The translations under genes and the position numbers were made by a program. A stretch of DNA of 62,871 nucleotides, filler included, from Welwitschia mirabilis (Eukaryota), in the NCBI GenBank assembly GCA_051453625.1. It is 8 parts of one record of this genome, joined end to end, with 100 filler letters (N's around TTAATTAATTAA, not from the genome) between each part and the next. Parts side by side here need not be neighbours in the genome. Positions count along the whole stretch, not along the records: positions 8,057 to 25,452 come from JBOZIK010000001.1; 7 more parts are not named here. The stretch is one strand, 5' to 3'. Shown here piece after piece: positions 1 to 62,871 of the stretch. The notes below the pieces were generated by a model, which worked only from the letters and a program-made list of their open reading frames with translations, was not told the origin of the DNA and made no database searches. Numbering within the stretch: the first letter of the stretch is position 1; each line of letters starts with the position of its first letter.

Positions 1-1110
1 GTAAATGTTGGCTTGATTGGTGCCCCATACGTCTGTGCCAAATAACTGAGGAGTCTCTCTGCTCGATCTTCAAAGCCGTATGTAACTTCATCGATCGAAA
101 ACAGTAGACCCCCCTTGAAGTTCATCCATTCTAATCAGCGTCATTAAAGTGTGATCCTGTATCACACAAAGTCGATTAGTAAAAAGTATTTAACAATTAT
201 TCTTGGAAATCAACTGGTGTATGAAAACTAAATTGCAAGTCAAATCAGGGACATAAAGAACATTAACTAATATAATGTTTTCATTTAACACAGCCCGACC
301 CTTCTTGGTAACTGTTGTTTTCATGCCATTCGGTAACATAACCGGCATTGGCATAGCATTTGTTACATCTCATAACAAGTCAATATCACTTGTCATATGA
401 TTGGATGCACCACTATCGAGAATCCACGTAAACGCATTAAATGTAATACCAGAGAGATGTTCTGAAGTATCTATAATGCTCAAAAGTTTCTTAATTTAAT
501 TTGCAAAAACCCCAAGTGTGTTTGGGCCGCTGTTTGGAGCATCTCCTACTATTGTCGATGTGCTTGACCCACCAGTTGCATGATAGGTTGCGGCCCTGCC
601 TTGCTGGCCATGATTCATATTTACTTTGGAAGCTCTGACACTTTAGGTATACTGTCTACCTTATTGTCCGTCTCATAAGGTGTCGTTCTTCCACCACTCT
701 AGGTAGTCAATAAGCTCAAAACACTCCAAAGGGTTCATGCCATGAATGGTTATAATGAGGATAACGATGCCCCTCATGTCCCCTCTGCATGCCATAGGAC
801 TACTACCTAGAAGCTCCAATGGATATGCCTTGCTGCTGATGGGTTTCCATTTCTCGTGGCCTCTCTGTTTGGGTGGCGAAAGCCATCACCTCTACCTTCT
901 CTTCTTGGCCTCATATGTTCAATCGTGTCAAGGAGGTATGACAACTATGCCACTCATAATCATAATGGCCCATGAGTAACCCGCTTTGATACCATGTTAA
1001 AAGAATAAGAGAGGAAAAAACTAAATAGAAATTTAATACTCTAAAGGAAGTTCCGTGAAGTGAGTCATGCAAAGGTAGTTCAATTCTATTAGATGTAAGT
1101 ATAGAGCCTT
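1..1110 (-). mobile_element. Ty1/Copia LTR retrotransposon, 5' part (LTR end, PBS, truncated gag, protease), decayed
   Basis: The minus strand at 391-426 reads WILDSGASNHMT (Copia protease motif). A post-zinc-knuckle CFELIDYLEWW-like motif lies at ~690-725. PBS at 983-994; the LTR starts TGTTAA at 995 and runs into the gap at 1111. Confidence 0.9.
983..994 (-). promoter_or_regulatory. Primer-binding site (tRNA-iMet type)
   Basis: GCTTTGATACCA is the reverse complement of TGGTATCAAAGC and directly abuts the LTR terminus at 995. Confidence 0.85.
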
Positions 1111-1440
1111 NNNNNNNNNNNNNNNNNNNNNNNNNNNNNNNNNNNNNNNNNNNNNNNNNNNNNNNNNNNNNNNNNNNNNNNNNNNNNNNNNNNNNNNNNN
1201 NNNNNNNNNNATAAATTCCTAATTTAAAGGTCTAAATCCTATAAAATTAATTGATTCATTACAATTATATACTAATATAAGAATCATCTTAGATGTAGGC
1301 TAGCAAAGAATAAAAATATAGTTAATGTTATGTTGTATTCTTGTCTTATTCCCTTTCTTATTTATAATCCTCTTCTTTTGATTATCATGAAATCATTACT
1401 AATCTTTGCATTCCGTAACATAACATCACATGTTTTATAA

Positions 1441-1486
1441 CACACACACACAAACACCCACACACACACACACCCACACACCCACA

Positions 1487-1533
<47 letters not shown>
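1441..1533. repeat. Imperfect (CA)n microsatellite
   Basis: Directly visible CA run with a few interruptions. Confidence 0.97.
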
Positions 1534-1537
<4 letters not shown>

Positions 1538-3545
1538 AAGGTCATCATTTTAAATAAAAATAATAATTGTCATATGTATTGAAACTTCAAACTTTTAATA
1601 TCATGAAGTTTCATTCGTAAAACCAAAAAAACTATTATTTTTCTTGATTTTCATAGTAGATTTTTAATATGATAAGATCATATTAGATCACCCTTAGAAT
1701 CATATATCATACATATTAATGTAAAAAGTCTTACAAAGTTAACTTGAAAAAAATTCCTTAAGAATTTGCCAATAGTATGAGTGCATGTGTATCAAATTAA
1801 TGGAACTAAGTATATGCTATAAATTGGAGATATTTTACTACAACTATTTCTTATGATAAAACTTATATTGTCACCACATGAAATACATTATAATAGAAAA
1901 TATAAAGAATTAAAAAAATAATTTTATTGATTGATGAAAAACATACCTACATGTATGTTACTAAATTGCATTATAACACTAGTATAGAGAGAAAAACACA
2001 TATTTAAGAAAGTGTTTAGATAGGAAAGTTATCTATAGAGCTATTTAAAATCACTAATTACTTTCAAATACAATGACATAAGTCATAAAAGTGGTAGGAT
2101 AAAAAGATTCACATGATTAGACATAAGTGAACTATTGAAGTCAAAACATCAAATTGATGCTTTTTACTTATAAAAAATATGACATTAACATCAACTTGAG
2201 TAATTTATGCAAATTAAAGGTTAATTATGATTAATTAAATTGCAAATAATGGATTTAATTAATAAAATTATTTGAAACAATCATATACCCTTAAACCAAC
2301 TGAAAACGAGTTGCACTTTTGTAAAATTTGGCTTACAGTTCATAAAAATGCATAATAGAAACTCAAGTACGTATAAAATTATAATATAACCACTTAATCA
2401 CATTTTATTACATATTATAAGTTTAATAAACATAAAATTATAAACAAAATTTTATTTAAAGTATTTGTTTAGAAGACATGTACTTAGTCCACAACTAAAA
2501 GAAAGTAGAGAATATAAGAGAGAAAATACAAAGACATATTTTGGTATCATTGAGATTTTCTAAACATCATATTCTAGTCTACCATGTGCGATTTCAGTGA
2601 TTTCTAACTCAAAAATGCAATGCCCAATCAAACAAAATTGAAACATGTAAAGTGAATCATGTAAACATGATGTTTCAAGGGTTTTTTGGTTAAAATATCA
2701 AGCATGTAATATATTCAGAAATTGGTAAACATATGAACAAAGATGATAAGACATTTCAAAAGTTCATAAAAAGCATAAAAACACTCTAGGTTGAGCAAAA
2801 AAAGGTATTAAAAAATGAACTTTAAGAAGAGGAGAAGGAATCAAAGAATTTATGACAAACTTATTGAAAGAGAGATTTCACGTGTTTGAATGTAACTAAT
2901 ATTCCCACTACCAACATAAACATCAATAATTTTTTGAAAGAATAAGAATCTTTTTTGTAAGATACAAAAGAACATAATTAACCTCTTTCCAGTGTTTCAT
3001 GTAAATAAGCATCTTTCACCTCCCTTTTATTATACCTAAATGCTTGAATATGATTATGTATGTAACATTGAAACAAGTAAAAAAGGAGAAAGCTAAAGAA
3101 TGTCCTCACAGTGTCATTGAGATCTTCATCAAAAGAACAGAAAACGAAGTCAAATAGGAAAAATAAAATGCATAATAGAAACGTAGAAAAGCCAAGCTGT
3201 AACATGATCATTGATTGGCTGATGATTTCTTAATTTGATACAAGCCTTGACGCTGGAGGACTACGTCTCACTTATGAGTCACAAAAAATAATGATCCAGG
3301 CTAAACACCCTTTAATCTCTTATTAAATAAGGTGTACAGGTGAAATGCATGCCATATGTTTGTCATGTACATATGGAGGTAAATCATGCTTCCAATGCAT
3401 GCCTCATGCCTCATGCTAATGCATCATAACACCATGCATTAGATAGAAATTCAAATTAAAAATACATGCCCAGAGAGAATTGCATAAGGAATGAAGATGT
3501 GATAGAAGCTAACGGTCAGGTAAGCAATAATGTGAAGCAATAATG

Positions 3546-3859
3546 TGTTGAAAGAATAATAGAAAAAAGACTAAATAGAAATTTATTACTCTAAAGGGAG
3601 TTCTGTGAAATAAGTCATGCAAAGATAGTTCAATTCTGTTTAATGTAAGTAGAGTTCCTTTTATAAGCATACAAAGGAAATAACAATTCTTTTTCTTTTT
3701 TCTGTAACAGACCCACTAAATCTACTAACTTAATAACCATTTTCCTTTTTTTACAACAAATCCACTAACTCTACTAACTTAATAACCATTTCCCTTTTTG
3801 TAATCGATCCACTAACTCTATTAACTTAATAACTGTACAGAATATTTTACATGTCAACA
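3546..3859 (-). mobile_element. Solo LTR of the same Copia family as 995-1110
   Basis: TGTTGA...TCAACA termini. The first ~115 bp closely match 995-1110. It contains three tandem copies of CCACTAACTCTACTAACTTAATAAC. No matching TSD (TAATG/AGAAG). Confidence 0.85.
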
Positions 3860-6800
3860 AGAAGGACATCATTCATAGAGGACAAAAGGGATAGAACACT
3901 AAAGAGGAAAGGAGAATAGTAAATAACATGAAAACACTAGCACCAAAAAGGAATGCGCAAAGTAAGGTTGAAAGCGCATTGTTAGAAAGCATAGTGAGAA
4001 GGAATGCCATACCAAAACGATCAAGGGGCAAGGTGCAGGCATAAAGGAAATAATAGAGTAGTAACACAGGGAAGAGAAAAGATGGAATGGTAGAAAACAC
4101 CACTAGATTGAGGCACAGGTCTATTTTGTTTATCTCTTGAAAAGGTCTATTTTATTTTTTTATTTGAAATCGCATTTTAAAAAAGATTTTGCTTAAAAAA
4201 AGAAAGAAATTTTTTTTAATATCATAATTATGTATGCAAAGACATTTTTTTTAATATCATAATTATGTATGCAATATTTTTAGCTAATAGATCATTGTAT
4301 TAGAAAAAAATTAGACTTGCCAAACTAGCATTTTTTTAAATAATTTTCAAAAAAAAGGGGAGGGGTTTAAAATTTTTGCATCATATAGACATGAAAATTT
4401 GCATAGGACCTAATCAAAGTTCTAGACTTATAAAGTATATCTGCATTAGTTTCATTTAATTAATTTATAACATTTTTCAGTAGATTTATCTGAGTTATGT
4501 TATTCTCTTTACTTTCCAAATATCTTAGATGTTAAATAACATATCAAATATCACTTCACTGCCTGAAGCCGCGAATTTAAAGTTGTAAAAATATAGCTGT
4601 AACAACTACCACATCCACTTAGTTAAATCTACTTCTTGTACCTCTAAGTAATCTTGGAGAATGTTGCCACTTGAATGTAAACAAGATTATTTAACATATG
4701 TTGACTATGTAGGAAAAGGACAAATACGTAAAAAGGTAAATGCACAAAAGAGAAGAAATTTATTAAAAAGACAATCAAAGACAATATAGTATATTTTAAT
4801 ACAAGAACTCAAGGTGAGAAAGAAAAAATTAATTCTAGAGTAGAACAAGACAATTTTTTTGCATTTACTATTTCTTATTTTCATTCTTCTAGAACTTTGA
4901 TTAATTATAAAAATTAATTAATTTTTAATTATCCTTTAACTATTTTCACTCTCTTCACTTATAACTTGTATATCTAAGTCTTTACGTGTCAACTTCTACA
5001 CCAATTATTGCATCTAATACTCCTTGGGAATCTTATTCTAAATAGCCTTTAAATCAATCATCACTCAAAATTTATAAAAGCTCTAGTTTTACTATTACTT
5101 TAAAGAACTTATTAATAAATAAAAAGAGAGAAGTTCAAAATCATGTTGATTACTAGCCAGTAATTATGTGGAGTTAAAAAATTAAATGCATAGTTTATCT
5201 TTTTAGGAGAGGATAATTGGGATGATTTTCCAGACATGGCCAAATTGAATAACTCATTCTCACTTCAAAAAATGAAAAGAATAAAATTTTAAATTGTGCT
5301 TACATGGTTATTCTCCCTTTTTTTTCCTTATAAAAAAGGTGAAAATTTGGCTCTAAACTATCCCTATACAAAAGCCCAAAAAATTACAACTAACTATAAG
5401 AAGCCTTCATTAAGAGCTTCATGAATGAAACACTTATAAGAAGGAGAAGCAAAAAATTAACTAACTTTTAATAATATCCTTATGAAGATTATTCTTTTAT
5501 CTATGAGAGATATTCAATTTTCACATCTTCTAATCTAATGAATGAATTTACAAAAGTAGAACTCATAGATTATTTCTATAATGGATTAACTAGTCAAACC
5601 GAATAACTTGTAGACTTTTCAGGTGTTGGAAGTTTAATTTACTTAAGATCAGGTAACTCTTAGAGTTTATTAGAAGATCTAGATAATAAAAGTAAACATT
5701 TCCCTAAACCTTTATCTAAATAGAATAAAAATATAGGTCAAATGCTCAATAATTTGAAGAATATCAAATGCTCAAAGATTTGAAGGAGATATAACATGAA
5801 TAAGAATAACCAAATTCTAACATCCTTCTTAAGGGCTTTCTAGTGCTTGGAAGAGTTAAACAATAGCATTAGAAAATGCTAAAATGATACGTCCAACATC
5901 ACAACCTTTAACTTCTTTAAACTAATACAAAATATGTGAATAAATTTTTGACTTTATTAAGGATTATCCTACCCTACCAACTTGTATAGAAGTCATTTAT
6001 AATGAAGTTTGTGTATTTAACCAAATGCCAAATAACTTTGAAAATAATAAATAATATCCACTAAGAAATAATGGGCCTTTAGCATCATTTAGATCTTCAT
6101 TTGAAAATAGAGTTAGAAGGAATAACTTTTAACCCAACTTTTTCAACTATAAGAGGAGTAATTCCCTAAGAGATTCTATGGAAGAATCGAAAAAGATGCA
6201 AGCAAATATCAATAGAAATTTAGAAAATTAGGATAAAAACTTGAAAAAATTAATTGAAATCCTTCAACAAACCATGTTAGTAAATCAAAAACCTCAAGGT
6301 TTACTTGCCACTCAAAATATTTCAAACTCCTATGATGTGAAGAACTATTGAAAAGTGGTCATAAGAAGTGAATATGATACAACTCCCTATGAAGAAGACT
6401 CTGCTTCTAATAACAAATATAAGGAAGTGAATCATGAGAAAGACATTAGAGTTTTTAATCAACCAAAAGTTCCTCAAATATCCACTAAAAATCCAACTCA
6501 TAATAATTGAAGAAAAATGTTACTACTCCATGGATGGATAGATTGAATATCAACCCAACTTATGATGAACATTAGAACCCAATTATGAACTATATTAGTA
6601 TAAACTTATTCTTTTGGAAGATCCTTTAAGATAATCCAAAATATAACAAAATATAGAAGGATCTAGCAAGAAAAAAGAAAAAAAGGACAATACTAAGTAA
6701 AGTATTCATTACTAAATCTCATTTTACCTTGGCTATGTAAAAATGTCTTAAGTTTGAAGACCTAGGGGTATCCATTATACATGTTATTTTGAAGGGAAAT

Positions 6801-7572
6801 AAAAATATTTAAAAATCCTTAATTAACATAGGTGCACGTGTGAACACAATGTCTTTGCACATTTATAAGAGGTTTGGATTAGAAGAAAGAATTGAACCAA
6901 CTAAATTACTATTATAAATGGTAAATGCAATAATCAAAAGACCTATGTGGATGATAAAGGATTTATTCATTTAAATTGAGTAAGCTTTACACTCTATAGA
7001 TCATGTCATTATTGAAGTGGAACATAATGAAAGATTTCCTTTACTTCTATGGAGTGCTTTTTGTGCAACTACACATTGTGTTATTAATATGCATAGGAAT
7101 GATGGAATGTCATGTTGGTGATAGGAAGTTTAGCATTAAAGTGTTCGATGTAGTTAAAAATACAAGAGATATGAATTAATTCTTAAAGAATTAGTAAAAC
7201 CCTCCATGTTAGTTTAACACCATCCCTTAGAAGAAAGACTTCTTTCACTACATGACTCTACTTTATTTGATACTAAGGAAGAACATTTCACTAATTTGAA
7301 AAGTTTAAATTCCTATAATTCATGTAACCTTAAATTAAAATCTCTTATACAATCCTTCATGTAAAGAACTCCATAAAGAATTTAATCCTATTCTTGATCA
7401 TGACATCCAACATGTTTAATATATTAAAAATCTTTTAATCAAGATGGGTGTTTCAAAACCATAGAGGATGATTATGACATTAAGTTTAATGAATTATCTA
7501 ATGATCTCAAATATATTTTCTCATATAATAACTCAAAGAAACCATTAATCATAAATTCTTTCCTTTGTCCTT

Positions 7573-8165
7573 TGTTGGTGTCCCTAAATTGCACTTCAAA
7601 AGTAATCTATGCTTTAAATAAGGAAATTGCAATTAGGCTTAGTATAGGGTGAATTAACCAATGAATGTTATAATCTGGAGAGCATAAGGCAATAATATAA
7701 TTAAGCATATAAATGAAAAAGAATGTAACTTAAATTTCAATTCAATATTTTAAATAAATTTTGTGTTTTTATTAAGAAAAAAGGAAATTGACAATGCAAT
7801 TATTCTAATGTACCATGTAAAGTAGGAAGAGAAATGAAATGCAAGCCTATGATAACCAATTTTCTGAGTTGTTGTCACTCAACTCAGCCCTTATGACCTA
7901 TGTCTAATTTAGAATTAATCTAAGAAATAGCATTAACTAAACTTTAACACAAATCANNNNNNNNNNNNNNNNNNNNNNNNNNNNNNNNNNNNNNNNNNNN
8001 TTAATTAATTAANNNNNNNNNNNNNNNNNNNNNNNNNNNNNNNNNNNNNNNNNNNNTCATGATAAAGTGCCTGAAAATGACTGAATTGAGTTCCTGTTCC
8101 CTATAAAACATCACCAATTACACCATTAAAACATGACAAGTTGGGATCGCAAAATCCGTACTAAG
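7573..8165. mobile_element. LTR-like insertion between protease and RT of element A (spans an assembly linker)
   Basis: Non-coding block starting TGTTGGTG interrupts the PLIINS.L / L..LL pre-RT frame. The right end TACTAAGA is only a degenerate inverted terminus, and no TSD was found. Confidence 0.45.
7957..8056. other. Artificial contig linker N44-TTAATTAATTAA-N44 (also 25453, 36097, 49035, 53112, 56388, 59627)
   Basis: Identical 100-nt construct seven times. The 12-mer has stop codons in all six frames. Confidence 0.95.
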
Positions 8166-8169
8166 AAAG

Positions 8170-9744
8170 AGCTTTAATTTAACTTTTAACTTTAAAAATG
8201 AAAGCTTTTATTTGGACTCATAAATATCTAAGTATCATAACTTCTCATATTGTCCAATACAAGATCTACCTAGAAGACAATTCAAAACCCATTAAAAAAC
8301 CTTAATGAAAACTTAAGCTATCCCTTAAGCAAGTAGTCCAAGATGAAATAATTAAACTTATGCATGTTAAGATCATTTATCCTATTTCTAATAGTGAATG
8401 GTTAGTCCTCTTACATTTGTACCTAATAAGGGAGAAAATGATGAGTATGCATTAATTCTAGGAAACTTAATGATATCATTAAAAAGAATTATTATCCTTT
8501 ACATTTTTTAAATAAAGTTCTTGATAGAATCTAATGTTATGGTTCTTCTTGTTTTCTTGATGGGTATAGTAAATACAACCAAGATTTCATAGTCAATGAA
8601 GAATATGCCAAGACTACTTTTAGCTCTTTTTTAGCACCTTTGCTTTTAAAAGAGTGTTCTTTGGCTTATGTAATGCTTTGAAAATCTCTCAAAGAGCCAT
8701 GATGGGTATTTTATCTGATATGATAAAATATTTTATAGAGATCTTTATGAATGATGTTTTATATTTGGTGATTTCTTTGAACAAATCTTATAAAGATTAG
8801 AAAAAGTCCCTAACCATTGCATGGAAAGTAGCCTTCATCTTTGTTGGGAAAATATTCATTTTCTTATAAGGAATGGAATCATACTTAGATATCATATTTT
8901 TAACTAGGAAATTAGAATGAATTCTTTAAAAAATAATATCATCAAAAATCTTCCTCCTCCAATTAATGTCAAATAAGTAAGATCTTTTCTTAGTCATGCT
9001 AACTTCTATAAAAGATTAATTATAGATTATGTCAAAATTTATAAGCCCATTCATTCACATCTTGAAAAAGATGTAAAATTTGATTATACCAATACTTGTT
9101 AAGTATCCTTTTAAAAACATAAGGATAAGATCACTTCCAAAATAATTATGACATGACCTTATTAGAATGAATATTTGAACTTATGTGTAATGCTTACAAT
9201 GTTATCACTTAAAATAAAAACATGATAAGGGATATAACATTATTTCCTATATTAGTAAAATTCTTTTAGGATCCCAATCTAATTATGCCACCATTAAAAA
9301 ATAAATGCTAGCCATTATCTTTTGCTTAGATAAACTTTGACATTACCTTTCTAGAGTTTATACCAATGTCTACACTAATCATGCTTCCATTACATATTTT
9401 ATGATAAAGAAATATTCAAGTGCTATACTTATAATATGGACACTCTTAATGTAAGAATTCCACCTAACCATCATAAACAAAGAAGAAAAACATAATTGTG
9501 TTGCTAAGCATCTTTCATGTATGCCTTAAGAAAGGAGTATCTTATACTTTTCTCTTAACCTTTCTATTAAGGATTCCTTTCAAGATAAACAGTTATTTCA
9601 CATTTATTTCATATTGGTATGCAAATATTATCAATTATGTTGTTACTTTTAAAAATCCCCAACATTGGACTTCTAATTGAAGAAAAACCTTTCTTCATAT
9701 AATATGGGATTATGAATGGATCAAGTTTGTTTTTAATAGAGAAC
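8170..9744 (+). pseudogene. pol: Gypsy RT-RNase H remnant (element A)
   Basis: Motifs IIYPISNSEW, FLDGYSKYNQ, FGLCNA, IEIFMND, LMCNA, NYATIKK*MLA and YTNHA, with many stops and frameshifts. Confidence 0.9.
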
Positions 9745-10730
9745 TGATTGGAACTAATTTTGATGTAAATTTTACTTATTAATGAAATACTTTTGTTTTT
9801 ATAATTATACATTTGAAATGGTATTAGAAATTTTTCTTTAGTAATTAAGTTAACATACTATCTAGTCAACAAGTTAATTAATTATTATGTTAGTAGGTTA
9901 GATATATATATATATATACACACACATATATGTATGCATATATATTACATCATTGTGTTATAGGTACAAGATGTCCTTTAGCATGATGATAAAATAGAAG
10001 ACTAAGGTGGCAAAAATGCAATAACAACCATAAACCTATTCTAAGGAGAAAAGAAAGAAAATGGCAAAATAGAAAGGGGTATAAGGAGAAGATCACCATA
10101 AAAAGTGGAGACCTTTTGGCAAAAGGCTCTAGTAATAGAACTCAATAAGAAGGTCAAAAAGAAAAGCTCTAGCCATTCTACAAAGGGCATAGCAACATCC
10201 TCACATTTTAGTATTACTTGTAAAGGAAAACACAAACTCATTAATACCTTTTTGTGTAACATTTTAGTGTTTCAATATAAAGCTAAAAATCTAATATTTT
10301 GAGTATTATTTTATGCATCTTTAATTAATTACAAAAGTAATATTATCTTCTACTTGCTCCTATTTGTGTAGCTAAATATAAATTAGGATAATTAGCAATA
10401 CTTAGAGAATAAGTCTTATTTAGTATTCAGCAAAAGTTCTATTATGTTTGTTTAATTCTCTTTATTTTTCCTAATGTAATATATGTGTATAGTAAAATTG
10501 TCAATTATCAACCTAACTAGTTCAAGTAACTTCATCATGAGCCTATCATGATGATGCATTTTGAACTAAATGTTTGAAGTACTAATAATTTCAACTAGTT
10601 TTTTAGTAAATATTTGAATTTTTATTCAATGGTTTGAGCTTATTTTAGGTTAAAAACATCATTATTTTGTTTCTTTTTTAGCATAATTATTAATATTTTT
10701 TGCATTATTTCATAACTTAAGCTTCCATCA
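9745..10730 (+). repeat. 5' LTR of element B
   Basis: TGATTGG...CCATCA; colinear direct repeat of 17129-18078. Confidence 0.92.
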
Positions 10731-11199
10731 TTTTGATGCTAGAAGAAATACCATCCTACAGTGAACTAGTAGAGAAGAAAAAAACTATAATTCAATGAGA
10801 TAGCCAAGGAAAATGATGAGATTAAAAAGGTAAGTAGGTTAAAGACCCTGACAAATATAACTTGAATGAGAAAACTGGAAGTAGAGGTAAAATAAAATAG
10901 AAGAGTAAGATCTTATAATGGATGAAACTAATCTTGAAAAGACTATGAAAGAGTAAATCTTTTCCAAATTAATGAATGAATTTCAATAGTAATTACTTAT
11001 ACTCCTTAAACCATCTCTTGATTAAGGAAAATCATTTCAAATAGCTCAAATAAATAAACCTAAACATAAATTTGTAGTAGGATGATATTAAGAAGATGAT
11101 GGAGATTTAAGACCTTTAAATTATAATACCCATTAGCTAAAAGACTTAAGTTCCATTAATCCTATAGCCTTAGAACATCTAAATAAAGTGAGAAATATA

Positions 11200-11620
11200 A
11201 ATATAACATCAATATTCACTTTTAAGGATAACAAATCAGAAGAACCATGCTACATTTAAGTCTATTTGATTTCTTTTATAAAGAAAATTATTTTGATTTA
11301 GAATCTGCTTATGTAACATATTTTCCTTTTCTTTAAAAGGGAATGCTTGGTTGTGTATTACAGAAATCATAATCATACTTTAGTTTATGAAAAGTTCTTA
11401 AGAATGCTTTCTTAGCTAAATTTTAACCCACAAGGATAGTTAAAGATTTAAGAAAATAAATTTTGATTATTAAACAAAACGATAATGAAGAATTTGATGA
11501 ATTCATGAATAGGTATAATAAATTATTAGCTAAATGTCCTAACCATAGAATTGTAGCTAAAGAATCAGTTAGAGATTTACTTAAAGGATTACATAGAAAG
11601 CAACAAAATAAATAATGTTC
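11200..11620 (+). pseudogene. gag: Retrotransposon gag remnant (element B)
   Basis: FLAKF*P...KQNDNEEFDEFMNRYNKLLAKCPNHRI matches the Athila-type gag core (Q..E....WER+K.LL.KCP.HG). Confidence 0.8.
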
Positions 11621-12639
11621 AAGAAGTAGAAGAAGTTATTAGTTTTATGACACAAATAAAAAATGGAAATAAGAAATTGAAAAGAAGAAAAGAGTAAATG
11701 AAGTATTTACCGTAGAAGCAAAGGCTAGTGTATATAGTTTAAAACATGTCAATCTTATAAAATAAATAGCTAAAAAAGTGATTGATAGTATGATAGAAAA
11801 TTTTAATTTATTAGTTATATAACACTTTAAATAGAAAGAAGGACCTAAATGCAAACATTATGAAGAAGATAATCATAAAGAAATAGGATATCCCTAGATG
11901 CAATAATTTGTTTATTAGTTGGATATTAATATGTTAACTTTAAATATAGGAAAAAAAACCTTAAATAAGGGGAAAAAACCATATTCATACCAAAGTAGAA
12001 AATGAAAAGGTAAGTTAGAAAGGCATTTAAAAAGGAATATAAATTTAAAAAGACAAAAACAATATGATTAGTATAGGAATTGGAGAAATAGAAACTCAAA
12101 AAACATAAGAGAAAGATCATAAGTACAGAAGAAAGAAAGGAAAATTCCTTCTTAACCTCAATCAAATACAAGAAAAGAAACAAGTAAAGTAATGACTACT
12201 AGATCTGGGAAACAAATGGTGGCACATAAACCACAAGAAAAGGAGATAAATTTAAATACTTCTCCAAATGATGAAAATAAAAATATCAAAAGAAAGTAGT
12301 AGATGATTCATCAATGGATCCTCTACCTTTTTCCATAAGAAGTAAACAAATAGAACAACCAAAAATTAAAAAACACAAAATATTTAACAAAAGTTTTAAA
12401 AGATATAATAATATCGTTACCTCTAATAAAATTACTAAAAAATGTACCTATGTACTAAAAAGCAAATAAATATCATTTTCTTAAAAAAAGGAATAACAAG
12501 GAAAGTAATAAGGAAAAGCATATTGAGACAATTAGGAAAGGTTAATTTTCTTCGACTTCCACATAAGTTTTGTAAAATAAATAACATGAAAAATATAGCA
12601 ATCCATTAACACCTATGATAGACATAAAATTAATGGAAA

Positions 12640-13855
12640 ACTCAAAGTAGAAGTACTTGTGGATCTAGGAGAAAGCATTAATTTGATGGCCTATAAAACT
12701 TATTAGGAATTAGAAAAGTCAAAATTGATACCTTCCTAATACCTAGTAGATGGATTAGCAGTAATATAAAAGGAGTTCTAAAGGATGTACCCATCAAACT
12801 CTAGGGATTTATCTACCTAATTGATTTTTTAGTAATGAAAACTCATGGAGATACCCATGAAATAATTTTAAAAACATGTTGAATGGCTATTGTAGATGCC
12901 ATAATTTATTTGAGTAGAGGGGTAATGAAAATTAGTTTAAGATATCTTAAGAAGAAGATCAAATTGTCTGGTGTAATGGTAGAAGAGATGGCACAAAATA
13001 AAAAAGTTAATGTAATTCTAAAAGGTTAGTGTAATGTTAAATAAAGAAAATGAAGAAAAGTATGAAAAGTAAAATTTGACATCTCAAGAAGTCAAAAAGC
13101 CCCTAATTAAGGAAGGATCAAACCATCTCAAACTAGCTCTAAATAGACCCTTTGATTATAAATAGTTATTTAGATTATTCTTAAAAAAATAAAATAATGT
13201 TAACTAGAAGAAAATGATCTTTTTCTTAGAATAATACAGATATTAAAGAGATAGAACTGAGAATATATTAACACAAAATTTATTTGGATACCTCTATCAA
13301 ACCAAACAAGTAGCCAAAAAGGGGATGTAACTCATATATATAAGAAATAATTAAATAAGAAATTTCTAAACTTTTAGATGTTGGATTCATATATCCTATA
13401 TCTTATTTAAAATAAGTAAGTTTTATCACAGTGGTACTAAAGAAAAGAAATAAATAGAGAGTATGTATAAATTTTTAAATGTTTAATACTACAACTTATA
13501 AAGATCATTTTCTTCTTTCATTTATAGATCAATTTTAGAAAGAGTAGCTAGATATTTATACTATAGTTTTTTAGATAGATATAATGGATATAATTAGATC
13601 CTAATAGCTTTAGAGGATTAAGCCAAGAAAAAGTTCGCTTATCATCAGGGTACTTATTCCTATAAATTATTACTATTTGAATTATGTAATGCCCCTGCTA
13701 CTTTTTAAAGGTCAGTAAATAGCATTTTTCAGGATATGATAGGAAGATCTCTTAAATTATTTATGGATGATTTCTTTACTTTTGGAAATGATTTTGATAA
13801 GTCACTTGACAAATTGAAAACTATTTTAGAGAGATGTGAAGAAAAACATATTCTG
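12640..13855 (+). pseudogene. pol: Protease and RT remnant (element B), ends before RNase H
   Basis: VLVDLGESINLM (~12655), LLDVGFIYPIS, KDHFLLSFIDQ, FLDRYNGYN*I, LFELCNAPATF and LFMDDF. Homology stops at ~13855. Confidence 0.9.
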
Positions 13856-14499
13856 GGTAACCCATCCTCATTATTAATGACCTCCATTGCAAGTTAACAA
13901 ATATCTTCCTTTCATATTACCTAAATCATGTTAGCCTTCATAATGTTTGTTTTACATTAATTAATTTTCTTATCATTCTTCTTATCACCATGTCATTCCA
14001 TTTTCCAACATTAGCACCCACATGAAATAATTCCATTTCCAACTATTTTCCTAGTAAAAATTTTGCATTTACTCCTTGAACATGTGAATTTAATGCAATA
14101 TTAAGTATGAGTGTTTTCCTATTTTATGTGGAGAACAAGTAAGTAATTCCACTTTTACTTCTACATTTTTACTCTATTATGCTTTCATGCTTTTTTGTGC
14201 TTTCTTTTGTTACATTCTTTTGAATTATAGTGGAACATCTTCATGAAAAATATCAAGACATCTAATGAATTATTTTTAGCATTCAAAAGTATGCCAAAAT
14301 TAACATGAGGATTATAATTTAAAAAATATAATTTTACCGATATTTTTGCAAATTTAGTGAAAGCACATCTCGAAGTTTGTGAAAACAACTCTATAAAAAT
14401 ACATTTTATATTATTTTTAAAAAATAATTACTTAGTGAATTTTTTTTAAACATTATTACTTAACAAGCATTTCTTTAAAACATCTCTTTTAATAAACAA

Positions 14500-15200
14500 C
14501 TTCATCTAATTCCAACGATTGCATCGAATTTGATAGAATGGAGAATTATTTCTTTATTGAATTTTATAAACGTGCTTTTTAGGCCCTACTTAGCAGAGTT
14601 TAGATATATAATTGTTAAGTTGAGGTGGTATGAATGGATAACTATGAATGATGGATTCATCTTAGAATTTGTTTTTGAATCTTATAAGAATTTAAGAATA
14701 AATAACACAAATGATGTAGTGAAAACAATATTTAAAAATAAAATAATATTGATTACTCAAGAAAATATCAAAATAATATTACACTTACATTCTGAAGGAA
14801 AATATATTGAGGATATAAGTAGAAAAGAAGATACAAATTTAAGCATAATTCTTCAAAGAAGGATAACAATACAAGGAAGATTTCTAATGGATAAATATTC
14901 AGAAACTTAATTATTTATTCTTTTAATAAATGTGGTCAATAATTTGCTATCAATCCTTTATAAAGATAAAGGTATTATAGTACTTGGGCTATATATGCTA
15001 GTAACTATAAAGGATAAGATAAATTATACAAATGTAAACATTATAGAAGGAATCTTTTTGGGTTTGGCAAGACATATTTCAAAATTAAATAAAATTAGAA
15101 TAAGAACTTCTAGAATAGTAGGGATAGAATTTCCCTCTTTGATAGCCTAGATACTAAGCAACAATTTAATTTCATTTCAACTAAATAACTCCTATGTAGG
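14500..15200 (+). pseudogene. env-like / putative plant transposon protein accessory ORF (element B)
   Basis: ORFs 14530-14910 and 14932-15150 are one frame broken by a stop. EFVFESYKNL (cf. LV.EFY.N) and IEFPSLIA*IL (cf. L.FP.LIT) are present, in the usual position 3' of pol. Confidence 0.65.
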
Positions 15201-16189
15201 TTTAGCCATTTAGAGTTTGTTTGGAGTCATAGAGTTAAATCTTCTAAGAAACACAAGACATAGAGCTACTCAACTAGACTTGGGAGAATCCTCTTCTACT
15301 ACCTAGAGTCTACCTTCATTGATTCCTTCCTTAAGCATGGCCAAAGACCCAACTCGATTCTCTTTTAAATAACTCTTACCCTTTCATCTAGTTCATTTTA
15401 GTAAATTTTCGAAAGTACTAGAGGAAGAAATGATTAATAGTCTTTGTAGTGCTTTGTATTTAGTTAAAGAAAAAATTTAAACCTATCTTGATAGAAAAGA
15501 AGAATTTTTATAATTAAAAAAGTAACTTAATAATTTAAAAATTGAAAATAAATTTTTGAAGCAGAAATTAGCTTAAAAAAGAGAGAATAGTAAAAGATTA
15601 CAATATGAAATTAGTAAAAGGGAGGAAAATATTTATCTTTCGAAAGCTTGCAAGGATGTAAGTAGGAAATTACAGAGAGCTTATGAATGCATAACTGAAT
15701 TAGAGATCACTGATGTAGACAAGGATAACTTAGAAAAATTTCCAAGGTAAAGATCAATTAGTATCCTTAATATAGAATTTAGCTTTAAGCAATAAATATG
15801 ATGCTAAATACATAGAGCATCAATAAAAGTTCATTGCATTCATGCATAATGAAGGACCTCTACCCTTGAATAGTGAATATTTAGAGAAACTTTACATAGT
15901 TTTATAGGAAGAATATTTATGTAGAGGTCCAATAATATAGACACAAATGGTTTAAATCCCAAAATTCATTAAGATACAATTAATCCATTTTGGGAACAAA
16001 TAAGAGATCCATGAATTATATGATAGATGAAAATAAAGCTCTTAAGAGTTACATAGGAGAAGCAAGCTATTCTAGTTAACCTCTTCAAGATCCAGCAAGT
16101 AAAATATGTCTTGAGAAATAAAAGTGGAGATCAAAAGAGTCGCAAGCTCAATTTAAAACATTCCTTCAACTTCTTCAACTATGAATAAT

Positions 16190-16860
16190 GAGATTGAAAA
16201 CAAAATAAAGATATGTATTATAGATACTTTGAAGGAATCTCATGCAAAGTTGAAGAAGGATATTAAAATAATATGCCCAGAATCTACCTATCTTGCTATT
16301 TAAATTTTAGAAAAAGAAAGTATGAAATTACTACATAAGCTATGCCTAATGAAGATGAAGTTGGATAAGAGGTTTGGGTTTGGACATAAAGAATTAATAG
16401 TTCCATGAATCCTTGACTACTATCCTTAGAAACTGTATAATTTTATTAATAAATTTAAAGAAACTTTAGAAATTATCATTTAAAAAACTTTTGTAAAGTG
16501 GTCAAAGAAAAGCAAAATTTTCGATAATTGTAAAAGAGAAGTTAAATCTTTAAGGACTGAAATTTTATAAAAAAGGAGCTAAATTTAAAAATTTTCAATA
16601 AGCTACAAAATTTTATAGAATATTAGAAGAATAAAAATTAGATATAAAAGTTTTTGTAGTTTTCTCTCAGGATTTTTAATAGTTATGTTCCTTTAGAGAT
16701 AGAATTTTGAAAAATATGACTATGTTAAGAGGCACCTTTATAGGCGTCTTTTTAAAATTAGAAAATAAGGATTCATTATATATGTACATAATTCTGATAG
16801 AACAAACTTTAAAAGTAATACTACAAGTTAAAACAACTCTAGAGCTAGAACATATGCCTT
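16190..16860 (+). pseudogene. Unassigned decayed accessory ORF ('ORF-X') of element B
   Basis: Aligns at protein level in two colinear blocks with minus-strand 43254-43767 (see findings). Confidence 0.75.
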
Positions 16861-17128
16861 AAAATTTTAAATTAAAGATTCCTCCAACTTCTAAAAGAAA
16901 GAGATAAAAACCAAAGTAGCCAATGGCTCCTTAAGAGGAAAATTTTAACTCCATTAGAATAGGAAAAACAAGTAACCCAATTAGCTAATAAATTGGAAAA
17001 ATTATATTTCAATGAAGAGCACACTTTTATTTTCAAAAGGAGAAAGGAAAAATAATAAGCCTCTCTTTCTCTTTCTTTTTTATGTATTTATTAAGGAAGA
17101 ACTAATAATACCTTGAGCTCAGGGGAAC

Positions 17129-18078
17129 TAATAAGAACTAATTTGGATGTATATTTTACTTGTTAATGAAATGCTTTTATTTTTATAATTATACATTTCA
17201 AATGATATTAGACATTTTTCTTTAGTAATTAAGTTAATGTACTAGCTAGTTAATAGATTAGTTAGTTAGTATGTTAGTAGGTGAGTATATATATTATATC
17301 ATTATGTTGCAGGTATAATATGTTATTTGGCATGAGGATGAAAGAGAAGACCGAGGTGGTAAAAATGCAATAACAACCTTAATCTTAAACCTATTCCTAC
17401 CAAGCATAGAAAGGAAATGATAAAACATAAATGTGTAGAAGAAGGATATCACCATGAAAAGTGTAGATCTTTTGGCAAAAAACTCTAGTAATAGAACTTA
17501 GTAATAAGTCCAAAAAGAGAATCTTCAGCCATTCTACAAAGGGCACAATATCATATCTCACATTCTAGTGTTAAATACAAAGGAAAACACAAAATCATTG
17601 GTACATTTTTATATAATGTTTTAGTATTTTAATATAAAGATGAAAAGTTAACATTTTAAGTATCATTGTATGCATCTTTTATTACTTGAAAATGTAATAT
17701 TATCTGCTACTTTCTCTTATTTGTATAGCTAAATATGAATTAGAAAAATTATCAATACTTTCAAATAAATATTATTTAACATTCATTACAATTTCTATCA
17801 TGTTTTTCTATTCTTTTTATTTTCCAGTAATGTAATATATGTATATATAAAACTTATTAATTACCAACCTTAGTAATTTAAGTAACTTCATCATGGGCTT
17901 ATTGTGATGATGCATTTTAAACTAAATGGTTGAAGTACTAATAATCTTAACTAGTTCTTCAGTAAACCTTTGATTTTTTTAATTTAATCATTTAAGATTA
18001 TTAGCATCATTGTTTCCTATAAGTTTTAGAATAGTTCTTATATTTTTTGCATTTATTTCATAACATAAGCTTCCATCA
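17129..18078 (+). repeat. 3' LTR of element B
   Basis: TAATAAG (decayed TG start)...CCATCA, followed by TSD AGAAC. Confidence 0.92.
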
Positions 18079-18083
18079 AGAAC

Positions 18084-18501
18084 CCAAATGAAAATAACAT
18101 GATATTCTTTCTCTTTATCATGGTGCTGTGTCTAGAGGTTAATCTAGTGGCCAAAAGACCACCATCAAAATTCTTCATGCTAGGTTTTATTGGCCTCATC
18201 CTTTTAATGTTTTTTTTAACTTTTCTAGAAGATGTAATACATGTTAACATTTTGAAAGTAAAAGCAAATCTCATTAAGTACCCCTTCAATCTATTTTGGA
18301 ATGTGAAGATTTTGATCACTGGAGTATATCCTTCATTAGAGAACTTAAACCATATTCTTGTAATAAACATTATATCTTGGTAGTAATTGATTATCACTAA
18401 ATGATTTAAAGCAATTCCTATTCATTCTAATAATGTAAAAACTATGTGCACTTTTCTTAAATCAAATATCTTTCATAGGTTTGGATTTTTAAGGGTCTTG
18501 A
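18084..18501 (+). pseudogene. Gypsy integrase N-terminal remnant (element A), truncated
   Basis: SGQKTTIKILHARFYWP (cf. G.KTA.K+LQ.GFYWP), CEDFDHWSI (cf. E+FD.WG+DF) and FHRFG. It stops abruptly at TGTAAT, 18502. Confidence 0.85.
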
Positions 18502-21500
18502 TGTAATATCTTACCCCTTTGAACTGTGTGCCATACATTAGGGTGTGCATAGTGAAGATAGTGTGATGACTACTATAATCATTTTAGCTACCTTGAATTT
18601 ACATTAGATTAAAAATAAAAATATTGAGAGAATACATTCTGGTTTCTCAAAATAAGCTTCTTATTACAAAATGAAAATTGATTCTTATCAAATTTGTGAA
18701 AATCCTACATGTTATTATGAGATTTGTGAGATTTGCTCATCAAAATTACACTTGAATCTCTGTGAAAAGCTCTATGTTTAAATAGTTTCATTCTTTACCA
18801 CTGGAGAAGCTAGGTTTTTTCTTATATTTTAGATTTTGCACATTTTTTCAATCAAAGCTAACAATAAAGATCTTTGAGTGCATGAAATGCTTGATTTAGA
18901 TACATGAAAGGATATTTCTAAAGAGAAGAGGGCATAGGCTAGAAACCTTCAGAAAAATCTTTAAAGCCTCTCTTTGAGTAATACAAGAAAAAGATCCTCA
19001 ATAAAATTATTGTTTTGTTGAAAAATAACCCCAACTCATTTTATGCCTTATAAATTTGCTTATTTACGTGCTTTTTAGAAAGGGCAAAACAAAATATTAA
19101 ATGCAAAATCTAAAACCAATTGAGAATTTTGGATAGCTTAAGTTATAGTAAATTATTATGTTCTCTTTGTTTTGTTTGTTTTAGTATTCTAGAAGTGGAA
19201 ATTATCTATTGATTGAAAATCTTTAATGTCATCCATCAAGATTAGTAGCTTTTTCTTTTCTTTATCTGATTTAAGAAATGAAAAAAATCTAATTATTTTG
19301 GTAATATCACTGGAATAAGATATGGATCTTTTCGTCTATATAAATACCCCAAAATTTCTTAAAAGAGGGAAAAAATAATTTATCTTCTGAGGTTCACAAT
19401 TGTTATTATGAGGGCAATTTCTTCATCAGCAGAAACTATAATCCTAGTTTCTAACTATCTAAATGAGGTTTTACACTCCAACTCTGATGAAATTCTAGGG
19501 AGAATCAAATAACTTTTGAATATAACTAGAGTTTCTCTAATGCATGATCAATGTGGTTCTCACTTCCGTTAACCATGGATTCAATTTTGTCGATGTCTAA
19601 ATCCTTGGAAACAATCTCTATTCTAGATCTCTTAGAAAATGAATACTAAGTATGGGAATGTAGTGAAACTTTCAAAATTAAGATTTCTAGTAGAAAAGTT
19701 GCTTATGGAGCATACCTCCATGGTAAACATATCATCTACAATATTGGTACTTGGCTTTCTCAGAGAGGCACAGTCACATCTTGAGGTTTCGCTGATTACC
19801 AAGATATAAAACATATTTGACCATTTATTAACTAAGATGAGGTATCATTTATTTCTCTCTTATGATGGATTTATTGTTTTTAATATTATAAAGCTTTTCT
19901 TCTATGCATTTTTCTTAATGATAAAGCTTTTTAGATAATGCTAAAAGATGCTTTAGTAATAGTCTAAAGAAAATAATATGACTTTTGTGAAAACTTACTT
20001 TTATATTTTCATTAATACTACTTCTCTACTTTTATTTTAAATTGTTTCCCTTACCTATTTCAATCATTTTAAAACTTTGCATTACTAATTCAAGAATATT
20101 CTAGCATTTTTACATCTTTGAATTCTTTTACTTTATTTGAAAGGACTTATGTTCATGTATATTCATAAATAAAATCAAAACCATTTGCTTTAGAATTATT
20201 CAACAAAGTAAATAAAATCTATTATGAGATTGAGGACTTATGCAAGACATGTATTACTAATAATTCATCCACTATGTCATGTCTTATACTCTACTAAATG
20301 TTTAACCTACTTTTATAAATATTATACCTTTTCTAGTTCCATGACAATCATAGTAAAAGAAGTCATAAGCTTAGACAATGCTAGAAAGGTTAAAATAGTG
20401 TTTTATCTTTAGATCCTTTATCTTAGGTATGGAATTGGAAATCCCTCTTATAGCCTTGATATTCTAATATTAACCTACATAAAGTTTTTGATATACACCT
20501 CCTAACACAAGAAAACCTAGTAGAGGTCTTGATCTCAATTGTAGCCTCCTTTGTAATAAATCGATGATAGTAATTAATTTAGACTATCTTCATGAATGAA
20601 ACTATGTTACTAGTTATATAGTAAAATTAGAATATACCCTATAGGTAATGTTGAATTTAAAACTTTTCGAATAATTAGAAGTAATATACTACATTTTTTG
20701 TGTATGATAATGTATTTCATTATATTGTATTACATTATGTAATATTATATTACCTTATGTTATATTATAATATGTTATATAACATCATATTATATTATAT
20801 AATATTATACATTATATTATATTATATTAAATTCATGTATATTGTATTATAATGCATATATATCATATTATATCTTATATTATATTATATTACATTTCTT
20901 ATCTATCATATTATATTATATTGCATGATAAGTATAATATTATATTCTTTTGTAATATGTATATATATATATCATATATGATATTGTATTATTTTATTTT
21001 ATGCTATCTCATATGTATAGTATTATAAGTATATATTATAAAAAGGAAACATGTCTTATTCTTAAAAACATATTAAAGTTAGGAATAGTTACATGATGAA
21101 GCAAGTGTTTAGCTAAGATTACGTATGCATCTTGGTAGCTTGAATAATGTTGTTATTATAAATATACCAATAGAATGCTTTTTCATACTTCGTTACCTAG
21201 TAATTAATTTATAATGAATGTTAGATATTGTTTGGTATATTAACAAATAATCATGTTGTTTTTAGTATGATATAACACACTTATATTATGCATAGTATAG
21301 TTATACAATAATGTAGGTTTTAGCACAATCTCCAATGATCATGTTTCCTTCTAGTATTCTTAATGCTTTTTAGGTATGTGTTCAGATATAATTCTTACAT
21401 GTTCATGCATATGAGTTAAATATTTCAAGTAGTTACTTGTTATCATATGCATAGAATGATATAATAATAGTGACTATTCTATTATGAACATTGAAATAAT

Positions 21501-22300
21501 TAGGTATTTTATTAGCAACCTTTATCCTTTAACTTCTATTGATATTATTCTATTAAGATTAAAAACTTAATTATTGACATATATGAGCTATTCTCTCTAG
21601 TATTTTATATTTATATATTATTAGATTCATTATTTTATGTTATAAAAGGGGAAACTATGAGGTCACCTCCTAAAATAGTGTGTGTACATGTGTGTATATG
21701 TATTTTTGTATGTTAATCATATTTTTTGCATAAGTTTACTATAATGATACTCTATTATAATATATTTCCTTTCATTGGCATCCACAATGATGTTCTAGTA
21801 AGATATGAGAGAATCTATTGTGCTTGGTAATGGTGGATTACTAATGGATGATTATGGCCAAGTGATCAAGGGGTTTACTATATATACAAACTTAGGTATC
21901 CATATATTTTATTTATATTAATATACATGTGTTTCATCATCATTCATGCATTAGAATTGCTTAATAGGATAGGATGTTCTAATCTTGAGAGTTCTTAACT
22001 AGTTGTGTTTCATCATCATTCATGCATATCTTACGTAACAAGTTAATATCTAAATGGTTAAGACCTTATCTTATGAAAAAGTATATCCTAATGGCTTAGT
22101 TAAGATTTTTGATTTATAATCAAAAAATTATCCAAAGACTTAATAGATAAAGGCTAAAATTTTATACATCTCCTAATGATTGTACTTATTCCTTGAACAT
22201 GATAGAGGTACTTACCTTCAAAGATCCCTTAAAGAGAAACAAAATCTACACTTTATCATTTTCTAAATTTTCTCTTAGCTCCATTTCTCAATTTAAGTTA
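18502..22300 (+). mobile_element. Probable long Gypsy-type LTR-derived sequence (right end undefined)
   Basis: Starts TGTAATATC exactly where the integrase homology ends. Non-coding, with TATA-like CTATATAAATACCCC at ~19336. No end or TSD identified. Confidence 0.35.
20715..21040. repeat. Degenerate (TATAT/TATTA)n low-complexity repeat
   Basis: Visible pentamer periodicity. Confidence 0.85.
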
Positions 22301-22549
22301 TGATACTACTTAATCATCTTTAACTTGATGCATGTTTGAATTTCATATGTTTTATCATGATTAAATAATCTCTTACTTCAAGCATTATAGTAAAAATATT
22401 GAATTTTAGTAGTCTTTAAACATTCTTATTTCTAATCCATTAATCTTTTTGATTAATTTTTTTAATGATTAATTATATTAGTTATATGCTTATTGTAATC
22501 ATGTGCTCTATGATAACACTCTAGTAATCAATCAATGCTATCAAAAAAT

Positions 22550-23924
22550 GGGATCATAAGTCAATGAAATAAAAATTAGAGAGGAAATAAAATCAAACCA
22601 AAAGTTAACCCTGCTAAAAGATATTACACAATGTCCTACTACATGTAAACTAGATTAAATATTTCCAAGAGCATCCTTTAGCAATATGATATGATAGATA
22701 TGAAAACTCTGGTGAAGGGTTAATTAGTCATGATCTATCTTTACTTGTAGATCACGAAGGGTCAATTAGTCATGATCTATCTTTACTTGTAGATCCTTAC
22801 TCTTTTGGTAATGGTTGCATACCTCTTATCATGAAGAACAATCTTTCTCAACATCCCACTTGATTTTCATTACTTCAAGGTAAAAACCTTGAGTGCCTTT
22901 GAGAATATTAATCATTAGATGATATTTTAACCAAAGTACTATGGTCTCTATAGCTAAATAAGGAATGACTTATAATCCAAACATTAATTGAATATTGATT
23001 TCTTTACTATATTATTTATTGATAAAATATGTTATTCTAACATTGTATCATATATTTTTACATCAGGCAGACTTATGATTTTCTTTGAAAAATTCTTCTA
23101 AGTTATAATTTAGGGTAAATTATTTAATCTTCTTCTTATTTAATGTTATCCCTTTGCAATTTTTTTATATTCTTACTTGCAAATCAGTCTTCTTAAATTC
23201 ATTCACTTTACTTTGTTGTCAACAATGGTGAGAACCTTATCATTTTCTAGTCTTTCAATTTAGAATTCTATAGTCTTGATGTAAAATAATCTTATCCTTA
23301 ATCATTTTCTTGTTTTCAATAGCTACTCATATTAGTATTATGTCATAGAAGTTTTAACCATGTTATTATAACATTTTTATCCCTATAAACTTGAAATTTC
23401 CTTTTAGGAAATCCTCTTTCTATTATATCTTAGATTCATTATCTCTTAACTTTGAACTCTTTATTTTACCCATTGCTAAGGATGTCGTACTCATGGTCAT
23501 GTGGATAACACTTATGGATGATAATTGTTTGCTAATCCTTATATTAGTAAAACTTATATAATCAAATATTTTACCTTTTATATTCACAAAATGGTGATTA
23601 TTAAGTATCATCCACCATGTCATTCCCTAAATAACAAGAAGAACGACATCATTCTAATATTTCTTGATATCATGCTTCTCAATCCTCTTTAATGTTTTTA
23701 ATACCTTAATGCATATCATACTTTACCAAAAATTAAAATTAGATTTTCATCACCTTTTCTATCTAAAAAATATCCTATTCAGGCTCAGTAAAAAAGTTCA
23801 TAGGACATGTTCACTTATCTTTTAAATCATATGAACCTACCTTATCCTAAAAAAGATGCATAATCTCTTTAAGATCCTGTCATCTACTTTAACATCTAGA
23901 CAATAAGGTATATGACATTCATCT
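22550..23924 (-). mobile_element. Decayed L1-type LINE ORF2 (RT region), left of the Sirevirus insertion
   Basis: Minus-strand remnants in canonical order: KKY*NDVV (cf. F+.K.W.++), NMVK.(F)YDI (cf. DM.KAYD), LEMIRFS (cf. L.MGF), ISHSLFSYRD at 22941-22973 (cf. ISHLLFADD) and SKDRS*LIN (cf. S.AGR.TLI). Confidence 0.6.
22714..22795. repeat. 42-bp tandem duplication
   Basis: GAAGGGTYAATTAGTCATGATCTATCTTTACTTGTAGATC at 22714 and 22756. Confidence 0.9.
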
Positions 23925-25229
23925 TAATAGTTAAGGATTGACCTTAGAGGAGGTGAATAGGTCTTTTAAGTTCTGTCTCCTTGTTCTTCATGACCTGCAA
24001 AAACAATAATATAGAAAAAAATACTAAAATAAGGTATTTAATGATGGATAGATACCACCCTTTAGCTTTGTAGATTCCTTGTCCTAGCTGGCATATATTT
24101 ACTTACAAGAATGGTTTTTAGGCTTATCAAATAACCTTTCATAACCAATGAGGATTTTATGGCTTATTCTCAATCAAGAACAAATGATAGAGAGAAGGAT
24201 GCATTAATGCACAGATGTGATTTCTAAGTAACATTAATCTTCTTTTTAAGAGAATGCAATGATGTGAGCACAACAGAAATCTAAACCTTTTTGGAATGTT
24301 TAGATGTGCTAGTAAAAAGTATATTAGTCCTTGTTCAATCTTGGATTTGACAAAAATAGTATCAGTGTCCTCTAGTAATTAGAGGAAAGCTTTTATACTT
24401 AAGATGTAACATATGACCATTTTCTTAAAAGGAAATGAATCATTGCGGTTTTCTAAGGAACTGTTGTACTTTTGCTAATGAACCGTTGTGTTCATAATGA
24501 TTATATTTTTTCATCACATGATCAAACTTTCATTATCTTTGGTCAACCGAAACTACAGTCACCCTTATTCTAACGTTCGGTCATCCTTGCTTGTCACAGA
24601 TTTCTCAGTATAGGATATGGTGCAAATTTGGTTGCCCTTGTGAAAATACTCAGTTGCCCTTAATTAGCTTGTTCTTATCATTTATACTTGGTTAATCTTA
24701 TGAGAGGATATTCTTGCTAAAATGCAGTCATCCAATCTCATTTTATGCAGTGGACCTGATGTCATCCAGTTCATGTTCTAATGATTATCATGTAGTTTCC
24801 CATATCGTAACTGTCGGTCGCTTGTACTACTATCACATAGATTCTTACTGTGTGTAATGCAGTTGCCCATATGAATATCTTCAGTCGCCTATCTTTCTAT
24901 CTAGTTGGATTTCACTACATGTATTGTAGTCACCCATATGAAATAGTCTAGTCACCCATACTGCTATCATATTTGATAAGGCTAAGTGAATTGTGATCAC
25001 TTGTGTGAGTATGATGGTTGTCCATATATTAATCAGTCTTCTTTATGTTATCTTATTTTATTTGCCTAGTAATTCATATGCAGTCACCCACTCCTAAAGT
25101 AGTATTATAGTTCTGGATCATTCGGTCACCTGATCTGATAAATCGATCACCTGGTGCTGGAAGTTACCTGCATAAAATACTAACTTATAAAAAATTATTA
25201 AATTAATCAATGACAATGGATTCTCAACA
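23925..25229 (-). repeat. 3' LTR of the Sirevirus-like element
   Basis: Direct repeat of 32173-33020 and 36780-37156. Ends TCAACA next to pyrimidine tracts (PPT complements), and has many degenerate CGGTCACC-like motifs. Confidence 0.92.
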
Positions 25230-25552
25230 AACTTTTCCTTTGTTATTGATTGAGGAAAAACAATAATTTAACATCTGGGTTCTCCCCCTAACTCATTTAA
25301 CTTTGAAAGTAATTATATTTAAATGAGTTTTAAATATAAAAAATCAAAAGAAAAATCAAAAGTAATTTGCATAAGAATAAGCTTCTTTGTATTACTCAAA
25401 AAGTGTCATTACATGTGAAAGTTATATTTTAACCCATTTGTAATACAAAGAANNNNNNNNNNNNNNNNNNNNNNNNNNNNNNNNNNNNNNNNNNNNTTAA
25501 TTAATTAANNNNNNNNNNNNNNNNNNNNNNNNNNNNNNNNNNNNNNNNNNNN

Positions 25553-26253
25553 TTATGAGGAAAGGATAAGGCAGGGCACGCCGTTTCTATGACTGAAGCT
25601 AGTTGACCATATATTTGAGCATGATTGCAGGGGCATCTAAGTCTCTTCACTAGTCTAGTACATACATGAGATAGACTTGATAATTTAAAAGCTCATCTCT
25701 ACATCACTAGGAGGAAGTTATAGGACATGATTAGATACAAAAGACAAAATTTTGGAAGAAGTTGAAAAGCTTTAAGAGTCTTTTTCCATGTAATGTATGT
25801 GTCACACACATGGTGATTGGCTGCATTCTTCTCTTCAAAAGACTCAACCATGGGCTAGTATTCTCACTAATTCCTTCTTAGAAGAACAGTGAGGGATGTG
25901 ATAAGATCTGTAGTAATGCACATTTCTTGGCTAAAAATAGAGGTAATGAATATAAAGTAAGTTGCATCATACCTGGAATTCGAATAGAATAACCTAGTAA
26001 CCAAAGGGTGGAACATGTGAGAAACATGAAGGGAACCCTAATTTACTTCTTCTAATAGAGTCTGGACTTCCCTGAGGCTTAGAAATTGCATGGGTTTATA
26101 AGTTCTCTCTAATGCAATGGGGATTGTCTTAAAATGCTTATCATAGTACCTCAGATACTCCATGCTCATTTTGGAAAACACATAACTCGGTGGTTTCACT
26201 GCAGCTTTCTTTCTTCTCTTTCTAGATCCCTCTCCTAGATGAGAAGAAGCCAT
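25553..26253 (-). pseudogene. Sirevirus env-like ORF remnant
   Basis: ORF MASSHLGEGSRKRRK... lies between pol and the 3' LTR. Downstream FHPLVTRLFYSN (~25980-26015) resembles the YP.LV..FY.N motif. Confidence 0.7.
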
Positions 26254-26879
26254 TTAAATTCTAGATCTGAGAAAAAGCATGTCAAAAAAGTGGAAGAGAA
26301 TTCCCCAGTATCTCAGAAAATGATAGAAAGTGATGCCAAAAGAATAAGATAAGAGAAAGAGGGGGTGGAGGTGTGGTAGATTTAAAAAATTCGCTATGTA
26401 TCACCTTAAATGTGAGTGACCGATCGGAAGGTCAGTCGATCGGTGAAAAATTTTAAAAAACTAATTATAAGGCAGCAGTCAATCCAAGGAATTTAACGCT
26501 CAACCTTCTAAGAAGAAATTTTTATTAAAAAAATCCAAATAAAACTCAGTTAACCTAGAAAAATAGAGGTCAACCTATTGTGACTAGAAAAAATCATCAA
26601 AGTAAGGTTGACTGAAGTGAATTTTTCAGTCAACCCAATTTTTACAGCATTTTATAGGAAAAACAGGAACTCAACTAGTTGACCCAACTTAACATGTGAT
26701 CGATCTAGTGAGTGGAAAATCTAATAGTTAAAAAGTCTAAGAGAAAAGGGGTCTCCCTAATGGGAAAAGAGGTCGACCAGGGTTCAAATATATATAAAAA
26801 TTAAAGATTTAAACCACCTCACTAAAACTTATTATTCAGATGAGGTTATGTGAGGCAAGTCCTTTTCAGCCTTAATAGC

Positions 26880-29800
26880 TAAAAAATAGCATAGGTTTGA
26901 AAATCAATCTGAAGATAATGGTTTTGTAAAAATATCGGTTAATTGACCTTCTATGTAAACATATTCTAAATATATTATGTTATTTTCTATTAATTCATAA
27001 ATAAATTGGTACCTGATATCAGTGTGTTTGGTGCAAGTGTGTTGAACTAGATTGTGAGCTATTTAAATGGCACTTGAGTTGTCACACAGAATTGGCACTT
27101 CCGTAATATTCATTCCATAGTCCTTCAAGGTCTCTTTCATCCATAAGGTCTAAGTGAAATAAGCTCCAACCACTATGTACTCAACTTCAATGATAGAAAG
27201 AGATATAGAGCATTATTTCTTGATATATCAAGCTATGAGACAATTTCTAAAGAAAAAACATTCATCACTTGTGCTCTTGAGATCATCTTTACATTCCACC
27301 CAATCCACATCACTATAACCTATTAAGCCTAAAGTAGTATCATTTGAAAACTATAAACCAAAATCTAGAGTACCTTTCACATAGTGAAGTATTCTCTTTG
27401 CAACTATAAGATGTGATTCCTTAGGTTTACTTTGATACCTAGCACACAGACTAATACTAAAAGCTCTATCCAAATGACNNNNNNNNNNNNNNNNNNNNNN
27501 NNNNNNNNNNNNNNNNNNNNNNNNNNNNNNNACATCCTTACCATATTCATCCAAAGAAAGTTCAACATTTGTGTCCATGGGAGAGTTCATACAGTTTTCA
27601 TTTTATAATTAAACTTTTTAATCAAATCTAAGGAGTATTTCTTTTGATTAATAAAGATTTCCTATTTGCATTGCTAAATTTGTAAACCTAAAAACATATT
27701 TACAGGTCCAACCATACTCATTTCAAATTCAAAACTCATGATTTTAGTAAAATCATTTGACAAACTTTCATTTGTTGATCTAAAAATAATATCATCAACA
27801 TAGAGTGGTACTATAATTAAGTCANNNNNNNNNNNNNNNNNNNNNNNNNNNNNNNNNNNNNNNNNNNNNNNNNNNNNNNNNNNNNNNNNNNNNNNNNNNN
27901 NNNNNNNNNNNNNNNNNNNNNNNNNNNNNNNNNNNNNNNNNNNNNNNNNNNNNNNNNNNNNNNNNNNNNNNNNNNNNNNNNNNNNNNNNNNNNNNNNNNN
28001 NNNNNNNNNNNNNNNNNNNNNNNNNNNNNNNNNNNNNNNNNNNNNNNNNNNNNNNNNNNNNNNNNNNNNNNNNNNNNNNNNNNNNNNNNNNNNNNNNNNN
28101 NNNNNNNNNNNNNNNNNNNNNNNNNNNNNNNNNNNNNNNNNNNNNNNNNNNNNNNNNNNNNNNNNNNNNNNNNNNNNNNNNNNNNNNNNNNNNNNNNNNN
28201 NNNNNNNNNNNNNNNNNNNNNNNNNNNNNNNNNNNNNNNNNNNNNNNNNNNNNNNNNNNNNNNNNNNNNNNNNNNNNNNNNNNNNNNNNNNNNNNNNNNN
28301 NNNNNNNNNNNNNNNNNNNNNNNNNNNNNNNNNNNNNNNNNNNNNNNNNNNNNNNNNNNNNNNNNNNNNNNNNNNNNNNNNNNNNNNNNNNNNNNNNNNN
28401 NNNNNNNNNNNNNNNNNNNNNNNNNNNNNNNNNNNNNNNNNNNNNNNNNNNNNNNNNNNNNNNNNNNNNNNNNNNNNNNNNNNNNNNNNNNNNNNNNNNN
28501 NNNNNNNNNNNNNNNNNNNNNNNNNNNNNNNNNNNNNNNNNNNNNNNNNNNNNNNNNNNNNNNNNNNNNNNNNNNNNNNNNNNNNNNNNNNNNNNNNNNN
28601 NNNNNNNNNNNNNNNNNNNNNNNNNNNNNNNNNNNNNNNNNNNNNNNNNNNNNNNNNNNNNNNNNNNNNNNNNNNNNNNNNNNNNNNNNNNNNNNNNNNN
28701 NNNNNNNNNNNNNNNNNNNNTTAACATAAACTTCTTCTTCTATATTTCCATTTAGAAAAGCACTTTTTACATCCATTTGAAAGACTTTCATTTTCTTAAA
28801 ACAGGCAAAAGCTAGAAACATCCTGATTGATTCCAATCTAGTAACTGGAGCAAATATGTCTCCATAATATACTCCTTCTATTTGGAAATATCCTTGGGCC
28901 ACTACTCTAGTTTTCTTTGTAATTTCATTTTTCTCATTACCTCTGTTTCTTAAAATCCACTTTGTACCTATGACATTTTTCTTTCTTGGTTATGAAACAA
29001 GTGTCCAGACCTTATTTCTAGTGAATTGTTTAAGTTCTTCTTACATTACATTGATCCAAATTGGATCAGATTCAACCTCTTTAAAAGATTTAGGTTCTAT
29101 TTGATACAAAAGAAAGACATGATCACTACAGTTCTTAAGGGAATTTCTGGTAATAATACCTTGTTAAACATTTCCAATAATATATTCCAAAGGATAATCT
29201 TTGAGTTCTTTAATTTTTGGAGTTGTTATATCTTTTGGGATTTCATCCATTTAATTAATAGAGCATGAGAGAAAAGTATCTTTATTAAGTTTAATAGATT
29301 TTGAAGAATTTAAGATATCATTTATTTTTACATTAATTAATTCTTCTATATGAAAAGTTCTTTTGTTAAAGACTCTATAGGCTCTCTTAGATTGAGAGTA
29401 TCCTAAAAAGATTCCTTTATCTGATTTAGCATAAAATTTAGCTAATTTTTTTTTATCTCTTAGAATGAAGCATTTACTCCCAAAAGTTTTAAAATACGAT
29501 ATATTTGACTTCTTGCCTTTCCAAAGTTCATAAGGAGTTTTGGACATTCTCGGTCTCAAGTAAAATCTATTATATATATGACATGTCATGTTCACAGCTT
29601 CAACCCAAAATTGTTTTGGGATGTTTTTGTCATTTAGCATTACTCTAGCCATATCTAGCAGGGTCCAATTTTTCCTTTTAGCTATTCCATTTTGTTGAGA
29701 GGTTTTAGGGGTTAAAAATTCATGGCCAATTTCATTTGAGTTGCAATAAATTTCAAATCTTTCATTTTCGAACTCTTTGCCATGATCACTTCATATTTTA

Positions 29801-32107
29801 TTTATTACATATTCCTTCTCATTTGAAGCTTTTTCCAAATTTTAACAAAGTTTTCATAGGCATTAGATTTTGCATAAAGAAAAGCTACCCATGAAAATCT
29901 AGAGAAATTGTCAACCATAACTAGAAAATATCTTTTTCTATATAGACTTGCAGTTTGGATAAGCCCAACTAGATCCATAGAAATTAAGTTTAAGGGTTTA
30001 CTAGTTGTGATATTGCTAATCCTTTTATGAAAAGATCTAGTTTGTTTTCCCTTTTGACAAGTGTCATAAAGCCCTTTGTGAGAAAAAGAGATTTTAGAAG
30101 GACCTTTAACAATCTCATCATGACATAATTTCTTTAAAGAGTCAAAACTAATATGACCTAGATGCTGATGCCAGATAATATCATCTTGAGTATGAGATGA
30201 TAGACATATAGAGTTATTCTATTGATTTACACAATACACATTTTCATGTCTATTTGCTATAAGAAGAGGTTTATTGGTTTTTCCGTGTTTTACAATACAT
30301 GAGGTTTTATTGAAAAAGACTTTATGACCCTTATCACAAATCTAACTAATGCTTAATAAATTATGCTTCAAACTATTAATAAATAAAACATTATGAATAT
30401 TTGATAAATTACCTTCACCGATGCTTCCAATTCCTTCAATTTATACTCTTCCATTATCTTTGAAAGTGACTTCTCCTCCATTGTATTCCTTGAAGCTGAT
30501 GAAGTTTAATTTGTCACCTATCATATGTCTCAAGTAACTACTATCTAGATACCAATGTGAATGATTAGTTGCTTTTAAAGCCATTTGAATCAATAGGCTC
30601 TTAGTTATGGACTTAGGAATCCACCTCAAACATTTGTTTCTATTTGTAATATGATGAGATTTTTTGGTAAATATAAACTTAGATTCTAAAAGGGAGTGAG
30701 GAAATCAACGTTTACTAAAGACACAATCAATCTTAAAGTGACCCTTTTTATTGTAATAATGGTAGGTGATATTAGCTAAAGAATTCTTGGAATCTCCCTT
30801 TGACATGGGTTTGAAATGAGAAAAGTGATAAGAATTGAAGGAGCTAGGGGATGATTTTCTAGAGGCTTGATCCTTTATTCTATAGGAATTTGATGCAAGG
30901 CTATTTTTCAAGTCATTAAATTCCTTTTCCCTAATCTCAAGCTTATCTATAAGGAGCTTATTTTCTTTTCTATGTTGGTTTAATCTGTGAGCTAGATTTT
31001 GGAATTCCAAATATAATTCCAATTCAATATCACTAAGCATATCTTCACTAATAACTGAATCAATGTGAGAATTAGAACATACCTTTTCATCGATGATCAC
31101 TATGAGAGAGATACCACCACATTCTAAATCTGAGTTTTGCTTACTTTCACTTTAATCATTATCCCATATTACAAACAAGACTTCTTTCCATTTCTTTTGT
31201 CATCCTTTTTGTTATTTGGATTGACATATGAAGTATGACCAAAACCTTTGTAGGAATAGCATTGAATCTTATGGCGTCTTTCATCTTTTCTTCTTAGTAA
31301 TCTCCTAGACTGACATCCACCTTGCCTTCTTTGCATGAAGCATTTGAACCTTCTGGCTAAGAGAGCCACTTTATCATCACTTTCTAGTTCTAACTCAGAT
31401 CCATCCTTGATTTTGAGAGCTTCATATGTGAAATATAGTGCCACACTTTTCTTCTTTTTCTTTTTAAATTTCAGCTCAAAAGTGTGAAGGTTCCCTTGAA
31501 GTTCATCTAGTTTTATGATGTTTAGATCCTTGCTTTCTTCTATAGTAGTCACTTTTAATTTGAACCTTTTTAGTAGAGATATCAAGGATTTGCGAACCAC
31601 TCTTAATTATTCAATTAATTCACCTAATTCATGCATATAATTTATAATATCTATTAGTTTTGCAAAGAAATCATCTATACCTTTATCGTTTTCCATCTTT
31701 AGGTCCTCAAACTGGGTGATTAGCATTTGAAGCTTATCCTACTTTACTAGATTTGTTCCTTCATGAATGGTTTCTAGGATATTCCATGCTTCTTTAGTAG
31801 TGGTATAGTTCACCACTCTTTTAAAATCTTTTGGACCTATGGTATACAAGATAGCATTTAGGCGTTTGAAGTTATAGGTTGTGGTTTGTTTCTCATCTAG
31901 TATCCATTTGTCCCTACTTTTTGGAATTGCTAATTTAGTAATAGGATCTTACATAGTAGAATAATAATACCCAATAATAATAAACTCCTAGATTTCTAAG
32001 TCAATAAATTAAACAAAGAATCTTATCTTTGCTTTCCAATAATCATAATTCATTCCATCAAAGAAGGTAGGTCTTGTGACAGAGTTCCTTTCCGTGGGTT
32101 GACTCAT
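26880..32107 (-). pseudogene. gag-pol: Copia gag-pol (gag, two zinc knuckles, PR, IN, RT, RNase H), disrupted
   Basis: Start MSQPTERNSVTRPTFFDGMNYDYWKAK; KVTTIEESKDL; WYLDSSYLRHMIG; MARVML...FWVEAVN...TPYELWKG; FAPVTRLESIRMFLAFA...QMDVKSAFLNG; ARYQSKPKESHL; QLTDIFTKPL. Confidence 0.95.
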
Positions 32108-32159
32108 TCTCTAGGGATGAGTGGAGTAGAGATCTGTTAGGATCTATTGCTCAACCTTA

Positions 32160-32170
32160 CTCTAATACCA
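32160..32170 (-). promoter_or_regulatory. PBS (tRNA-iMet type) of the Sirevirus-like element
   Basis: CTCTAATACCA is the reverse complement of TGGTATTAGAG and lies 2 nt from the LTR edge at 32173. Confidence 0.85.
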
Positions 32171-33921
32171 ATTGATAATTAAGGATCAACCTTAGAAGTG
32201 GATGAATAGGTCTTTTAAGTTCCATCTCCTTATTCTTCACGACCTATTAAAAAAAAGTACAAAGAAATACTAAAATAAGGTATTTAATGGTGGATAGATA
32301 CACCCCTTTAGCTTTATAGACTCTTTATCCTAGTTGGCATATATTCACTTACAAGAATGGTTTTTAGGCTTACTAAATAACCTTTTACAACCAATGAGAA
32401 TTTTATGACTTATCCTCAACCAAGAACAAATAATAGAAAGAAGGATTCACTAATGCAAAGATGTGATCTTTAAGGTACATTAATATTCTTTTTAAGAAAA
32501 TGCAAGGACGTAAGCATAACAAAAATCTGAACCTTTTTGGAATGTTTAGATGTGCTAGTAGAAATTATATCATTCCTTGTTCAATCTTGGATTTAACAAA
32601 AATAGTATTAGTATCCTCTAGTGATTAGAGGAAAGCTTTTATACTTAAGATGTAACATATAACTGTTTCCTCAAAAGGAAATAAACCATTGCAATTTTCT
32701 AAGGAACCATTGCACCTTTGTTAATGAACTATTATGTTCATAACGGTTACATTTTTCTATTACATGGTTTACCTTTTATTATCTTTGATCGACTACAACT
32801 GCGGTCACCCTTGCTTGTTGCAGATTTATCAGTACAGGATATGGTGCAAATTCGGTCACCATTGTGAAAATAGTCGGTTACCCTTAATTAGGTTGCCCTT
32901 ACCATTTATAACTGATCAACCTTATGAGAGGAGATTTCTGGTAGAACACAGTTGCCTGATCTCATTTTATGTGGTCAGCCTGATGTCACCTGTACTACTA
33001 TTAGATAGATTCTTACTATGTGTCATATCCACATTTTTTTCTTTTCTTATAAAATTTTCAAGTTTATGTATAATGAAATATTTGAAAAATATTAAATTAC
33101 TTGAAAGCCTAATTGTGATAATTGCTATGTTCTTGAAATCCAGTATTATTAAGTTGTAATATGAATACCTTTTGTTTCAATGTTTATACCCAATATTTTT
33201 ATGCTCTTGTGGTGGAAGTGGTATCTTTTATTTACTTATGCAATTAAAAGTAAATGTTGAATTAAATGTANNNNNNNNNNNNNNNNNNNNNNNNNNNNNN
33301 NNNNNNNNNNNNNNNNNNNNNNNNNNNNNNNNNNNNNNNNNNNNNNNNNNNNNNNNNNNNNNNNNNNNNNNNNNNNNNNNNNNNNNNNNNNNNNNNNNNN
33401 NNNNNNNNNNNNNNNNNNNNNNNNNNNNNNNNNNNNNNNNNNNNNNNNNNNNNNNNNNNNNNNNNNNNNNNNNNNNNNNNNNNNNNNNNNNNNNNNNNNN
33501 NNNNNNNNNNNNNNNNNNNNNNNNNNNNNNNNNNNNNNNNNNNNNNNNNNNNNNNNNNNNNNNNNNNNNNNNNNNNNNNNNNNNNNNNNNNNNNNNNNNN
33601 NNNNNNNNNNNNNNNNNNNNNNNNNNNNNNNNNNNNNNNNNNNNNNNNNNNNNNNNNNNNNNNNNNNNNNNNNNNNNNNNNNNNNNNNNNNNNNNNNNNN
33701 NNNNNNNNNNNNNNNNNNNNNNNNNNNNNNNNNNNNNNNNNNNNNNNNNNNNNNNNNNNNNNNNNNNNNNNNNNNNNNNNTTATAGTGGAGACATGTCAT
33801 TTATTCCTTTTTCTTATTATAAAATGTAAAGCATTATCTTAATTATATTATTAAAAGAACCCAGTGACCAGGCAATCATGTAACCCCTTTTTTAACCACC
33901 TCATTCACGATATTTTATCTT

Positions 33922-34222
33922 TATATGTAAGGAATCTTTGCCAACTTTCATTTGTCCTCATATGCAAGAAATCTTTGCTAACTTTCGTTTATCCTCATAT
34001 TCAAGGAATCTTTGCCAACTTTCTTTTGTCTTCATATGCAAGGAATCTTTGCCAACTCTTATTTGTCTTCATATGCAAGGAATCTTTGCCAACTTTTATT
34101 TGTCCTCATATATAAGGAATCTTTACCAAATTTTATTTGTCCTCATATGCAAGGAATCTTTACCAACTTTTGTTTGTCTTTATATGGAAGGAATCTTTGT
34201 CAACTTTCATTTTTCCTCATAT
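33922..34222 (+). repeat. ~8 x 37-bp tandem array
   Basis: Unit is about CATATGCAAGGAATCTTTGCCAACTTTYATTTGTCCT. It explains the three repetitive ORFs at 33864-34261. Confidence 0.93.
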
Positions 34223-34786
34223 TCGTGTGATTCTTTGCATTCTACCAAATCTCAATTATAAATAGCACTAACCTCCTCCTTTTATCTTACTTTCATTTTA
34301 TGGATAACCTTTTGCTACCAAGTCTTGGAGTCGAAAAAGCCTTGAAGACTAGCAAAGATCTTAAGTTCTTCTTGAAAATCAGTATGGTTCCTTACCTTCA
34401 TGCTTCCTTAATGGTTCTTTCTTATGTATTCTATTTTAAAATCATCATGTTATATATGATCCTATACTTTTGTATTTTCTTAGTAGTCTTTGCTTATGCA
34501 TTTATTACCGAGATCGATTTGTATTTATAGTCTTGTATGTTAAATGATAAATCATGTTATGCTTGAATAAGATAAACTTTATACTGATACGCGTTTCATC
34601 TTCATTACTCTCTTTTCTTGATATCTGAAATTACCTTCCTTGGTATGAGATAAAAATTTGTGATTGATTCTTATTATATTCACTTATCATCTTGTTGTTG
34701 AAATCTATGATTGAGATGTTACATTGTGGTAGAATCTATTTTAGTTTTGTAATATCATCTTGTTGAACCTATAGTTATGGATTTTT

Positions 34787-35115
34787 CATAGATCGCCGAA
34801 CAAGGCAGTGGACTTCAGAGATCACTGAATGAGGTAGTGAAGAGAGAATCCCATAGATCATCAAATGAGGCAGTAGAAATATTATATTATCATAGATCAC
34901 TGAATGAGGTAGTGAGGTTTACAGATCACTGAACAAGGCAGTGAAGTTAATGATGATTGAGATTTTGTATATACATATAAGTATCACAGATCACCAAATA
35001 AGGTAGTGGGCTTCATAGATCGTTGAATGGGCAGTGAAGTTAAATATTATATAAGAATGATAGATCACCAAATAAGATAGTGGTCTTCATAAATCACTAA
35101 ATGAGGTAGTGAAGT
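34787..35115 (+). repeat. ~9 spaced copies of a ~24-bp motif
   Basis: CAYAGATCRCYGAAYGAGGYAGTG with short variable spacers. Four more copies lie at ~56826-56955. Confidence 0.88.
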
Positions 35116-36032
35116 TAATGATGATTATATATTATATTGGATATTCTCGTTCATAACCATGAGTTCATTATCTATGTATGTCTTGAATTTCGTAAAGATC
35201 TTGAACTTTTCTTTATTGTCTTAATCCTTGAATTACCTTGTTAAAAGACTTATTTTTACCTGGGCCATACTGAGGGCCATGAGATTTTTATAGTTCTTAT
35301 CCCATATCATTTTATGACAGGTGGTAAATCTAGAGTATAATTGCTAAGATGGGATGAGTTCATAAAGGATTGTTAGATCTCTACTGGTGGAAAATCTTAT
35401 GACTAATTAAAATCTATTGACTCTTTGAAGTTAAATGCTTGAAATATATAAACATTCAATATGTTATCTATTATTGTGATGAGAGGTAACTCTATTTATT
35501 TTGTGTTTGAATTGTAGTACTTGAAGTTTACTATGAAATTTTACATTATATGGACTGATTGTTATCTATCTCTTGAAGACTTTTAGTAATAAATTTTTTT
35601 ATTTTGAGATCATATGTTCTAGCTATTATTGGTGAAATTTACTACAATCTTGGATCTTAGCCATGTGTTTATACAATATTAGATGTCGAGTTGCAATTTG
35701 TAAATTCTTGAGATCCTTTTTGGATGATTATGTTTTGGTATTTTAGTTTCCAACTTCTATTGAAACATTTTCTTGAGAATCTTTTTAATTATCCTTGATT
35801 ATAAAATGATTTTCAATAATTTATTAAATAAAATTTTAAGAAAGTGCATGTGATTCTTCCTCCATATAAAGCGATTTAAAACATATCACAACTAGACTTA
35901 AAGTAGTTCTTAAATAATTATTTAATTATATTAAGCTTAATAGGGTAAAGGACATGTTAATTATTTTAGTACTAAAAATAATAATGATAAATTTATTTAG
36001 AAATGTATAAGTTAGGGGTGTTTCTACCCATG

Positions 36033-36068
<36 letters not shown>

Positions 36069-37161
36069 CATTTAAATATTATCTTAGTTAGTATTANNNN
36101 NNNNNNNNNNNNNNNNNNNNNNNNNNNNNNNNNNNNNNNNTTAATTAATTAANNNNNNNNNNNNNNNNNNNNNNNNNNNNNNNNNNNNNNNNNNNNCTCT
36201 AAGGGTTTAGGGATCAAAGGATTGAGTGTTATTGGTACCACTCATTTTCTTCCCTATCAAATTTAGTTAAGTCTTCAATTGCAAAATGACACTCTTCTGA
36301 TAGATAAAACCTTAACTCTAGACTCCTATAAACTTAATTCTTTATAAAACTTGAAATTATCTTTAAAGACTCCTTTTTATGCAACTTAGTGAATATCACC
36401 CTCAGAAATTAATTTTGTAACTTAACTAATAATGAATTTAGATTTACGCGTTAATATTTATATTTATACCTATGAGTCTTATACCTTTAAGGAATACTAT
36501 GATCAATAAAATCTAGGAAAATCTAAAATCTAAATTTTAGTTAGATGTTGGGATATACTTCACTGAGTGAAGTCCCTTTTTAACAGAAACTTTTCCAAAA
36601 TTATTAAGAGTTATATGGTTTCAAGTTATCATAAAATTTTAACCTCATGTTCTGGTATCATAGCATTAAATTTTACAGATATTCTTTAATGCTGGAAAGT
36701 TTGATCATTTTATTTGGTATCAAAGCATTAAATTTATGGAGATTTTCAATTATAGAAGTTTTGGATTTCTCACACTATGTGTTGTGTGGTCACTCGTATG
36801 AATATCTTTGATCACCCGTTCTTCTATCTAGTTGGATTTCATTGCATGTATTATGGTTGCTCATATGAAATAATCCAGTCATCTGTACTGCTATCAGATT
36901 TGATTAGGCTAAGTGAAATGCAGTTGCCTATGTGAGCATGGTGGTTTCCTATGTGTCAATCAATCTTATTTATGTTATCTTAGTTCAATTGCCCAATAAT
37001 TCATGTGTAGTCGCCCACTCCTGAAGCAGTATTATAGTTCTTGATCATTCGGTCACCCGATCTGATAAATCGATTACCTAGTGCTGGAAGTTACCTACAC
37101 AAAAGCCTAACTTATAAAAACGCATTAAATTAATCAATGATAATGGGTTCTCAACACATCT

Positions 37162-37700
37162 TTTTATATTAAATATTCTAGGGCTATCATCTAGATGAGC
37201 CACCAAATAATAGCTAAAGTAGTGTAATTTTAGCTGTCTTTTCCATAATGTTTCTTCATATGTCAACCATTTTCCTCCATTCTTGAGCTAGGAAACTTAT
37301 CCAAATAGCTTTATTTCATCAAATCTACCTTCTAGACATTAAATTCAAGATACTTCTCTTAATGTAATGTGTGTTCCATATATCTTATTTTTGAAGTTAT
37401 TTCTCTTATTTTTTAGTTATTTTAAATTCTAACTTTATGTAGAACATTTAAGTTTTGGTACTCATTATGTTGGTCTAAATGAATTTAAATTTCATTGAGT
37501 ATTTTATAAGAAATATGAATTTGTACACTTTACAAGATAGAATTAGGTTTTTATTTTTAAATTCATATTTTTCTTCAATAATTTGGTGAAACATATCCAT
37601 GTTTATAGTTAAAACAATTAGTAAATGATCTCTACATTTCTACTAGATCAAATTTTTGATATAGGCATTTCTCTTTTTACAATATTCTATGCTATACTTA
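37162..37700 (-). mobile_element. Continuation of the decayed LINE right of the Sirevirus insertion
   Basis: YEETLWKRQLK... resembles LINE ORF2 EE..W.Q+SR, which lies upstream of the RT. It is contiguous with 23924 through TSD CATCT. Confidence 0.5.
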
Positions 37701-37899
37701 TTATAAATTGCATAAAATTCATCCATTGACTTGTTTCATGTAGTTTGGGATGAGTTACTACACATGAGAGGGTAGAGATGAATTTTTTATATTTTATGCT
37801 AATTTTTAAATTTTTTAAGAAAATTTTTAATTTTTATGATGAATGTTGCATGGCAGATATGAAATCACATGTTTTCTTTTTCGGATATGCATCTTGAGA

Positions 37900-39303
37900 A
37901 TTTTTAGTATGGCATGTACCAGGAAATAGTCTAGATAGGTTGAAGAAGAGGAAAAAGCCTCTTCATAGATAATGACAAGACCATTTTTACCCTAGCATTT
38001 AAGAGAGATGATCCAGTTGATCATCCTCCTCATTCTACTAGGTTACAGTTAATTCAGGTAGCATCCATCAGAGTGGAGAAGAACTTTAAAGATTTCATGA
38101 AGCAACTTAATCCTAAGGTGATGATAGATTGACTAAGCTATGGTTGTGACGGATATTAGATGCACAAGGCACCTATTACACTTTAAATACCCTTTAGTTC
38201 TATGATTCCATGCATATAGAGATGTGATAGGATGTAGATGGTCATATGGTAGATATGATTATAATGACTATTAATAGTCATAAAGTCTCTATTCTTTTAG
38301 GATGTATTACCTTGATGATGGAACTAGATATCCTAGGTAGCACACATATACACTTTTTAGATGGTAAGGAGGATAGAAATGCTTATAGCATGATGCTAGA
38401 TATTCCACTAAATGTAGCAAGTAACAAGAGATGATTACCAGTCATACATTTTCCACTAGCATATGAGATCCTAGGTAAATAGCTAATCCATAATAGTAAT
38501 CCTTCATCCCATGATAGTCACTACATGGTTACATATTTACATATTATAGTAGTGTTTTGACAGGGGGAGAAAATGAATTTATCTTTCTTCATAAAGATGA
38601 GGTTAAGATCCACATTAAATGCATGTCATATCTAGATATTAGGCTTTCCATACTTACTTATAACCATATTCTATTATTTTGGCATTCCTAAGCTAGCAAG
38701 TGAGTATCAGATGCTATACTTATAGACCTCTACACGTTACATGTAGGATATGGGTATTCAGATTCTTGTAGAGCCTAAGAAATAGTATAAGTAGACTCCT
38801 AGAGCTATTCTAGTATTAAGTACAATTGAGTATATATAGGCATTTCTAAGAGACATATTTTAGAAGTTAAGGAAGTTCATGAATTAGGACTTTATTAAGA
38901 TGAAGCAAAGAATGACCTCCATGAAGCGTCAACTATTCAATGTAAGATAGTAAATGATAGCCTTAAGAAATTAAGTTATGTGTATAGAGTAGGACATCTT
39001 CTAGAGAAAATATGATTTTAGGTTAAATATGTTATATAAGAAATTTAGATAGTTATAAGTGTCCACTTCCCACTTGAGAAAGAGAGTCCTTTATTTCCAC
39101 CTCCTCATATGAGTGTCAAAGTAGAGCTTTTGAGTTTAATCAAAATGGATGAAATAAAATAAAAATCCTAAGTACATATATATACGCATATAATATACAT
39201 TTTAGTTTTTCATTTTTTATTATTATATTTCATGTTGATTCCCTTTAGATAGAATTCCATATTTATCTTGTCGATTTGATAAAAGTTTAAGTGGAGGGAT
39301 AAT
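37900..39303 (+). pseudogene. Possible env-like ORF remnant plus PPT-like tracts of another LTR element
   Basis: YPLVL*FHA (~38190), VSILLG and LGFPYLLIT (~38640); GACAGGGGGAGAA (~38560); AAGTGGAGGGATAA-TGTAAA (~39290). Confidence 0.4.
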
Positions 39304-42300
39304 GTAAATAAAATCATATGTGTCTAATGTTTTAATTTAGGCTATACATTTCAAACATTTCATCATTAATGCATAATTAATTTTTTGAGCTCAAGCTATA
39401 AAAGAAGTCATAAAAATTAAAAATATACTATCATATATCTAATCATCTAGATGATGGATAACAATACATGATCTTTTCTAATGTTTTACAGCAAATATTA
39501 TATTGAGCTTGTGATGACTAGGAACATATATGATAAGACCTATAAACTTAATTTATGTCTTTAAATAATTATTTATCCTTGTTGATCTACTTTGCAACCT
39601 ATAATTATCCACTTATTTTGTCAAAGACTAATAAGGCTAAGCAGGGGGTTATATCACAAGGCTAAATTCATCATATTTAACATCATGTTTGAGGATGTTC
39701 TTAATTTAATTAGATAGGTTCCTTGTAGAATATGGAAATTTCATTAGAGCTTCATCAATAGCATAAATTAAGTAGATTTTTCATTGTATTTAATGTCTTT
39801 TTTATTTTAATTAAAGACTTATATATTCTATCCTATGAGAAGATGATTAGAAGAGAGACTAGAATATTAACTTAGGAGTACTTTTCATTGAGATAATCAT
39901 GATAGAGTTCACATGAGTCATAGAAGATGTAAGGGATGAATTTAATTATGAAAAAGATATCAAAGTCTAAATCATGCTCAGAGGTAATGATCAGAGATAA
40001 TGAAGGCAAAAATAATGTGTCATTCACCCATTGTCTAGACAATACTATTAGATGACCAATAGAGATTCTCCAACATAATTGTCATTCAAATGATTATTTA
40101 AATGATATCATGAACTACATATTAGCAAAATAATCATNNNNNNNNNNAACCACATATCTTTCATCTATATTCATTTCAAACTATCATTTGTCCTATCATC
40201 TATACAACAACCAAGATAATAATAAGAACAATGAAATTAGATAGGTATCAGACATTAAGACGTAGTTGCCACTATTTTTCATCTCATTAATAGAATGATA
40301 CCAAGTGGATAATAGTTAGTTATTTGTTAAAAAAATTAATGTTTTTTAAATAATAAAAGTTAATCTTGATCATGACTTTTGGCCTAACTAATCATTGACC
40401 CTAAACTATAAATAAATCCCCCTAGACTTCATTTTATTATCCTTTTATATATTTTGATCTTGTAATGAATTAGAGATTAAAGTGGTTAAGGGATTTATAT
40501 TAGCTTATAAGAAAGATGTTCTTAGTTTTCAATTGTAATTCTTGCATTAAGGATATTTTACTTATAAGTGGATGGAAGAAATTTTGATTAATTAATAAAT
40601 ATTAATTGAATTATATTTATCTTATGAAATTCTCTTATATTCCTCATAGTTTATGTTAATTGTAATCTAGTAATATTATTTTCTAATTAATATGAATTAT
40701 AAGAATTAATCTAAGTGATATTAGATTGGCAAATTTATTAGTATTTATATTTATATTGCATTTATTCAATTGCATAACATTTCATTTTATCTCATTATCA
40801 GTCATTATGTTTGTTATAGTTGCATTTCTTTTAATTTAGTTTTTTATTTAGAAAATTGAGAAATTTACATCCTTTTTCCATTCTATTCAAATAAATTTCC
40901 TAATTCCCTATTATGCGTCATCTCTAGAGTACGACATTTTGAGTTGATCCCATTATAGAAGTGTGTTCTATGTAATAAAAGATACATTCAATATTTAGAT
41001 GTTTGGATCAAAGATACATTAAGGTAATTCAAATTTAAAAGCACAAATACACATTACAAGGGACAAGAAGCTTATCATCTATCTATACAAAAAACCAATA
41101 AGATTAGTAAGAGTTAATAATAGTGCTAGTCAACATTAATTATAGCACTCCATTCTTATGTTTTGAGAGATGTTATAGATTATAATTTCCTTGAGGTAAT
41201 TAGTCAGCTCATCTAAGATCACCAAAGTTTCTACAAATTTTAGAACTCTAATACTCACCCTAATTTTTAGGCTATAAAAGGAAACTTAGGCCTCATTTTT
41301 AAATACCTCATGATATGTTATCTATTTATAATATTTTGAAATTGGAAGGAGGCCTAAATATGTATGTTTTTTAAGCTTTCTCTTTAGGTATGAGCTAGCT
41401 ATTAAGAGTAGCATAAACTTTTAAGCTTTGGGTTAAATCTGTTACTATTACAAAGAGTTTTTTCTATTGTTTTAATAAAGAGTTATAGTTTCTTAAATTT
41501 ACTTTCTTATTTGAAGTCGTGAATTCTTCTTAATACGTGTAATAGTTAATCTAAGTTGAAGCATGTTAAGGTTTTTCATGATTTTTAAGTAAATCTTCAT
41601 GTATAGATCTTATCTCATAATTGGCTATCATTTAATGATCTTTAATTTTTTTTTTCTTTTTCATGCTTGTGAAGTGAACTATAAAAGCTAACATGACTTA
41701 AAATCTTCACCACTACTTATGTGATGAATGAGATTATGTTATCATGCTTGAGGAAAAATGATATCTTAAGATTATTTTTTTAAATTAACCATAGGAAAAA
41801 TTTATTTCAATAAAGAATCATGCTATTGTTGTTATGGCCATTTTAAATGCTTAGAGATCTATCTTATTTCTACTCTATTTATTAATTAATAACACTTTAT
41901 TTATAATCAATAAATCTTCTATAACAGTTATGAAAATTAATTTTATCTTATGTAACTAATTTATTTATTGTATTTAATCCTTATAAAGGATAATAGTGGG
42001 GATATACTTCAAACAAAAGCACTAATATATTTAGGTAAAAACTAGGTTTAACTTCATAAGATTTATATTCATAGGATGATGAAAAGCCTACAATTTAATT
42101 AAAAATACTATAAAATANNNNNNNNNNCTAAATCATTTTAATAAATCACTCAACAAGAAATGATTATATCATCAATATATTAGAAAAAAACATGCAAACT
42201 AAATTACCATACACAGACTTTAATCATTATTTATTTTTTATATGAAGCTTAATTTTCTTCTTTTAACTCGAATAAAGAATTTTCTTATTTTATCAAGACA

Positions 42301-43099
42301 CATACTTCATCAAAAATGACTATTCTTAATAAAAATATGTTTTGATAGTTACTCCACTTATAAATAAAGATTTACAAGATAGGGGTAAATAAAAGTACAA
42401 AGAACAAAGAAAACATGCCTACTATCTTAATATTAACTTTAGTTAATATCAATATTAGGAGTAAGAAAAAGATAGCATGTAAATTTTCCAAATTACATAC
42501 TTACCAATACAAGATTCTTTTTAGAATAATACATCTTATATTACTATCAAAAAATATTGTAATTATTCATTTCCTATATTTTTGCAAGAGGTACAGTAAC
42601 TTAAAAAGTCACTTTACAGCTCTCCTAAAATGCTCTTTTTGTCTTAGACATGCTTTTTAGTACTTCTCTAAGATTTCCCAAAAAAATCCTCTTGCCTCCT
42701 CTATAATACATATTTATTGTTGTAGTTTTAGTGAGTTTGTTATCTTTTTTTGCATCACCTATCTAGTTACTACAACCACTTTTCCTTTTTATAGTAAGGT
42801 TTTACTTGACTTACACTTTCCTTTTTTATAGAAATGCTTTACTTATAACAATGTCATAACATATTACTACCATTTTAACATATTCTTTATTAATTTTGAT
42901 AAGAATAGAGCATAAATGTACATCTATTTCTAAGTCATCAATTTCCCTCATATCAAATATTTGTTAGTTCTTTAATAATTTACATTAATTTTTTTGATGT
43001 TTTATTTTCTTCTTTTCAACTATATCTTATTCTAATTCTGCTTATAACTATTTCATTTCTTTTAACTACTTCAGTACCTTAATTAGCTTCTTCAAAAGG

Positions 43100-43900
43100 G
43101 TTGGATCATACAAATTTATATTTTTTAATTTAATTGAGCTACCTTTGATGGTTTCCCTTTTGATTGTTTACCCTTTTTAGTACTTGAAATTTTCTTTAGT
43201 TTCCTCGGCTAAGTAGGAGAGGGTTTTTTAGATTCCTCCAATCTAAAACAACTTTCTATTAAGATAGTTTAAATGCCTTCTTTTCCTTCTATTTTAGAGA
43301 AAATATCTATAAAATTTCCTCTAAGCATTCTCATACAATCCAAAAGCTAATTTCTTTGATTTTTAAAGATTTTAAATCCTACTTAGCAACTATGAAAAGA
43401 TAAATGTCTTTCTTGATACCTTCATAGACTCAGAGGAGTTTGATCATTGCCTTCTAATGTTGTCCTTTAACTACTTCACTCTTAATATTATTTACCTCCT
43501 TCAAGGCTTGATTAGATACCCTACTAATTTTTTCTATCCTTTCTCAATCTTCTATATTATTTCATTTATAACTTTTTTATAATCACTAAAGTAATCATTT
43601 AGTTTTTAGGGATAAAAATGCATACTCCTTGGTACCCTTAATTTCTCATTTTCAAATCCCATTCTCTTCCTTAGTTAGACTTCTAAAAGTTTATTTTCAT
43701 AAAGCAGTCTACTTTTATCATTCTTAAGATTTTCAATTAAATCTAGCTAGCTAGGAGGAATTAATATTTCTTTGAGTGTATCTGAAATTTAATACACAAA
43801 AATCTTTATATCCACTGGAGGTATTTGTTGTAAAGAATATTAAAGAATTCTTTCTAAAATTGGAGATAATTCATTTTTCAAAAACCTTTATTAGACTGTA
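43100..43900 (-). pseudogene. ORF-X homologue (unit C)
   Basis: LRKRMGFENEKLRVPRSMHFYP*KL... and MRMLRGNFIDIFSKIEGK align with element B 16268-16486 and 16707-16802. Confidence 0.75.
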
Positions 43901-44799
43901 GTCGAATAAAAAATAATCAATGAATCTAGAAAAAGGAGGAGTTAACTCCAACATTTTTTGAAGGAAAGTAATGTTTATTTCTTGCATTTCCATTTTCTAC
44001 TACTTAATCTATACCTATTCAAAAGGTTCTATCCATTTTTGCTTGAATTTGTTATTTTCCTCCTAAATTTTCATATACTTTTTATGCGTTCCCCTCAAAT
44101 CCACATAAATTTTCTATTAAAAAAAATTTTCTTCGAGGAAAGAATAAGTTGTTACATGAAAGTGATAAATTATTATTACATTTCAATATATTTGTTATTA
44201 TAATATTTGTTATGAGTTACTCTTTTTAAAATATCTAATAAAAAATCTTTTTTATTGATAAGGGGATTATAGTTTCTCTCTCTTCTCTCTGAGTTCTCAC
44301 TCTAATTCCTCAATTCAAGCTTAAGCATTGTGCAAAGAATACTTATTTAAATTTTGGGATTTAAAATGAGAGATTAATCTCTCCTCTAGCTATTGCTTCT
44401 CCTCATCTACTTTATCACATTTCCCTTGTCAAAAAATAAATTTTTTCTTTGATAAATTCATTATTAGATTTTTTCTTTAAACTAAGACTTTTACCCTATA
44501 GCTGATTCTTTTCTTGTAGGAAGGTAGTTAAATAATTTATGGTGGCATATAAAGAATCCACCTTGTATTCTTTCAATAACTTTATAAAAGATTTTATTTT
44601 ATTTTATAGTCCTGATTACTATAAAGTAAATATATTTGCTTGTTTTTTGACAAGCTTTTGGAGCTACATTTAAATTTGTGTATCTAGCTAACTAGTTAAA
44701 GTTCTTCCTCTATGCTTGGAATGCTAAAGGATATTAGAACTAAAACTCTAAATAAGGATGCAACTAAGAGGCCCATACTATTCCCCCTACTCAAAAAAA

Positions 44800-45420
44800 A
44801 TTATGAAACATTTCTACCTAAAAGAATCCTTTCAATCAATGATGAAGATTATAGTCCAACCTTTGTGCTCTTGGTAGTGTTTCCAATATACTAATTTACA
44901 TAAATATTAAAAGATTCTAAATCTAATATCAATATTTCCACTTAAGGGATCTTTAATGGCATCTGTTAAGTATACTCTTGGTATACTCATGTCCTTTTGC
45001 TTATTGATAATTGAGGCTAAGTTAGAGGATATCATTTTGAAAATAACAAATTCCTTAGAAACCCTTAGCTTATCAATGTCAACTCATTTGTCTTTATTAG
45101 TAGTACTGTAAAAATATTTAAGACATAAGATTGTGTTCTCATTTTTATTTATCTTTGATAACAATTTTTTGCTAGATGGTACCTTAAGAATCATCCTTAA
45201 TTCATCTAAAAAATCTAAATCAATACATTATGAACTGACAAGTATAACATTGGCATGTTTCCATAAAATGAGTATACTTCTTTGTTACCATACTTTTTTA
45301 AAACTGTTAATTAGTTTCACCTATTAAGTTTAATAATTTTTTATCTGAGTCTAGTGCAACTAGAGTCTTTAAGAAGTTTTTCAAAGTTTGAACTAGAAAA
45401 AATGTTAACTTCTACAATGA
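44800..45420 (-). pseudogene. env-like / plant transposon protein ORF remnant (unit C)
   Basis: EVYSFYGNM (45254-45280), DELRMILKVPS, NLASIINKQK...YLTDAIKD...NIDI...IF and VGL*SSSLIERIL are colinear with element B 14530-15160. Confidence 0.75.
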
Positions 45421-48400
45421 CATTTTATTATTTAGCTTTGGAGTTTGATTTCTTTCTAATATGAAATGCTCATACAAGAACTATCATTAAACTTCAAATC
45501 CTCACTCAATATCTTATTGAAGAAAACAAAATGCTTTTTAAACAACTAAAGGAATTTATCTCTTTAAAGGAACATTCTTAATCTAAATTCTTTAACCTAA
45601 AATGTTATTTTTACCTATGAAAGATACTACATAGGAGATTTTCATAATGTTTTCAAATGTAATTAGAAGAATACAAAGAAAATAATTTACTAAAAATGAA
45701 CTTGAAATAAATAATTTACCTATTACAATATTCTATTTATAGAAGTTTTAAGCTCTCTTCCACATGTTGAAGTCTGACTTATTGTATTTTCTATTAAAGG
45801 GGTGGTCAAAATCATCAAATGGGATTTCAATAAAATATGCTATAAAAGTATGTTTTTGTCTCTCCTTACAGGTAGAACTCTAAGGGGACCTTTGACTATT
45901 GAAAGAGGTACTTCAAGTAATAATTACATCCTTGAAGGAAATCTTTGAGTAATGAAGGTTAATCAAAGAGATGACTTGAGTAGTAATTACTTCCTTAAAG
46001 GGATCCATTAAACTAATGAAGAAACTTAGTATAATAGAAGTTGCAGATTCTTGCTTCAATTTTAGTGCTTTGTACTTTCTAAAATCAGCACCTTTAATCT
46101 CTTAATTGCATAAATGTGATTATAGTTTTCTTGGCTTACAGTAAATACTTATATTCTATTGATCATGGCTACTTTATGTAGATTTCAATAAGATTTGAAT
46201 TAAAAAAACTCTTCTTAAGAGAGTTCATTCTAAAAATATAATCCATTTACTATCCATTTACTAATACTATTATTATTCTTTTGTTTTATAGATGCTTTTC
46301 TCTTACTAGTAAAATCTATTTCCATAATATTTATTCCATTCAAGTCTTTATTAATTCACTTTCCAAAATATACCATTTTCATTTTATCATAGTATTTGTT
46401 TAATTTATTAGCTATTCTATTTAGATTTTTAAGACAAGATTTTTATTTAATAGTTAGCTCATAAACGTTTTTCTAGATTCAAGTATAATTACTTCCTCAA
46501 AGGGAATCTTACTTAAAGGAGTCCTTCAAGTATGAATTACTTATTAAAAGAAGTTTCTAATAAAGACTAAGCTCAAAGGAGGTTTTCAAGAAATAAAGAG
46601 TTATTTAAAANNNNNNNNNNNNNNNNNNNNNNNNNNNNNNNNNNNNNNNNNNNNNNNNNNNNNNNNNNNNNNNNNNNNNNNNNNNNNNNNNNNNNNNNNN
46701 NNNNNNNNNNTACTTCATTAAAAGAAGTTTCTAATAAAGACTAAGCTCAAAGGAGGTTTTCAAGAAATGAAGAGTTATTTAAAACAGTCTTTCAAGGATT
46801 CATTAGCAATGATTTTTGAAGAATTTGATATGATTTAATTTACTCTTTAGCTCTTATTTATGGATGTAAAAACAAAAGGAGGATTTCTTATTTTGAAGGA
46901 GGGCTTTAATTAAAAATCCATTACACATCATATCAATTAGGTAGCTATATGAAGAGGGCCTTTAAGAATCTCAAAGAAGGTCTAAGAAGTAAGTGATAAA
47001 TTAAGAAGAAGACAAAGCCAATTCATTCTTTAATTTATTCTTATGATGCTCAAGGCAAAGCTTAAAAAAGGTCTTTGAGCAATGAATGTTACTAAAAGGG
47101 GATCTTTGAGTCATGCTAATAATGAAAATGGAATAATAAAGAAGCCAAGATACAAGGGATTTTTGAAGACACATTGAAGGAGTTTAGTCATCTATCAAAG
47201 GGGTCTCTGATAGATGATGTGTACCTTTTGACATATTATCAAAAACAAATTCTCTAGCTTATTCAATAATTTAAAGAAGGTCTTTGAGCAATACAGATTA
47301 CTCAAATAAAGCCCTTCAAACTTGTAGAGCTAGTGAAGAACATAGTTGCAATTAGCATAACATTGGTAGCAAAGCTTAAAGAAGCAGAGTTTGATCCAAT
47401 TTTTTTTAGATTATATAGATCTCTTATAATGGCTAATAAATTAGCATATCAGATGCATCTAAGACTCACTCCCATCTAAAACTATAAAAGACATTTTTTA
47501 CTATTAGTTTTCATGTGTATATAATGTGTAATTCCTTGATCAATTAATCTAATACAAATTTTCTAAACTAAATTAAGTTCTATTAATATCCTATTGAGAA
47601 ATGGCCCACAACTCTAATAACTTACCAATTAATCCTCCTACTTCTTCCCTCATTAAGAAATCTAAATGTTATTTTTTTAGCTTAGGATCTTCTTAGATAG
47701 AGATGAACATCACAAGTATAGATGAGGATTCTCCTAAAATTTCTATGCAAAATGTTTATACTCCTGATCTTCCTTTCTATAATTTGATTTTTAAAGTGTT
47801 TAATGCCTTGGATGACATCCTTTGAGAGAATGAAAGGAGCCGATGCAGCCATGAAAAAATTCCACCCTATTTTTATCACATAGTTCATTACTTTTATACA
47901 AATTTTTTGAGAATTTGGGCTACTAAGTTGAGTTTTATCCTAACCAATGAGTCCAATAGGTATGATGATTCATTAGGGTAGTTTGAAGATTAGATTCATG
48001 AATTAGAGTAAAAGGTATGACAAAATGAAGGTAACAATCTAGCTCTAAGCCTTTATGCTCTTTCTTTTGATGAGGATTACCTAAAAAGATGGAAATCCTA
48101 GGATAGCTTAGCTTATTAGAACTTATTAGATTTCTATGTTGTAGAGATTAGGATTCCTATTAACTTCTTACACCATCTACATTTTCTTCCTTTAGTAAAA
48201 GTATTTAATCAGAGGAGGACAAGGAGGAAGAACAAGTATAGGGATCAATTTTTCTGATATCTTATAGGATTACATTTACTTATTTTCACCTTTTTTCTTT
48301 AGTTGTTGTCTAACTAGCTTTACCTGCTTTTATAGAATAAATGTATTTTCTTATTAAAACTATCTTTTTATTGTAAAACATAAGTACAATTATTAGCTGC

Positions 48401-48784
48401 ATTATGAAATTAAAAAAATATTATATTATAAGCATTGGATACTTTTATTCTAATACTTATTTTTTGTTATGCCAAATTATAAAAACCAATTGGATGTTGA
48501 GCTCTTTTATCTTCATAAAAAATTATTACTTAAAGATAGATAGAAGAAATATGCATTCATTTAAATGTTTTAAATGTTAAAATAAAAAAATGGTATCATA
48601 TGCAAGACCTACTTTTTCTTTTGAGGTTTACTTAGTTTGAAGAAAATATTAGAAACTAATCTTTTCTCATATAACACTTGGAAAGTGATTTTTTTTTTTT
48701 TTATAATTTCAATCCAAAGAGCCTTTATTTTAAGAAAGATTTTTGCAACAAGGAGAGTGAAATCACTGCCATAGGAATAAGGAC

Positions 48785-50387
48785 TGTTGTGGTGTGTATT
48801 TATGCAATAGTTCATGTTTCAATTTTAATCCTATTAATTATAATAAGATGCAAAATACAACACACTAGTATAGACGGAGTGATCCAATGTCGTAATTCCG
48901 TCGAAGGCCAATGGTATGAACAATAAAGAGTTGATTTCAGAAAAGAAATGAGTAACCTTAATCTATCAAATTAAATTGCAATGAAAGAAATAGAATAGTG
49001 ATGCAAGACTAATGTATGAAAAATAAATAGCGATNNNNNNNNNNNNNNNNNNNNNNNNNNNNNNNNNNNNNNNNNNNNTTAATTAATTAANNNNNNNNNN
49101 NNNNNNNNNNNNNNNNNNNNNNNNNNNNNNNNNNTGCAACATAGCCCCCCACTTAGCCTTGTCAGTCCCTAATAAAATCAAACAGTAAATTGTGTTTGCA
49201 AGCCAACTTTTCAAACGATAAAAACAAGGATAGGTAAAGGAAAGTATCTGATAAAAGTGTAACAGGCATGAATCTGAATCTTGAATTTCTAAAAAATTTA
49301 AAAATTAAATAAAATACCTGTGAAGTATCAAATGTATGTCTGTCGTTCGGAGGATACACCGCCCAATACCAAGGTAACGTCTTTTTAGATTACAAGATGG
49401 TTCTCCAGTCCCAAGATCACCTATCACGAGAATGTTAGGTACTGTCAAAGATGATTAGGGATCGAGGAGGAGAGCTTTATTTATAGGTGAAAAGGGAAAG
49501 GGACTAACAGAAAAGTATAACAGAAACTCTAGCTAACATAAAAAGAAAAGTCGCAATTAACAAGCGATAACTCAGGAATACAATGTGTAAAAGTATCAGA
49601 GGATAGTATCATCCAGGTGGTCGTCCAGACGATGAAGGAGATGACAAGATCCTTAAAAGATTTTCAAATTCTAGAACCTGTGACAGAAAACAGATTTTGC
49701 ATTAGTTATGAATTTCTAGAAAATAATTCCTCCTGTGATAGACAGGTAAGTATAATCATGTAAAAAATTAAGGAGGATTTGTAATAATGGTTTATTATGA
49801 TCGAAAAAATTGGATCAGAAATATGCAGTATTGAAGATATAGATGCATCCTATCCCCCACTTAAAGTATGCAATGCATCCTGAATTGCCTAAACTAATGA
49901 AAATAAAAATGAGTTGAATGAAAAACTACAAAAATACTAAACTAGAAAAGGTGAAAAAATGACTAGAAAATGGTAGACATGAAAATAGAAGAAAAGCAGA
50001 GGAGAAATAGACACAAGGAACATGGAGAAGACTATTTTATCTAGTCTAAGTACTGACGTAGCAAACTCCAAAGGAAAACATCATAACAGTACCTGAGTAA
50101 AGATGCATGACAAAATGATTAACTTGATAAAGTTCATTCAAAAAGGGCAGTGGTTATGGTAATATCCAAGGTTTCAAGTGTGTAGAACAATAAAAGTCAA
50201 ATCAAAAGATACNNNNNNNNNNNNNNNNNNNNNNNNNNNNNNNNNNNNNNNNNNNNNNNNNNNNNNNNNNNNNNNNNNNNNNNNNNNNNNNNNNNNNNNN
50301 NNNNNNNNNNNNAGCATTTATCTGTTAGTTTATCTGCAAAACAACTCAAAATACCCTATCAAATATACTTAAGTTGGCGTCGCAACA
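48785..50387 (-). mobile_element. Athila-type LTR element D (mostly lost in assembly gaps)
   Basis: TGTTG...GCAACA termini with TSD AGGAC (48780-48784 and 50388-50392). The 3' LTR ends at 49141, followed by PPT complement TAGCCCCCCACTTAGCC. Confidence 0.8.
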
Positions 50388-50810
50388 AGGACCCATAAAT
50401 TTATTGTTATAATTCCAATTTGTAGGAATTTGATAGTGTATTTTAAGTACTTTTACAGGACATTATACAAGTTTGAATGAAATATTAATGATTATGGAGA
50501 ATTGATAGGATGCTCACCAAAATATATGATTCTTAGCATATTTGGAGGCAACTTAGTCTTGTTCTAATACTTCATACTTTGAAAGAAGTATTTACCATAT
50601 AGAAGAGTGATTCCATTTTGAGATTGAAGATGAAGAAGCCTATTGTTCCCTCTATTGTTTTCATGATAGACAGGATGACAACACTACTGACATGGACAGT
50701 GGCTGTAGGATTGATAATAGTGCCTGAAGCTAATGAAGTACCTTTTGACATAGAGTAAGATACCCTCTGTCATCCTCATGATAAGTAGGATAATAGCTAT
50801 TTTCTATAAC

Positions 50811-51858
50811 TATTATAGTGTGAGTTTATACAATCCTAAAACTTCTTTAAGTAAATCTATAAATAAAACTTGTAGGAAAACACACACTAGTATAGATGGG
50901 ATTCCCCCAAATGTTGTAATTCCAATGAAGGCACTAGGCTCAGAGTTAGATAATTTATTCCCAAAAAGTATTTTTAGTTTTTTATCTTTTACTAACTGAA
51001 AATAAGTAAACAAGTAAATGCAATGTAAGTGAATGGAGAGAAAATGAAAGTGAATGAAAGTGGAAATGAAATAAATTCTCTTGGTTTCTAATTCTTTTAT
51101 CACAAGCACTAGCTTCTAGTATTTATGTCATAAAAACTATCTTTTCTATAATTTATGTCAATTAAGAAGTGCATTCAACTAGTTCTTAACTAACATAAAT
51201 TATGAGATTTACCAACTAGAATATGCAATATGCAATATGGAATTAAAATGCAAACCTAAATTAACCAAGCTCAACCTTAATAAAGGTTTCCCTCATGATC
51301 TAAATAAATCATAGAACTATTACTTACTATGACCAACTTAAATGATAAAGGAAATTCACAAAATTGAAGTGAAAAGAGTAATTATATTAACTCAAAGAAC
51401 TTTACATGCACTTACAATAAAATAACAGCACCTTAATGGAAGAGACTTAGCTTAACACCAAGAAAACCCCTTTCCGTAGATACTGAATGAACCTCTTATC
51501 CTTTAATCTTCCATTATAAGTATACCAAGTATAAAAGATGGCCTATAAATGAAGGAGGAGAAGGGTATTTATAGTTTTTTATTTGAGGTTCCGGAAGGTA
51601 AAATCCTAAATATGGAAAACAGAAACCCTAACAACCTACATGGGCTGCTTAACCCCATTTATAAGGATATTTTCTTTGAACATGATTTATCATCCCGACT
51701 GTGGTGGAGATAACATGGGGGATGACACCATATGCACTTACCTCGATGTAACACATGTGATGTTGTTAGCCTCACAACTTTTCTGTGTATGTTAGTAGTG
51801 TCATCATCCTACATGTCATGGAGATGACATAGGAAACGATGTCATACCACATGTCTTC
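50811..51858 (-). repeat. LTR fragment of a sister family of element D
   Basis: Shares CACACTAGTATAGA...AATGTYGTAATTCC..TGAAGGC with 48860-48910 and 55095-55145. Repeated at 52060-53111. Confidence 0.75.
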
Positions 51859-52059
51859 NNNNNNNNNNNNNNNNNNNNNNNNNNNNNNNNNNNNNNNNNN
51901 NNNNNNNNNNNNNNNNNNNNNNNNNNNNNNNNNNNNNNNNNNNNNNNNNNNNNNNNNNNNNNNNNNNNNNNNNNNNNNNNNNNNNNNNNNNNNNNNNNNN
52001 NNNNNNNNNNNNNNNNNNNNNNNNNNNNNNNNNNNNNNNNNNNNNNNNNNNNNNNNNNN

Positions 52060-53111
52060 CAGAGTTAGAGAATTGATTTCCAAAGGTAGTTTTCGGTATT
52101 TTATTTTTTACTTAATTAAAAGTAAAATAATGAAGTAATTGCAATGCAAGATGAATAAAGATGAAATGCAAGTAAATGAAAATGGAAATGAAATTCTACT
52201 TAGATCCTAATCCTTCTATCACAAAGACTAGTCTCTATCCTTTCTGTCACAAAAACTATCTTTTCTATAACTCATATCAATTAAGAAGAGCATTTAACTA
52301 GTCCTTAACTAACATAAACTATAAGATCTACCAAGTAAAATAGAAAATGCAATATGGAAGTGAAATGGAATTATAATGCAAACCTTCTACTAACCAAGAT
52401 TAACCTTAACAAAGGTTTCCCTCATGATCTAAATAAATCATAGAACTATCAATTAACTATGATCAACTTAAAGTATAAGGGACATTTATAAAATTAGAAT
52501 AAAAGAGTATTTGTGTTAATCAAAATAACTTTACATCCACTTACAATAGAACAATAGATCCTTAATGGAAGAGAAACAACCTAACACCAAGGAAACCCCT
52601 TTCTGCAGCTATTAGATGAACCTCCTATCTTCAAGCTTCCATCACAAGCATATCAAGTACAAAAGATGGTTGGAATTAAAGAAGAGAAGGGGTATTTATA
52701 GTTTTATAATGATCCATAATCCTAGATGTCTATTAAGAAAACCCTAATTGCCCACATGGCCTATTTGGCACTCATTACAATGCAATTTACTGCCATAGTG
52801 TAAAAATAGTTATCGTCTTGTCCATCATCCACATGACATAAGTGAGGACACCTTGGACTATGTGCCCATGTGCTATCATTAGCTACATGGGTTTTTCTCG
52901 CATTCGGCATCCTTACTATCATCCAGACGACCAAGGGGACAATGCCCTACCATCATGTGCCGTTGTCCAAGTGTTGCACATGAGTTGTTCCTATGTAGTT
53001 GTCTTTATGAGCTATCGTCCCCTATGTCATGGGGATGACAGTAGGGACGACACTCTTCCCAAGCTACTCAAGTAGCGTAAATTATTCTTCTTCACCTTTA
53101 TTCCTCCGTCA
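52060..53111 (-). repeat. Second diverged copy of the 50811-51858 LTR
   Basis: Colinear from CAGAGTTAGA onward, e.g. AAAGGTTTCCCTCATGATCTAAATAAATCATAGAACTA is in both. Confidence 0.8.
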
Positions 53112-53211
53112 NNNNNNNNNNNNNNNNNNNNNNNNNNNNNNNNNNNNNNNNNNNNTTAATTAATTAANNNNNNNNNNNNNNNNNNNNNNNNNNNNNNNNN
53201 NNNNNNNNNNN

Positions 53212-55018
53212 ATAATGTGTAAACATAATGCTGAAATTACTATCAAAGCTTAAGTAGTAATAATTTCAAAAAATAATTCATGAAAATTTCATTAATGTTT
53301 GCTACAAGGGTAAAGGATAAGAGTAATCATGGCATTCCTTTAAATGATTATAAACGTAGCTTTTTTAAAAAAAATCAGTGAGTGCTACCTGCTCCTGCTA
53401 AATAAATTTCATGAAATGTATTCAAATAACATGCAATTAAGTCCAAATAATGCATTATAAATATGTATCATCCAAGCTTAAAATAATCCTTAAAAATAAT
53501 AGGTTTTTGTTCTCTCTCTCTCTCTCCCTCCCCTCGTCCCCGCCCCCTTCTGCCCCCCCTCCGGTGCCAAACCACAGGAAAAGCAAGATGTCCTAGATTG
53601 CATAAAGGAAAAAGCATGACTGTCATCCTCTATGTTGTGGGGATGACATACTGAGATGACAGTTTGTAAAATAAATTGTCTGAACTAATTAGAAAAATTT
53701 CTAGAAAAATTTNNNNNNNNNNNNNNNNNNNNNNNNNNNNNNNNNNNNNNNNNNNNNNNNNNNNNNNNNNNNNNNNNNNNNNNNNNNNNNNNNNNNNNNN
53801 NNNNNNNNNNNNNNNNNNNNNNNNNNNNNNNNNNNNNNNNNNNNNNNNNNNNNNNNNNNNNNNNNNNNNNNNNNNNNNNNNNNNNNNNNNNNNNNNNNNN
53901 NNNNNNNNNNNNNNNNNNNNNNNNNNNNNNNNNNNNNNNNNNNNNNNNNNNNNNNNNNNNNNNNNNNNNNNNNNNNNNNNNNNNNNNNNNNNNNNNNNNN
54001 NNNNNNNNNNNNNNNNNNNNNNNNNNNNNNNNNNNNNNNNNNNNNNNNNNNNNNNNNNNNNNNNNNNNNNNNNNNNNNNNNNNNTGAGATGACAGTTTGT
54101 AAAATAAATTGTCTGAACTAATTAGAAAAATTTCTAGAAAAATTTAACAGCAAGCAAGTATTGGAGATGCAGCAAAAAAAACAGAAGGAAAAAATGTAAA
54201 GAATTTATCTTTAAAAACAGAATCATGGAGAAATAATCTCATAAGATCATAATCATGCATAAAATATAGAAAGAGATGTTCATAAGTGTTCCTCCAATTT
54301 GGTCTAAAATCCATGAGTGTTTGAAAATCTATAAGTGGATGAATGCAAAACCACACAGCAAAAACATTAGCAAAAAATAAAAGATCACACCAATCAAGGG
54401 GAAAAAATACATTAAGTGATAGTGTAGAAAAGAAAAATAACTCTTAAAAAGAAAAACATATGAGTGAAAATAAAAAGACAACTAGAGAGCTACCAAATGA
54501 TCTGGTTTTAATGATAATGTAGAAAAAGATATTGTAATGACTTTGAAAAATCCCAAATGAAACAACTAAGAGAAAATCATAAGGAAAAATGGACAATTAG
54601 GAATATAAAGAAGATTTCCTTACCTACCCGAAATTAATCCTTACCAAAGTCCCCTGGAAGAAATCATAAAATTGCCTAATAAGAATACATGACATAATGT
54701 AAAAATCCATAAAGTTCCACTCGAATAGGCAATGATAATGATGATGTTAAGTATTTATAATGTTATCAAATAATGAATGATAAGATAAAAAACTATTAAA
54801 ACAGAAACTTACAAGCTATTATCTCAAAACAATACTAGAATATAAAAACATAAAGTGATCATGTGGAAGTGCTACTAAATAAAAATGAGTCTAGAAAATA
54901 AGCAATGCCTTTAATGACACCAAGGACACCATTGATCTCATAACCTCTAACTACAATTTTATTCTTACCATGATGAAGGTAGTGCAACCACTATCAGAGT
55001 AAGGACCCGCACAGCATG
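53212..55018 (-). mobile_element. Athila-type non-coding 3' internal region
   Basis: 53212-53500 is reverse-complement similar to 59150-59435, and 54965-55012 to 59735-59790. Confidence 0.55.
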
Positions 55019-56387
55019 TGTTGCAGTGCGAATTTATGCAATGTTTCACATCTTAATTTAAATCCTGTTAGTTATAATAAGATGCACAAATATAACATGC
55101 TAGTTTAGACAGAGTGATCCGAATGTCGTAATTCCATTGAAGGCCAATGGTATGGATAACAAAGAGTTGATTTCGAGAAAGAAATATGTAACCTTAATCT
55201 ACTAAATTAAATTGCAATGTATAAAATTTAAATAATAATACAACTAATCTATGAAATTGAAATAATAATGCAACTAATCTACTCAAGCTCAACTTTAACA
55301 AAGGCTACCCTCATAATCTATATAATCAAAGAAACCTGTCACAAATCTTAAACAACATAAACTATCAGGGATAAGTTCCTGCAAATATTGAACAAAAAGG
55401 GTAATTCATATTAAAATCATAAAAGCATCTACATTACAAAGTAGTCATTTCTCAATGAAGGAAACACCACCCGACACCAAGGGAACATCTCTCTGTAATC
55501 ATTGAATGATTATCCTGTCCTAAGATCCCCTGTCACGAGAATGTCAGGTACTGTTAAAGATGATTCAAGATTAAGGGGGAGACCTTTATTTATAGACAAA
55601 AAGGAAAAGGAAATTGATAGAGAAGTAGAAGAGAAACCTTAGCTAACATGCAACTGCTAATGATCTGTCTATAAAGTGCTATCGACTAGTTCAAAAGATG
55701 TCATTCATTGATATCGTCTGGATGTTAGTAGGACGACTAAGTTTGTAAATCGATCTCGGCTTATCTACAAGTTATTTAGATGTGAACTTTGGTTATTTCC
55801 TAGCTGGAGTTATCATCCTGACTGTCGTCTGGATGATGGAAGGGATGATAGGTTTTTCTTGATCTTTAGTCAGTCTGATTGCTTGTTGTTTGTAGAAATA
55901 ATTATCCAAAATGATCCTTGCTTGTATCTGCATGAAATGCTTGTGAATTATCTGATAATTGCGTGTTTTCATTTTGTGCTCCTTAATTCTTGATTGTCAT
56001 AATAGCTAAGCAATTATTTATTAATTTATCTACAAAACAACTCAAAATACCCCATCAAATACACATAAGTTGGTGTTGCAACATAGCCCCCCACTTAGCC
56101 TTGTTAGTCCCTGACAAAACCAGGCAGTAAACCATATTTATGAACCAACTTTTCAAACAATAAAAACTAGGATATCTAAAGGAAGCATCTGAAAAACGAA
56201 TTGTAGAATATTTCAAAGATAAACTGAATTGCTGAAAAATTCAAAAACTGAATAGAAATACCTGCAAAGCATTCTAAGTCTGTCGTTGGCTCGGTCTTCT
56301 GAACGATAGTGGGGATGACAGTCACATTAAGAATTCTGCAAAACTAGAACCTGTGATAGAAATCAAATTTTTCACTAATTAATAATC
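55019..56387 (-). mobile_element. 3' LTR (55019-56083) plus PPT and adjacent internal sequence, element D family
   Basis: TGTTGCA...TTGCAACA followed by TAGCCCCCCACTTAGCC. The flank matches 49142-49340. Confidence 0.88.
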
Positions 56388-56487
56388 NNNNNNNNNNNNN
56401 NNNNNNNNNNNNNNNNNNNNNNNNNNNNNNNTTAATTAATTAANNNNNNNNNNNNNNNNNNNNNNNNNNNNNNNNNNNNNNNNNNNN

Positions 56488-56991
56488 TATTGAGATTATC
56501 ATGCTATGTATGATTCTATACTATTGTATTTTCTTGATGATCCTTGCTTATGGATTTGCTTATTGAAATTGATGTGTATTTATATTTCTATATGTTGAAT
56601 GTTAAATCATATAATGCTTGAATGAGATAAAACTCTGTGCTAATATGTGTCTCATCTTCATTATCGTTTTCCTTGATATCTGAAATTATATTTCTTAGTA
56701 TGAGATAAAAATTTGTAATTTATCCATATTGTATTGACCTATCATCTTATTGAGATGTTATGTTGTAGTGAAACCTATCTTAGTTTTATGATATCATCTT
56801 TTTAGACCTATGATTATGGATTTTCCATAGATTACCAAATGAGGCAGTGAGCTTTACAGATCATCGAACGAGGCAGTGAAGAGAGAATCCTATAGATCAT
56901 CGAATGAGGCAGTAGGGATATTATATTACCACAAATTACCAAATGAAGAAATGAAGTTAATAATGGTTGAGATTTTGTATATGCATATGAG
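56488..56991 (+). repeat. Fragment of the same LTR family as 33021-36774
   Basis: Colinear with ~34440-34980, including the 24-bp motif copies. Confidence 0.85.
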
Positions 56992-58233
56992 TGTTGCGTC
57001 GCTAACTTATGTGTATTTGATAAGGTATTCTGAGTTGTTTTATAGATAAACTGACAGATAATTACTTAGTTCTTATGACAGTTGAGAATCAAGGAGCACA
57101 AGATGAAAACATGAAAATATCAGATAAAATACAAGCATTTCATGCAGATACAGATAAGTATCATTTTGAATAAAGATTCTTGCAGACAACAAAATAATTT
57201 CACTGACAAAAAATCAAGAAAAGACTATTGTGCTCCCCGTCGTTCACACGATAGTCAAGATGACAACCACAATTGAGCATATGACACAGTTCCTTTGAGA
57301 TAACTTGCACTTGAACTGAAGACATTCCTATTAAACATCATCTTCCACATCATCATCCAAACGACATTAGTGGATGACATCTCTAGAACTAGTTAATAGA
57401 ACTTTACATGTAGTTCACAAGCAGTTAAACTAGAAGCCAAATAGATATCTCATTATTAATCCTCGTTGTCCCCTCCTTCATTTGAATGACAATCGAGATG
57501 ACACTGTTCTCTGTCACTTTTACTCAATGGATTTTTGAGTTGTTGCCTCTTTATTGTGACTTTACTTTACATGTTAGCTAAGATTTCTTCTTTACTTTTT
57601 TGTCAGTTCCCTTTCTCTTTTTCTCTATAAATAAAGGTCTCCCCCTCGATCCCTAATCGTCTTCGATAGTATCTAACATTCTCGTGACAGGAGATCTTGG
57701 GACTGGAGAACCATCTTATAATCCAGAGAGATGTTACCTTGGTATTGGGTGGCGTATCCTCCATTAAGGAATGACTACTTTGTGATACAGATGTCTTTTT
57801 ACTTTTTAATATGAATTATCCTTTTTGTCAATAACTGTAGAAACTTATCCCTTATAGTTTATGTTGTTTAAGATTCATAACAGGTTTCTTTAATTATATA
57901 GATTATGAGGGCAACCTTTGTTAAGGTTGAGCTTGAGTAGATTAGTTGCATTATTCTTTCAATTTCATAGATTAGTTACATCGTTATTCCAATTTCATAG
58001 ATTAGTTTTACATCATTATTTCAATTTTATGCATTTCAATTTAGTTCAGTAGATTAAGGTTACACATTTCTTTCTTGAAATCAACTCTTTGTTATCCATA
58101 CCATTGTCCTTTAATGGAATTATGACATTCGGATCACTCTGTATATACCAGCGTGCTATATTTGTGCATCTTATTTGTAATTAACAGGATTTAAATTAAG
58201 GGATGAAACATTTCATAAATTCTTACCGCAATA
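56992..58233 (+). mobile_element. Element D family LTR in opposite orientation (solo-like)
   Basis: TGTTGCG...CGCAATA; reverse-complement similar to 55019-56083 along its length. No clean TSD. Confidence 0.85.
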
Positions 58234-59039
58234 AGTATCCTATTGAACCTCTACTATCCTTTCAAAAATAGCTCTATCATGCTTCTCCACAGCATAAATA
58301 CATGCATCCTCGTGATCAAACAACATGATATAATAAGCACATAAATCAATAATCTAAGAAGATAGCCTCTACTCCATGCCTTCTAATAATGTAGTAAGCC
58401 TTTCAAGTGTGACATCTTTAATATCCTAAGGCTATTGAGAAGAAGGATAAGATGGATGTATTATAGGAATCTCTCTAGAAGCTAGTGGTGCCATACTAGG
58501 AATCTTAATTTCAAGTCTCTTAAAATATGTATCATCTACTAAAAATGTGTATTAAATGAAGGGTGTCTAGTGGAATAAGGATCTTAAAGCATTTAAATAA
58601 GGCACTTAATAAACAAGGATATGAAATGGTAAAAAAGTAATACTGGGTGTTCAATCATCTAATCTGGTACTAAATAAAAGTGGGTAGGTTAATCTTCTTT
58701 TCTTGATAAATAAGAGATAAAATCTAAAGGTGGGAAGTCATGGCATGAAAATCCTATCAGAGTGGAGCTATGTTATAGGTGATGTCTCAATGTGGAATGT
58801 AGTAATAAGGATGCAAATAGATCACTGCTACTCCCCTCTAGTCATCCCTTGTATGCTATGGTAACTCCAATAGGTTTACATTTTTCTTCCTTGTATTTTG
58901 TTCTACCACGTCTCCAATACTTGCTTGCTATCAAATTTTTCCATATTTTTTTTTCTAATTGGTCCAAATAACTTAGTTTAAAAATTGTTATCTTAGTATG
59001 TCGTCCCCACAATAGAGGGGACAATAATCATCCTTTTTT

Positions 59040-59790
59040 CTTTATGCAATCTGGGACATCTTGCTTTTTCTATGGGAGGGGGAGAGGGGAGGTAGGATAG
59101 CTCTGAGCTTTTTTTTAAAATATTATAGCAAAAATATATCATTTTTAAATTTTAAAGGATTACTTTGAGCTTGGATGATACATATTTTTGATGATTTTTT
59201 TGACATGATTGCATGTTATTTGAATACATTTCATATAATTTATTTAGTAGGAGCAGGTAGCACACTTACTGATTTTTCAACAAAGCCATGTTTCTGATGA
59301 TTTAAAGGAAAAATGAATGCCTCATGTACTTTGGCATTGTAGAAAACATTAATGAGCTTTTCATGCATTATTCTTTTAGATTATTACTACTTAATCTTAC
59401 ATATTAGTTTTAGCATTATGTCTACACATTATTATTTTTCTGAACTATCACTCTAACTTATTATGTATATGACATTTATTTGGACTATTGTGATGAGTTT
59501 AAGTAGGAGGCTTATAACTACAGCAGTAATTATATTAATGACTTGTCATTATCTATACCTATATGATAAATAGAATTCAAATTCCATTTCTTTAGTTGAT
59601 GATTATCTTAGTTAAATTGGCTTACANNNNNNNNNNNNNNNNNNNNNNNNNNNNNNNNNNNNNNNNNNNNTTAATTAATTAANNNNNNNNNNNNNNNNNN
59701 NNNNNNNNNNNNNNNNNNNNNNNNNNGCTTTGGCTTGCGGATCCTTATGCCTTTGGCAGTGGTTGCACTCCCCTCATCATGGTAGATGGT
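59040..59790 (+). mobile_element. Athila-type 3' internal fragments, inverted relative to 53212-55018
   Basis: Reverse-complement similarity to 53212-53610 and 54965-55012. Confidence 0.6.
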
Positions 59791-62700
59791 GATTTCTAAA
59801 AATTCCATTAACTTGATTTTCTATGACTCCAAAGCTATAGCTTTGAGAGCATTCAGAACATATTGATTATTGGTTAGTAATTCATTAATATCTTCTTTAC
59901 TATGACAATCAATGATTGGATTGAGTTATAGTCCTGACATTACATCGATACTCCACAGATAACTATAGACATCATCATAATCACTGTCCTAGTTGCATGA
60001 TACTCTGTGTCTATTGGTCCCACCTCACAAATGGTAACATGCACAACTCCCACCTCATGTATCTAATGGGCTTTAAAACACGAGCCCAGATCTCCAATGG
60101 ATTTTGCAAGTATTTGCCTCAAAGAAAACATACAACTCCTTTTCTTGTCTTCAATTTAATTGCCAATTGTTTAACAATCCCTGTCAACATAGGTCATATA
60201 AATCTAGCAACATAATAGGCTTAGTGTCGGTGAGCTATGAGGGACAATTGAGAATTGCATAGTTGGATAATGGATCTGGCATATCTCCAACTCCTGTTCA
60301 TTCTATCACACTTGCATTATAGAGCATGCTGGTGCTTTGCTGCTTGGGAAAATGGATGATATTCTTGCTATTTATGTACTCCCTGCAGCACAAAACATCA
60401 AAGCAAGCTTAAGCGAAGGGGGGAATGGATGAAAGTTCCTCAAAGTTCAAGGAGTATTTCAATATGGAACGTACACCATACTTTTGTAGCACATAGAATA
60501 CAATTTCATGAACTGGAAGAAACACTATCATGTTCACTATTTTAACAATTTCAGATGTATCTAGGAGGCCCAAAGATAATCATGTGGTATTGCAATGAAC
60601 ATTTATCATTTATGCCTAATTTCATTTTCAGAAAGTTGACTTTTCAGTTAAAGAATAGTTTATTATGAATTACTTCAAGTCACATTCTGTGACATATGTC
60701 GATGAAGACGTGGGACTAGTAGTGACGAATAGAGAACACTTAATCTTTAATATGCCATCTCCTTCTAAACCCTTTTTCATTTCCATTGCTCCAATAAGAA
60801 GTAAACTTATTCCAAGAATACATGCTTCCCATACATGAAAAAAATCAATTTTCAATTTTGCTTTTAGTAAATGCAACTAAAGGAGAAGTTCTTTAGTTTT
60901 GAAATTCAAAAAATGCATCAATTTCAAAGTTATCTCCACATTTGTACATTCAGATTCTCTTCCCCAAGCAAATAGAAGTAGCTGGGAACAGGATGAAAAA
61001 TGACTGCCAGAGTGGAGTTCATCACACAAGCATACGCTTCACCACTATCAGTTGCAATAAAGGAGGAGTTCATCAAAGAAACACCAAAAAAAGAATTCAA
61101 TCGCATTATATCAGAGACCACACATGATCCGTACAGTTGGGTCATAGAAATAGAAGCACTCATATCTGTCTATCAGCTATTTTAGGATAGATACTCTAAT
61201 TTTGAAAATGAATTTCTCCCAGTTATAAGATGTGATTAATGCTTGCTTAACTTAGTCGATTTTAGGAATAANNNNNNNNNNNNNNNNNNNNNNNNNNNNN
61301 NNNNNNNNNNNNNNNNNNNNNNNNNNNNNNNNNNNNNNNNNNNNNNNNNNNNNNNNNNNNNNNNNNNNNNNNNNNNNNNNNNNNNNNNNNNNNNNNNNNN
61401 NNNNNNNNNNNNNNNNNNNNNNNNNNNNNNNNNNNNNNNNNNNNNNNNNNNNNNNNNNNNNNNNNNNNNNNNNNNNNNNNNNNNNNNNNNNNNNNNNNNN
61501 NNNNNNNNNNNNNNNNNNNNNNNNNNNNNNNNNNNNNNNNNNNNNNNNNNNNNNNNNNNNNNNNNNNNNNNNNNNNNNNNNNNNNNNNNNNNNNNNNNNN
61601 NNNNNNNNNNNNNNNNNNNNNNNNNNNNNNNNNNNNNNNNNNNNNNNNNNNNNNNNNNNNNNNNNNNNNNNNNNNNNNNNNNNNNNNNNNNNNNNNNNNN
61701 NNNNNNNNNNNNNNNNNNNNNNNNNNNNNNNNNNNNNNNNNTTTTAGGATAGATACTCTAATTTTGAAAATGAATTTCTCCCAGTTATAAGATGTGATGA
61801 ATGCTTGCTTAACTTAGTCGATTTTAGGAATAATTCTCACTTAAATGCTGGAAACTATTCCATCTTCGTGAGAACATATGCATTATATCAGAATAAAAGG
61901 TAAATAAAAAAAAACTGGAGGGCATTGGTCGGTGTCGTGCTTCTCGCAGAAAGAAGGATCAAATCACAAAAGACACAGAGTCAGTTAAGTTTGAGAGCCC
62001 ATAGTCAAATTGCAAGTAAATCAAAATAGATCACTGTGGCGAAAAATAGATGACTGCATCATCATATTACAATAGGAAACATGCTTCACTAGGAGGAGAA
62101 AAAAAAACTGCTAGAGAATGGGAGTGAACAGAGAATGGCGAGTAGTACGCCATCAGCAAAGAAACACATAGGGAGACATCACAAAGAGCATCACAGCATG
62201 GTGATTAGAAAAAAGAAAAAAACACAGATTCTAAAGCAAAGCCCTCATCAAAGTAATTCCATCATCAATATGGCAGAAAAATAGCATCCAAGAACAGAGA
62301 CCGGCAGCACCAACAATGCCAAAAGATGGGCAATAGCAGAACACAGACACTGAGAGTAGGGCTAGCACATAAAAAAAGGAAATAGGTCTGAGAGAGGAGG
62401 ACTNNNNNNNNNNCTAAGGGAAGAAGAAATGCACATCAAAAGAGAAGAAGCATAATCATCATCAAAAATGCCAAAGGTCAATTGCAGTTCACTGTCTGGA
62501 CTACTGTAGTTCAATGTTATAGACTCCCCACTCGGCTACATTTTTGTCTCTGTTGTTTCAGAGAAATAAGGAAAAAAGAGACGCAATCAAGAAGACATCA
62601 CAGATCTAGGACCAAAGAGATACTTCAATTGAAAAAGCAAGATAAAAGAAAACACCAAGGATAAGGACCCAGAGAATTTTAGAGATCACCTAATGCATAA

Positions 62701-62871
62701 GGACAATGCGTTTCAAAATAAGAAGGAACGCTCATACATCGAAGATCAGAAAACAAGTAGAGATGCAAAAACATAGTGCTGTACAACCAAGTTTCATTTG
62801 TCCTTATAAGAAAAATATTTTAATCTATAAATTCTAGCATTTGATAGAACATTATTGTAAGAATATATTAA

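Follow-up and report, generated by a model that had tools for sequence, protein, structure and literature searches.

Two stretches of the window (the 62,871 nt of Welwitschia mirabilis DNA that were analysed as a whole), one at 16.2-16.8 kb on the plus strand and the other at 43.2-43.8 kb on the minus strand, still translate into similar proteins although both are riddled with stop codons. The question is whether they are the remains of a gene that was once under selection and, if so, of what kind of gene. In a preliminary description, they were considered to be two conserved blocks of a small unassigned gene (ORF-X) shared by two divergent retroelements; the two copies are referred to here as A (plus strand) and B (minus strand). 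We conclude, with a probability of about 0.6, that ORF-X is the C-terminal quarter of an extra ORF of approximately 880 codons, which is of the eORF-3'F/aORF-3S type and belongs to an old plant Ty3/gypsy-type element.

The translations of 16268-16486(+) and 43549-43767(-) were reproduced letter for letter. A recount of the gapless alignment of these 73 codons (block 1; 16268-16486(+) against 43767-43549(-)) gave the 24 identities and two aligned stops that had been counted before. The aligned stops are TAG/TAA at 16427/43608 and TAA/TAG at 16481/43554; the TGA at 16406 in A lies opposite an Arg codon in B. The figures for block 2, located at 16707-16802(+) in A and at 43281-43343(-) in B, were also confirmed: 12 of 21 codons are identical, and the motif ILIE follows in both copies. 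Conservation peaks in this block, which contains the best 30-codon window of the whole ORF (14/30 identities, BLOSUM sum 66). The spacing of the two blocks had been given as 346 nt in A and 331 nt in B; the difference of 15 nt is correct but the absolute values are not, the start-to-start distances being 439 nt (A) and 424 nt (B).

The window is AT-rich (27% GC, with 3448 N), and such a composition inflates the content of K, N, I, L and F in any translation. A similarity arising by chance or as a compositional artefact of low-complexity DNA was therefore considered. When the interior of element A was compared in six frames with the whole window, a single partner locus was detected, with three colinear protein HSPs (A/B coordinates 14761-15615/45206-44373, 15467-16486/44478-43549 and 16380-16916/43655-43152), which scored 43.1, 51.2 and 37.7 bits, respectively. 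The control against shuffled sequence, which the preliminary description had proposed, placed this match far beyond chance: the best HSPs from each of 200 triplet shuffles of B had a mean of 24.3 bits (sd 2.0) and a maximum of 31.2 bits, so that all three observed HSPs exceeded every shuffle. The frameshift-aware alignment with strict penalties, which is described below, scored 333 as opposed to 66-99 in eight shuffles. Moreover, the signal is confined to one frame on one diagonal. Along the same gapless diagonal, the frame originally proposed gave BLOSUM62 sums of 109 for block 1 and 61 for block 2, whereas the two shifted frames reached 26 and -4 in block 1, and 4 and 10 in block 2, and also contained more stops. 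These controls already refute the chance reading, and its remaining probability is negligible.

Several observations indicate the level at which the two copies were conserved. Identity at the first, second and third codon positions was 48, 68 and 36% in block 1 and 46, 55 and 38% over 735 aligned codons, the latter values being partly inflated because the codons were aligned on amino acids. At an amino-acid identity of approximately 31% between A and B, third codon positions are saturated. The sense strand is favoured (the best antisense HSP reached 33.9 bits versus 51.2 bits for the best sense HSP), and plain blastn of A against B found at most ~57% identity over ~420 nt. The conservation is thus of the protein-level and not of the DNA-level type. 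Taken together, the frame-specific score, the identity by codon position and the antisense and blastn results mean that the original suggestion of a formerly selected protein stands.

In contrast, the idea of ORF-X as a separate small gene was not borne out. The similarity continues for ~2 kb further upstream, which had been missed previously, and ORF-X corresponds to the C-terminal ~220 codons of a colinear region of ~880 codons. The strict frameshift-aware alignment joins A 14260-16922(+) with B 45683-43149(-) over 824 aligned codons, 253 of which are identical (30.7%), and the conservation runs along the whole ORF with 5-14 identities per 30 codons. An alignment with lenient penalties was discarded as over-fitted (real score 688 versus ~400 in shuffles), and the strict penalties were used instead. 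Copy A contains 45 in-frame stops (26 TAA, 11 TAG and 8 TGA) and at least two to three frame switches, near 15733 (on the lenient path only), 16183 and 16619. Its best-preserved single-frame stretch, 14383-15798(+), comprises 472 codons with 14 TAA/TAG and no TGA. Copy B is more decayed, with at least 59 in-frame stops in the aligned columns and at least nine frame switches. In both copies the ORF ends with a basic tail rich in Lys, Arg, Ser and Pro (16880-16922(+) in A), which reads PPTSKRKR.KPK.P in A and SSTKKGKQSKGK-P in B.

This extent also bears on the claim that ORF-X is neither gag nor pol nor the env-like ORF. The claim holds in that Pfam gave no gag or pol family and none of the known extra-ORF families; the separateness from the env-like ORF is doubtful, and the ~880-codon region takes in the frame at 14383-15798, which is possibly the very ORF that had been called env-like.

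Block 2 lies in the +1 frame relative to block 1, and the same net +1 step occurs in both copies (between 16486 and 16707 in A and between 43549 and 43343 in B). The strict alignment attributes the step to separate frame switches, at 16619 in A and at 43526 and 43356 in B. A programmed frameshift, a short intron or some other ancestral feature at this site is nevertheless conceivable.

Copy A lies in a complete Ty3/gypsy-type insertion at 9745-18078, which has TG..CA LTRs and is flanked by a perfect 5-bp TSD, AGAAC (read directly at 9740-9744 and identical to 18079-18083). The 5' LTR (9745-10730, plus strand) starts with TG, ends with CA and was paired by blastn with 17125-18078; the 3' LTR is located at 17129-18078(+), directly downstream of the purine-rich tract CAGGGGAAC (17120-17128(+)), which by its reading is the putative end of the PPT. 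The two LTRs are 77% identical according to blastn and 82% identical over aligned positions, with 11 gap events. A gag remnant was found at 11397-11594(+) (Pfam Retrotrans_gag PF03732, E=3.4e-6, 27.6 bits; residues 553-618 of the frame starting at 9741) and a partial reverse transcriptase at 13520-13846(+) (Pfam RVT_1, profile positions 56-180 of 205, E=1.1e-9, 38.8 bits). No RNase H or integrase of A was matched in any of the three sense frames at E<=0.01. On the sense strand, the ORF starts a few hundred bases 3' of the RT fragment and stops 207 nt short of the 3' LTR.

Element A is itself nested inside the pol gene of a second, canonical gypsy element. The RT of this outer element is located at 8183-8812 and its RT_RNaseH domain at ~9200-9460 (E=5.9e-16, 59 bits), and its Integrase_H2C2 zinc finger follows at ~18095-18253 (E=0.006, 17 bits), right after the TSD of A.

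The ORF thus occupies the place, directly after RT, where the RNase H and integrase of a canonical 8-kb gypsy element would be found, and the region might belong to pol itself, either as an RNase H-integrase part that has diverged strongly or decayed, or as an extension at the C-terminal end. We consider this very unlikely. Searches with the RT_RNaseH, RNase_H, Integrase_H2C2 and rve HMMs produced no match in the ORF of A, and neither RNase H nor the integrase zinc finger nor rve was matched by the frames of A at E<=0.01 or by the ORF pieces at E<=10. The outer element is equally old and still yields both its RT_RNaseH and its Integrase_H2C2 at the scores given above, and the RT and gag of A itself are detectable. 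The integrase region of the outer element showed no local similarity to either copy of the ORF, the best HSP (27.7 bits, E=0.024) not being colinear.

Around copy B (43149-45683, minus strand), no Pfam family was found on either strand, no LTR pair was detected, and there was no local similarity to gag or RT of A or to the RNase H and integrase of the outer element. A motif resembling the PPT and LTR start lies at the same distance 3' of the ORF as in A; its likeness to that of A is not significant, since 87 of 500 shuffles scored as high. The description of the two loci as two divergent retroelements is thus documented for A, with its LTRs, TSD, gag and RT on the plus strand, and not for B on the minus strand, around which neither gag nor pol nor an LTR was detected. 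We infer that B, too, belongs to a retroelement.

The ORF had previously been impossible to place in a known family, and the outcome of our searches was the same. Pfam gave no family for the ORF, either with ORF pieces at E<=10 (three of the eight pieces in one search were off-frame) or with all three sense frames of both loci at E<=0.01, and PDB sequence searches gave no match at E<=1. An exhaustive phmmer search with 14383-15798 found no protein at E<=0.001 among 1.84 billion representatives. A word-indexed protein search returned nothing for the N-terminal part of the ORF and nothing for an ORF-X profile against longer proteins, and none of the 597 pattern matches in a scan of metagenome contigs with the ORF-X profile was confirmed. 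The RT of A, which served as a de facto positive control, had no match in the word-indexed search either, and the blank results are therefore weak evidence. A resemblance of the N-terminal part of the ORF to the 'putative plant transposon protein' family was considered; the searches done here lent this no support.

AlphaFold2 models were of too low confidence for use as folds, with a mean pLDDT of 42.3 for ORF-X (with B as the alignment) and 38.2 for the N-terminal part alone. The only part that reached block-mean pLDDT values of 57-68 was a predicted long, coiled-coil-like helix at 15529-15699(+) (helices 383-396 and 400-439). This segment gave weak matches to Pfam coiled-coil families (E=0.03-0.06), and B has a comparable K/E/L-rich stretch aligned with it. 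After smoothing, the hydropathy profiles of A and B are correlated (r=0.62). No transmembrane-grade window common to both copies was found, i.e. no 19-residue Kyte-Doolittle window above 1.6 in both, which is a soft test given the decay, and neither an N-terminal nor a C-terminal hydrophobic anchor is conserved in both.

These features are relevant to the possibility that the ORF is an env-like gene of the Athila, Calypso or Bagy-2 type, coding for a membrane protein made from a spliced subgenomic RNA. Its position and orientation, in sense after pol and ahead of the 3' LTR, are those of the env-like ORFs of Athila, Calypso, Bagy-2 and SIRE, which also have a helical segment resembling a coiled coil, and both copies share one moderately hydrophobic segment (KD19 ~1.5 at A 15187/B 44785, the best shared window). 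The common net +1 step between the blocks could be taken as a hint of splicing, but the separate switches in A and B explain it. The ORF differs from the env-like ORFs in the lack of conserved transmembrane segments and of a terminal anchor, and it has no match to Pfam ATHILA ORF-1. We therefore regard an envelope gene as quite unlikely. The protein looks soluble and mostly helical; its coiled-coil-like segment lies centrally, and its tail is basic (Lys/Arg-rich). From this look, the tail and the lack of a shared transmembrane segment, a cytoplasmic or nuclear accessory role may be proposed rather than an envelope function, for example in particle assembly, in the binding of nucleic acids or in nuclear import. 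This function is read from weak features, and both copies are decayed, their hydrophobic and Lys/Asn/Ile content being inflated by C-to-T decay.

Extra ORFs of this kind have been surveyed systematically. Extra ORFs of at least 250 codons were reported in 3372 plant Ty3/gypsy elements and sorted into 314 groups with little mutual similarity; likeness to CDD domains was found for only 21.4% of the eORF proteins, the main domain families being PMD, Transposase_28 and ATHILA ORF-1 (Neumann et al. 2019, PMC6317226). A review covers aORFs of sense orientation located between pol and the 3' LTR and tells those present in most copies of an element from one-copy transductions (Vicient and Casacuberta 2020, PMC7264820). 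To call the ORF an undescribed accessory gene, as had been done, was therefore an overstatement: unassigned extra ORFs in this position and orientation form a documented, very heterogeneous class (PMC6317226).

The ORF agrees with the eORF-3'F/aORF-3S class in several respects. It lies within a bona fide LTR element, which is shown for A with its LTR pair, TSD, gag and RT and not for B. It is on the plus strand like gag-pol, after the (truncated) RT and 207 nt before the 3' LTR. With 824 aligned codons outside the polyprotein it is well above 250 codons, this being the length of the inferred ancestral frame, which is no longer open. Finally, it is without a recognisable domain, like most of the 314 gypsy eORF groups (PMC6317226). 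The difference lies in the host element: from RT to the ORF, A lacks both RNase H and integrase, so that the order 'pol - eORF - LTR' is incomplete and A may be deleted or recombinant. PMD (PF10536, Ogre), Transposase_28 (PF04195, Retand) and ATHILA ORF-1 (PF03078) belong to the accessory ORFs found in plant gypsy elements other than chromoviruses (PMC6317226), and the ORF is of the same accessory kind; it differs in giving no match to any of the three, either with ORF pieces at E<=10 (with the three off-frame pieces mentioned above) or with both loci at E<=0.01. The comparison with the published eORF groups was made by description only, and the supplements of that study (PMC6317226) might already include the group of this ORF. 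The assignment of A is at the Ty3/gypsy-type level, whether Athila, Tat or other.

A variant of this assignment is that the ORF represents an uncatalogued accessory family conserved across deeply diverged lineages, and that A kept gag and the ORF, lost RNase H-integrase and spread as a non-autonomous 'parasite of a parasite' by means of its own ORF. We rate this version as rather unlikely.

According to the eORF reading, an ORF of ~880 codons, placed in sense after what is left of pol and ahead of the 3' LTR of A, was once under protein-level selection, and the very divergent second copy, B, with ~31% amino-acid identity, shows that the gene persisted through a long divergence. Such persistence means that this group, at least, was upheld by selection and is no random open frame, which bears on whether eORFs function at all. 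Should less decayed copies exist, the large set of functionally unexplained extra ORFs of plant LTR retrotransposons would gain a further conserved group.

Sequencing runs were compared with 9700-18100 at a likeness of at least 90%; they comprised DNA runs of two organism labels and two RNA-seq runs. The DNA contigs represent a highly repeated family. Their summed depth, which is not copy number, was ~490-3400 over gag/RT, up to ~4900 over the LTRs and ~20-720 over the ORF, and contigs exactly matching the locus had a depth of ~3.5-4. The two organism labels provided 25 and 22 variant contigs at 16226 and 26 and 28 at 16668; dozens of sequence-distinct copies of the ORF region are thus present at >=90% likeness under both labels. 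The ORF-bearing structure is multi-copy, and it may be a minority form: in view of the lower summed depth over the ORF, many family members may be without it.

The summed depth falls approximately ten-fold at ~13.9 kb (13900-14300), at the very point where the RT fragment gives way to the extra ORF. This drop suggests a deletion or recombination breakpoint which separates the copy type of A from the bulk of the family.

The main rival to the eORF reading is gene capture, i.e. that the region is the ORF of a host gene or of another mobile element which was captured, by transduction or recombination, into the lineage of A and replaced its RNase H-integrase. B would then be a decayed copy of the donor, and the protein-level constraint would have been exerted in the donor. 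We regard this as possible, though on the unlikely side. It would account for the missing RNase H and integrase of A and for the short distance, a few hundred bases at most, between the point of truncation of RT and the start of the ORF, and the depth falls at this junction and stays lower over the ORF. B, with no gag, pol or LTR on either strand and no significant PPT/LTR-start likeness to A, would also suit a donor locus, and transduction-like captures are on record (PMC7264820). However, such captures typically occur in one or few copies (PMC7264820), while the ORF exists in dozens of distinct copies under two organism labels, and the many distinct contigs of the ORF region argue against a one-off capture. 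The end of the ORF 207 nt before the 3' LTR of A is the standard place of native extra ORFs. Moreover, the absence of a homologue among 1.84 billion representative proteins and in Pfam would be unusual for a conserved host gene, even if the decay weakens this point. The native extra ORF remains the preferred reading.

Under the two organism labels, the sequence of 9700-18100 was found near letter-for-letter, with word shares of up to 0.92 and 0.51. Either the nested insertion is therefore older than their split, or the labels stand for very close relatives.

Support from RNA-seq had also been suggested as a check of the ORF, and essentially none was obtained: among ~12.5 and ~11 million records, respectively, the two runs contained 4 and 10 partly fitting reads of 90-95% likeness. 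No joints, as a spliced RNA would give, were present among these 4 and 10 reads, which were matched to the locus of a dead copy.

Both copies are dead relics without present-day function. In the window the CpG o/e is 0.22 and that of CAG/CTG (CWG) is ~0.6. This depletion of CpG and CHG is the footprint of plant-type CG/CHG methylation followed by deamination; there was no RIP signal, the RIP index not being elevated. Eleven alignment columns have a stop in both copies versus 2.8 expected (p=3.5e-5, with a scoring that slightly favours stop-stop columns); the two shared stops of block 1 do not depend on the alignment. Gln is enriched opposite stops (7/76, p=0.004). The proposal that the stops are deaminated Gln codons fits these CpG and CWG values and the enrichment of shared stops and of Gln.

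A ciliate-type code, in which TAA and TAG would be read as Gln, was rejected in view of the frame breaks, the eight in-frame TGA, the LTR identity of 77-82% and the CG/CHG depletion.

The LTR pair of A has 10 gap events per kb that are not multiples of three, and several frameshifts are therefore to be expected in an ORF of 2.7 kb. Inactivation of both copies proceeded mainly by methylation-driven C-to-T decay and small indels.

Other repeats of the window were noted in passing. A Ty1/copia element occupies 23924-32988 on the minus strand; its LTRs (23924-24764 and 32172-32988) are 81.6% identical and differ by 101 transitions and 28 transversions. Retrotran_gag_2 was matched in this element at ~31.1-32.2 kb, and Pol_BBD, gag_pre-integrs and rve at ~29.6-30.7 kb. 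In the region 48785-59432, repeats from one or two families are clustered and occur in both orientations; no protein domain was assigned to them. Examples are the pairs 55021-55653/58231-57567 (81%) and 53212-53712/59432-58933, and 50941-51854 and 52060-52958 form an adjacent tandem pair (72%).
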